Shown here piece after piece: positions 1 to 64,000 of a DNA stretch of 64,000 nt (position 1 is the stretch's first letter; each line of letters opens with the position of its first letter). Made by a program: the position numbers and the translations under genes. The stretch is from Takakia lepidozioides (lineage: Eukaryota; Plantae; Bryophyta). The stretch is from contig CM060731.1 of NCBI GenBank assembly GCA_030704615.1, positions 81,902,001 to 81,966,000 on the forward strand, given 5' to 3'. The notes beneath the pieces were generated by a model. It was not told the DNA's origin, searched no databases, and saw only the letters and a list, made by a program, of their open reading frames with translations.

Positions 1-2
1 AC

Positions 3-1030
3 TGCCTGTACCGTCTCGGTAGGCAGAGAGACCATTGAGGGAAGTGTACTCCGCACTCTGCGTTGCTCAGCCAGAGCCAAGCTGATAATCCAGGTCAAGC
101 AATTGAGATCCATTGCTTGCCCCAACACTTGACGACGTGATGCCTCAGAAAGAGACGACACCGCCGTGGTACCAGTGGTAAAACCCATTGCCCGCTCACG
201 CTCGTCAGCATTAGGCTCCACTAACTGCTGCAACTGAGCATCCCACAGGAGGCCAGGTCCACTATCCCGGAAAGCATGCGATCCTGGGAAGCTGAGCAGT
301 GTAGGTAATGCTGCTCGTGGTTGACCCACCTTGTTGACCACTGCCAAAGGCGAACGGTCATCGTGTCTCACACGCTGAGACTGCCTCCCTGTGTCCAGAA
401 TGTTATCCACTGTGAGATGTGCTGGCCGCTGCACCCCATCAAATGCACGCTTGAGCAGTGCGGGTGGCATCAAGTTAGTCCACCATAGCCGTGGACGATG
501 AGCCCGTGACCCCACTGTAGCTGCATCTAGCAACACTGCTGACCCAAGCCACGACCGGACTTGATGCACACTGGCCATCACCCTGGCCCGAGAATCGCCC
601 ATCAGTGGCACATTCTCCAAGATGTATGCTGGAGATACAGCTTGATGAAGCTGCAAGTGGCGCAAAACCCGCACCATCTCCCAAAACAGACCCGACCTCG
701 AGTCTCGCAATCCATTGCCATGCCCGGCTGATGAATGCCCTTGGCAGGGCCAACCTGCCACTACCAGATCAATGGAGCCAACCCGCTCCAAATCCTGCGC
801 CCCCAGCAACGAAATGTCTGCTGGCAAGGCCTGCTGATATCCACGAATTGCAGACACCGACAACAACTCAGGGTACCGCTGCACCAACTGAGCAACATGG
901 CGAAGTGAAACGCGTCGTGCAGTCTCATCCCTCTCCACATACAGGTAACGCCGAACTCGTACACCTGCTGTAACACAGCAGCCAATCCGGTGCTGATCCC
1001 GCCAAACAAGTCCAGAAGACAAATGCCTTC
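3..1030 (-). CDS. DNMT3-like C5 cytosine DNA methyltransferase domain of the retroelement polyprotein (1-nt frameshift at ~968)
   Basis: Manual translation: motif I CLLDLFGGISTG, then after the shift II RYLYVERD, III ADI, IV IDLVVAGWPCQGHS (PCQ 741-749), VI YILENVP (ENV 609-617), VIII LDAATVGSRAHRPRLWWTNL, IX ERERAMGF, X SRRQVLGQAMDLNCL. No stop codon from ~967 to position 3. Confidence 0.95.
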
Positions 1031-2610
1031 ATCCGGATACTGCCACACAATAGGTGTGGTGTCCAATGGAGACAATTGAGGTGGTCCTGGTGCAATCCCC
1101 ACACTCTCCTCCTCTCCTGACGGTACAAAAGCCTCCACCCAGGCTTGTTGCACCCGTCGATCAGCATCCCGCTGCAAATCCTTGCTCGTGCCCCACAATG
1201 GAGTCTGAGCAACCATGGTAGGCAACTCCGCCATACCATACATGTCATCCTGCTCTCCCGGAGGTGGTACATCCTCTGAATGAGCATTGCCCTCAAGCAA
1301 CTCTCTAGGCCAACTCACTGCCGCTGTGAATGCTGCTAGTGTCGGCATCTTGCCTCGCTGGGCAACCGCAACTCCTCCTATGAACGTCACAGGGAGCTGC
1401 ACACGCCGGCCCTCCCCTGACTGCCATGCAGGCCTATAGGAAGCTGACTCCTCCCAAAAATCCAGGGTGAAGCCCATGGGGTACAACACTGCCCCACCAA
1501 CCAGGACATCGTATGAGACTGCGTCTGTCACAATGGCCTTGGCTCGCATCACTGAGCCATCTGTAGGGTGATCCGGCCGTAGTCTGATAGCCAACTCACG
1601 CCGTGTCATGCCCCGAGCCTGCTCCGATCCTCCCAGAGACGTCTGTATCTGGAAAGGACAAGGCTCCATATCCGCCTCCGTGAGGCCCAAGCCTGCAATA
1701 GCAGCTCTGCCCAGCATCAATGGCTGAGCTCCCGAGTCCAACAAGACCCGCAGTGGCCGGTACCTCTTGCCTGCCGGTCCACTCAAACAGAAAATGCCAT
1801 CCTGGTTGTCTAACATGACAACTCCAGGTGTCACCATGGCGCGCTCAATGGCTGGCCTAGCTGGCAGCTCCATCAACCTGGCAGCTGCAGCTTGCCATGG
1901 CGCCGCCGTGGCAGTCTTGACCCTCAAATCCTAGTCCGCAGAAGATGAAGTAACCTCCCCACTCTCACAGAGTGTAGCTGCCAGCCTGAACACCTCAGCT
2001 GGTTTTACCCCCGGCGTCGCAATCATGGTAGCCGAGAACAATGGAGCCTGGCACACAGATGTGGCCGCTCCTAGCAGCACACTAGCTGCCGTAGCCTTGG
2101 CAACACTAGGTAGTGGTGCTACCCGTGTAGCTCTCCCCAATGGCATAGTAACCTCCGCCTCGGTAACAGTCGGGCGAGAACTAGGTGCCATGGATGGCGT
2201 CGACACTGTCTCCGCCAATGTGAATGACTGAGGAAGCCTAGCCTGACGGCTTGCCTCCCCACGCTGTGGATCCAACTCCACCTCTGCACCTCGTGGCTCA
2301 GGAACTCGTGCTGCTCCTCGAGTCACGGCTGCAGCAGACTCCACCTGCACTAGTGGTAGTGCTGCTCCACACATGAATCCCATGCCTCCCATATCTCCTC
2401 CCTCAGGAGCAGGAGGTGGACCATCCGGCCTTAGAGCCGGTACCACCTGAGCTGTAGCCATGGCAGCGAGCCTCTGCTCTAGCTGCTGAAGCCGGTTGGC
2501 CATGCCTTGGTCAACACCCTGACCTCCGCGTCCTTGGCCACGTTGAGCTTGCCCTTGGCCTGCACCTCGTGGCTGGCCACCTCGTCCTCTCTGGGCTGCT
2601 CCACCTCGCC
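1031..2610 (-). CDS. Gag-pol linker and retropepsin-type aspartic protease (in-frame TAG at 1931-1933)
   Basis: RVLLDSGAQPLMLG and YDVLVGGAVL motifs. ORFs 1931..2503 and 761..1927 are in the same frame, separated by a single TAG. Confidence 0.85.
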
Positions 2611-3927
2611 CCGGCCACCATTGTTCCCTTGGAACTGGCCTGGGCGCAACTCAGGATGCAAACCATAACACTGGGCCTCTCCATGCCCGTGCTTGCCACA
2701 ATGCCCACACTGCAACTGTGCAGGCTGTGCATGTGCCGACCCTTTGCCTCCCTCTGGGCAATCCTTCTTGACATGGGGTCCTCCACATGTCCAGCACACC
2801 ACATCCGCCCGTTGTTGGCCAGCAAATGAAGGGAGAGACCCCTGCATCTGAGGTCCTCTCTGCCCTTCCCTGAGCTTCACCTGAGCCCCCTTGTTGCCTT
2901 GAGCACGTTGAGGTAGTGGTTGGCTAGGAGCACCACTACCCCGTGGTGTCTCCTTAGCAAATCCCACCATGACCACTCGTTCCTCCACCATGTTGAGCTC
3001 TATCCGCTCTGCCAGCAAAAACACATTTGCTAAGGTGGGTTGGGCCGCTTGTAGGAGAGTTGCATCCCGCACCCTTCTCCTCAGCTCCTTGTCCAATATC
3101 CCATACCAGAATTGGACTGCCTGAGCTTCCGTAACCCCTTGGGTTACATTTATCAAGCGCCTCATGCGAGTGAAAGCCTCCCTCAAGCTCTCGGTCGGCT
3201 TCCGTTGGAACTCTTGCAAGCTCCGCAACTTCTCTGTCCTCACCCCTTGGTAGTTCCCTCTCAACTCTTCGAAGAACTCCACAACAGGGTTGAAGGCAGG
3301 CACGGGTGCTAGTGCTGGTGCGGTAGTGGCTTGGGTGGACGTCGTAGCTACTGTACCACCAGTCCCACTAGTTCCACTGCTACTTGCTGAAGCTGCCGGT
3401 GCAGCGGCAGGTGTAGCCACTGCCCTCGTGGCTCTAGTGCCCCTAGTGATGGAGACATAGTCGGGTGACCAGTACATCCTCCACTCCTCGATCTCAACCT
3501 CATGCCCCCGCCTGAACTCATGGTAATCATCCATAGGCGGCCCCTCAAGGTGCTGAAACAGCCCTTTCCATGCCATGAACGGCGTAAATAGTTGTGGATT
3601 GCGCATTTGCTGCAAATCACACCAACTATCAAACTCTTGGATAAAATCATCCAACTCGATGGTGCCCACCGCCCCAGAGTACCTTCGTGGCCCCTTGGTA
3701 GCTCCATACATCTCCTCCATTGTGTCCCACAACAATGGCAAAGAAACAACTTGCACCGCCGGTATGAGTCCTCCTGATTCACAATCCGAATCAGAACCTT
3801 CCGTGGAAGACACAGGAGGTGAAGGTGGCCTAAACCGCACACCTCGTCTCGTGTACCCACTAGTATCGCTAGTGCTCGAACCGGCACTGTCCCCAGCAAC
3901 TAGTGGCACCTCCGTGTTGACACTCAA
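2611..3927 (-). CDS. Gag with capsid-like region and two zinc knuckles
   Basis: FQRKPTESLREAFTRM capsid-like motif; CWTCGGPHVKKDC and CGHCGKHGHGEAQC. A 1-nt shift in the G run at ~2610 restores a GRGG-rich linker into the 1931..2503 frame. Confidence 0.85.
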
Positions 3928-4659
3928 CCGGTCATGAACATGTCCCTAACCCCCTCTCCACAAGGTAACCGGGTAGAGAACCTGTTGCGGCTTATGGTTT
4001 GGAATACTAAGTTCCTAACATAGCCTACACCTGTACCTGCATCCACCGCAAGCACTCCTATGGTTGGCTGGTCATCACCTCCAACCTCACCACAGGAGAA
4101 CAATGATGGTCTGGCTGGTCATCACCCCAGCCTCACCATCGACAGCATGCTCTAGGACTGGCCGGTGATCAAATCCGGACCAATCACCTATAAAAACAAG
4201 CGCCCACACAAAACTAGCATGGCGCACAGTCAAGCATGCAGGTATGGAGGGGATCCAAACACAAGAAATCAGAACGACAACTCCCCCACACCAAAAACAA
4301 CTCCACGGTGTTGCTCCTGCAAGGACACCCCAGCCCAAACCCAGACTGACTCTTGCCTCCACCTACGGAAAGGTCTTGGCCTAATGAGAGGGTGGAAACT
4401 ACGAGGAAGAGAAGCTAAAGCAATGCCTAACCCCAGCATGCCCTCATCCCAACACTCTTCCTCTCCTCTCTTCCCTCACTTGCATGACCATGGGAATATC
4501 ATGAAGATACTCCTCAAACCGCCCTCCACGAGCTTCAAAATTCGGCCTTCAAGACCACATGTCAGTCCTTAGGCAGTCCACCAGTGCCTCCACGAGTCAG
4601 CACAGGCCATCCACAGGTCAACACGGGCCACCACAGACCAGCACAGGCCCACACAGCTC

Positions 4660-5667
4660 ACTGGTCACAGCCGTCACAGTCCCACAGGCCACTGGGCACA
4701 GCCTGTCACAGCCCCTCACAGCCCGTCACAGCTCGCCACAGCCTGTCACAGCCCCGCACAGCCCGTCACAGCCCCAAAGGCCTCAGGCACGACTTGTCAC
4801 AGCCCGTCACAGCCCCAAAGGCCACGGGCACAGCCTGTCACAGCCCCTCACAGCCCGTCACAGCCCCACAGGCCACTGGCACAGCCTGTCACAGCCCCTC
4901 ATAGCCCCAAAGGCCACGGGCACAGCCTGTCACAGCCCCACAGGCCTCAGGCACGGCCTGACACAGCCCCTCACAGCCCGTCACAGCCCCAAAGGCCTCA
5001 GGCACGGCCTGTCATAGCCCCTCACAGCCCATCACAGCCCCCAAGGCCACCGGCGTAGCCCGTCACAGGCCCTCACAGCCCGTCACGACCCCGAAGGCCA
5101 CCGGCACAGGCCCTCACAGCCCGTCACAGCCCCGAAGGCCACCGGCGTAGCCCGGCACAGCCCATCACAGCCCTAAAGGCCACCGCGCAGCCCGACACAC
5201 AGCCCCAAAGGCCTCAGGCACGGCCTGACACAGCCCCTCACAGCCCGTCACAGCCCCAAAGCCTCAGGCACGGCCTGTCACAGCCCCTCACAGCCCGTCA
5301 CAGCCCCAAAGGCCTCAGGCACAGCCTGTCACAGCCCCTCACAGCCCCTCACAGCCCCAAAGGCCTCAGGCACGGCCTGTCACAGCCCCTCACAGCCCGT
5401 CACAGCCTCAAAGGCCTCAGGCACGGCTTGTCACAGCCCCTCACAGCCCATCACAGCCCCAAAGGCCATGGGCACAGCCTGTCACAGCCCCGCACAGCCC
5501 GTCACAGCCCCACAGGCCACTGGGCACAGCCCGTCACAGCCCCACAGGCCACTGGGCACAGCCTGTCACAGCCCCTCACAGCCCCAAAGGCCACGGGCAC
5601 AGCCTGTCACAGCCCCTCACAGCCCGTCACAGCCCCATAGGCCTCAGGCACGGCCTGACACAGCCCC
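4660..5667. repeat. ~1-kb minisatellite of TCACAGCCC(G/C) 10-mers in ~45-50-bp higher-order units
   Basis: Direct reading: reiterated cacagcctgtcacagcccctcacagcccgtcacagccccaaaggcc. Confidence 0.95.
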
Positions 5668-6129
5668 ATCCATGGCCGCTCTGGCAGTTTAGCCATTTCT
5701 CCAAGGGGTTTAGCCACGCCAAGCTAGGGTTTGTGTCTCTTGGACCCTAGGTTTCTTTCCACCGAGCTATGGCGGCTCTCAGGAAATCAGCAAGGTATTC
5801 TTGCTCTTTCGGCTCCCACACACCACCATAGTAGCCCTAAGCCATGAGGTGGTTGCCACAAACCAAGCCTTCTTTCTCACTTAGCCTCCCCAAACACGCC
5901 ACTAAACTCAATGGCAAACAACCAAGCCCTGTTGGTTCCCAGCCCTTGTGAGCACTCATTCAAGCACTCTCCTTGGCCATAGCATCTGTCTTAGAGCCTA
6001 TTCCAGCCCCCTACACCTGCTGCTTCAAGAGTTGCGCTCCCTTCAAGCTTGAAGTTGAAACCCCAACTCACATAGGCCCTACAAGTGCTTTTCTTTCACT
6101 CCAAGTGGAAACCAGCCCTAGACCTTCCG

Positions 6130-6520
6130 TTCTAGCTCTCTAAAGCTTGAAAACAAGAGCCTCAATGGGCTGAAGGCATGCTCCACACATGCCCCACTCT
6201 CACCATAAGAGAATCAGCTCATTTGCTTCATTTCTTGCACCCACAAACCTGAAAATACAAGCTTCAGCAGGCTGAAAGCATGCTCCACATGCCCTACAGG
6301 GAAACCAGCCCCTTCCTTCCTTTCTTGCACTCCCACACCTGAAAGTGCAAGCCTTCACCAGGCTAATAGCATGCTCCACACATGCATTGCCCTCACATAA
6401 GAGAAGTCAGCCCTTCCCTCTTCCTTGCTTGCCCTCCAAGCTTGAAGATGGAAGCTTCAATGAGCTGAATACATGCTCCACACATGCAACCTCTTCACAC
6501 AAGAGATATCAGCCCCCTAT
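6130..6520. repeat. Four diverged ~100-bp tandem units
   Basis: catgctccaca(ca)tgc core recurs at ~6177, 6278, 6369 and 6471, each preceded by a ctgaa/ctaa motif. Confidence 0.7.
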
Positions 6521-7579
6521 CTTGGCTCCTTGGCTCCTTGATGCTCTCTAAGATAAGACTAAGCACTCCACAACCTTTGCCAAGCTCCTAAAACCCTAAG
6601 GCTTACATTTCCAGCCACAAGACACTTCTCTTGTGGTGCAAGAGCTCTTCTTCCAAGCTCTAAAACCCTAGGTGCACATTCCATGGCCTTGCCGCACCTC
6701 TTAGCTCCTGTTCCAGCCCTGCTCTTACCATGACAAGAGCCCTCTCAATGCTGAAGCTCGAGATTGAAACCCAATCTCACCATACTCCACAAAGTGCACT
6801 GATTTGCCCCAAGCCAAATCAGCCCTTTCGCTTGGTCTTGCAATCCTTCACACAATGAAAGCTCGCATTCCCAAGTCCAGTTCTCAGCTTTGCCACCAAA
6901 GCCACTATAACCTGCTCTTGACTGGTCCTCTTCCCAATCGTGCTTGCTCATGCATGTACACAATCTGAAACCATCAAGGTGCTCTGGAATTACCTGCAGC
7001 ATGGTGCTTTCATCTCTGAAGCTGAAGATCGAATGCCAAGGTCTACCACCTCGTAACCCACATCGCCTCCGCTTCTAACAACCAAGAGCTCCACGGTGCT
7101 CCTTGCATAACAACTTGGTTTCTCTCATTCTCAAGAAAAAACCAAGTGCTACAACTAACTCGTATCTGGCACTCACAGATACGAGCTGATCTTTCTCGAG
7201 TGATAAAGAAGAAGAATACAAGCACGAGCTCACAAATCTGAAGCATAAACTCATGCATATATAACCTCATCACTCAAATACAAGTCAAGCCAAGTGCACC
7301 CCACACCATGTGGTATCCACACTACGGCGCCATAGCTAGGCGCGGTGAGTCTCAACTCGAGAAAGATGAGCCTTCCGCGCTTGCCGTGAAGATAACCACT
7401 CCAGGGCCTAAATCTGCCTTGACCCCTGGATTGACACTTGGGCCAATCCCAAATGTCAATATGTAAAAGCTAGCTATTTCCTAGCTAGTTTCACACTAGT
7501 GATAAAATAACTTGACAACTGCTTGAACATGGAAAACCAACTGTGGATAGTTGGGCCATGTTATAGGCACTATTCTTAG

Positions 7580-8095
7580 CCCATTATCTACCTGGCGATT
7601 ATGCACACAAAATGAAGGTGGAGATGTTCAGGTTGAAACAGGAAACCTTGAGCGTTGGCAAATTCAAGACTAGATTTGAAACCCACTCTAGTTACTTTCC
7701 TTCCCTCAGTAAAGAAGACAGAGTTGATTTCTTTCTTTGTGGATGGCCTAAATGATTTCCCTAAGTACAAAGTCAAGGCCCACAATCCTTGAGCAGAAGG
7801 TGAGGCCTATCGCTTGTCATGCAACTATGAAAGCGAGATCAGGGCACAAAAAATTGTGACTCATGCTCGTAAATTCAAGCCAGCTACAGCACCGTCTTGG
7901 CAGCCAGCCAAGAAAAAGGGGGACTGGAAAAGGTCCAAGCCATATAATAAGAGGTAGGATGGCTCGAATATTCGAAGGCCATCGTAGGTAGAACCCCTGC
8001 ACGGCTCATTGTCAAAGAACAGGAAGAGCATGAGCGCAAAGGATTGTGCTTTACCTGTCATGAATGGGGTCATAGATCTAAGGAATGTCCCTAAA
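7580..8095 (+). pseudogene. Degraded Ty3/gypsy gag remnant
   Basis: KGLCFTCHEWGHRSKECP zinc knuckle at ~8040-8090; upstream ELISFFVDGL capsid-like piece. Confidence 0.65.
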
Positions 8096-8761
8096 ATCCA
8101 CTTTGGCAGGCAACCACAGTGACAGTTCAGAAAACAACAGGAACACCGTATTCGCTAAAAGTGTACTTTGAAAAGATCATTTTTTTTCCCAATTCCCCTA
8201 GAGGTTGTCGTCAACTACAATGTATAATTAACATCATTGGTGAAATTGTGCACCACCTTATGTATATGTACATATAACTTTCATATAATCATAGATATTA
8301 TAAAAATCAGTCTATTTTGATGCAACATATATAGCTTATGATAATATGTGATCCCCAAAATTTAATGTCTTCTAATGGAATATGCTTTGAACCCGCAACC
8401 ATTTGTGAGAGGATATGCACTTTTAGTGTTGGATTAAATATCAATATATGAAGCGAGACGTTTGTTTTGTTTTGTTTTGTTTTGTTTTGATTTGAGATGT
8501 CCCCAACCGCGAGGACCTAGCCCTAGTGCTTGGTACCATTGGAAAGCCCTCGACGAGGAGGGGTGCACGGGCTTGGTCTCATGATTTTTGGACCTGCAGT
8601 GTGGGAGATGTCGAATTTCAAGTACTTTGGGTCGCTGGAAATTCCCAAAGAATAGCAAAATGGGCTCTCCTTGGACAATGGTTGGAGCCTCGAGAGGAGA
8701 AATATCAAGGGAGAGGTCTCCGGTTCAAATCTGGTCGTAGGCTCTGTGGAAAAAAAATGCA

Positions 8762-9032
8762 TTTGGACTTAGAGGACATTGGACCCTTGGGCCAACGGCA
8801 GAGGCTACCCTAGAGGTCGCACTTGGGCCTCGACATAGGAGACGCATTGGGATACATAGGAAATTGCACTTGGTCTTAGATTTCAACTCTTCATACATGG
8901 GCCAAAGGCACATGCTACCCTAGAGGTCGCACTTGGGCCTCAACATAGGAGACGCACTCGGATACATAGAAGATCTTACACTTGGACTCAGATGACACTG
9001 GACACTTGGGCCAACGGCACAGGCTACCCTAG
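8762..9032. repeat. ~110-bp tandem repeat, about 2.5 copies
   Basis: gctaccctag recurs at ~8803, 8914 and 9023; gaggtcgcacttgggcctc occurs twice. Confidence 0.85.
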
Positions 9033-9238
9033 TGTTGATTATTCAATAGATAATATATATTCAATAATTGAAAAGTTGATTTTGTTTATGATTATTCATC
9101 CTTCATTAATTAGGATTATGATAACGCCTGACCATAATGGAGGTAGTTGACGAGGGCCAAGTCATAGAAAGGGAAAATGAGCTCATATCCGAGTTTCAAC
9201 GGCTGTTGTTGAGGACCAGGTGGCCTATAACCCTAATG

Positions 9239-9850
9239 TTATTCGGGTTTATGGCAGTGTGGCTGGGTTTGCCACCCAGATGTTGATAGACACTGGAAGC
9301 ACTCATAATTTGTTGTCCAAGAATTTTGCTGATAACCTGAACTTGGATTTGTCAAGGCCTCAATCTGATCTTGGATAAGACTCCTCTCTGTGTCAGCAAC
9401 ATCAACCACATTCTCTGCCACTCTAATATCCCTGTCTTGCTGGTCCCCTGCATCACACAAAGCATTGAACTCTTTTTCGGTCTTATCAGCATTGAGCCAA
9501 AATTCTGCTTCAATTGATTTCTTCTGGTCAAGTTCCCTTTGCATCTCAGACTGTCTTCCCTTTCCACAGTTCAGTAACCCAACACTCTCTTCCCCTTTTT
9601 GCATTAAGGACTCTTCCCCGGCTCGGATTGTGGCACCCTCGTGGGAGAGTTTGGCCTCTAGGTCTGCAATCTTGTTCCGACACTCTGCAAGACACCATTG
9701 TCTGTCTTCCATTTGCACCCGAACAGTCCGCGTCTTCTCCATCAAGTCCAACTTCCCTTTCTTTAACCTCTCCAACTCTTCCTTTGCCCCACACATCTCC
9801 TCATACTTCAAATCATGTAGTTCCTGAAGACTCGCTAGGGCAGTTGCCAC
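9239..9850 (-). CDS. Coiled-coil-like ORF of unknown function (exon or TE accessory ORF)
   Basis: 203-codon open frame rich in E/K/L with a heptad-like pattern; no family recognised. Confidence 0.35.
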   Translation of the reverse strand: MATALASLQELHDLKYEEMCGAKEELERLKKGKLDLMEKTRTVRVQMEDRQWCLAECRNKIADLEAKLSHEGATIRAGEESLMQKGEESVGLLNCGKGRQSEMQRELDQKKSIEAEFWLNADKTEKEFNALCDAGDQQDRDIRVAENVVDVADTERSLIQDQIEALTNPSSGYQQNSWTTNYECFQCLSTSGWQTQPHCHKPE

Positions 9851-9944
9851 ATACTCCTGCTCATGTTTTTTCCTTTCAGAGAAAGCCTCATCCAGTACGG
9901 AAAAAAAGGCATAAAGGAGGAATAAAACGAATTCAAATCCTGGT

Positions 9945-10836
9945 ATTTTTCATCCGGCATTGATGGAAAATTATAGATATGATGTCAGTGTCACAACCCC
10001 TACGGAGGTAATTCCTCATACTCTGGTGACTCATCTGGTATAGATGAAATTCAATAAAAGAGGAATGAAAAATTATAGGTCTTTTTTAGAGGTATTTTAG
10101 TGTCCACCCAGGTGATTCTTCCGATATGGATAGAAAACCTTTACAAGTCGGGTGAAAACACCTTTTAAAGTCCATCTGGTATAGATGGAAAATCATGAAA
10201 AGAACACTGATGCAACCGGCCAATTCCGATGAGGGAGACAGAGGGAGAGAGGGGCCAACAAATTTAAAAAGCAAAGTGGGGGGGGGGGGAGTGACCGAGC
10301 AGCTGCAGCTGCTCAGTCACTGCCCCCCCCCCCCCCCCCCATTCTTTATTTATTTTTTGTTTCCTGATCTCTCCCTCTCACTCCCTCTCTCTGTCCCTCT
10401 CTCTCCCTCTCTCTCCCTCCCTCCATGGATCTGGCTGGTTCTTTTAAACCCGATGGTTTAAACCCAGAGATATGTTAATTAATCCCTAATTAACTTCCTT
10501 GATATTTCGTCCATACTGGATGATCTGTTGATGATGAAGTCATCAGATGGTGGATTTACCTTTAACAGAATTCAGCCATACCGGTTGATTTTTTACTTTA
10601 CGGATGACGTCCGAATCTGGTGAATTTCGGTTAATTACCCTACTTGGATCTTTGGTTTATAAGGTCATGAGGTTTCTATCCTAATGAATGCCAAATGATT
10701 TTCATCCCTATCTAGATGTCATCCCTGGCGGATGACACAGGGATGAAAAATTGGGATTTTATCAACCGTTTGTTGATGGATTTCATCCCGTGCGGATGAA
10801 ATCGCGGGGAAATAGCTTCATCTCCTCCCTACCCTA
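9945..10836. repeat. Foldback region with CATC..GATG palindromic motifs, probably derived from a TIR transposon
   Basis: Central perfect palindrome gagcagctgcagctgctc (10297-10314) flanked by gtgac/gtcac, G run/C run and GA-rich/CT-rich arms; many ttcatcc/ggatgaa motifs. Confidence 0.6.
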
Positions 10837-12435
10837 ATTTTCTGCACGACAATCGTGCTTAAGGTTTGCTGGAACTGAGGGATGGTGGCGGAGTGCGCAT
10901 TGAGCCCGATTCAGGGCCTTTGATTACTATGGTGCTGCGTAATTAAGGTCTGCAGGGTTTCTGGCAAGATTACAGTACTTTCTTCCTCTCTTGGGGTGCG
11001 CAATGGCGGCAGTGCCTTCAATTTCCCTGTGACGGTTGTCTCTCATGTTGGCGGGCCATCTACTCAGCTTGTGATCGTTTGTTGTGCCCTTCATTGATCA
11101 TTAAGATACAGCGGCGCATCTTAAGACCTCAGGGAAGTGAATGAATCTGTTAAAATGCTTGGGCAATCCACTCTTTTTGTGTTTTGTTGTTTGTTGGTCT
11201 TGGGAGCCATTTCACAGGCTTCTCTTCCGCAAACCATCAAGGTGATGGCTTGTTTATGCTTTGATTTCTTTCTACTCCTGCTTTGGAATGCATGTTGTAC
11301 AACGATAACAAGCGTGAGACCTGTGATTCACCTGGGGTTCCACAATCCTTACTAACCTGTCGGTTTTTGTGGGGCTTGTGATGGGACCAGGTGAGGGTCC
11401 TCACTTAATATGATTCTTTGAGCTTGAAATTGAATGAAATCGAGCTACTGATGCGACGCCGCAACTTCTGTATCTTTGGGGGAGAAGACCTCTTTCTGCC
11501 TCTTTGCATTGATCTTTCTGGCCTTTGTTCTTAACCTTCTATGGTGGACAACGATTCATTAGGATATTTCTCTCTTGTTCCATGTGGCCTTCTGTTGTGA
11601 CACCGGAGCAATTATATGACGAGCTGGCTGTTTTAAGATATCTAGTACCAAGCAGCAAAGTGGGGAAGCTCTGTTTTTTGACCAAACAGTGTCCTTTATT
11701 GTAAACCTTGGAAAGCCTGGATTCTGTTACGAGCATGCTGTTTTAGGACATTTGGTGCCATGCAAAATTGTAGGGTGGCTCTTATTTGACTAGATAATGT
11801 CTTTGGTTACAAGCCCCTGGATGCTTGGCTTTTTTAATGGACAATGTCCATGGTGGTAAGCACTTGCTGGCTGTTAAGAAGTTGATTCAGGCCATGTGTT
11901 CATGTTGCCTTAGGATAAATATGCCATGGCAGCTTACTAGCCTGTTGGAATGAACAATTCAGACCCTGTGATACTACTCTATGATGGTAAACTGATTAGA
12001 AAAATATCTGCAGTTTTAATATGGTGTTTGTGTTACCAAAACAGTGTGGAATTCTTTTTCCAGCGTGCAATGTAGACATTGGTGGTAATTGTAGCAATCT
12101 AATACTTGATTGCTATTCAACACCTTGTTAATGCATTTATACACTAGCCCCAGACCTAAACCAAGTCGTGGGACAAAAAACAAGGTATCTGGTTATACCC
12201 TAGTGTGTAATTTGCTTAGAAAATGTCTGCAGCTCTGATATGGCCTCCCACCCTGTTTTGTCTTGGATGATTGGGTGGTGTCTTTTTGGGATGATTTGAC
12301 AAGACTGGAAATGTGAGATAGTGCCCTATCCAGGATTGTTTATGTCTTTAATTGACAATGACCCTTATGGGTCCTGTCCATGTCTTGACATGACGTGAAT
12401 ATCTTCCCTCTCTTTAATCATGTTGCTGCGGTTTA

Positions 12436-12697
12436 TCATCATTTTTCTTTATTTAGGAAAATGATATTTCCTCTGATTATTCTTGACAAAGCAGATTACG
12501 GCCTTTCTTCTCTCTAAGAAAGATAATGTAACTGCCATTTCTATACATAACCTGATGCTTACTTTACCTGATGCAGTGAAGTAAGGACTGGCATTGGTTG
12601 TTCATATATTTTTGCATCTTATAAGGGTTATTTGTGACAGGATTATCTTTAATCCTGGTGCTGCAGTATATCATCATTTTTCTTTATTTAGAAAAAA
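12436..12697. repeat. ~235-bp tandem unit; the second copy is split by two rolling-circle elements and a SINE
   Basis: The unit tcatcatttttctttatttag..tgatatttcctctg..gacaa..gcctttcttctctctaagaaag reappears in pieces at 12671-12697, 20037-20064, 26518-26546 and 26731 onward. Confidence 0.85.
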
Positions 12698-13272
12698 TTC
12701 TAGCGACGACCGAAGGTCGGAAGCTAGTTTAGCGTAGAGCAGGAATAGGGTGCCATAGTGCCACGTCATCGTAACCAGGTCATCGTAGACAGGTCATCGT
12801 CGCCGTCAATTTCTTTGGAACCTGCCCGAAATGCCTGAAAAGCAGCGCGGGGAAGGGATGCCCCCGCGTCCTTGAGCGCGTCAGCTTGGTCTTACGCCGT
12901 GTTTCAATCTCTACCTGCTCAGCTACACACACAAGCAGCACACACAAGAGTCCTCTTGGGTTGATGGAGTTTACACACACAAGCAGCACACACAAGAGTC
13001 CTCTTGGTTGATGGAGTTGATGGTCGGTTAAATCCTCGATGGTCGTGACACACAGTCAAGGACAATGTGGTGAGGGCACCTTCTTCTTCGACCTGTTTCA
13101 GCCTGTTTTGCCCTCTCATCAGACTCGGCGTGAGAGACAGATTTGTGGACTTTGCTTGAGAGACATTCTTTTGGGAAGGCAGAAGAGGAGAGATACAATC
13201 TCCTGCTCTCAGATACTGTTTTAGAAGTAACAAACTATTGTGCCAATGATGGGTGTGGAGGATTTTTTTTAA

Positions 13273-13493
13273 ATGGAAAAAGTGAGGGATAGCTTGATGG
13301 AACAGATTGGGCAGGAGCCAACATTAGCTTAATGGCATCGAGCAACAAGCATGGAGCAACATGCTTTTGAAGCAAGGCTTAGGGAAGGCCAGTTTTAATG
13401 CAAAGACAAAATGGTCAACTCCAATTTGCGTTTGGTTGTCTCAATAGCTAAGATTACCAAGGGCGTGGCATGACTTTCCAAGATCTCATTCAG
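13273..13493 (+). pseudogene. Captured exon of a plastid RNA polymerase sigma factor (regions 2.1-2.2)
   Basis: GQEPTLA*W...[31 protein letters not shown] followed by a GT donor; contains a stop and frameshifts. Confidence 0.85.
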
Positions 13494-13699
13494 GTCAGAT
13501 TGTGGGCACCTCTTCCTTGACAAATTAAATTGTCTCCCTGTCTGTAATGCGTAGGCCCGTCTCCATTCCACGATTATTTCCCATTCCAGCTTTGATCAAC
13601 CCTGCATGGAGGCCCTTGCCCTGTTCGAAGGCTATTGGGGTAGTACATGTGTTCACTTGTCATTTGCTCAGCCATTCATGTACACATTTGGCAACCAAC

Positions 13700-14655
13700 A
13701 AGGTCTCGTCAAAGCTGGAATTGTACCAGTTGTCATTCTGAACACTGCCCTGGTGGACATGTATACCAAATGTAGGTGCATTAAGGATGCAAAGGGAGTT
13801 TTCAACACTATGGCTGAACGAGATGTGGTGTCATGGAACGCGATGCTTGTAGGGTATGCACAACAGGGACGTGGTATGGAGGCTTTGAAGACCTATGATC
13901 AAATGATGGGGGAAGGGGTGAATGCGATGATTGCAGGATTAACACAGCAAGGGCATGGTGAGGAGTTTCAAACTTTTTCAGCAAATGCAATGAGAAGGTA
14001 TGGAGCCAAACGAAATCACCTTCATGAGCATCAAAGTGGGAACTGCCCTTGTCAGCATGTATTGCAAATGCGGGAGTGTGGTGGATGCTCAACAAGTGTT
14101 CATCAAAATGTCCAAACGAAATGTGGTCTCATGGAATGCAATGATTGCGGGACTTCCTCAACATGGTCATGATGATGAGGCAATTGAACGCTTTGGGCAA
14201 ATGCAACAAGAGGGCATGAAACCAAACATGAGCATGTGTGTAAGCATTCTAAATGCATGTGGCAGTCCAATAGCCCTAGAACATGGAAAGCTCCATGCAG
14301 GCATTATCAAATCTGGATTTGATTCAGATGTCCAAGTGGGGACTACCCTTGTCAGCATGTATTGCAAGTGTGCCAGTGTGCTCAGTGCACGCCAATTTTT
14401 GACAAGCTGCATGTGCGAGATGTGGTCTCATGGAATGCTATAATTGCAGGATTAGCTCGGCATGGTCAAGATGAGGAGGCTTTTGAACTCTTTGGGCATG
14501 CCAAATGTGGGAGCATTGAGGATGCAGAGGGAGTGTTCAACAATATGGTTGAACGAGATTTGGTGTCCTGGAACGCCATGCTTGCAGGATATGCACAGCA
14601 GGGGAGCGGGATGGAGGCCTTGGAGACCTATGAGCAAATGATGGGGGAAGGGTGT
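13700..14655 (+). pseudogene. PLS-class PPR motif fragments
   Basis: NTALVDMYTKC, RDVVSWNAML and VGTALVSMYCKCGS motifs with frameshifts. Confidence 0.9.
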
Positions 14656-14749
14656 GGCTTTTTCTTAATGTACGATCTGAAGAAGTTTGTCCATCCTGCA
14701 AAGGTGGGCTCTTGGCTCCTGTCAGTACCATGATTTGGTATTCTTCTTG

Positions 14750-17700
14750 ATGTTTCTGTGGATCAATAGCTACAAGAAACCTGCATGGGCAGATGTTAAC
14801 TAAAGGCTGCAGCTGCAGCGGCACAGTTGATAAAATCAGGCACCTCAACCATGACCACAACTTCTGAAAGAGGATTAAGAGAGGATCCACAATGCCTCTT
14901 CTGGCACTTCTGGGCATGTGAAGATGCTTTGTGCGACAGGTAGACTGACAGAGGCTCTACAGACTTTAAACCAAGGAGGCATTTCAGCAGATTCAAATAC
15001 ATATGTCTGTTTCTTGCTTAAGTGCATCAGGATGGAAGGTCTGGAAGCTGGAAAGTAGATGCACACTCACATTATCCAAAGTGGATTCACGCCAAATATT
15101 TTTCTACTCAACACCCTTGTCGACATGCATGTTAAGTGCGGGAGCATCATGGATGCTCACCAAGTGTTCAACAGAATGCCTCAACGATCTTTGATCACGT
15201 GGAACACGATGCTTGCAGGGTATGCACAGCAGGGGCGTGGTATGGAGGCCTTGGAGACCTATGATCAAATGGGGGAAGGGGTGAAGCCCGACCACATCAC
15301 ATTTGTGTGCCTTTGCAATGCATGTGCAAGCCTGGCAGCTCTGGAAAAGGGTGAAGATCAGGTCCATGGCGACATTGTTAGAGCTGCAATTGTACCAAGT
15401 GTCATTCTGAACAATACCCTCGTGGACATGTATGAAGGGAGTTTTCGACAGTATGGCTGAATGAGAGTGGTGTCGTGGAGGGTGATGATTGCAGGATATG
15501 CACAGCAAGGGGGCGGGATGGAGGCTTCGGAGACCTATGAGATATTGATGTGCGAAGAGGTGAAGCCCCACCGCATAACGTTTGTTTGCATTTGCAATGC
15601 GTGTGCAAGCCTGGCAGCCCTGGAAAGGTGCAAAGAGGTCCATGGTGACATCGTCAAAGCTGGATTTGTACCAGATGTCATCCTGAACACTGCCCTGCTG
15701 GACATGTATGTCAAATGTGAGTGCATCGAGGATGCAAAGGGAGTGTTCGACAGTATGGCTGAACGAAATGTGGTGTCGTGGAGTGTGATGATTGCAGGAT
15801 ATGCACTGCAAGGGGTGGGATGGAGGCTTTGGAGACCTATGAGCAATTGATGTGCGAAGGGGTGAAGCCCGACAACATCACATTTGTTTGTGTTTGCAAT
15901 GCGTGTGCAAACCTGGGAGCTCTGGAAAAGGGGAAAGAGGTCGATGGTGACATCGTCAAAGCTGGATTTGTACCAAATGTCATCCTGAACACTGCCTTGG
16001 TGGACATGTATGCCAAATGTGGGTGCATTAAGGATGCGAAGGGAGTTTTCAACACTATGGCTGAACAAGATGTGGTGTCGTGGAACGCGATGCTTGCAGG
16101 GTATGCACACCAGGGGCGTGGGTCGATGGAGGCTTTGGAGACCTATGAGCAAATGATTGGGGAATTGTACCCGATGTCATTCTGAACACTGCCCTGCTGG
16201 ACATGTATGTCAAATGTGAGTGCATCGAGGATGCAAAGGGAGTGTTCGACAGTATGGCTGAATGAGATATGGTGTCGTGGAGTGCGATGATTGCAGGATA
16301 TGCACAGCAAGGATGCGGGATGGAGGCTTTGGAGACCTATGAGCAATTGATGTGCAAAGGGGTGAAGCCCAACCGCAACACATTTGTTTGTGTTTGCAAT
16401 GCGTGTGCAAGCCTAGGAGCTCTGGAAAAGGGGAAAGAGGTCCATGGTGACATCGTCAAAGCTGGATTTGTACCAGATGTCATCCTGAACACTGCCCTGG
16501 TGGACATGTATGCCAAATGTGGGTGCATGAAGGATGCGAAGGGAGTTTTCAAATGGCTGAACAAGATGTGGTGTCGTGGAACGCGATGCTTGCAGGGTAT
16601 ACACAGCAGGGGCGTGGGATGGAGGCTTTGGAGACCTATGAGCAAATGATGGGGAAGGGTGAAGCCCGACCACATCACGTTTGTGTGCATTGCAATGCGT
16701 GTGCAAGCCTGGCAGCCCTGGAAAAGGGCAAAGAGGTGCATGGTTGCATCGCCAAAGCTGGAACTGTACCAGGTGTGATCAAACTGCCCTGGTGGACTGT
16801 ATGCCAAATGTGGGAGCATTGAGGATGCAGAGGGAGTGTTCAACAATATGGCTGAACGAGATTTGTTGTCGTGGAACGTGATGCTTGCAGTATATGCACA
16901 GCAGGGCGTGGGATGGAGGACTTGGAGACCTATGAGCAAATGATGGGGGAAGGGGTGAAGCGCGACCACATCATGTTTGTGTGCGTTTGCAGTGCGTGTG
17001 AAAGCCTGGCAGCCCTGGAAAAGGGCAAAGAGGTGCATGGTTGCATCGCCAAAGCTAGAATTGTACAGATGTGATTCTGAACAATACCCTCGTGGACATG
17101 TATGCCAAATGTGGGAGCATTGAGGATGCGGAGGGAGTGTTCAAGAATATGGCTGAACGAGATTTGGTGTCATGGAACGCCATGCTTGCAGGGTATGCAC
17201 AGCAGGGGCGCAGGATGGAGGCCTTGGATCAGACCTATGAGCAAATGATGGGGGAAGGGGTGAAATGCAACCACATCACGTTTGTGAGCGTTTGCAATGC
17301 TTGTGCAAGCCTGGCAGCCCTGGAAAAAGGGCAAAGAGGTCCATGATGGGGGAAGGGGGGAAGCCCGACCGCATCACGTTTGTGTGCATTTGTAATGCGT
17401 GTGCAAGCCACATTCATTTGTGTTCTCAATGTTGGTGCCAGCATGGTGGCCCTGGAGAAGGGCAAAGACATCATCCATGCTGACATTATCAAAGCTGGAA
17501 TTTCGTCATACATTAATTGGGAAACTGCCCTTGTTAACATGTATGCCAAATATGGGAGTGTAAGGGAGGCCTGTCTAGTGTTCAACACATATGGTGGCAG
17601 GATATACCAAGCATGGTTGTGGTAGGAATGCCTTTCGAGACATATGATCAACTGATACAGCAAGGGGTGATGCCCTATCAGGTCACAGTTGTTTGCATTC

Positions 17701-19531
17701 TCAAGGCTCGTGCGAGACTGGCAGCCCTGGAAAACGGCAAAGAGGTCCATGCTGACATATGAAAGCTGGAGTCGTACCAAATCTGATTTTGAACAATAGC
17801 CTTGTTGACATGTATGCGAAATGCGGGAGCATGAAGGTTGCAAAGAGAGTATTTGACAACATGGCTGAACGGGATGTGGTGTCGTGGAATGCGATGATCA
17901 CAGGATATACCCAGCATGGGTGTGGGATGGAGGCTTTGGGGACCTATGAGCAAAAGATGCGGAAGCATTCAACAGAATGCCTCAACAATCTTGATCACGT
18001 GGAATATAATGTTGGCAGGATTTACCAAGCATGGGTGTGGGATGGAGGCTTTGGGGACCTATGAGCAAAAGATGCGGAAGCATTCAACAGAATGCCTCAA
18101 CAATCTTGATCACGTGGAATATAATGTTGGCAGGATTTACCAAGCATGGGTGTGGTAGGAATGCTTTTGAGACCTATGAGCAGATTCTGCGCAAAGGGGT
18201 GAAGCCCAACCACATCAGATTTGTTTGTGTTTGCAATGCGTGTGCAAGCCTGGCAGCCCTGGAAAAGGGCAAAGAGGTGCATGGTTGCATCGCCAAAGCT
18301 GGAATTGTACCTGATGTGATTCTGAACAATACCCTCGTAGACATGTATGCCGAATGTGGGAGCATTGAGGATGTGGAGGGAGTGTTCAACAATATGGCTG
18401 AACGAGATTTGTTGTCATGGAACGCCATGCTTGTAGGATATGCACAGTAGGGGTGCGGGATGGAGGCCTGGGGAGGGGTGAAGCCCGACCACATCACGTT
18501 TGTGTGCGTTTGCAATGCGTGTGCAAGCCTGCAGCCCTGGAAAAGGGCAAAGAGGTTCATGGTGACATCATCAAAGCTGGAATTGTACCAAATGTCATTC
18601 TGGACATTGCCCTGGTTCACTTGTATGCGAAATGTGAGTGCAATGAGGATGCAAAGGGAGTATTTGACAATATGGCTGAATGAAATGTGGTGTCGTGGAA
18701 TGCGATGATCGCAAGATATGCCCAGCATGGTTGTCATAGGGAGGTCCTGCAACTATTTGAAGGAATGCAAAAGAAAGGCTTGAAGCCAGACAGTATCACC
18801 TTTATATGTGTTCTCTCTACCTGCAGCCACACTGACCTACTGAATGAAGAAGACGCTACTTCGATTCCTGAGTGAAGATCATGGTATCAATCTGACAGTA
18901 AAGCACTTTGGCTGCATGGTGGACCTTCTTGGACGTGCGGGACAACTGGATGAGGCAGTGGACCTGATTAATAAAATGCCAATCAATCCAGATGTTGTGG
19001 TGTGGAAGGCCTTGCTTGGTGCCTGCAGAATCCATGGCAATGTGGAGATGGCTGAATGTGTAGCAACATTTATCCTCAAGTGAGATGAACAGGATGCCGC
19101 GACTTATGTGGTGCTAAATCAAACATCTATGCTGCAGCTGGCAGGTGGGATGATACTGCAAAGGTGAGAAGAATGATGAAGGTCAGAGGGTTAGAAAGGA
19201 GCCAGATGACAAGTTGCATCCCAGAATTAAGAAAATCCATGCTGAGCTGAGAAGATGTCTGGGCAGTTGAAGGAGGCGGGGTATGTGCCTGACACACGCT
19301 TTTATTGCATGATGTGGAGGAAAGGAATTTTCTCTTAGCCACCACAGTGAGAAGCTGGCCATTGGTTTTGGGCTGATCAGCACGACTCATCAAGAATCTT
19401 CGAGTGTGTGGAGACTGCCACACCTCCACCAAATTCATCTCAAAGATTGTTGGCCGAGCAATTGTTGTATGGGACGCTACTACTTCCACCACTTTGAAGA
19501 TGGGATTTGTTCTTGTGGTGATTACTGGTGA
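14750..19531 (+). pseudogene. PLS-E-DYW PPR (organellar C-to-U editing factor) pseudogene 1
   Basis: N-terminal leader, many P-L-S triplets, E domain (FGCMVDLLGRAG..VVWKALLGACRIHGN), HSEKLA at 19343, [10 protein letters not shown] and CSCGDYW* ending at 19531. Numerous frameshifts and stops; PG box deleted. Confidence 0.92.
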
Positions 19532-21910
19532 AAGGATGTTTTCTTGGAAAGATGCTAGTGTCTTGCTTCATTCATTGACCTGTGTAGCTACTCAGACCAT
19601 CCACCATTTCCTGATAGTGGGGTCTACCCGGCATAGGTAGGAAGTCAGCCCACAATTGCACTTGACTGAAGGGGTGATTTTTTACTGATTCTGGTTACAG
19701 TGGATGGAAATCAGAGTGCTGTCCTAATTTTGGGTTTGGGTGGTGGAGCTTCTCCAAAGCTTGAAGATGGAAGTGAATACGAATTTTTAATGAGCTTGAT
19801 GAGAGGGGCAGCCCTGTGCACAAGTTTGTTCAGCATCTTAAATTTGGACATGTTTGTTTGTTTCTCGTGGTGTGGCTTTGGATCATATAGTGAATGTAAG
19901 GGTATTTGGGTATGTTGATATTGATTGACACGGCTTGTGAAAATTGAACATTGAAACGCAGATCCACCACTTTTCTTCCAGAAAAAAACAAAACACGGGA
20001 TCGTCGCTAGTAGTGCGGAGCAACGCGAAGCCCTAGTGATATTTCCTCTGGATATTTTTGACAATTCTAGCGACGACCGAAGGTCGGAAGCCTAGCAGGA
20101 ATAGGGTGCCATAGTGCCACATCATCATAGACACATCATCGTCGCCATGTCATCGTAGACACGTCATCGTAGCCACGTCATCGTTGTCGTCAATTTCTTT
20201 GGAATCTGCCCGGACGGCCCGCGCGAAATAGGCCAATAGAAATCGCCGCGCTAACGTTTTTGGAACTCCCCGCAATGCCCGGATCTTGATGGATCTTGAT
20301 CTTCTTGAACTGCAGGAGCTCTGCGTTTTCCGCCATCGTTCACCTTGCATGCACAGGCATGGATAGCTGAAGGAGCAAGGATCGAGTGTGGAGCTTGCAA
20401 AGATTGTGGCTCGGCTAGTCGGTACCGAGGGGAAGCGGCCCTGGACGGAGGACAGCCTGGATGAGCAGAACGGAGCTCGGGCGAATGGCCCTGAGTTGGA
20501 CCAAGTCTATCCTGGTAAGGTTTTCACTGAGACGTAGCGTCGTGATGTTAAGTAGAGCGACTTCATGTTCTGTCGTAGATGTTCTTTTACAAGACTACCT
20601 TCTTTATGTGCACTTCAGCATTGCAAGGTCTCGTGACAGTAAATCAAAACTTATGCATTCGCGTAAACGATTCTCATGCTGCTTGATATTGGTGCAAACT
20701 CTTTTCGGTTCTCTTCTTAGTCTAGTGGGGTTTGCTTTTTTTGTTCAGATGTTTGTAGCAACACCTCTCTGCCCTAAAATCTTTAGATTGTCTTTCGAGT
20801 GAAGGGAGTTATGTCATGGGTTGTCCATGACCGTGGACTGCATTCCCTTCTCCTGTGAAGCTTGATGGCTCCATGTCGGCCTCTATGGAGACTCAGTTAC
20901 TATGCCTCCATTGCGTTGGATATCAATGCGTCCACTTGAGCCAGATTACCTATGATTCGAAAAGACAACAAATGGGGAGGAATTTCTTGCAGACGGAATC
21001 TCGGAAGCTTTCACTCGTAATTGGGTGGGAAAGAAGAAAAGTGCAGCTTAGATTACACCTTACTTCCTTGTTTCAGACCCGCACAATGATTGATTTTCCA
21101 TGAGCACGAAGGGTATGTCAGGTTGTGTTCAGATGCAGAAACAAAAACTGGGTAGAATTCACCACCGGGCTTCATGGTGTGGGTGAGCAGGTGATCGTGC
21201 TACCTCGCTGCCCAGCTCTCGTCAGAGGTCCAGCTGCTCAGAAACAGCTCCATTCTGGCTGAGGAGAAGCTCGATTCATTGAAAAGGATTCATGAGCAAG
21301 AGGTAGGGCACATTTAGATTTCAAACATGGTATACATCAGATACTTCATTTGCAAATCATGTTAACAGATCCAGATACAAGGCAAGTCTCCCGATTCCAT
21401 AAGCAGTGATATATCAAGCATATATTATAACGCCATTTCTAGTTTCTGCTTTTGCCACAATTTCCCCACAGATGCCAGCTGAAGGACCAACAGCCACACT
21501 TTGATGATAGGGGTGCCTTGAGAACACCCTCATCAAGAATTGCCCAGTGATATTGTGACATGCACCACAAGTCACACACTAATTTTCATGCACACAGTTA
21601 ATGTACACTTTAGACTGTGTTTGCTCTAGCTTTATATGTAACATAGAGGTCTCTTCAGTTTGATGAAGCAGGGAGAGAATTTGAGAGTCTAAGCTACCAA
21701 GTGAGGGTGTGGATACAGATGCAGATCCTTAAGGAAATGCATGCACGGGATCTTGCAGGCAAGGAAAGACACCTCACCATTCAGGTAAATGATAGACCCA
21801 CCTATTGTGTACCTTATGACTAATAACTGAACTTTGTAATCCATCCACTCCAAATGTAATCTTATTGTAATTCCTGAGTAACAGGGATCCGGAGATGCTG
21901 CAATGTGTAG

Positions 21911-22060
21911 GATGGTGGGGAGGTTTTTTTCAGGATTAAGACCACAGCCACTCTTCGAAAGCTGATGCATGCATACTGCGACCGTCGATCAGTGGATCCC
22001 AGCTCTATTGCCTTCCTTTTCGATGGCAGACACTTTCGCGCTGAGCAGACCCCTGCCGAG
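21911..22060 (+). pseudogene. Captured SUMO internal exon
   Basis: AG|[50 protein letters not shown]|GT, 150 nt; flanking SUMO exons not seen. Confidence 0.9.
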
Positions 22061-22239
22061 GTTATTCTCGCTCATTTTTCTTCTGTGTTCTTCCAAAGCT
22101 GACAGGATTCTCATTGAGCTGCTAAAAGTGGTATATGTGTAAGCTTATTATGTAGGGCAATCTTTGAAATGTCTGTGGTCTTGCCAAAAGTGGCTGTTAG
22201 GGCTGCTGTTTGGATTGAACCTGTGATGGGTATATGACA

Positions 22240-25200
22240 ACAGATTACCTATGATTCCCTATGGAATGATAGGTACAAGAAACCTGCATGGGTAGATGGT
22301 CAACTGGAAGCCGCAGCAGCAGCGGCACAATTGATAAATTCAGGCGCTGCTAATGAAGGCACCTTCTTCAACACATTTCACCATGTTTTCCCTCTTATCA
22401 GAATCGGCCCTAAATTTTCATGTTGAATTCTGCAAGTTAGCTGGTTGAGTGAACCTTTGATAGTTTGGAGTGACTTTGACATGATACTGCCAATGTGACA
22501 ACAGGGAAGTATCCAGAAACAGGTAATACAATCGAGGCAAAAAGGTGAATGCTTGTTGGAGAGAGTAGCAGATGCAATTGAGCATAGGAACTAATGTGAT
22601 AAGTTGAGTTGGGTGTTTCCTAGAACAGATCTAGGCTGTCATTGTCAGCTGATAGCAGGCATGGATAGCTGAAGGAGGCAGGGATAGTGTGTGGGTGGAC
22701 AGATTCATTCAAGAGGGACGGACTTCAAGCTCCAGATGACCTATGATTCCATATGGATCAATAGCTACAATAAACCTGCATGGGTAGATGGTCAACTAAA
22801 GGCAGCAGCTGCAGCGGCACAGTTCATAGAATCAGGCACCTAAACCATGACCACAGCTTGTGAAAGAGGATCAAGAGAGGGAGTCCACAATGCCTCTTCT
22901 GGCACTTCTGGGTATGTGAAGATGCTTTGAGTGGCAGGCAGACTGACAGAGGCTCTACAGACTCTAAACCAAGGAGGCATTTCGGCAGATTCAGATACGT
23001 ATGTCTGTCTCTTGCTTAAGTGCATCAAGATGGAAGGTCTGGAAGCTGGAAAGCAGGTGCACACTCACATTATCCAAAGTGGATTCACGCCAAATGTTTT
23101 TCTACTCAACACCCTTGTCAAAACATGTATGTTAACTGCGGGAGCATCATGGATGCTCACCAAGTGTTCAACAAAATGCCTCAACAATCTTTGATCACGT
23201 GGAATATAATGTTGGCAGGATTTACCAAGCATGGGTGTGGGTAGGATTAATGCTTTGGAGACCTATGAGCAAATGTTGCGCGAAGGGGTGAAGCCCAACC
23301 ACATCACGTTTGTGTGCATTTGCAAATTCGTATGCAAGCCTGGCAGCTCTGGAAAAGGGCAAAGAGGTCCATGGCGACATTGTCAGAGCTGTAATTGTAC
23401 CAAATGTCATTATGAACAATACCCTCGTGGACATGTATGAAGGGAGTGTTCGACAGTATGGCTGAACGAGATATGGTGTCGTGGAGTGCGATGATTGCAG
23501 GATATGCACAGCAAGGGCGCGGGAGCTGAAGGAGCAGGGAACACTGAACACTGCTCTGGTGGACATGTATGCCAAATGAGGAGCATTGAGGATGTGGTGT
23601 TCAACTATGGTGTGGTGTCGTGGAACACGATGCTTGCAGGGTATGCACATCAGAGGCGCGGGATGGAGGCTTTGGAGACCTCTGAGCAAATGATGGGGGA
23701 AGGGGTGAAGCCCGACCACATCACGTTTGTGTGTGTTTGCAGTGCGTGTGCAAGCAGGTGGCAGCCCTGGAAAAAGGCAAAGAGGTGCATGGTTGCATCG
23801 CCAAAGCTGGAATTGTACCAGATGTGATTATGGACAATAGCCAGTAGGCAGACTGACAGAGGCTCTACAGACTTTAAACCCAAGGAGGCATTTCAGCAGA
23901 TTGAGATGCGTATGTCTGTCTCTTGCTTAAGTGCATCAAGATGGAAGTCTGGAAGCTGGAAAGCAGGTGCACACACATTATCCTAAGTTGCTCAATTTGT
24001 ATGGTGTTCAACTGCTGCGGGCATTAACTTCGTAGTTTTGTAGCGACTGTTCCCACTGATAGTCAGGTGCCCGAGGCTCTGCATTCTAGTGAAAATATAC
24101 ATCTAATGTGCCCCATTTTTCAAATATGAAGATTTCCAGAGTTCCCATGGGGTTAAGGCTTCATGAAGGCACTGCTAATGAAGGCACCTTCTTCAACACA
24201 TTTCGCCCTGTTTTTCCCTCTAATCAGAATCGGCCTTAAATTTCCATGTTGAATTCTGCGAGTTAGCTGGTTGAGTGAATCTAGTTTGCAGTGACTTTGA
24301 CATGATACTGCCAATGTGACAACAGGAAACTATCCAAAAACAGGTAACAGAGATGAGAGAAGCTGTGGAATGAATACTTCTCTGACCCCAGTCAATGGTG
24401 GGACAACCAAAGTAAAAAGTGAATGCCTGTCAGATTACCAGATGTGATTCTGAACACTGCCCTGGTGGAAATGTATGTCAAATGTGAGTGCATCGAGGAT
24501 GCAAAGGGAGTGTTCGACAGTATGGCTGAACGAAATGTGGTGTCGTGGAGTGTGATGATTGCAGGATATGCACTGCAAGGGGTGGGATGGAGGCTTTGGA
24601 GACCTACGAGCAAATGATGTGCGAAGGGGTGAAGCCCAACCACATAACATTTTTGTTTTTGCTTGCAATGCGTGTGCAAGCCTGGGAGCTCTGGAAAAGG
24701 GGAAAGATGTCCATGGTGACATCGTCAAAGCTGGAATTGTATGCACGGATGGAGGCTTTGGAGACCTATGAGCAAATGATGTGCGAAGGGGTGAAGCCCA
24801 ACCCCATAACGTTTGTTTTTGTTTGCAATGCGTGTGCAAGCCTGGGAGCTCTGGAAAAGGGGAAAGAGGTCCATGGTGACATCGTCACAGCTGGAATTGT
24901 ACCAGATGTCATCCTGAACACTACCCTGGTGGACATGTGTGCACGGGATGGAGGCTGGGAGACCTATGAGCAAATGATGTGCGAAGGGGTGAAGCCCAAC
25001 CCCATAACGTTTGTTTTTGTTTGCAATGCGTGTGCAAGCCTGGGAGCTCTGGAAAAGGGGAAAGAGGTCCATGGTGACATCGTCAAAGCTGGAATTGTAA
25101 CAGATGTCATCCTCAACACTGCCCTGGTAGACATGTATGCAAAATGTGCGTGCATTGAGGCTGGACTTGAGGGGGATGTCCATGTGGGGACTGCCCTTGT

Positions 25201-26215
25201 CATCATGTATTACAGGTGTGAGAGTTTGATGGATGCCACCCGAGTATTTGACACAATGCCCAAGCGAGATGGGGTCTCATGGACTGCTATGATTGCAGGA
25301 TCTACTCAGCATGGTCATGGTGAGGAGGCTTTCAAACTCTTTCAACAAATGCAAAGAGAGGGTGTGAAGCATCCCTGGAACAGGGCAAGTGGGTCCATGC
25401 CTACATTATCAGATCTGGGTGTGAATCAGATGTCTATGTCAGGAGTGCCCTCATTGATATGTATACCAAATGTGGGAGTGTAGATGCATGGGAGATGTTT
25501 GACAAAATTCTTAAACCAGATGTGCTCTCATGTACTGCGATGATTATAGGATATGCTCAGCATGGGCATGATCACGAGGCTCTCCAACTGTTTGAACTGA
25601 TGCAATTGAAAGGTGTGAAGCCAAATGAGGGCACATTTATTGGTGTTCTCTCTGCATGCAGCCATTTGGGCCTTGTAGATGAAGGTGGTAACCAGCTGCT
25701 TCAGTGTGGGGGGGGGGGGGGGGGGGGCCTTGCTTGGTGCCTCCAGAATCTTATGGAAGTGTGGAGTTAGCAGAGTGTACTGCAGAATGTATTTTCAAGG
25801 TGAAATCACAAGATGCTGCAGTGTATGTGCTGCTTTCAAACATTTATGCTGCAGCTGGTAGGTGGGCTGATGTAGCAAAAGTGAGAAAAGCAATGGACGC
25901 CAGAGGTGAAAAAGGAACCAGGCCACACTTGGATTGAGGTGGAAAACAGGGTGTATACATCTGCCGTTGGAGATAGATCTCACCCACGAGCAGAGGAGAT
26001 CTATGCTAGATTGACTTGGCAGATTAAGGAGGCCATTGCTTTTGGGCTCATTAGCACACCCCCTGGGACCCTATCCGCATCATTAAAAACCTACGTGTAT
26101 GTAGGGACTGCCACACTGCCACCAAGTTGATATCCAAAATTGTTGCACGAGAATTGCAAGGGATGCCATCTGCCTTCATCACTTCAACAATGGGGTGTGT
26201 TCTTGTGGGGATGGA
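22240..26215 (+). pseudogene. PLS-E-E+-DYW PPR pseudogene 2 (mosaic; HxE motif deleted)
   Basis: Leader in frame with GRLTEALQTL..; PLS motifs; KKEPGHTWIEV PG box; KEA joined directly to IAFGLIS; KNLRVCRDCH. Leader restarts at ~23845 and ~24170. Confidence 0.9.
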
Positions 26216-26546
26216 GCCCTTGATGAACTTGCATGAATATTGTCAAAAGCTAGCCTTAACCCACCAAAATCCAATCCCATGGATGCTTGAAAGTTCATAC
26301 AGTGAATGTAAGGGTATTTGGGTATGTTGTTATTGATTGATGCGGCTTGTGAAAATTGAATGTTGAAATGCAGATCCGCCATTTTTCTTCCAGAAAAAAA
26401 CAAAACACGGGATCTCTTCATGTACCACCATGGGGATGACCCAGCTCCTTTTTGTGAAAAATTGAACATAGTTCTCAGAATTCGTTGCTAGTAATGCGGA
26501 GCAACGCGAAGCCCTAGTGCAGGTTACTGCCTTTCTTCTCTCTAAG

Positions 26547-26728
26547 CACTTGAGCAGGTAGCCCAGTGGTTGGGTGTTAGTGCCTTGCCTGTGCATAACC
26601 TAGGTGATCCTGGGTTCAATCCTTCAACATGTGCCTTCAGACCGTCCATTGGGCCCTCGATGGCCTGTGTGTTGAGCAGTAGGCTCTGTAAATTCACTGG
26701 ACGTTAAGAATCTTTATCTTTATCTTTA
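26547..26728 (+). mobile_element. tRNA-derived SINE
   Basis: A box TAGCCCAGTGG 26559-26569, B box GGTTCAATCC 26613-26622, (TTTATC)n tail and TCTAAG duplication on both sides; second copy at 54543. Confidence 0.8.
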
Positions 26729-26799
26729 TCTAAGAAAGGTAGTGTAACTGTCATTTCTCTATATAACCTGATGCTTACTTTACTTTACCTGATGCAGTG

Positions 26800-27388
26800 A
26801 ATTAATGAACTGGCATTGGTTGTTGATATATATTTCTGCATCTTATAAGGGTTGTTTGTGACAGGATTATCTTTGGTGGCTTCATGTTTTGAATCCTGGA
26901 TGTGCTATGCTGCATTCCCATCAGACCAAGTAACCGCCTAGCATCAGGAAATGAACTGGCATTGGTTGTTGATATATATTTTTGCATCTTATAAGGGTTG
27001 TTTGTGACAGCATTATCTTTGGTGGCTTCATGTTTTGAAGCCTGGATGTGCTATGTTGCATTCCCATCAGACCAAGTAACCGCCTAGCATCAGGAATTAA
27101 TGAACTGGCATTGGTTGTTGATATATATTTTTGCATCTTATAAGGGTTGTTTGTGACAGCATTATCTTTGGTGGCTTCATGTTTTGAAGCCTGGATGTGC
27201 TATGTTGCATTCCCATCAGACCAAGTAACCGCCTAGCATCAGGAATTAATGAACTGGCATTGGTTGTTGATATATATTTTTGCATCTTATAAGGGTTGTT
27301 TGTGACAGCATTATCTTTGGTGGCTTCATGTTTTGAACCCTGGAGGTGCTATGTTGCATTTTCCCATTAGACCAAGTAACCGCCTAGA
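26800..27388. repeat. ~149-bp tandem repeat, 4 copies
   Basis: aatgaactggcattggttgttg recurs at spacings of 146, 149 and 149 bp; copies are nearly identical. Confidence 0.95.
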
Positions 27389-28122
27389 CTACCTGCAGAT
27401 CATAATGAAAAGATCAGGTAAGCTCTACCATCGTTTATCATGATTACCCCTCAAGGTATGCCGCGTGCTTTGCCATGATGGCATATGCGGTTTCTTTTTG
27501 AAGTGGTGTGCCTCCCTGAAAGAGACCAAGTGGTTCCTGGACTTACCTTTCACAGGAACCCCTCACGATACTTGGCAGAAACTTGTTTACGAATGCGATG
27601 GTATCCTTGGCCCTGGTATTGTCAGAGTCGAGAAGCTCAAAGCTTGATGGAAAACCTGTTTGCTGTTTTTTTACCCTCGCAAGACTGGTTACACAACACT
27701 GATTGCTGTTTGCTTGACTTACACGGATTGACTTTGTACAGAAGAGATGCTTACAGTTCTGGTTTCTGATAGCAAGAAAAATTAACGACTATCTCTACAA
27801 CTAATTCTAACTGCACAGTACCGGGGAACACTCCTGGTCCACCCAGCCACCACACCGTGCCTTACTCTCTCTGTACATTATCTCCTCAATTCCAGACTTG
27901 CCCAAGGATCTACCGCACAGCCTTCTTCGCCCCCGTCCCTGGTTCTCCTTCTTCACATCCTCAGTAGCTGCCGAAACTTCAGCGGTTGCCTTATGCTCTT
28001 GCGAATTTGTTCACAGTTCCAGTCCGAGCTCCGTTGGCACCTAACAAGCTGTATGATTCTTCTCAGCTGCAGTTTCAAGAGGACTTGCTTTTCTCTTACA
28101 GTGTACTATCTCTTGCAATCAG

Positions 28123-28594
28123 GTGTCAGTTTGCAAGAGGGGGTTGCGAATTGATGTGTAATGGCACAAGTGGAAAGCAACTCAACGCGTGGATCACCAT
28201 ATAGGACACATTCTACCAACGCCTGGATCACATGGCTGAAGATAAAATCAAGTATCGTGGCAAAATTCTTCCTCACCCGCCAACCTGTAAAGAATCGGAA
28301 CAGCCTTGGAGGGGTTAAAATCTGGGGAGATGGAGCGAGATTGCTTGCTTGGGCACGGAGCTGCAGCTACCCTGCGAGAACGCTACTTTCTTCTGAGCGA
28401 TCCATACAAGATGAACGTATGTTCCAATTGCAGGCGGCCAGCCACCATGAATCTGAACGCGCACACCAAGCTGCTGTTTTTGCAAATGTGGCAAGCACAT
28501 TGTGCAAATCCAAATTCCTTATGCCTGCAAGTTCCTTTGGCAGGAGCTCTTCAGCATGGGCATCTGCGTTTACGTGGATACCGAGCTCTGCTGA
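28123..28594 (+). pseudogene. C-terminal exon fragment of RNA polymerase second-largest subunit, Pol IV/V (NRPD2/NRPE2)-like
   Basis: FYQRLDHMAEDKIKYRG, LTRQPV..GGVK-GEMERDCLLGHGA, IPYACKFLWQELFSMGI; several frameshifts. Confidence 0.75.
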
Positions 28595-31500
28595 TCTACA
28601 AGGTTAGTGTGCATCTCCATCCCTCTTGTAAAGGACTCAGTTCACCTATCATCCGGGTTTTGCTTGCACCCTCAACTCGTCCTCTATATGTTACTGTAAA
28701 CACAGAGGCGCAGTTTGGTGAGGTTGGAAGACTACACACTGGGATTATCTCCTACATAATCTGAGCTGAAGTGGAGGCCTATCAGAATTGTGCCAAGCAT
28801 GTAACTTCATATTTTCTCCAGGAGTGACAACCTTTCTTTCTACAGTGAGGAAGTTTCACAATGGCAACTAATGACAATCTCAACTTCTACTCAGGAGTGC
28901 ATTACACCAGAAAAAACTTCTGGAATCGCAGGCTAACTGAGGTTTTAGAGAAATCTCAAAATTACCTGTTAATGGTGTGACAAAGACTCTACTTTGGAAA
29001 AAAGGGGAAGCATATCCACCGTCATCACCTGGAATGTCTACTGCAAACTCAAGAGGCTACATGCTCCATGCACATTTAAAGGTGACAATAGATACTGACT
29101 AACAAGACCTATGAAACAAAACAATACTCAAACCACTTGGACTTGGTTCAAGCTCCGACATGTTTGAATCAAGGGAAGATATTTTGAATATAAATTGCAA
29201 AGAATGTTTTGACAGAATCTCCCTGTAATTGACACATGCGCACAGCCCCCTAAATATGAAAGGTGCTGCCACCTATACACAGACCAAGAGGTTCAAAAAT
29301 TCTGGAAAAGTTGCATATGTTGGAGCTCTGTCTTCAGAAGCACTCAGAAGCACGCCTCCAGCAAGCAGCAACAACAGACGGCTGCCAAGCTGCACAACAA
29401 CAAAGTCTTCACAGTTAAGGACTGCAGGTAGATCTCTCACATCTCTCTATCAACCAAGCTCAGAAATAGAAATCACCACCTCTAAGTCCACCGCCTCCAA
29501 GTCCAAACTGCAATCTCCAGAATCTCCAGCATAGAGAGTGCAAGTATGACCTTTTTGCTTTCTATCTCTCTATGCATTCCACATATAAGGGCACTCACCA
29601 GCCTTCTGCAAAGGATGGCCCTTGCTTCTGCTGTGGAGGTGGCTGCTGATACATCCCCTGCTGCTGGGGCGGATATCCCTGAGGTGGATACCCTTGAGGA
29701 GGGTAGCCCTGGGGAGGAGGAGGGTATCCCTGTTGAGGGTAACCTGCAACCGACACAGAATTGAGTTAACACTAAAGTGGAAAACATCACTTTATGTCTG
29801 GATAATGTTAGAATTGGATATTATGAAATCTAGGATAAGAGAAGGAACTGAGAGAACCTCATGCTTTAAGTTAGGATGAACCAGCATTTATAGCAAGTCC
29901 CCATATCTCACCCAAATTGCAAAAGCTCTCCATCCAATGTAAGTACAATCTTAGAAAATGGATCCATTTGTTAAACTGACATGTTTACAGTGAAGCAAGA
30001 AAGAAGGGAGCACCCATGCCCACACAAAGTCCTAACATAAAATGCTGGAGGATTCTGTGCTCTGATTATCAACTTTGTAGAAGGAAGCTCGAAAGCCAAA
30101 GAACAGTCATGGAGTTTTACATGCATCAACTGACACTATAAATATTTGCAAATCCCTTGATGAGTTCAAGATTACTTGTTAAACACACAGTATTGAGCTC
30201 AAAAGGACTTCTACAGTTAACTAGTGCCAACACCGAGAGATTGACCTATGAGACCCAATCACCAAACCACAAAATCCCAGAGTATTCTCAGCCTCTTCTA
30301 TCATCACTCCAATCTCTGATAGAAACACAAATAAATTGGTCATAACTGTACAAAGGACCCTTATGCATGCACATCTTCTATTCATCACTCACCCATACCA
30401 ATGAACTTGACTGGTCATGGGTTGGAAGGTAAGGGGATTGCATCTATAAACTCCACATGTAGATAAACTTGGACCATACGACAGCTGAATAATCGCAACA
30501 GTGGACACATCCAGACAGACACCAAACCATGCTATCACTATCAAGGATATGATTGACATTCTCCACATGTTCCTAATGGTGGTCTTACTTGACAGTTGTA
30601 AGCTAGCAGTGAGTTCCTCTCTTACCTCAGGACCCCTCCACCACCTCTGAGCTTATTCTACTAATGCTACTATCACCTCTCTAAAATCCATTTTGTGCCA
30701 CCTACATTCAGGCAAAAACCAAAGCAACTAATAAATCGTTTCTTTAGCCACCTAAATTAAATCAGCCAACCATCGAATCACTGTAGCACAACTTGTCTGA
30801 GGAGCGGAAGGAGATTCTATGACATGATCTTGACTCCATCACCTACCTTTCCGACCCGTCATACTCTTTGAAAGGGTTCTCAAACCCAAGTAGTGTGGTT
30901 TTTTGGATCTTTAGAGAATACCTCTTAAGATATCATAGCTCAAGGATTTCTACAGGTCACTTGATCCACAGTCAAAGCTCCATCACACATTGACTTTGCC
31001 AATACGGTTTGATCTTAAACAATAAACTTGCCATGATCATGCAATAAATGTTTCACAATCGTTGCGTTCCAGCGACAAAAAAAGTCGCAGACTTCTGCAG
31101 ATCGAAAAACAAAAGCGCGAATCTTCATAGATCTCAAATTAATGAAAGGCTGGTCTGCTTCCTTTGTGCCTCTTTAGACTGTAGTTAAGAAGGGCTTCTT
31201 TTGACTTCAAAAGAAGACAAAGAGGTATACCACCAGCGCAAAAGCTTCCTTAGTTCTGGAACTTGAGAGTCGCTTTTGCTGTTTGTTATAGCCTTCTCAC
31301 TCTCCCGACATGACGAGAGAAAAGGGGAGAAGGCGCATCTAGATAGACCAAGAGCAGGCTCAGGAGAGCCAATGTCCCAGACTCACTGAGACGTAAAAAC
31401 AGGAAGGAATGGCACAAACTAGAGTGCGGAGACCATTCCCGTGGTCAATGTTGCGATTATCTGACACACGACCAGAAACGGATGGCAACAATAGAGCAAG

Positions 31501-33129
31501 ATGAGGCGTACGGAGACTATATTACCGTAGCCCTGGGGTGGGGGCGCGCCTACGGGAGGAGGTTGCTGATTGTAATAACTCATAGCTGTAGCGAGCTACT
31601 CTCGATCTCCCTCTTCCCAACCTCCTGATTTCTCCTTCCCTGCAAGATCCAACCACTTCTCCTTCCGAAATCACTTCTCTTGGCTCTCAAACCGAGTCTC
31701 CGCCTCCCCACCGCCTATCTCCAGATCTATTCTCAGTCTCTTCCCAGCGCGTTGCTCAACTGTCCCTCCCCCTCTTCCCTATGTACCAAACAAAGCGCAG
31801 GAACGCGCACAGGTCCTCGCACCACGCGCAATCCCTCTCCCTCCCTCTCCTTCCCTTCCTCCTTCCTTCCCTTCCCTTCCTCAGTCTTCCCACGCTCCAG
31901 TCTCTCTCTCGCGACAGTCCGCCAACCATCGGCCCACCGTCGTCCGTTTTCTAATCCAACGGCCGCGATGCAGTATCTGTCGGTAAAAGGTCACTGCCCG
32001 CGTGTTCGAATCTGGGGCCCACCTGCTTCCGCGTCCGCAACCCGGTATTGGCTTGCACACTGAGGTTAATGGTTAATGGCAAGTAATAGAAGAGGCCCTG
32101 GAGTTTAATGCGCCATCAGCGGGGCTGCCTACGTGACCCCCCTTGGCGGCAACGCCGCGGCCCGCAGTCGCCGCGATTGGGCTTCCCGTCTCCCCCGCCG
32201 GCCTCCGTCCCCTCTCAGGCTGTCACCCATGTAATACATGAAACGGTTTTACTTCAACTGTATTACCACGATGCATGCATCCATATGTGAAGGTTGTCAT
32301 ATATGCATGCGTCGTCCCACATGTATGCATGTCTGCTCATACATGCATTGTTCATAATTGCATACAGATTAGGACGTGATCGTGCTTTGCGGAAGTGATT
32401 GTCAGCTGCTTACATAGACGCTGAAGGCGACGCTTCGTATGCGAGGGAACGTCTCTCCTCAACCACGTCGCTTGAACCGCGCCACCGTCTCTATCGATGC
32501 CGTAGTGCGTGTTCTGGAAACATCATGTGCAGACGTTGTGGCAAGTTCAGTGAAAGATATGCCCCGCAGGAAAGCGCTTTCAGAGGAGGTTCTCAACAGC
32601 GCCAGTCTTTCCTGTTTGTTTCTCATTGCTTTGGTTACACACCCTTTGCCCGCTTTTTTCATGTAAGTAGCGCTTGGATCTTGTGCAACACGATTCGGAA
32701 GGAAGTGTACGTATACCGAAACGCCTTCCTTTTCATTTGCTTTGCTGCGCGACTGCTCTTCTCATGCTCGAGAGCTTCTGTTGATCTGCCTATATCATTC
32801 TCGTGTTGCAGGTGAAGCTAGAAGGCCTCCATAAGTCTGTCTTTAGGGTTCACAGATTAATGTGAGTTTTGTGGAATTTTTTTATGTCGTCACATTGTGT
32901 TCCCATTGGCATTGTGTTGCCAATGTCTTGCTCTTCCCTCCAATGAATTCTTCGTGTGCCAAATGCATGACTTCTTTCGGTTATGCGAGATGGTGGCGAC
33001 CAGAATGGAAATGGCTTATACTCCATTGTGAGGGCCCATGTTAGTACCCATTCGCACTCTCAGTTTGTGCCTTAACATGAACGTCGGCTTCTTCAGGGCA
33101 AGAGTGGTCTACGTTGTCTACCTGTACTT

Positions 33130-36100
33130 CCGAAATGGTGAAAAAATTGGGAATGCTCAAGAGAGAGAAAAGGGAGGATGAGGACTAAAAATGTACCCTG
33201 TGTTTGAAGCCGGTCAGAGGGCATTGATGGAGACTGTTCTAAAGGACCATGGGCATCTGCCGCGCAAAAACTCGCGGGCGAAGGTGGGCTGGGAGGACAG
33301 TGGGTGTGAAGACGAATTTCAGCCAGAAATGAAGCGGAGGAGGCATTTGCGGCTACCAGCTAAGGACTCCTATGTACCTCTTCAGGCGGGGGACATGACA
33401 ATGGACGAGGAAACTATCATGCTGTGACCCACCAACGAGGACACATACAGAGGCACCAACTCTGGATCAGTTGATCAAGTCTGCTTTGCTTCAATCCACG
33501 ACTAGAGAAGAGGCCAAACAAGCCTTTGTGGCAGCTTCTCTAATACTGAAATCTGACATTGTCGTGCCTCCCAAACCTGCACCTGTTGCACGCCCAGGTC
33601 TCAGCTACCTCATGGATTACAATTTGTTGCCTGATGGGTTCCCTTTACCTGACAATCCCTGCCTTTTAGAAAGTCTTGCTGCACTTGTGGGGAGCGCGGA
33701 GTTTGCTAATAGTATGATGGGTAAAGCGTATGGTCAATGGTTTGTCCGACGCATGGTAATACCTCTTCTAATCCTCTCCTGCACTGACCGCCCTATTTTC
33801 TGTCATACATGTTTTTCCATTGTGAGCACGCATTTAAGTCTGTGGAATGGTCACGTTCTCCTGCATTTGTATTCCAGCATCTATATTGCAAAGCTGTTCC
33901 TCTTGGAGGCACATGTATACGCATGTAGCTGAAGCCCGTGACGTTCTCTGCACCATGCACATTGGTGTGAGAATATTGTCATTTACAACTCAGGACCTGC
34001 AGCACCATTGTCTTATATGCATTTGAATTTGAACATATTGTTTTGCATGGGTTTTGTTTTCATGCATTGTAATGTGCCTGTTTGCGTTTCTGTCCATGAC
34101 CTTCATTATGGGAGGGGTCTGTTCTAATGTCAGTACACATCTGTTTCATGGTGTGGTAGCAGCATGATGCACCACCGCAGGAGGAGGCACTTCTTCGCAA
34201 GAAATTGGCATGCTTTTCAATACGTCCTGGTTTTACTCCTGACCATGCAGCTCAATACGCTGAGTGCAATGATGTTGTCAAATACCACAAGTACAGGGCT
34301 GCCATCATGGACTGTGACATGAAGGAGGTTGCTGCTCACGCTGCATTGGAGAGTACAAGAACTCAGTTTGTGGAGGCTGGATTGCATAAATGGGACAGAC
34401 AGGTCAATGACGAAATACATGAGAGTAAATGGGGCTGGTCCCCACTTTTCAAAATTATCAAGGCGGGTGACATCCCAGAGCTCTCAAATAATATGTTCAC
34501 ACATTCGCGGGAGGAAGCCCACATGTTCATGGTCATTTTGGCAGGAAGTTGAAACACAGCACCACCTCTGAAAACACCGCAGTTCACGCGGGTGTTGCTT
34601 CTCATTTGGATGTGTCGCGTTTAGAAGACAATTCCCCTATCCACACCAAGGAACTCTGTGTTGCGCGACCTCCTCCACCAACTTCTAGACACACCCGAGG
34701 GTCACGTGGCCATTACAAATGCAGCCAATAATTTTCTTGAGATTGGATACTTTCTATATGGTTGCATGGCACCATAGGAGCAGGCTCGAAGAGAGGTGCT
34801 GGACTCTGTGGCAGACCTTCTGGAGAGACAAAAAGACGACCAAGACCGCGCCATACAGTCGCTGTAGGCTTTTATGCAGCAAGTCAGATGCAGGACTATC
34901 CGTGACCTTGCCATTGTTAATCGTACAGTTTCTGAGGTCTTGTGGTGTGGAGGGGGATAACTAGGAATGGGGGTTGATAAAGCCATCCTTGAATTTACTG
35001 AAATGTTGAGGTTTCGCAAGGAAGACATGGGGTGGCTTCCTTGCCCACCAAGTATGTCATTTCAATGCTTTCGAATGTCCACGCTGCAAGATTTCATTGA
35101 ATTAGCAAATAATATTGTCCACCATGTTGTCATGTGCTGAATCCATCCTTAACCCGGCCTCATGTGCAACATCTGCTTTGGATGTGTGCAGACAGCTTTG
35201 ACTATGGTGAATCCCCGGTGTTGCAAGCTTTGAAAAATTTGGAACACAGTGCAGATGCTCTCATCACGGCCAGGCAGGGGGTGGCTGAAGCACGTTTTGC
35301 AAAAGCGGGTGGTGATGTTGGCAAGTGGGCTGTCATCCACCGACCGCATACACCACCCATCACAGCAACAACCGCACACCTTGTAGACATCCCCGCGAAT
35401 GCAAATATCGCAACACTGTGCAATGTTGCTGAGCTTGCCACCAAATCCATGCCTCAGTCAGAAAATGAAGAACATGAGGTGCAGCAGACGGTGGAAACAG
35501 GTCCTCTGTGTCCAAGGACTGCAGGCATGCCCTCAGAGGGCAATACTGATGACCTTGCATCCACAACCAACGGTGGGAAAGCGATTGTGTGCCGGTCTGA
35601 TGATGAGGCATCACGACTTCTGAGCCACCTCCCCGAACACAATGTGCCATCTGCCAAAGTCTGTGCCGACCTTCTTTGTCCGGAAACAGGTCCCCTGACT
35701 CAACTTGAAATGGACTTGTCTTGCAGTCAGGTATTCCCTGACTTTGGTGGACCGCCTCCCCCTATGGGGTCTTTCACTTCATCACATAACTTTGTGAGTC
35801 CTCCCCCCATTTCTGTCCGAGATCCCACTGATGAGGGTGAAATTGTGCCTGCAGTAACCAATGTCGGGTCGTCCAAAACCCCTCATGGTGAACTGCTTGA
35901 ACATTATGATACGCATCATTGGCACATTATGGCCTTGCCCTCGTCGTTTCACGATGATTTTTGATGGTCTGAATACTCCGAACAGCACATATGCCATGGC
36001 ACGATTTGATGGTGATGTGCATGGGAGTGTGCACAAAGGACCTAAACGCTCTCACTCTGTTACCTTTGCCAATCCCATTGCCACCCATACCACTCTACCT

Positions 36101-37290
36101 GCCAGCGCAGACAATCCTCCGCTATGTCAACTTCCATCCACTGATAATCAAGTAGTTGCAGCCCGTGGGAAAAAATCATTGTCCAGGTATGCATTTGCAT
36201 TCGTTGCACATGCACATGTTTCTTTGGCCCATACAATGTAACTGTCATGCAGATTGTGTTGTTGTCATGTGGATTCCAAGCCCATTATGCTCTACAATCC
36301 ACTCCCAAAACCAAATTTGTCAAGGACAAATTCAGGCGTTGCTTTCAGATCTTGCGGCAGCATTGCGTGGGCAAGGACATATCTATTTTTAGTCAACCCT
36401 ACGAGCCAATGAGGAGCATCGAGCTGTGCCACTATCTCCAAGTTGTTATGGGCCAGGCCAATCTCGGCGACATTAGAGAGATCTTTGAACGGTATCACAC
36501 TAACTCTCAGGAAAGAACGCCACAAATCTGGGCTTACATTCTCATTGATCAACCCTCTCAAACACCTTTTGGTGGCCATAATCTGATCATCTCAAAGACA
36601 ACATGTGAACACAAGGGTTGCAAGCGGCTTGAATCCCTGACGAATGCTGCCAAATTGCTGGAAAAGGCTGGGTGTCATCAGGAGGCAGTCTTAAAATTGC
36701 TTCAGGCTCTGTGGTTGATGATGCTTTGGGGCAATGGCAACACGGAATGGCATCTCAGGCCTTCTAATGAGGCCCTTGGGGTGCTGCAGGAAACTCAATC
36801 CCTGATACAAAGAGAAGGGATCAGCATTGATGTTGTATTATTGCATGAACTCCAACTTCTGCAATCAGTGAGATCTGGCACATTCCATGTAGACAAGGAG
36901 AACTGGGAAAAGGCAAAAGACACCAAAACCATTCAGGCTTAAGCTGATCTCATGCCATCAGGCTGCCCCATATGCTAGCCAGATTTCTAGACCAGTGGAG
37001 GCACAACGCAACGCACAAGCTCTCACTTATCAGGGTTTCAAATTAACTAAGCTGTGTCATGGTCTCTTTGAGGAGGTTGTTTCTCCCTACTCCACTGCAT
37101 GTATTGGGCGTATGAAGATGTGTGCAGGTTATGGCCAATTTGTTGCTCCGTCAAATTTCACCCACGCGTTGGCTAGTAGTTTTTCCCTCAACTCCGAGTT
37201 TGACAAACTAAGCACCCCGGGGTATGGAAGCATTGGCGAGTGGGTTGCCATTCTTTCCCTGCCACTAAGGCTGATCGACTGGGGTTGAGT
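33130..37290 (+). pseudogene. Degraded multi-exon gene of unknown family, possibly a TE accessory gene
   Basis: Colinear + strand ORFs broken by single stops; GT-AG intron candidate ~33756-34160; no domain recognised. Confidence 0.3.
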
Positions 37291-38147
37291 ATATATGGTG
37301 GGTGGGCTTTGACGTTGCTTGGGACTCTCAACTTCACAGATTCAGGCTGCCCAACCTCTGTACCTGGTCTCTTTCTTCGGATGGTGTCTGGTACTGTGAC
37401 CTCTTTACTTCACCTCCTGTTTATGATGTATACTCAATGGCACATGCCCCTGTTCTTGGATCAACAGTATACTTCTGATCATTTTACTCTCATGCACATG
37501 CCCGCTTTCCAAATGTACATGCCACACTCCCCCCTCTATTTGATAAAAATCCAAGGATATCTGTACATGCTCTTAAGTTGTCTTGTTCTATGATTTCGTT
37601 ATCTCACTTCCATCCTATGATATGTATTTAGATATACATGCCCCGGTTCTTGGATCAACACTCAGTATCTTATTTTTACATACTTATATGAAGTCTACTT
37701 ACCAAATGGCGCATGTTATCAATTGTTGTACCAGTAATTACTATGACCATGCTGACAACGTTCTATGTCTCCGACCTATGCACCCTAAGGCACATGCGCC
37801 TGCCACACCATACAGGAACTCGGACTTATGATTATGAGCACTAACAATATATGTACATTTCCGCTATGCTTAAGACAATAGGTTGCTGCTCACCATCTCA
37901 AAACATCCACAACAATGACAGACCAAAGACTCTCACATTATGAAAACACCAGAATGCAGGTTAGGTTACATGCCCTATACCCTCCCCACTTCATCTCAAG
38001 TGATATCCAACTACAAGCGACCATGGTGAAGCAGCTCATTGAATCTCCCATGTACCATTCCCCCTCTATGAACTTGTGTTCTTTTCAATGCCATGTCATT
38101 TCACTCTGTTTTCCCTTCTTATTAGAATCACCCTAAATTTTTATGTT

Positions 38148-38790
38148 TCAAGAATTCTTCAAGTTAGCTGGTTGAGTGAACCTTTGATAGTTTGGAGTGA
38201 CTTTGACATAATGCTGCCAAAGTGACAACAGAAAAGTATCCAGAAATAGGTAACAGAGAGGAGAAGCTGTGGAATGAATACTTTTCTGACCCCAGTCAAT
38301 GGTGGGACAACCGTCTTGGAAGGTAAATGCCTTTGGATTACAGAGTGGTAAATGTAATTGAGAACAGGAATTGGTGTGATAAGTTGAGTTGGGTGCTTGC
38401 TGGAACAAATCTAGGCTGCCATTGTCAGCTGCTAACAGCAATGCAAGGATGTATGCATGATCTGTGCAGAGGCATGGATAGCTGAAGGAGCAGGGATAGA
38501 GTGTCATCCAAGAGGGCGGATTTCAAGCTCCAGATTACTTATGATTCCCTGTGGAAGGATAGCTACAAGAAACCTGCATGGGTAGATGGTACATAGTTTG
38601 GAGTGATTTTGACATGATACTGCCAAAATGACAATAGGAAAGTATCCAAAAACATGTAACAGAGATGAGGAGAAGCTGTGGAATGAATGCTTTTCTGACC
38701 CCAGTCAAGGGTGGGACAACCGAGGGAAAAAGGTGAATGTCTATTACATTACAGAGAGTAGGAGACGCAACTCAGCATAGACACTAAGGC
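38148..38790 (+). repeat. Dispersed copy of the PPR N-terminal leader module
   Basis: Matches 22425-22800 (ttcaagctccagattac..tatgattccctgtggaaggatagctacaagaaacctgcatgggtagatgg). Confidence 0.8.
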
Positions 38791-39089
38791 AAACTCTCCT
38801 TCCCTGCAAAGGGTGTGTTTTGGTATCTGAGCGAATAAATATAGTTTTTAAAAACATAATTTCAATATTTTGTTATTTAATAATATTCTCATCAAGGCCA
38901 CTGTCCATTTTCCCTATAATAATAATAATAATAACAATAAATTAAATCCATTAATATTCAAACTTAATATTGGAAATCCATTAATAATTAATTAATGCGT
39001 ACCACCACACAGGAACGAACACGTGTTGCATAGTGACTTGTCGAAGGTGTGAAATATGACACGTGTCGCATAGTGGCTTGTTCAAGGTG

Positions 39090-39376
39090 TGAAATCCGCC
39101 GTGAAACATGCCACACTGGCATTTTTCACACTCTGCCATGTCAGCTATGCCATCGGCCATGTCAGCGGCCATGTCACCATGCACCCCGTGAAAAAAGCCT
39201 CCCGTGGAAAAAGCCTCCCGTGGACTTTTCCACAGGGCCACCCGAGAGCCAGACCGTCCACGGGGTGTCCGAAAGCACTAGTCGTTTCTTACACCCACGG
39301 CAGGTGTGGACTGCGGCTGATTCCACAGCAAAAAATGTGGAAAAAGCCGTGGAAAAAGCCGGTTTCACTTCTAGTG
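39090..39376. mobile_element. Orphan CACTA terminus with subterminal repeats
   Basis: Ends ..TTCACTTCTAGTG (reverse complement CACTAGAAG); repeated ccgtggaaaaagcc/ttccac motifs; partner end not found. Confidence 0.6.
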
Positions 39377-40015
39377 AATGCCGCCAAGGTCACCCAACAA
39401 CTCCTTCATTGTGCCTTCATCAACCTCAGCTTGCTCCTGTAGCCACGGAATGGAGGAAGAACTGGTAAGGTCGGCCATTGAAAAGGAAGCGGACTGCAAG
39501 GAGAGGGAAGTCAGAAGCACAATGTGATGGGCAGCTCAAAGGAGTAAGAAATGAGAGGGCGATGGAAAGAGGCAACTGAGAAACGACCTAGAATCCAGGA
39601 CTCCTTAGTGCCACTTATGGAGCTGCGACGTATGTTTCATTTGTATATATGTATGTGTTACATGGTTCATGATATTGTGTCAGTTCGAGTCAGGTCATTC
39701 TGAATGTAGTACATGATAGGGAGCGGGAAAATGGACATTCGAGCGGAGGGCCAAACATTTCCTTAGCAGGTTGACGTGGTAGAAGAATGATCTTTGTGTA
39801 CACATGTTGCTTATCCCACATTTTATGGTAATTACAGTGTGGTGAAAACATGGTGTTGACTTCCAGTTAGTGTTGATGTAAAAGTGTCTTGTTCAAATAT
39901 GACCACGTTGTGGATACATAGCAATTGTTGTTGTGCATGGGGTGCACGGACCTGTGCATGATAAGGGATGAGGATCTTACTTGATGACTGAAGATGTCCA
40001 TTAATTTGTTTCAGT

Positions 40016-41070
40016 TTATAGGGGAGTGCCAGTGCACGTTACAAACTGATCCTCAACTGACATGAAATCTGGTCGAATGTGAGACAAAGGCTTACTTGGT
40101 GACTGAAATTGTACATTATAGTGCCGGTGCATGTTTGAAAACAAACTTTGAACTGAGATGAAAGAGGTCCACATTATGTTGCTAACAAAGACGTTGAACA
40201 TGTAAACCCTGCCGTCCAGAGCATAGTCCATAGCATGCGGATTGAAGAGCGGGGAGTATAATCCCTTCTAAACAGCAGAGGCATCAGTCAATACAAATTG
40301 TGATTGTAGGGAGAGTACCTAACACATAATTTCAAAATTACGGAACTATATGAGAGCTCACATGCCAGGACAAGGCATATATGTGCGCACGTATCCAACA
40401 GTTTCCATCTCCCCTGCTGAGAGGTGACATCATTGTCCCTGCACAGTGAAATGGTCGAATTCATGCTGTCAGTGGATCTGCATCAGGATTGCACTTTACA
40501 AACTGAATTTCAGGAAGTGTAGGGCAGTACCTTCATGCCTTTCACCCTGTGTATAGCCTCTTCCTCGTCCTACAATCTGCGGGTGCGGGGCCTGCATTGT
40601 GATTGTGCCCATGCCTCTCCAAAAAGTCTTTGAAGCGTACGAGGGACTTTCCCTTCCCATCATCAACAACAGTCATAACTGGCTCTTCACCAGGGTATTG
40701 AAGGCCCTCCTCCATCATGGCAGTCAAGTCCAGAATCTTTCCCTTTGCAGCTCTCACGAGGGCAAGCAGATGTTGCTGGAGGAAGTCATTATTCTGTGTC
40801 AATTCAAGAATACTCTGCCATTCTGTAGAAATTGAGGCCATGAGGTTAATATGCAGACATAGAAGGGGATTTCAGGTTCCCATGATAAGCTTCAATGGCA
40901 GCATTAGTATCTTGAGAGGCATGGGGAATGTTCTGTGTTCCGGTGATCCACATTTTAGCTTTGGGAAGCCATTCGGTCTCCATGTAGTTGCAGAAATCAG
41001 TCTCAGAAGGATACTTCTCCCGCAATGAAAGTATCTTGTATACTGCCCACAGGGGTGCCAGCACAAGCAC
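40016..41070 (-). pseudogene. MULE-type transposase remnant with a downstream OTU-like motif
   Basis: FCNYMETEWLPKAKMW...DTNAAIEAYHGNLKS resembles the Mutator TNNxxEsxH motif; RGDGNCWIRA at ~40385-40415. Confidence 0.55.
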
Positions 41071-42307
41071 CTATCGATTAAATAGGAAAAACGATACTAA
41101 TCATGGTACATACTAAGGTGGTCTGACCATAGCTTGGTGTTTATTGGGCCATGCCTTAACCCTTAACCCCAAGGACGAGCTAACTTCCCAAAAAGTGGGG
41201 GATTGTTCCCAAAAAGTGGGCCATACCCTCCATTGTTGAGTAACTTCTTACCCCCTTACGTCCAGCTGGATGAACCGTTCCATTTCATCCCTACCTACTA
41301 CATGAAGGTCCTCAGAAAAATGTAGCACTTTTGACTATTCCATTTAGTAGATTATAACCAAAAAAAATTGAACAAGTTGAAACCATGAACGAAAAAAGAG
41401 AGGAAAAATTGCTTTGACCATGCAAGTTTGGTGATTTTACATTTTTTCTTGAAGAAATGGCCTCTAGAATTTGGATAAGGGGCAACCAACAGGTCATCTC
41501 CCAGAATCTCAGACCAAAATGCCAAAAATATGGGGGGTTGCTTTGTATGTGAAATCTGGGGGGAAAAAAATATTGTTTGGGCTTCTTTCCCATCCAATTC
41601 CTCTGGTAAGTGTAACATTTCATGGTGCCTTGTCAAATTTTTTTGGCATTATGATAAATTTTCAGCCCTAGATGTTATCTTGAAGATTGCCCATTTGACT
41701 GCCACATAGGCAGGTCAATGGTGCTCTAACATCGGATTTCATGAAACCCTGGCACTTTGCAAAATTCTAGGGAGCTCAGCTTTTATGATTTTTTGGCGCT
41801 GTAAATTCCCACGTGTGACATGTACAATTCATCTTCAAGGTTCACTTCCATCCAATATCATCCATGGGAATTGGAGCGTGGCAAGTAATCTTACACGACC
41901 CGAATCGGGTAGCATCGTCCTTTAGGGGGTAAAGGACGAGCTATTTTTTGGTGCGCCCACTAAAAAAGGGTGCATACCCTTATGGACGAGGGTGTAACTT
42001 CTTACCCCCAATCATCCATGGGGATGAACCTTATACTTATGTGCATATCTACTAGATCCATGTCCTGTCAAAAATATAGGCAAATTGACCGTTGCATTTG
42101 GGAAATTATAACAAAACTAATATGCCCCAATTTGTAAATATATTCAAAAATTGCATGGGAAAAATTGTTTGACCACAAAATTGAAGTATGAATTTTACAA
42201 GAGACACCACCATAAATCTAAGCTTTGGCAATTTACGGTGGACGATTTATCTTTGCTCGTGGCATTAACAAATTTAAATTAATGTAAATATTATGGCATG
42301 GCCCTCG

Positions 42308-42700
42308 TGTAACTGACACTTTATATTGACCTTTATGTCTTTCTCTTAGAGCTGGTTCCATGGCTCGTTGCAAGAAAGCTTAGGGTTCAAGGAGACACAA
42401 ACACTAGCTTGGTGTGGCTAAACCCATGGGAGAAATGACTAAACTAAGGAAGCCATGAAATAAATATTCCTAGAATATTCTTGAATTTTTGAAACTCATT
42501 GGGAACCTATAAAGAACATCAAAAAACCTATTGGGAACCATGGTGGCACGGGCCATAGGGTGGCCATGGTGGCACGGACCATAGGGTGACCATGCACAGA
42601 ATATTCTGGGAATATTCCATAGAATATTTGGGAACCTATTGGGAATTTTAGGAACTCATTGGGAACATTGGGAACCTATTTGGAACCATGGTGGCGTCGA
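42308..42700 (+). repeat. Repeat fragment related to the 5' region of the DNMT-bearing element, followed by short tandem repeats
   Basis: 42360-42457 aligns by eye to the reverse complement of 5671-5772; followed by gggaacctatt and ccatggtggcac repeats. Confidence 0.6.
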
Positions 42701-43473
42701 ACATGAAGGTCAATGGATGATTATGAGGCTACGGATGAAATTTAATGTTCTTGGATGAAAAATTTGCATGATTTGTTAGAGGCCTTTGGAGGTTTGTTGG
42801 CTCCTCCCTCAATAGGAGACCACATATCAATGTTGGAAACGAAGACAACCAAGCTGTAGCCCAGTGGTAATGGGCACATACCAACTTGGAAGTGGTTGTG
42901 GGTTCAATCCACTCTTGGTGTCACAAAGGTATCCACTTTCCTAACGGAAGGCAGTAACCCTTCGGGGTGAAGAGACACCATAATTTATACTTCCTTGGGG
43001 AGGCGTCAAATATTATATTATTATATTATTGGAAATGAAGGATGATCGTGATATACCTTCACCAGAGAACACCCAAACATAACAGATATACCTTCGCTAG
43101 TTAACATTGCTCTTGATATTGTATTGTTTTTTGTTTATGTGAAATATATTTTTAACTAGTAACAGCCACTAGTAAATGGTTGGAGACCTCCGAAAGCCGG
43201 TCGCTGTTTCTTCTTCCTTGCTCTCTCGTTCACAAAAAACCTGGCTTTCGTCATTCTGGGATGTGGGCGTGGAGGAATTGGTGCGATTCATTCTCACATG
43301 CAGGAGATTGCACCATGAACATGCGCATGCTATCACGACCACCCTTTTTGTCATTTCCATCCCTTGATTCTCAAGTTGGGCTGTGTAGCAATTCGAACCC
43401 TAACGAAAATCCTCATATCCAAGAACAGAATGGTCTCGAGCAAGGTCACCAAAAGAACGCACATGAAAGCTCA

Positions 43474-44113
43474 TGTCACGGACATAGCCCAGAGGAACTT
43501 ACCAGGAATAAATACCAGAAGTTACCAAGTTATCATGTTACTGGAAGGTACCATGACTTATCATGATTTACCATGATCTACCATGATTTACCATTAGTTA
43601 TCAAGTTACCGAGAGTTTACCAAATTACCAAGAGTAACTTGGGAAACTGTTCAGGAAGCTTCTTTTGGAGGAAACTTCTCCATCAAGATACCTCTTTTGT
43701 TTAAGGAAGCTTCTCCATCAAGAAACATTTGTTTAATCTTGTAAACTTCTCCATCAAGAAACCTCTATAGGGAAAGCTTCTTAAGGAAGCTTTCTAGTAG
43801 CCAGTATATATAAGAGGCGAGACTTGACACTTTTCAGTCTCGCCAACACAAGTTCAAGCTACTCCAGTCCCAGTACTCCAATCCAGCTTCCAGTACTCGA
43901 GTCCAGTTTCCAATATCTGGTACCCCAGTCCAGTTCCCAGCATTCCAGTATTGGAGTCGAGTTCCAGTATCTTGAACTTTTGTCCATTGTTATAAAGATC
44001 ATCTTGATTCATGTTTACCCACCATGCATTCGGCCACGCCGACCTTGACTTCTTGTCTAGTCTTGTACCTCTAGTCTGATCTCTTGTTTGTGTTCAATCA
44101 CTCGTCCCTGACA
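43474..44113 (+). repeat. 5' LTR
   Basis: TG...CA termini, TATA at 43805, similar to 52431-53077. Confidence 0.95.
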
Positions 44114-44126
44114 GTTTGGCGAGACT
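44114..44126 (+). promoter_or_regulatory. Self-priming primer-binding site
   Basis: TTGGCGAGACT (44116-44126) is the exact reverse complement of AGTCTCGCCAA (43836-43846), 31 nt downstream of the LTR TATA start. Confidence 0.8.
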
Positions 44127-44151
44127 AAAGTTTGTTCCTTAGTTAGTTAAG

Positions 44152-45210
44152 ATGGAAGACACATTTGCGAAAATGGTTGCCACATTGCAGAGTCTTCAGC
44201 TCCAGATGCAAGAACTCCGTGCCTCTACTGCCCAGCTACAAGCTGATCAGTCTCAAGATCTTGGCAACGCTCTCAACGATTTGCAACAACAAATTTCAGA
44301 GTTGAAGGAATTGAACAATGGATCTTCAACCTTACGAGTCCCTACTACAACAAATCCTACTGCAACGGTTCCTCCAAATCTTCAACAGATTACAAGGGAA
44401 CCAAAGGTCAGCATGCCCGATAAATTTGATGGTACGAGATCAAGATTTCGCGGTTTTGTTCAACAAGTACGATTGTTCTTACGATTATATCTACAACGCT
44501 ACCCTGATGAAGGTATTCAAGTGGGATTCGTGGGCACCCTTCTATTAGGCACTGCCCTATCTTGGTTTGCACAGCTATTAGAGAAAAAATCGCATTTACT
44601 ATACAATTTTGAAGCATTCATGTCCGAGTTCACTACAACGTTTAGAGAGAATGATAGAGAGAGAGTTGCAGAGACCAAAGATACGAAATCTTTGACAATG
44701 AGCACTCATGCTTTCGTTTATGCTGCCGAATATCGACAACTTGCGTGCGACCTCGACTGGAATGAGAAGAGCCTCATTAGTCAGTTTCGATGTGGCCTAA
44801 AAGAGGATGTAAAAGATTTGTTGCTGACAATGCCAAACGTGAGTACACTGAACGAATTCATCACCCAAGTCATTGCATGCGATAATCGTTTGTTCGAAAG
44901 ACGTCAAGAGAAGCGATCTGGATGGTCGACGAGTCACCATGCCGCTGCTACTACGGCACCAAATACAACGCTCCATCAGATATCCGGTAATGATCCTATG
45001 CAGATTGATGTTGTCCGATTCAAGCCATTGACGCCACAAGAAAAACAAAGATGGCGCTCGAATGGATTATGCCTTTATTGCGGAAAAGATGATCACATAG
45101 CATTAAACTGCCATAACAAGAGAAGATTCAAAGCTCGGGACATAACTCAAGTGTTCGATACGAGGAGGTCAGAAAACGAAGATGTCCAGCCGCATGGTCA
45201 GGACATTTCG
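44152..45210 (+). CDS. Gag of the chromovirus
   Basis: [20 protein letters not shown] and [16 protein letters not shown] motifs. Confidence 0.9.
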
Positions 45211-45219
45211 CACAAGGTC

Positions 45220-47553
45220 AGGACATTTCGAATACAGTGTTATGCATTTCGGTCTTACAAATGCTCCAACAATTTTTCAACACATGATGAATGACATCTT
45301 TTGAGAATTTTTAGATGACTTTGTAGTCATCTATTTGAACGACATTTTGATATTTTCATAGATTGAAGAAGAACATAGTCGCCATGTACGCCTTGTCCTT
45401 GATAAATTGAGAGAAAAATGACTATATGTCATGTTGGAAAAATGTATTTTCCACCAATCTGAAGTCAAATTTTTTGTGCTACATTATTTCCGACAAATGA
45501 GTCTTTATGGATCAGAAGAAAATACAAAACATCATCGAGTGGATTAAACCATTTTTGGTTCGAGATGTACAATGTTTTCTAGGATTTGCAAATTTCTATA
45601 GAATCTTCATCAATGACTACTCCAAAATTGCTGCACCAATGACACAACTCATAGGGAAGGACAAATCTGTATGGGACGAGAAGGCTGACCAAACATTTGA
45701 AAGGCTGAAGCAGACATTTACAACGTCTCCAATACTGGTACATGCAGACCCATCTAAACTATTCTTTGTGGAAGCAGATACATCGGACTTTGCACTTGGC
45801 GCGGTACTCTCTCAATACGGTACAGATGGCCGACTTCACCCTGTTGGTTTTCGTTCTCGCAAATTTTCCGCTGCGGAGATCAATTATGAAATCCATGACA
45901 AAGAACTTCTAGCGATTATCGATGCTTTTGAAGAGTGGCGTCATCCATTGGAGGGAGCTCAACATCAGGTCACTGTCTATACTGATCACAAAAACCTCGA
46001 GTATTTTATGAGTACTCGTGTTTTGAATCGACGTCAAGCGAGATGGAGTATGTCACTAGCAAGGTTTGATTTTGTTATTACCTACCGTCCCGGACATCTT
46101 CAAGGAAAACCAGATGCTCTTTCTCGACGATCGTATCTTGCGCCAAAAGAAGGGGATGCAGCTTTTGACCAACAAAAATCCATCATCTTGAAACTAGCAA
46201 ATCTCCAATTGAATATGTTATCCATGTCCACCTATGACGATGTAGAAATCATAAAGGAGATTCAGGAAGCGCTGAAGAGCGACCATTTTGCTACGACACT
46301 ACGAAGTCAACTAAATCAACCTCGAGACAAACCACATGTTACAAACGACTTCGAATTCAAAGATGACCTACTTTATTTTAGGGGACTGCTCTATGTACCT
46401 CCTGGACCTATACAACTTTGAATTCTTCAAACATGTCATAATCTTCCGGCTGCAAGACATTTCGGCTTCAACAAAACAATGGAATTGATATCCAGGGACT
46501 ATTGGTGGCCGCAGATGTGGAAACTCGTGAAAGAATTTATAAAATCTTGTGACACGTATGCTAGAGCAAAGGGACCACGACATCGACCTTACGGCCTTCT
46601 TCAACCATTACACATTCTCAAGGGTCCATGGTCGTCCGTGTCTATGGACTTTATTACGGACTTTCCAATTTCCAAGATCACCGATTCAATCTTTGTTATT
46701 GTAGATCGTTTTATGAAGATGACACATTTCATTCCATGTAATAAGACGGTTACCGACGAGGAAACTGTAAGACTCTTCCTCAATAATATCTACCGCATTC
46801 ATGGACTCTCGAAGGACATCGTATCTGATCGAGGACCACAGTTCATATCAAATTTCTGGAGGGGATTATTTCACATATTGGATACTAAGATCAACCTCTA
46901 CAGCTAATCATCCACAGACTGATGGTCAAACCGAACGTGTAAACCAGATTTTGGAGCAGTATTTTCGCTGTACGATAAATTATCACCAAGATAATTGGAC
47001 GGACCTTCTGTCATTGGCTGAGTTTGCCTACAACAACACTATACATTCTTCGACCAAGCAAACTCCATTTTTCTCCAATTATGGTCATCATCCTCGAACA
47101 AACCCTTTCCACATGAAAACTGTTGGAAGCCCTGTTGCAGAAAACCTTGCTACTCATCTTGCTACGATTCACAAAGAGCTTACATCCCACCTCGCAGAAG
47201 TTCAACAATAATACAAGCAGTATGCAGATCAACGTCGTCAACTCCAACCCCACTTCAAGGTCGAAGATCGTGTGTGGTTTCTTTGACGGGACATACAAAC
47301 CTCGCGACCATCAAGGAAGTTAGATTATCAACGCTTGGGACCATTCAAAAAATTTCGACAAATAAATCCGGTCAGTTTTCGGCTTGAACTCCCACGAAGT
47401 ATGCGCATCCATCCAGTTTTTCATGTTTCATTATTGGAGTTGTATCATCCATCAAATATTCCAAGGAGAGTTTCCGTACCATCTCCACCAATAGAAGTCA
47501 ATCAGGAAATTGAATATGAAGTCGACGAAGTCCTAGACTGTCGCATCAAGTAT
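45220..47553 (+). pseudogene. Pol remnant (RT C-half, RNase H, integrase, first half of chromodomain)
   Basis: FGLTNAP, YLND (mutated YLDD), DTSDFALGAVL, NYEIHDKELLAI, SMDFITDFP, SDRGPQF, HPQTDGQTER, EYEVDEVLD; stops and frameshifts. Confidence 0.93.
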
Positions 47554-50500
47554 CACTACAACAGATAATCGTTTTTATGACTGCACATATGACTATTTTT
47601 TCAGTCCTATATGCGTTCATGACTACATCACTCTGTAGTGAAAAAAACCCTGTCATAGCGACTAATCTTTATGACTGCATTTTGCAAGTCATAGCCGTGA
47701 CTGCGTGCGTGGCACCTGGAGTCATGCATAAGAGAGTGATGTAGTTACAACTCTATGACTTACATACGACTAACTATATGACTACATGGTCTGATGAGCG
47801 TTGCCTACATGGAGAGGCTTTAGAGGAACACGTGCACCACTGCGCAAGCGACACGTCACGACACCTGTTGCACTTCAGATGTGACATGTGGCACTTAGAC
47901 ATAATATATGACTAGCATATATGGCAGGGTTTATGCCACGTGTCATCAAGAATGTCTTTGAAAATAATTTAATAGTTATATTTGTAATTTTAAATTCTTA
48001 AATTTATATTTTATTTTTGAAAACAGGGGATAGCAGCTTGGAAAATTTTAAAGGGTATTATTGTTTAATTTAATAATGTTATACAAGCTAAAAATAGATT
48101 AAATGATTTAAATTCTTCATTACATGGTGAAATTCTGATATAAAAACAGAATGGACCCCTCTTGCATACTAGCAACCACAAGGACATTCAAAATAGACAA
48201 GTACAGGGGAATACACGCCGTGTAAATGATATTACAAAAATCCAAATGAGACCAATGTCCCAATGGACACCTCAAAGACCACAAGGTCCAAAAATCCATG
48301 CCTGAAAAGGTCCAGTAAGCAAAAAATAAGCAAACCCACATATGGGCTGAATTGTTGTAATACTAGTTTGTTCTGGTGCTACTAGAATCAAGGACCCTAT
48401 TAAACAGTGCAATACTTACGGCCGATTTGATAAGAGGGAAAAACAGGGTGAAATGTGTTGAAGAAGGTGCCTTGATTAACAGTGCCTGATTTGATCAATT
48501 GTGCCGCTGTTGCTGCGGCTTCCAGTTGATCATCTACCCATGCAGGTTTCTTGTACCTATCCTTCCACAGGGAATCATAGGTAATATGGAGCTTGAAATC
48601 CGGCCCTCTTGGATGAATCTGGACCCACACATCTATCCCTGCTCCTTCAGCTATCCATGCCCCTGCACAAATCATGCATACATCCTCGCCTTGCTGCTAG
48701 CACCTGACAATGACAGCCTATAATTGCTTGAGCAAATACCCCAACCCTACCTATCACACTAGTTCATATGCTGACTTGCGTCTGCTTCCAACAGACATTC
48801 ACTTTTTGCCTCGATTGTTCCACCATTGACTGAGGTCGGGAACGTATTCATCCTAGAGCTTCTCCTCGAGTCTCTGTTATCTATTTATTGATACTTTCAT
48901 GTCGACCACATTGGCAGTAACATGTCAAAATCACTCCAAAACTACCATAGATCCACCAACGAGCTAACTTGCAGAATTCAACATTAAAATTTAGGGATGA
49001 CTCTGATAGCAAGGGAAAACAAGGTGAAATATGTTGAAGAATGTACCTTCATTAGCAGCGCCTTGTTTTATGAATTGTGCTGTTGCCGCTGCTGTTTCCA
49101 GTTGACCATCTACCCACTTGTAGCCGTTGTGAGCTATTGAAGAAGGTGCCCCCTTCCCCATCATTTGATCATAGGTCTCCATACCATGTCCCTGCTCTGC
49201 ATACCCTGCAAGCATTGCGTTCCATGACACCACATCTCGTTCAGCCATAGTGTTGAAAACTCCCTTCGCATCCTTAATGCACCCACACTTCGCATACATG
49301 TCCACCAGGGCAGTGTTCAGAATGACATCTGGTACAATTCCAGCTTTGATGATGTCACCATGGAGGTGAAGGTGAAGGTGGAGGTGAAGGTGCGCAACCT
49401 ACCAAAGAGAGGGCGGAGTTGAGGAAGGATGAAGCAACTACAGACATTGGGAAATGCTCTGATGCGGGCAGAAGGGAAGACCTAGGCCCTGTCGGGGTTC
49501 AGCTGGCAGAAGAACAAGCTGCTGACAGCAACAACATGGAAGTAGAGTGGATACAAATTGATTTTGACAAACCTGAGTCCATCAGACAAGGCATCAGAAG
49601 GCCCAAACAAAGAACACTGTGCAAAATCTGTAATAACATGAGACACAGTCGTCACACACTAACCCAACATGGGTCTTGGCAAACTTTCAGCAAAGCTGAA
49701 ACAATCACAGAAGCAAAAAAAGGGGCAGGACCTCAAGGGAAGATGTATGGAGTACCTTTTGCAATGATCAATGAGTACGTGGAAGGAGGAGAAGCTTACC
49801 CACTGCCAAGCACGGAGTACATGATGCAACCAACAGCACAAGTATCATGTTAGTTCACTCATAATGAGTGGAGGCACTGGATGAGTTGGACGAGATATAC
49901 CATATAAGTGATCACACTCCAATAAGACTACAACAACACCCCACATCAACATGTTGACACGGGAAAGTGCAAAGAAGGCCGAAATAGGGGATGGGATGCC
50001 TATTCTGCAGAAATCCAGCCAAGACATCAATGATTTAGGGCAAAAACATGGATTTGGTGAAGAAGAATGCATTGGCATGGACAACATCTACAGCTCAACA
50101 GGGTTTGAGCGCCAACCAGAGATATTCATGGGAGAGGGTGACAAAAGTGAGGAAGAAGCCAAAACACAAAGCCTTGACGCATTCACTGAAGACTGGGCAG
50201 ACAAACAGATAAGAGAAGACAGCTCGCAAGAAATAGATAAGAGGGAAAAACAGGGTGAAATGTGCTGAAGGAGGTGCCTTCGGTAGAAGTACCTGACCTT
50301 ATAAATTGTGCCGCTGCTGCTGCCGCTTCCAGTTGACCATCTACCCATGTAGGTTTCTTGTAGCTATCCTTCCACAGGGAATCATAGGTAATGTGGAGCT
50401 TGAAATCCAGCCCTCTTGGATGAATCTGGACCCACACTCTATCCCTACTCCTTCAGCTATCCATGCCTCTGACAGCCTAGAATTCTACCAGCAAACACCC

Positions 50501-51679
50501 CAACCATACTGGTGTGGAGTTCTTCCCCAAAACACCCCAACCCTATTTATCACAATCTGAAATGCATCTGCTTCTCTTTGTAGTCCAACAGGCATTCGCC
50601 TTTTTGTTTCCATTGTCCCGCCATTGACTGGGGTCGGAAAGTGTTCACCCCAAAGCTTCTCCTCACCTCTATTATATGTTTTTGGATACTTCCCTGTTGC
50701 CACACTGGCAATAATTTGCCAAAGTCACTCCAAACCACCACAGATCTACCCAATTCCTGCAGATCACTGATGGAGGCCTCCATCTTCAGAAGTTTGGACG
50801 TGTTCCTCCTTTGGAACTTACAGAATTCAATACGCATCTTGCGGCCGAGTCTGATGAGAGGGCAACACAGGCTGAAATAGGTTGAAGAAGAAGGTTCCCT
50901 ACCACATTGTCCTTGACTTGTCCTGACCCATGGAGGATTTGACCGACCATCAACCTAAAAGGACCTCTTGTGTGTGCTGCTTGTGTCTGTAGTCAGGTAA
51001 TGTCGGATTGGTCTGTGAGATCGAACCACTACGGCGTAGCTGAGTAGTCAGAGATTGAAACACGCCTGCTAAGACCAAGCTGACTCTTCCAAGAACGGCG
51101 AGCTCGCTTCTCCTCGTCTCCTCTCCTCCTCCTCTTCTCCTTCGTGCATCATTTGCTCAACGCCTCCATCCCACGCCCCTGCATATCCTGCTATCATCAC
51201 GTTCCATCCCTCGGCTATGTGGTGTGGCGCAGAAGACAAAAAAAACGCCAAGTCCCAGACCTCCTTTCTGTTCACGATTACCCTAATGGACAACCTTATT
51301 AGCAACTTTTTAACTTTTTTAAACCTAATGGGCAACCTTATTTGCATTATATGTGCCTTCAAAATGACACGTGTAATGATGTAGTCGTATAAATAGAGCT
51401 GTGAAACCATCTTCAGTCATGGAGTCATAAGATTCCATGAAACGTCGTCCACGTGTAGTCAAACATATCACACTAGTCATATAAACCATCCCTGTCATCA
51501 TGGTCAACAATGTTTGACCAATGCTCCCTAACTTTCCGGAGTCATGTAGTGATATCCATTACTACAAAGTCATAAAACTATGACTGCAATGCATTTTAGC
51601 GCTCTGTAGTCATCTACCTAGTGTAGTTTTTATGACTCCGCCAAAGCCGTAGTCCTAAAAATGCTCATCTCTTGTAGTG
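47554..51679. mobile_element. Non-autonomous Pack-CACTA element nested in the chromodomain
   Basis: TIRs CACTACAACAGAT / ATCTCTTGTAGTG (12/13 match), 3-bp TSD TAT, tatgact/agtcata subterminal repeats, no transposase. Confidence 0.95.
49150..49363 (-). pseudogene. PPR fragment captured in the CACTA
   Basis: HGDIIKAGIVPDVILNTALVDMYAKCGCIKDAKGVFNTMAERDVVSWNAMLAGY. Confidence 0.9.
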
Positions 51680-51682
51680 TAT

Positions 51683-51812
51683 AAACGTCTTGAGTATTTC
51701 GTACATTGGAAAGACTACGACATCAGCGAACGAATGTGAGAACCTTCATCCAACCTCGCCAATGCCTCTGATAAAGTCCAAGAGTTTCATCAACGATATC
51801 CAGCTAAGCCCC
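51683..51812 (+). pseudogene. Second half of the integrase chromodomain
   Basis: KRLEYFVHWKDYDISERM*EPSSNLANASDKVQEFHQRYP continues EYEVDEVLDCRIKY in frame once the CACTA is removed. Confidence 0.92.
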
Positions 51813-52430
51813 GAGCTACACGTCAATAAGACGTCACAACGATGATGTCAGCCAAGTTAGCTTCAAGGAGAAGACTCCATATTCAATGTACCTGATACAC
51901 GCTTAGGGATGAGCACCACACATCAGTATATATAGCTACACTTCCAGCACTCTTGCATCTTTTGTATTGGCAGCATGGAGTCACAGGAACCAGATACATT
52001 GGAGTTGTCGCTTACCCAACTACCAGATCAACCGTTCCGACTCTCACGACATTCAACATCACGCCGACGCTCTCGAGACGTTGGGCCACCAATGCGACGC
52101 TTACTTCCTCGTCTGGACCCCGTACGACGGCAAGTGGAGCCTACTCGAAGTCTGATAATTCTGTTGGAGGTTGAGACTTCGGACCCAGAGAGCAACGAAA
52201 TCATGTTTGAAGGCAGCTTCGAAAATCATAATGCTCACATCACTGCGTGGTCCCAAGTTTAAGGTATTGGACACTATCGATGGTTGCAAGGACCTATAAA
52301 TTATTTGAGTCAAGAACGAAGAGCCGAATACTTGGCAAGTACCATTCGTCGGATTTTGGATTTTCTCCAACTCTAAGCAAGTCCAAGATTTTACCGCTCC
52401 TCGAGGAACTCGGCGCTAGAGGAGGGGTGA

Positions 52431-53077
52431 TGTCATGGACATAGCCCAGAGGAACTTATCAGGAGTAAATACCAGAAATTACCGAGTTACAATATTACCG
52501 AAAGTTACCATGACTTACCGTGATTCACCATGATTTATTATGATTTACCATGATTTACCATGATTTACCATTAGTTACCAAATTACCGAGAGTTTACCAA
52601 ATTACCAAGAGTAACTTGGGAAACTGCTCAGGAAGCTTCCTTTGTTTAAGGAAGCTTCTCATCAAGAAACTATAATATCCTCCTTTGTTTAAGGAAGCTT
52701 CTCCATCAAGAAACATTTGTTTAATCTTGTAAACTTCTCTATCAAGAAACCTCTATAGGGGAAGCTTCTTAGGGAAGCTTCTTAGTAGCCAGTATATATA
52801 GGAGGCGAGACTGGACACTCTTCAGTCTCGCCAACACAAGTTCAAGCTACACAAGTTCCCAGTCCCAGTACTCCAGTCCAGTTTCCAGTATCTGGTACCC
52901 CAATCCAGTATTCGAGTCCAGTTCCAGTATCTTGTACTCTTGTCCATTGTTTTAAAGATCATCTTGATTCATGTTTACCCACCATGCATTCGGCCACGCC
53001 AACCTTGACTTTTTGTCTAGTCTTGTACCTCTAGTCTGATCTCTTGTTTGTGTTCAATCATGTTCTCGTCCCTGACA
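52431..53077 (+). repeat. 3' LTR
   Basis: Follows the PPT; TG..CA; followed by the TSD. Confidence 0.95.
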
Positions 53078-53964
53078 GCTCAAGCATTACTACGATGAAG
53101 GGAGATTAGTGTTGTATATACAATTTGTGTGAGAAGCATGGCCTTTGGACTTCCCAAAAGATGAAGCCAAGCTTTTTGCCAAGCTTTACTCCAAGGTCTA
53201 CTTGACAACAAGTCCCTGATACAAGTAAGCTGCCAGACACTTCTTGGTCCGCAAAGCTGAACACCTCTGTCAAAGATGAGGAGTCCCCGAATTGTAAGAA
53301 GGAAAGATCTTGAAGATGCACTAGGGGTGGCCTAAGTAGAGAGTGAAGTATCCATTAGATTTGCCTGTCATGGCTTTGTGGCCATGGACTTGACAAGTTT
53401 GGTCGATAGAGCTCAAAAGCATGAAAAGGAGGAGGGGATGACCAGTAGGGGTGCCATTAGTCAATGGTCGAAGGTTTGTTCTGAGACTGAACCAATAAAG
53501 GTGTTGCTGACTTTTCAGATTTCCTTTGCAAGTATTGAGATAAGGACTTTATACCAATCTTATAGAGAAAGAAGGATTTTATTTGTCCTTCCAAGCCTTC
53601 CAAGGAAGTGCTGCTTTGTTTCCAGGTGGGCTTTCTGTTGCTAGCCCCACATGCATTTCTAGCTAACACTCACTGAGGAGGTATATTCCTAAGATGCCTT
53701 TCGAATATTCTTCAGCAAAACGAAAATTGAGAAACTAAAAATTTTGTGAAACTATTGAACTGCTCACATAGGCCCTCACAGCAACACTTAAGAAATAAGT
53801 AACCCCTATACATGATAAACATGTTACCCTATAGGTGTGGGATTTGCTCACGCTATGCTCACCTGATACTAGGCCCTTTCCATGATAGACTTGAGAAAAG
53901 GGCGCTGAGACTCCAAAAGACCCTAAAAGTTGTCATGTCCCATGGATAATTTATCGAGACGAAG

Positions 53965-54280
53965 CTCTCATTCCCCGAAACTACTACTTAATTTTAATTT
54001 CTCAATGCGAAATTAAAACTCTCACCCCCGAAACAACCATTTAATTTTCATTTCTCAATGCGAAATTAAAACTCTCACCCCCAAAACAACCACTTAATTT
54101 TCATTTCTCAATGTGAAATAAAACTCTCACTCTCAAAACTACCACTTAATTTTAATTCTCAATGCGAGATTAAGACTCTCACTCCTGAGACTACCACTTA
54201 ATTTTAATTTCTCAATGCGAAATTAAAACTCTCACTCCCGAAACTACCACTTAATTTTAATTTTTCAATGCGAAATTGAA
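53965..54280. repeat. ~59-bp tandem repeat, about 5 copies
   Basis: ctctcac..ccgaaactaccacttaattttaatttctcaatgcgaaattaaaa reiterated. Confidence 0.92.
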
Positions 54281-54542
54281 AGCTAGATCAGATAGTTTAT
54301 GATTTTGGTGCAACTGCACCCTATAAATGCACCATGCCTCAAAACATTAACTCCTATGACCACGGTTTAAAAACATACAATCCCCATGACCGTGGGTTGT
54401 GCTAACGCTGTGCTCACGTGAGTGCGCTCACACAATACCAACCCCGTCACTCAGTGGACTATGTGTGGGTTGGAGTGGAATGTGCAGTGTACGGACACCT
54501 CTTTCAATGCAGCATTTCCCTTGCTTTCTTTGCTTTCCCTTG

Positions 54543-54695
54543 CACGTGAGCAGGTAGCCCAGTGGTTGGGTGTTTGTGCCTTGCCTGTGCATAACCTAGG
54601 TGATCCTGGGTTCAATCCTTCAACATGTGCCTTCAGACCGTCCATTGGGCCCTCGATGGCCTGTGTGTTGTTTATCTTATCTTTATCTTATCTTT
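54543..54695 (+). mobile_element. tRNA-derived SINE, second copy
   Basis: Nearly identical to 26547-26672; A box 54555-54565, B box 54609-54618, TTTATC-type tail. Confidence 0.8.
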
Positions 54696-55899
54696 TTCAT
54701 AATTTAATGGTCTTCCATGTCTATTTTTTCTCCTACATTTATGGTATGTTTTCAGCACATATAGCTAATAAAGTCGCGGCCCTTTGCCTTGAGGGCAGGG
54801 GGGTCGAGACGCAGAGGGGCTGCCCCTGTGGTGGGGGCGGTGGCAGCAATAGGTACGGGGGGCTGCAGCACCCGTGAGTGCCCAAGGCACTCAAGGAGGC
54901 GGAGGCGCTCACTAGGAGCCCCGCACACCGGGTTGCGGTGGGTGGCTCCACAAGGGGTGGTGGTAGCTTAGTGGGACTTAGTGGGGGTGGCATAGGACTC
55001 ACCATGGGGCGGAGACTTTGTGGTGGGAGTCGTAGGGAGTCTTGGGACTCACCACGGTCCAATGGGGCCGTGGTGGGTGGGCCAAGACTCACCGCGACTC
55101 ATCACGGGAATCAAGGGTCTTCGTGGTGGTTCGCCATAAAATGGCATGGTTGTTTGTGAAACCCCCGCGGACAGTCACAAAAGTATATATAGGGAGTAGT
55201 AACCCCGAGAACGGTGCAAGTCCGTTGGTGACCAAAAACTAGTGAGTAAGCGAGCGAGCCGGAAAACGACCAAGAAGTGGGGAGCTATTCCGGACTGCCA
55301 TCTACCAAAGGGAATTTCCACTAGGCCAAAATTGGTGGATGGTCTGTTGGGGGAGAAAAGGGGGACCGTTATGTCCCGGTGAGCAGACGAAGCTTCGAGT
55401 TGGCCCGGCGGCCAGGTTGGGAGTTAGGCGCGCGCATCAAAGCGAATAACTATGACTTGAAGGGGAGCTTACCGAAGTGAGGTGCGCGACAAATATACTA
55501 GCTAATATGACTTGCATAATTCCAATTTCACCCTCAGGTCACTGATGAGAACCTTAGAAGATGCCTCTTTGGGCTCTTATGTGCATCCAATCTTTCTTCT
55601 AAGATGTTCAGTACTATAAGCATGACAGTCGCTCTCTTGGGATATCAGTTTGTTTGGCTAGCAGTTCGCCAAGTCTGGTGTGCGGCAAGTCTGTTTGAGG
55701 TGGGTCTGTTGGGCCGTCATTTCCAGCACGTCAAAGTCTGTTGGTCGACGCTGCCCGACAGCCGGTTGTAGCGGCAGTCTGTTGGGAAGTGGGCACCTGG
55801 CAGTCTGCTGGACAGTGGGTCTGTCGGACCTATTAAATATGTGGATGGCGCATGCAGCCCCAATGATGCACAATGTTCTGCATGTCCGCTGGACACTCC

Positions 55900-58800
55900 G
55901 TCCGCTGAACAATCTGCTAGATAATGGGTCTGCTGTCCGTCTTAAATGCATGACGGCGCTGCCGGTGCCAACGATGACGCGCCACGGTCTCCTTTGTGCA
56001 CCAGACGAGGTTAAAAGAAGTTGCGAAGGTATTGGTACTCATCAAAGGAGTATGAACACAAAATAGTGGAAGCATGTGTAGACCTCTGCGTTTCCAAGGA
56101 ACAAAACCCACAATGGACCAAGGATAGGCTGAGGTGTCCGTTTTGCAAGGTGGACATAAAAGACAAGATCCAGCTCAACCGCCATTGCGTTGATACGGGG
56201 TTGCAAGGCTGGTATTCCGCCCAACTTCAAGCCTTGGCCCATACCAGCATCTCAGAAGGAGCCGTATGAGGCTGCTTGAGATGCCGCGGCAAAAACTCAG
56301 TCCCCCGAAGTTTGGACGAAGTCAGGCAACGGTACTGGAGAGCTGCTGGAATTGTGGAACAGTAGGTTGTGGACGAAGACCACTTTCAGGAAATGCCTGT
56401 GGGTCCCAAGAAATGCAAACTGAGTGATGGGGCGGCAAAAAAGGCTTCCGCCAGAGTAGCAAAGTCTGCTCGCGATGCAAGCGCGGCTTTAGCGCAAGCC
56501 GGCAAGCAACAGCCGCCGCAGACCAGGAATACCCGACAAACGCAAACACTCAGTTTTTCAAGCGAGTCTGCCGAAAATGAGTCCAGTCAGTCTGCCCAGT
56601 CTTTGGAAGGACACGGTCCACCTTCAACAGACAACTACATAAACTTGTCCGACAGGGTGGACATGCAGATAGACTGAAGCAAGGTGATCACCTCCCTTCG
56701 CCAGACCGCTCAGCAGACCTAGCAGACTGGAGTCAACTCCCAACAGACCGAGTACAATGGCGCTGAGAAGACCCCTGAGAAGATTGACGGCCCTCTCTGT
56801 CCGGGCACTCTGCTCTTACTTCCGTTTGGGGTTTTCCCAGTGTTGTGCCCACCACCGGACGATCTAGAGTTCTTCCCGTTCTTCTGCAGATTTATGCAGA
56901 CCAGACGGATGGCGGCGACCGTCCACCAAGCGCAAGAAAATTGGCTGAAGTGCATTGCAGATGAGAATGCGGGCAAAACAGACCACTAGGTACTACTCTC
57001 TTGTATCCCTCCAACAAGCGTAAACTAGTCTGCTGGTCTATTATTGTCTGCTTGGACTTCAGGTCTGCTGGTTTGTTTGCTGAGTCTGTTGGTCTGCTGC
57101 TTTGTGGGGTAAGCCTGCTTGGTCTGCTCATCTTCTGGTCTGCTTATCTCAGTACTCTGGTAAACCCTCAACCCTCAGGTCTGCTCGTTTCGTTTGGCGG
57201 TCCACTCAGTCTAACGGTCTAGTCTGCTGCTCCAGTCTGCTCGTCCTCTATGCTGGTCTTTTGTACTAGTTTACTTTGCTGTTCACTTTGTTGGCCTTCA
57301 CTTATGTACTTTGCTGGAGAGCAGGCTCATGTTGTTCGAGAGCGTGTTTGGACAGCCATTGCGGCTTGGAGAACGCACACCAAAGACCCTCCTTTGCAAG
57401 TGAATGCGGTGTGGATAGAAGTGGACCGGGTTCGGGAATACATTTTGTGGAAGTATCCTGTGTCTGCCATTGCCATAGAGGCATTGTATACTGAGGCATT
57501 TCTAGGCATCCCTCATACTATCACCAGCCCTGAGTCTGTGCCAATCGGCACGTTTCAGCAGACTGATCAGCAGACTAGCTAGCAGTCTAATCAGCAGACT
57601 ATTCAGCACACTATCCAGAACAATGCTGAGGACATTGTGGAGGACATTGCCAATGTGTCTGCCCACGAGACTACGTCGCAGACTGCACACAAGTCCGTCC
57701 AACAGACTGCCCTCGTCCCCTCCAGCACAGGCATTTTTGGGGTTTGGAAACTGCCATTGCCGCTTGGTAATCCCACGGATGCAGATCTTACACTTCCCCG
57801 GTTTAGGGTAGGTGGATCAAGTGCCCACCTTGAATGGTATAGTGACCTTCACCACATTGTGACAGACCGGCGTTGGCCCTTTGTCCCTTTTTACTATTCC
57901 ATGGAGTACACGATCGAGGAAGCCAACCAGGTTCTGCAAAATGCAAGCATGCTTGCAGTTGATGTGCTCAGTGACCGAAGCAAACTGCCGCTGTTTGTTT
58001 AGCTAATTCTCATGGTTGACCCACGCCCGGACGAAGCTTTGGCATATGGCTATGGCACACCCAGCCTTTGGTGTGCGCGTAAAGCACTTGTCAGCACTGA
58101 CAGCAGAGCAATTGGACCGCATGACATCATCCTTCCTTCGGCATCGATGGATGCAATTTGGTAATTTCACCTCGTACAGGAAATTGAGAAAGGACTTGCA
58201 TAGCCTTCGCATGGATCTACTACATGGAGAACCGCAGGCAAGGAAGGCGGTTTTGGATGACGCTTTGGTATGGTTGTCAGTTGTCCAGGAGCGAGCTGTA
58301 ATTGACATTGTCTTGCACAAACCAGATGTCTTCAGAGTCCTCTGGTCTAGAACTCGGTATGAAGATCGCATATCCGCCATTGGCTAGCTTGATTCCGCAT
58401 TGCTGGCTCGCCAAATTGAAGATATTGGGCTCATCGGAAATCGCCTTGAAGGTATGCACTGTTCTCCGTCATTTACAAGTCCTAAAATTTCCCATGGATC
58501 AATGTCAAGTACTAAACCTGTGGTATGTTTCAGGGCGGGGCGATTTCAAAGAAGAAGCCGTGAACAAGGCATTCGACTCGCTTGCCAGAGCTGCAAGAGA
58601 CGTTCTCCTCGCAGTACAGGGCCATCCTAATTCCGATGGCACTGTCCAAAAGACTACCAAGGTTCATGTCCAGCAGACTGGCGAGGAGTGTGCTCAGCAA
58701 CACATGGTCTCGCAGGCAGCCCAGGAGACTGGAAATACCAGAGCGTTCGGGTCCCAGGAGCAGACTCAGCACACTCAACAGACTCCTACTCATCGGAACC

Positions 58801-59640
58801 TTTTCCCATCCAAATGACAATGACTGTTTCTTCCGGGAGACTGGAAGGTCTGGACAGACTCGACAGACTGGGCAGACCGAGCAAATTGGGTAGACTGCCC
58901 AGCCGACCGGGCAGCAGTATGGAGAACAACCTCACCGTGCTGGACTGGAAGACCTGCCGACAGCAGGTGTCTAGCACTCTTTCATGAGACCACAGTGGAA
59001 TTTTCAACGTCATGACCTGCACTGGACTGGTGCGGCGGACCATTCACCCCAATTTAAGCTCGGAAATTTTGGAGAACCAATTTTTTTTGCGTCTACAAAC
59101 GATGTAGCCAAGACATTGGTAAACCCCTCTTATCCGTCGCCCCATGGCCTACGTCCTATTTCCATTGAGCTTAGTCCGGTTCTAGTTGGTTCACTGGCAA
59201 AAGCCATCGATGATCTTGACGTGATCGGACCAATGTCCGGCCCAGTACCCCGCATAATAAACCGTACTACAGAATCCGATGTGGAATCCCCCTCTGTGAA
59301 GCCATTGTCAGCTATGGACGAAGACCCTCACAACAAGCTTGACGGCGAAGTTGATAGACTCATCGTCGGCCTGGAAGACCACGCTGATAGGACTTCCCAA
59401 GAGGCTGAACTCTAAAAGACTTCCCAGGAGACTGCCCAAGGGGACTGCACAGGGGACTCCACTGATTGTCCATGAGACTGTTCAACAGACTGCCCAGGTG
59501 ACTGATTTGGAGAGAGTCCAGCAGACTGCTCAAGAGAGAGACTTGGAAGGAGTCCAACAGACTGTCCAACAAACTGACTCTGACGTGCAACTTGTCTGCC
59601 AGGAGCCTCCTCAAGACGCTGCCCAGGAGAAATAAGCCTA
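55900..59640 (+). pseudogene. Degraded ORF cluster rich in CAGAC/GTCTG motifs, probably TE-internal
   Basis: Zn-finger-like CPFCKVDIKDKIQLNRHC; colinear broken ORFs; QQT repeats; no family recognised. Confidence 0.3.
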
Positions 59641-59854
59641 CAATTGTGGCATCCATTCTGCAACATTGTGCAATTAGAATTGTAAGTTTCACTATTACAA
59701 TTACAAAGACGACAAAATAACCTCACAACGTGAGTGCCATAGAGGCTGCCACGGGAAGACCATGAAAAACCATCTTGACGTCCAAAAGGTGCCATGATGC
59801 TTGAGTTCTAAGAACTTGCCACACAGAGCACACGCCAAATGCCAAAACAGAACA

Positions 59855-60560
59855 GAAGTGATGATCGACGACCTCTACCAAAATGCCAAACCAGAGCAAT
59901 TTGTTTTTTGAAAAAATAAGAAAAAAAAAAACACAAAAATAGAATAGAAATGATGATCGGCACCGATCATCACTTCTACTCTGTTTTTTCTTTTTCTTTT
60001 TCTTTTTTTTCCCGTATTTCTCCAAAAACACAGAAAAAAAAAAAAAAAAAAAAAAAAAAAACAGAAGTGATGATCGGTGCCGATCATCAGAAGAAAAAAA
60101 AGAAAAAAAAGAGCAGAAGTGATGATCGGTGCCGATCATCACTTACAATGCTTCAAGATTTTGCAGAGTATTTTTTATTTCGGCCAGAAATGTGGTTCAC
60201 ATTGTTTTGCTTTCGTGTTTGAGTCTTGCATCTTTCCCCCCTTGCGAAGTTAATTGTCCATCAAAACATGATCTTAGGGCTGGAAAGAAGTGATGATCGG
60301 CACCGATCATCACTCAAACTGCTGTGTGCGGATGCAGAGAAATCTTCATTTCTCCCAAAAATATGAATTGCATCGTTTTGCTTTCGTGTTTCAGTCCTAC
60401 CTTTCTCCGATTGAAACTGAAATCTTCAAGAAAATGTGATGATCGGCGACGATCATCACATTTAGACCTTTTTCAGGGTGGTACTTGTGAGGTAGTAGAA
60501 TTCCCATCAGCAGTCACTCTCTGTAGAGAATGTGATGATCGCCGCCGATCATTACATTCT
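59855..60560. repeat. Array of ~28-bp palindromes (TGATGATCG-n3..5-CGATCATCA)
   Basis: About six full copies (~59948, 60064, 60116, 60288, 60434, 60528) plus a half copy at ~59857; the first few are separated by A/T tracts. Confidence 0.9.
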
Positions 60561-61945
60561 CATGTTTTGTGAATTGACATGTTGGGAATTGCATTGGGTT
60601 TGCGAGTTCGCAGGTACACAAAATATGTGCTCATGGAGAGGAAACATTTGAGCGGTGTTCCTGATTATCTCGACATGTGGTCGGATCTTGACATGTGTCC
60701 GGATCTCCACATGTGGTCGGATCTTCGCTTGGGATCACAAACTGATTCCGTATTCGACAGCCCTCTGCCCAGTTTTTGCTTCCTGTGTATGCAGAAGAAA
60801 TGGCACTTCTTCGCATATCCGAGGCTCCATCACCTGATCCCAGAATGTCTGCACGCGGGAGTAGACATCCCAGATCTGAAGTTATGAATGTTTTGGACTT
60901 GGATGCGGATGATGCGGGATATGTTATGATGAGTCCGAGTCAGATTGATCTTCAAAGTTTCTATGTACTCTTTCTTCATCCTCATAAAAGTATTTTGACT
61001 TGTTGCGACTGTTCATTTGTCCCAAGTACGAACGGAATGACTAATTACAAAACACACATTCATGGGTTGACATGGCCCCACATGATATTGAAAGACATGA
61101 AATCCAACAAAGTTCGAAATTGCTTTCAGGGAAAAACTATATCAATCCATCGCAGTGTTCGTACTTATTCCCCTTACATTCATCCATCCTGCATTCATGA
61201 ATCCTTCGCATTGTTTGCACTCATCCATGTTATATTCATCCATCCTGCATTCATCCATCATATATTCATCCAATCGATCGACACGATGTTAAAGATGTAG
61301 TCTGCAATGACTGGAAATGATAAATCATTCCGCGAAAATAGGCATCTACCTTTTGTCCGCGGTTATAAATTCGTGCTTTTGGAAATGACGTCGTCAACCA
61401 CGCTGGCGAGGACTGCTAACGTGTTGTGACACCCGTGAACCAACGTGGTGACAATTGCTGACGTGGCGTGAGCCTGACTGCGCTCACGTGCTCACGCGGC
61501 CAGGCTCACACGGAGGCATTCCCCCACCTGCGGCAGCAGCGGGCGCGGCTGGGCGACTGTGCACAACGGCGGGCGGGGGTCCGGGTTGGGGAAGCCAGGT
61601 GTCCGTGCGCGGGGCCCACCGGTCAGCTCGCAAGTGCGCCATAACGTCCCAATTATTGTGAAATGAGAGGCCTTTCCGTACTCTATGAATGATTATCTCA
61701 ATATAAACCTCGGTCCAAAGAAGATGCTTGTGTAGGTGGAATACTCTGGTTATGTTGATTGCGATAAGAATAAGTATTACTGGATATGCATTTGACAAGA
61801 CCAGTATATACATACCACTTCAATTGGAATACACTAGGATTGAGAACTAGTCTACCACCTGGATCTCCCATACATGCATTCTTGCATTGGTCATGGCTTG
61901 ATTTGTTACTGTTTGGCGAGGCTTCTCGTACGTGGCGGCCTATAA

Positions 61946-62095
61946 TTCTAGCAACCACTTAAGGTTTTAGCAGGAATAGGATGCCATAGTGCCACATCAT
62001 CGTTGTTAACCACGTCATCGTCATTATGCCATGTCATCATCGCGTTCAAGCCATGTCATCGTCGTCATCCACGTCATCGTCGTCGTCTTTTTTTA
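61946..62095 (+). mobile_element. Third, diverged 5' terminus of the Helitron/Helentron-like family
   Basis: aaTTCTAGC..agcaggaataggatgccatagtgccacatcatc plus (gtcatcgt)n, as at 12698 and 20065. Confidence 0.7.
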
Positions 62096-62826
62096 AAGCT
62101 GCCCATATCGCCCAAAGCGAAAACCACAAAAATTAAAAACTTCCTGAACGGGCGTACCTGCCGGCGCGTGTGTTTCTGTTGTAAAGGAAACTCGAAAGTT
62201 GACAAGCGTGCCGAAACTCTTGTGACCATTATATACAGATCTTGTGGGAGCTCGTGTCAAGCAGAAATTGCTGTGTACCAATTGCAATACATACCAGACA
62301 GGTATTCGCGAGAAGAGAAGATCAACAACTTCACCGTCAAGGAGGCTCTCATCAGACCAAGAGAGACGGAACCGGGCAGCACGTTTCCCAGTTTTCCTAA
62401 AGTAACAGTCCTCGACAATCACAAATTCCGAGACTTCCAAAAAACCGAGTACATCAACCTCAGCTGTCACGAGTTGTGCAGCAAAGAGTAGATTTTCTGA
62501 GTATTTCTTTTTAGGAGCAAAAACAATTGGCAGCTACCAGCTCATGATCCGTGCAAACCTCAATTCCAGCCTGCACAGAATGGCTAAAAGAGAAACTTCT
62601 CACATTGAAAGAATGTGTAATAAATGGATCACTGCTAGACTATCTAAGTAAGAACTAAGTAAGAATTGTTGAATCGGACGCTTACAATGGCAATAGCGTC
62701 GATAATATTGTACACAGAAGATGTTTCTTCGAGTATGTCTCCTCAAAACTTGTATGATTCTGCAGTCGATGGACTGCAAACCTAGGCTAGTGGAGGTCGA
62801 TCAAGATGGATGCATCATCAAGCGTC

Positions 62827-63862
62827 CTACACCGGGAAGGCTTTCGCCATGGCGTAGATTTTGGACACAGACATGTCTCGAATCCACCCAGCATCCAAAA
62901 CCTCTTTCTCCTTCTTCCCGTTTTCGTTCTTTCCACTCAGAGTTACATTCTTTGCACAAAGTGCGATCTTCGGCAGCGGTGCACTACGATAGTGCAACAT
63001 GTGCGCCTCATCTCCCAAGAGGTTCAGCCCCGTCTTTGGTATGAGCGCCCAATGAACTCCACCTGCAAATGTCTGCATAAGAACATCGATCGAAAGGCAG
63101 CAAAAGGTAAGGATCTCTGTGGTCATCGAAATCCTAACTGAGCTCTGCATGTGTTGGAACTTGGATGGGATGTGATGATCTCACCACTCGAGGATTGACG
63201 ACGTATTTGCGTCTACCGAGTGGACCTATACAAAGCCACGGATTCGCCGTCGGGAGCTTCTCTCTACATTCAGGTGCAGGACGACGCCACAGCATGCGCT
63301 CCACCGCCGCTTCCGTGTTCCCTTTTGGAGCATTCCGGCAATCGTGCGTGTTGGCGTAAATGCTCCCGAAGCTGATCCACGGCTCGTCCTTATGCCGGCT
63401 TATGAACTTCGTCAGAGTGTCCGGAGCAGGAATCTAACCCAAAAAACCCCCAAAGTCAAAATCGCATTCCAAAACTCACACACCCCTGAAACATTCACAC
63501 TCTCAAATGAGAAGCTGCATCCCCACCTGCAAAAACTCGTCGTAATCAAAGAAGAAGACGCGCTCGGCCATGAAGCGAGACCGGTGCAGGCAGTCGTTGA
63601 TGAGGAGCACTTGATGGTAGTACCAAGTCGGGTAATCCGCTGCCAAGTTGGGATCCAGAATGTCGGTGATGCTCAACAGACCTGCATCCAAAAACCGCTG
63701 GAACGTCGACTTGTCCTCCTCCGCCAACCCTCCCATGTTATAGAAGAAGAAATGCCCCTTGCCCTCTGCGAGATAGTGATGGTATGTCATCCATTGCAGA
63801 ATCCAGTCCGCGCGCACCGTCCCGTGCATGGGCGCGCCACAAAACGCATACTTAAACGGAAG
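62827..63862 (-). CDS. GT92/DUF23 glycosyltransferase (galactan synthase GALS-like), last three exons: 63527-63862, 63185-63433, 62827-63072
   Basis: FCGAPMHG..WMTYH, HQVLLINDCLHRSRF..FFFDYDEF (DxD), GRRKYVVNPR, AGGVH..HY. GT-AG phase-0 introns and open frames; 5' exons lie outside the window. Confidence 0.88.
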
Positions 63863-64000
63863 CTGGAACACAAACAAAGGAAACCTCATATCATCGACCC
63901 ACCTCAACAATCTTCGCATACTCAACCGGAAGCTGCAAACAAAGGAAAGCAGAGCTGATGATCGACCGACCTCAACATGGGCACAATGAGAACATCTGGC

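Follow-up and report, generated by a model that had tools for sequence, protein, structure and literature searches.

On the minus strand of the window (the whole 64,000-nucleotide stretch of DNA analysed here) we found gag, protease and a DNMT3-like C5-methyltransferase whose motifs are not permuted. Together they make up the 5' half of a moss Ty3/gypsy retrotransposon of the KnitGypsy-Dnmt3 type, an element present in many copies, of which this one is dead. The host is a land plant, a moss: the GT92 exon adjoining the element in the window shows 95% identity to a Ceratodon purpureus protein. This exon, together with relatives in Marchantia, Calypogeia and Sphagnum, bears out an embryophyte lineage of DNMT-bearing elements, which the initial annotation had inferred. 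The features of the element and of the DNA upstream of gag are:

3..986, minus strand: remainder of the DNMT3-like domain (motifs IV, VI, VIII, IX and X; PF00145), open to the window edge
968..1030, minus strand: first part of the DNMT domain; motif I, LFGGISTG, runs from 1009, and frame break 2 lies at about 968
1394..1830, minus strand: aspartic protease, LLDSG at 1744 (PF13650 at E=0.019, under the Pfam cut-off, plus the motif)
1931..2515, minus strand: linker joining gag to protease, terminating in an in-frame stop at 1931-1933
2515..2608, minus strand: frame break 1, at the gag/linker junction (frame change relative to Marchantia protein P0001)
2608..3720, minus strand: gag, with a capsid-like region and a zinc knuckle each at 2796 and 2709 (57% identity to residues 1-373 of P0001)
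3946..4588, minus strand: non-coding region common to other copies, likely the 5' leader (covered by contigs of all four runs)
4589..5668, no strand assigned: GC-rich tandem array with a unit of about 10 nt and higher-order periods of 41 and 51 nt (Tandem Repeats Finder)
5669..6500, minus strand: additional repeated DNA, many contigs still covering 6500

The intact Marchantia protein P0001 (1278 aa) is colinear with the window in three pieces, 3720-2608 (57% identity), 2515-968 (47%) and 986-3 (72%), and a frame break therefore lies near 968. It was there that the initial annotation had joined the protease frame to the methyltransferase frame, and it had rightly described the latter as running off the window edge: frame 3..1028 is free of stops over 342 codons up to that edge. 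It had counted a single broken site, and we found three, adding a second frame break near 2608 and the stop at 1931-1933. None of the three is common to the other copies compared, and the window copy is dead. Frame break 1 is absent from many copies (48 X2 contigs, plus X5, X6 and X8 contigs, differ from the window there), 36 X2 contigs, again with X5, X6 and X8 contigs, differ at frame break 2, and at the in-frame stop copies diverge from the window, with loose ends at 1931-1935 in X2, X5 and X6 contigs. The gag start ATG is at 3720, in a frame without stops from 3945; its PF03732 match (E=0.0024) is under the Pfam cut-off, and the zinc knuckle at 2796 has shortened spacing. One contig of organism B spans 1749-4362, and the tandem array upstream of gag, also covered by X2, X5 and X6 contigs, probably belongs to the element. 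CpG depletion, examined as a trace of self-methylation, gave no consistent signal: the window copy has 0.52 where a different Ty3 element of the window has 0.92, which speaks for it, and the comparison of 0.52 versus 0.38 in L015 speaks against.

The methyltransferase assignment was supported by profile and by fold. PF00145, the check proposed for this frame, matched 3..1028 with E=3.7e-13 and 50.1 bits against a cut-off of 22. Motif I lies in the protease frame, and GWPCQ (755), ENV (617), HRPRLWW (500), ERERAMG (203) and LGQAMD (125) follow in the next frame, so that the motif order is unpermuted, with motif I separated by the frame break in the window copy. The best solved-structure match of the window domain is DNMT3A (E=3.5e-8). 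A profile of eight family domains placed DNMT3A/B/C at the top (1.8e-17), followed by the next methyltransferase at 1e-6, HhaI at 8e-6 and DRM2 at 1.5e-4, and an AlphaFold model of the intact relative L018 (pLDDT 94) gave DNMT3A as the best Foldseek match (E 2.8e-19, TM 0.73/0.83). A DRM identity was rejected, as the circular permutation is absent and DRM2 ranks below DNMT3. From profile and fold searches we conclude that the domain is nearer DNMT3 than DRM, DNMT2 or bacterial enzymes, as had been read from the motifs. Counting fragments, the family retains PCQ in 53/61 proteins, an ENV-type motif in 53/61 and RxR in 51/61; G92, P94, Q96 and E138 are invariant across 49 aligned sequences.

Marchantia, Calypogeia and Sphagnum carry the same gag-protease-DNMT order, as do 80 metagenome loci; 237 clusters (50% identity) match at E<=1e-30, and a contig of a second organism bridges protease to DNMT (85-1769). 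RT, RNase H, integrase and the 3' repeats fall outside the window and, like the stop that follows the DNMT, are therefore read for this element type in relatives only. There the domain order is gag-PR-DNMT-RT-RH-INT-PHD, with an rve-type integrase that ends in a PHD finger. Protease lies 5' of the DNMT in 48/52 loci with enough flank, and RT lies 3' of it in 51/57 loci whose flank reaches 1200 nt or more; among the 26 loci with at least 3500 nt, RT and RH are present in all 26, integrase in 24 and PHD in 19. The downstream RT and integrase that had been predicted are thus present in relatives. The locus L047, whose best solved-structure match is Ty3 Gag-Pol (E 4e-98), shows an ORF1 of 1369 aa and an ORF2 of 1047 aa in one frame, with a single stop between them. 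Judging from such sequences, the window family very probably carries the same 3' half and stop. Viral contigs gave one pattern match and no confirmed relative. No fern, lycophyte, hornwort or seed plant was among the named matches listed, most matches bearing no name.

The element had been called an LTR-type retrotransposon. Its Ty3/gypsy nature stands; an ordinary LTR pair does not in its relatives, which carry split repeats. Instead of an identical LTR pair and a tRNA primer site, these show A-coding-B-A-B, complete in L040, L064 and L080, with the 3' B-A-B also in L032, L033 and L079 (Sphagnum-type loci only), and on visual inspection the 5' repeat of L029 and of L080 is not followed by a TGG primer site. 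Target duplications of 4 bp are exact in L040 and L080 and have one mismatch in L064. The DIRS/tyrosine-recombinase class was rejected on account of the rve integrase and these duplications. In a search for the 5' end of the element, positions 3901-8700 of the window matched none of the terminal repeats of the 80 loci, and a candidate Sphagnum-type A repeat at 7239-7304 was discarded because its likeness was equalled by 12 of 200 shuffles.

In both DNMT and RT trees, which contain no host DNMT3 sequence, the bryophyte elements form their own clade with K. nitens outside. The DNMT tree groups all elements with DNMT before RT (FastTree support 0.46) and places the window closer to Calypogeia and other sequences than to Sphagnum-type loci (0.675), and in the RT tree K. 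nitens joins the elements with DNMT after RH (FastTree, 0.987). Host DNMT3 outgroups were not found among the matches listed.

Between lineages, dN/dS of the DNMT was 0.09-0.27, with most pairs near saturation: 0.12 for L047/L049, 0.125 for L047/L058 and about 0.09 for the window against Sphagnum-type loci, where dS is near saturation. These ratios point to purifying selection on the domain, and not to the neutral evolution against which it had been proposed to check. Sibling Sphagnum-type copies gave 0.64-0.91, and stops occur in 39/46 full-length DNMT matches, both of which are expected of decayed insertions. RT pairs with L001 were excluded because an internal frame break distorts them. Ten within-host variants in the DNMT frame, too few and pre-filtered, were divided into 5 synonymous and 5 non-synonymous.

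A conserved stop separates the DNMT from RT. It occurs in frame at the homologous site in 55/57 loci (39 TAG, 16 TAA) and is followed by CARYY in 56/57, versus 6/281 decay stops used as control. The full TMV-type motif CARYYA is found in three divergent lineages (CAACCA in L018, CAGTTA in L047/L049, CAATCA in L058; L060 has it too) and in 0/281 controls. Passages of PMC2754532 describe CARYYA after UAG as the readthrough signal of TMV, with about 10% efficiency in vivo. A single Sphagnum-type family accounts for 49 of the 57 loci; its CAACCC, one base off consensus, precedes an ATG, so that these loci are not independent and might allow re-initiation. The reading frame is kept across the stop in 31/31 loci translated, and 35 of the 38 proteins with gag, protease and DNMT lack RT. 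This conservation suggests that the stop is probably read through, so that the enzyme would be made at Gag level and RT-integrase by readthrough only. The placement of the DNMT inside a gag-pol polyprotein, as initially annotated, needs correcting: in this clade, the DNMT closes the gag-protease frame (ORF1) before the stop, and would belong to Gag-Pol in the readthrough product only.

Expression of ORF2 through splicing or re-initiation seems unlikely to us. An ATG does lie two codons past the stop in 50/57 loci, nearly all of one family, and in five bryophyte gene models DNMT is joined to RT within a single protein. But this ATG is missing in L018, L047, L049 and L058, all with full CARYYA, the frame is continuous where translated, and the gene-model junctions inspected differ from each other: the stop region is left out at different points in P0007 and P0036, the two inspected across the junction, and in the similar model P0052.

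With readthrough as the preferred reading, the first frame would encode gag, protease and DNMT, and RT, RNase H, integrase and PHD would come after the leaky stop. Through its Gag-side position the DNMT would be made at capsid level, in large amounts, and would likely methylate the element's new cDNA within the particle; insertions would then already be methylated on arrival, and host maintenance enzymes would preserve that state. We favour this explanation as a whole by a modest margin. That the element protease releases a catalytically active DNMT with cDNA as its substrate is, in our judgement, evenly balanced, and targeting of integration by the PHD finger is a somewhat less probable suggestion.

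Rather than packaged cDNA, the abundant enzyme could have chromosomal DNA as its target inside the nucleus, be it resident copies, competing elements or host loci, given that Gag-level expression would presumably give far more of it than one cDNA needs. In Ty3/gypsy elements a protein fused to Gag enters the particle, and Gag fusion would put the enzyme there; we consider nuclear action improbable. Host-genome methylation by retrotransposon DNMTs was raised by de Mendoza et al. (PMC5890265), yet K. nitens, which carries such elements, has a plant-like methylome (PMC5890265). Less probable still is a domain retained for binding nucleic acid or for a structural role in the particle, its methyltransferase activity being low or absent. 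A place on the Gag side would be typical of structural proteins, and no methylation was obtained in yeast from the Klebsormidium domain, a result its authors call inconclusive (PMC5890265); however, human DNMT3B likewise failed in the same assay (PMC5890265), and the catalytic motifs are kept family-wide. A single capture of a host DNMT3 by the window copy, or an assembly chimera, might be suspected from a copy that is broken and ends before RT, but is refuted by the multi-host copies and the spanning contig, and the Marchantia host gene MpDNMT3b (Mp5g09290) is not among the matches listed.

The closest known system is KnitGypsy-Dnmt3 of Klebsormidium nitens (PMC5890265), which shares the Ty3/gypsy domains, an intronless unpermuted Dnmt3-like domain under purifying selection and DIRS-like repeats. 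The K. nitens protein P0043 has the order protease-DNMT-RT-RH-INT and is 46% identical over the DNMT. The element studied here differs in its moss host and in a DNMT that, in its relatives, closes ORF1 before a conserved stop with readthrough-type context, whereas the K. nitens DNMT is placed in the Pol ORF by that paper and P0043, a partial gene model, shows no stop between DNMT and RT. In bryophyte elements the integrase terminates in a PHD finger, which was not found in P0043, a truncated protein. SymbioDIRS-Dnmt3 of Symbiodinium, whose domains have been shown in yeast to carry out de novo CG methylation (PMC5890265), also combines a Dnmt3-type domain with A-coding-B-A-B repeats, but is a tyrosine recombinase DIRS element, while bryophyte relatives have a DDE integrase, 4-bp duplications and a Ty3-like RT. 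The EpiLTRs of Cymbomonas and Euglena (bioRxiv 10.64898/2026.05.21.726589) likewise are LTR retrotransposons that combine a cytosine methyltransferase with a chromatin reader; however, their DNMT, sister to DNMT4, comes with a DAM and a chromodomain, and the preprint sets them apart from streptophyte Gypsy-DNMT3. In TMV-type readthrough (PMC2754532, PMC4132726), an in-frame UAG with CARYYA likewise precedes a polymerase; it has been shown by experiment in plant viruses, whereas the bryophyte case rests on conservation and Sphagnum-type loci have CAACCC. Bryophyte host DNMT3 (MpDNMT3b) and DRM share the C5-methyltransferase fold nearest DNMT3A, but the element DNMT is intronless, fused to gag-protease and, unlike DRM, not permuted.

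DNMT-bearing retrotransposons have been described for dinoflagellates and one charophyte, and one review states that land plants such as tracheophytes lack them (PMC6338049). The passages of PMC6317226 on REXdb plant lineages (Phygy, Selgy, Tcn1 and OTA) mention no methyltransferase domain, and our literature search found no land-plant description of such an element. The moss and liverwort family extends this range. Tentatively, we picture a DNMT3-bearing, split-repeat gypsy lineage reaching from chlorophytes to mosses and liverworts, in which a TMV-type leaky stop in bryophytes places the DNMT on the Gag side and particles packed with de novo enzyme might write the methylation of an insertion before PHD-guided integration. 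The conserved stop predicts an enzyme dosage tied to Gag and not to RT. Many bryophyte 'DNA methylase' gene models are pieces of the element and would inflate host DNMT counts. With Marchantia polymorpha among the hosts, genetics and methylome mapping can ask why a transposon keeps a silencing-type enzyme. If the tentative picture above is true, bryophyte genomes would carry a second, transposon-run de novo methylation pathway.

The window carries the 5' half of the element at its left edge as three coding pieces on the minus strand (3-3945), with identities given to P0001, an intact Marchantia relative of 1278 aa:

3720-2608, minus strand, gag, 57% identity
2515-968, minus strand, linker and protease, 47% identity, with a single stop at 1931-1933
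986-3, minus strand, methyltransferase, 72% identity

P0001 aligns to the three pieces colinearly. The initial annotation had described a DNMT3-like enzyme, and this was borne out: the methyltransferase frame has no stop up to the window edge and matches PF00145 (E=3.7e-13), motif I lies upstream of a break near 968, after which come PC, ENV, RxR and motifs IX-X, with no permutation of the order. The same annotation repaired one break, near 968; that break is real but not the only one, as the copy holds two frame breaks plus the stop at 1931-1933. Contigs of four sequencing runs were matched to positions 1-6500, and 93,529, 504, 1,336 and 3 of them fitted across a range of identity bands, totals that are a sign of many diverged copies rather than a copy number, the first run possibly being the source sample. 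A second organism covers 85-4362 in two contigs. At both breaks, contigs of all four runs depart from the window sequence, so the breaks are lesions of the window copy or its subfamily. The window copy is dead, and its own element ends were not found.

On the opposite strand, a short gag-like piece of a different element (7567-7755, plus, by eye) may bound the DNMT element on its 5' side. The rest of the window holds an unrelated decayed Ty3/gypsy element (44143-47200, plus) with Ty3 capsid, RNase H and integrase, no DNMT match and a CpG o/e of 0.92; large degenerate PPR repeat arrays with many frame breaks (13555-18800, 22900-26130 and 48994-49398), with DYW-like C-terminal fragments near 25885-26336 (by eye); a GT92 gene (62830-64000, minus), one exon of which shares 95% identity with a Ceratodon purpureus protein, a match that identifies the host as a moss; an apparently broken C-terminal fragment of an RNA polymerase second-largest subunit (28291-28600, plus; PF04560 E=1e-13); and tandem arrays at 26804-27396 (~149 nt period, 4 copies) and 53940-54329 (53 nt period).

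Among solved structures, the top match of the window methyltransferase piece was DNMT3A, and a profile of eight family domains gave E-values of 1.8e-17 for DNMT3A, 8e-6 for HhaI and 1.5e-4 for DRM2. The domain that we folded was a natural relative rather than the window copy: the intact domain of metagenome locus L018 (69% identity to the window piece) gave a predicted model with a pLDDT of 94 that matched DNMT3A with TM 0.73/0.83.

The element belongs to a broad family. A first protein search listed 64 matches, 61 of them family members, with Marchantia polymorpha, Calypogeia fissa, Sphagnum and Klebsormidium nitens as named sources; more Sphagnum species were among the matches listed in a second search, and a full-library search returned 237 clusters at E<=1e-30. 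The metagenome loci that we analyzed are the best 80 of 191 matches, and the majority are Sphagnum-like by sequence (by eye, L029 resembles P0036, a Sphagnum fallax model). Where the flank sufficed, the DNMT was preceded by a protease in 48 of 52 loci and by gag in 32 of 34, and followed by RT in 51 of 57; in the 26 loci with 3.5 kb of flank we found RNase H in 26, integrase in 24 and a PHD finger in 19. In the divergent locus L047, ORF2 encodes RT, RNase H, H2C2, rve and PHD, and its best match is Ty3 Gag-Pol. The PHD finger (PF00628 E=2.6e-10; L047:8053-8187, also in L058, L027 and P0054) sits at the integrase end, where chromoviruses have a chromodomain. This finger best matches the solved PHD fingers of CHD4, PHF12, PHF21A and KDM5, several of which read unmethylated H3K4. 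One family member, P0248, lies on a 2.4-kb contig that NCBI assigns to a bacterial metagenome bin, where it is annotated as a DNA cytosine methyltransferase; it is likely plant or algal transposon DNA within the bin.

Three complete loci (L040, L064 and L080) show A-coding-B-A-B repeats (A ~340 nt, B ~115 nt) flanked by 4-bp target duplications, which are perfect in L040 and L080 and differ at one base in L064; the 3' B-A-B occurs in three further loci. This layout of complete Sphagnum-type loci is the same as that reported for KnitGypsy-Dnmt3 of K. nitens in a figure legend (PMC5890265, Fig. 4). A and B both open with TG and CA closes the element (L080, L029), and a purine-rich tract lies directly 5' of the first B repeat (L080:14400-15005; L029:14410-14852).

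Trees were built with FastTree, the DNMT tree being midpoint-rooted, without host DNMT3 and without matches shorter than 270 residues. In the DNMT tree the window grouped with Marchantia, Calypogeia, Sphagnum-type loci and L018 (support 1.0), as sister to the L047 group (0.958). In the RT tree, the loci bearing a stop between DNMT and RT formed a single clade with one Marchantia gene model (0.996). In both trees, K. nitens and other continuous-ORF proteins with the DNMT before RT fell outside. A second architecture, RT-RH-DNMT-INT-PHD, is represented by P0035, P0044, P0048, P0084 and others, one named from Scenedesmus, and was complete in 33 of 222 proteins; its DNMT is ~35-44% identical to the window's and forms a separate clade (106 tips, support 0.83). 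Among related green-plant gypsy elements with a PHD finger, the DNMT thus occupies two positions.

When translated from DNMT to RT, 31 of 31 hand-picked loci kept the frame and had the stop at the same place. Among all 57 junction-covering loci, 49 of which belong to a single family with CAACCC followed by ATG and so do not count as independent, 55 had the stop and 56 had CARYY after the site; among 281 decay stops inside the DNMT, used as a control, CARYY followed 6 and CARYYA none. The most informative cases are the divergent lineages, which carry CAACCA (L018), CAGTTA (L047/L049) and CAATCA (L058), differing solely at degenerate positions of CARYYA and with no ATG at that place. UAG followed by CARYYA is the TMV readthrough signal, according to the available text of PMC2754532 and PMC4132726. 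RT was absent from 35 of 38 proteins with gag, protease and DNMT. The window ends 40 residues past the start of motif X, and in the six nearest ORF1 proteins measured the C-terminus lies 70-113 residues beyond it, so the stop itself lies outside the window. Real splicing may instead make the DNMT-RT junction, as five bryophyte gene models join DNMT to RT, but the models that we read skip the stop at differing points, which looks like gene-prediction repair. From these sequence patterns, the junction is likely a readthrough site, which would place the enzyme on the Gag side.

Between lineages, DNMT dN/dS was low: 0.12 for L047/L049 (dS 0.26), 0.125 for L047/L058, and 0.09-0.27 for the remaining measurable pairs, which mostly approach saturation; of 28 pairs, 4 had reached it. 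Values among sibling Sphagnum-type copies were 0.64-0.91, and only 7 of 46 full-length DNMT matches were stop-free. Low values between lineages, high values between siblings and the stops fit selection that acts while the element transposes, followed by decay of the inserted copies. CpG content, taken as a trace of self-methylation, gave no consistent signal.

Elements of this type were described in K. nitens by de Mendoza et al., 2018 (PMC5890265), where, in the sections available, related Symbiodinium enzymes produced CG methylation in yeast and the K. nitens enzyme none; a text search of three files of its supplement found neither Marchantia nor Sphagnum. Sarre et al., 2025 (PMC12344493) and a 2026 preprint (10.64898/2026.05.21.726589) refer in their accessible parts to 'streptophytes', with land plants unnamed, and bryophyte sequences may be present in the supplementary trees of both. 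According to Morozov et al. (PMC6338049), as far as the consulted text goes, land plants such as tracheophytes lack these elements. We found no such element in the portions seen of PMC6317226, PMC12885004, PMC13468544, PMC11982613 and 10.1101/2021.02.12.428880, nor any paper on the bryophyte family or its stop in a literature search that most subscription papers fell outside.

The family is a land-plant branch of gypsy-DNMT3 elements, with a predicted function. Most likely, translation of ORF1 would yield Gag-protease-DNMT every time, and RT-RH-integrase-PHD in a minority of cases. The DNMT would then be packaged at capsid level and cut free by the protease, and could methylate the new double-stranded cDNA, so that insertions would arrive already marked.
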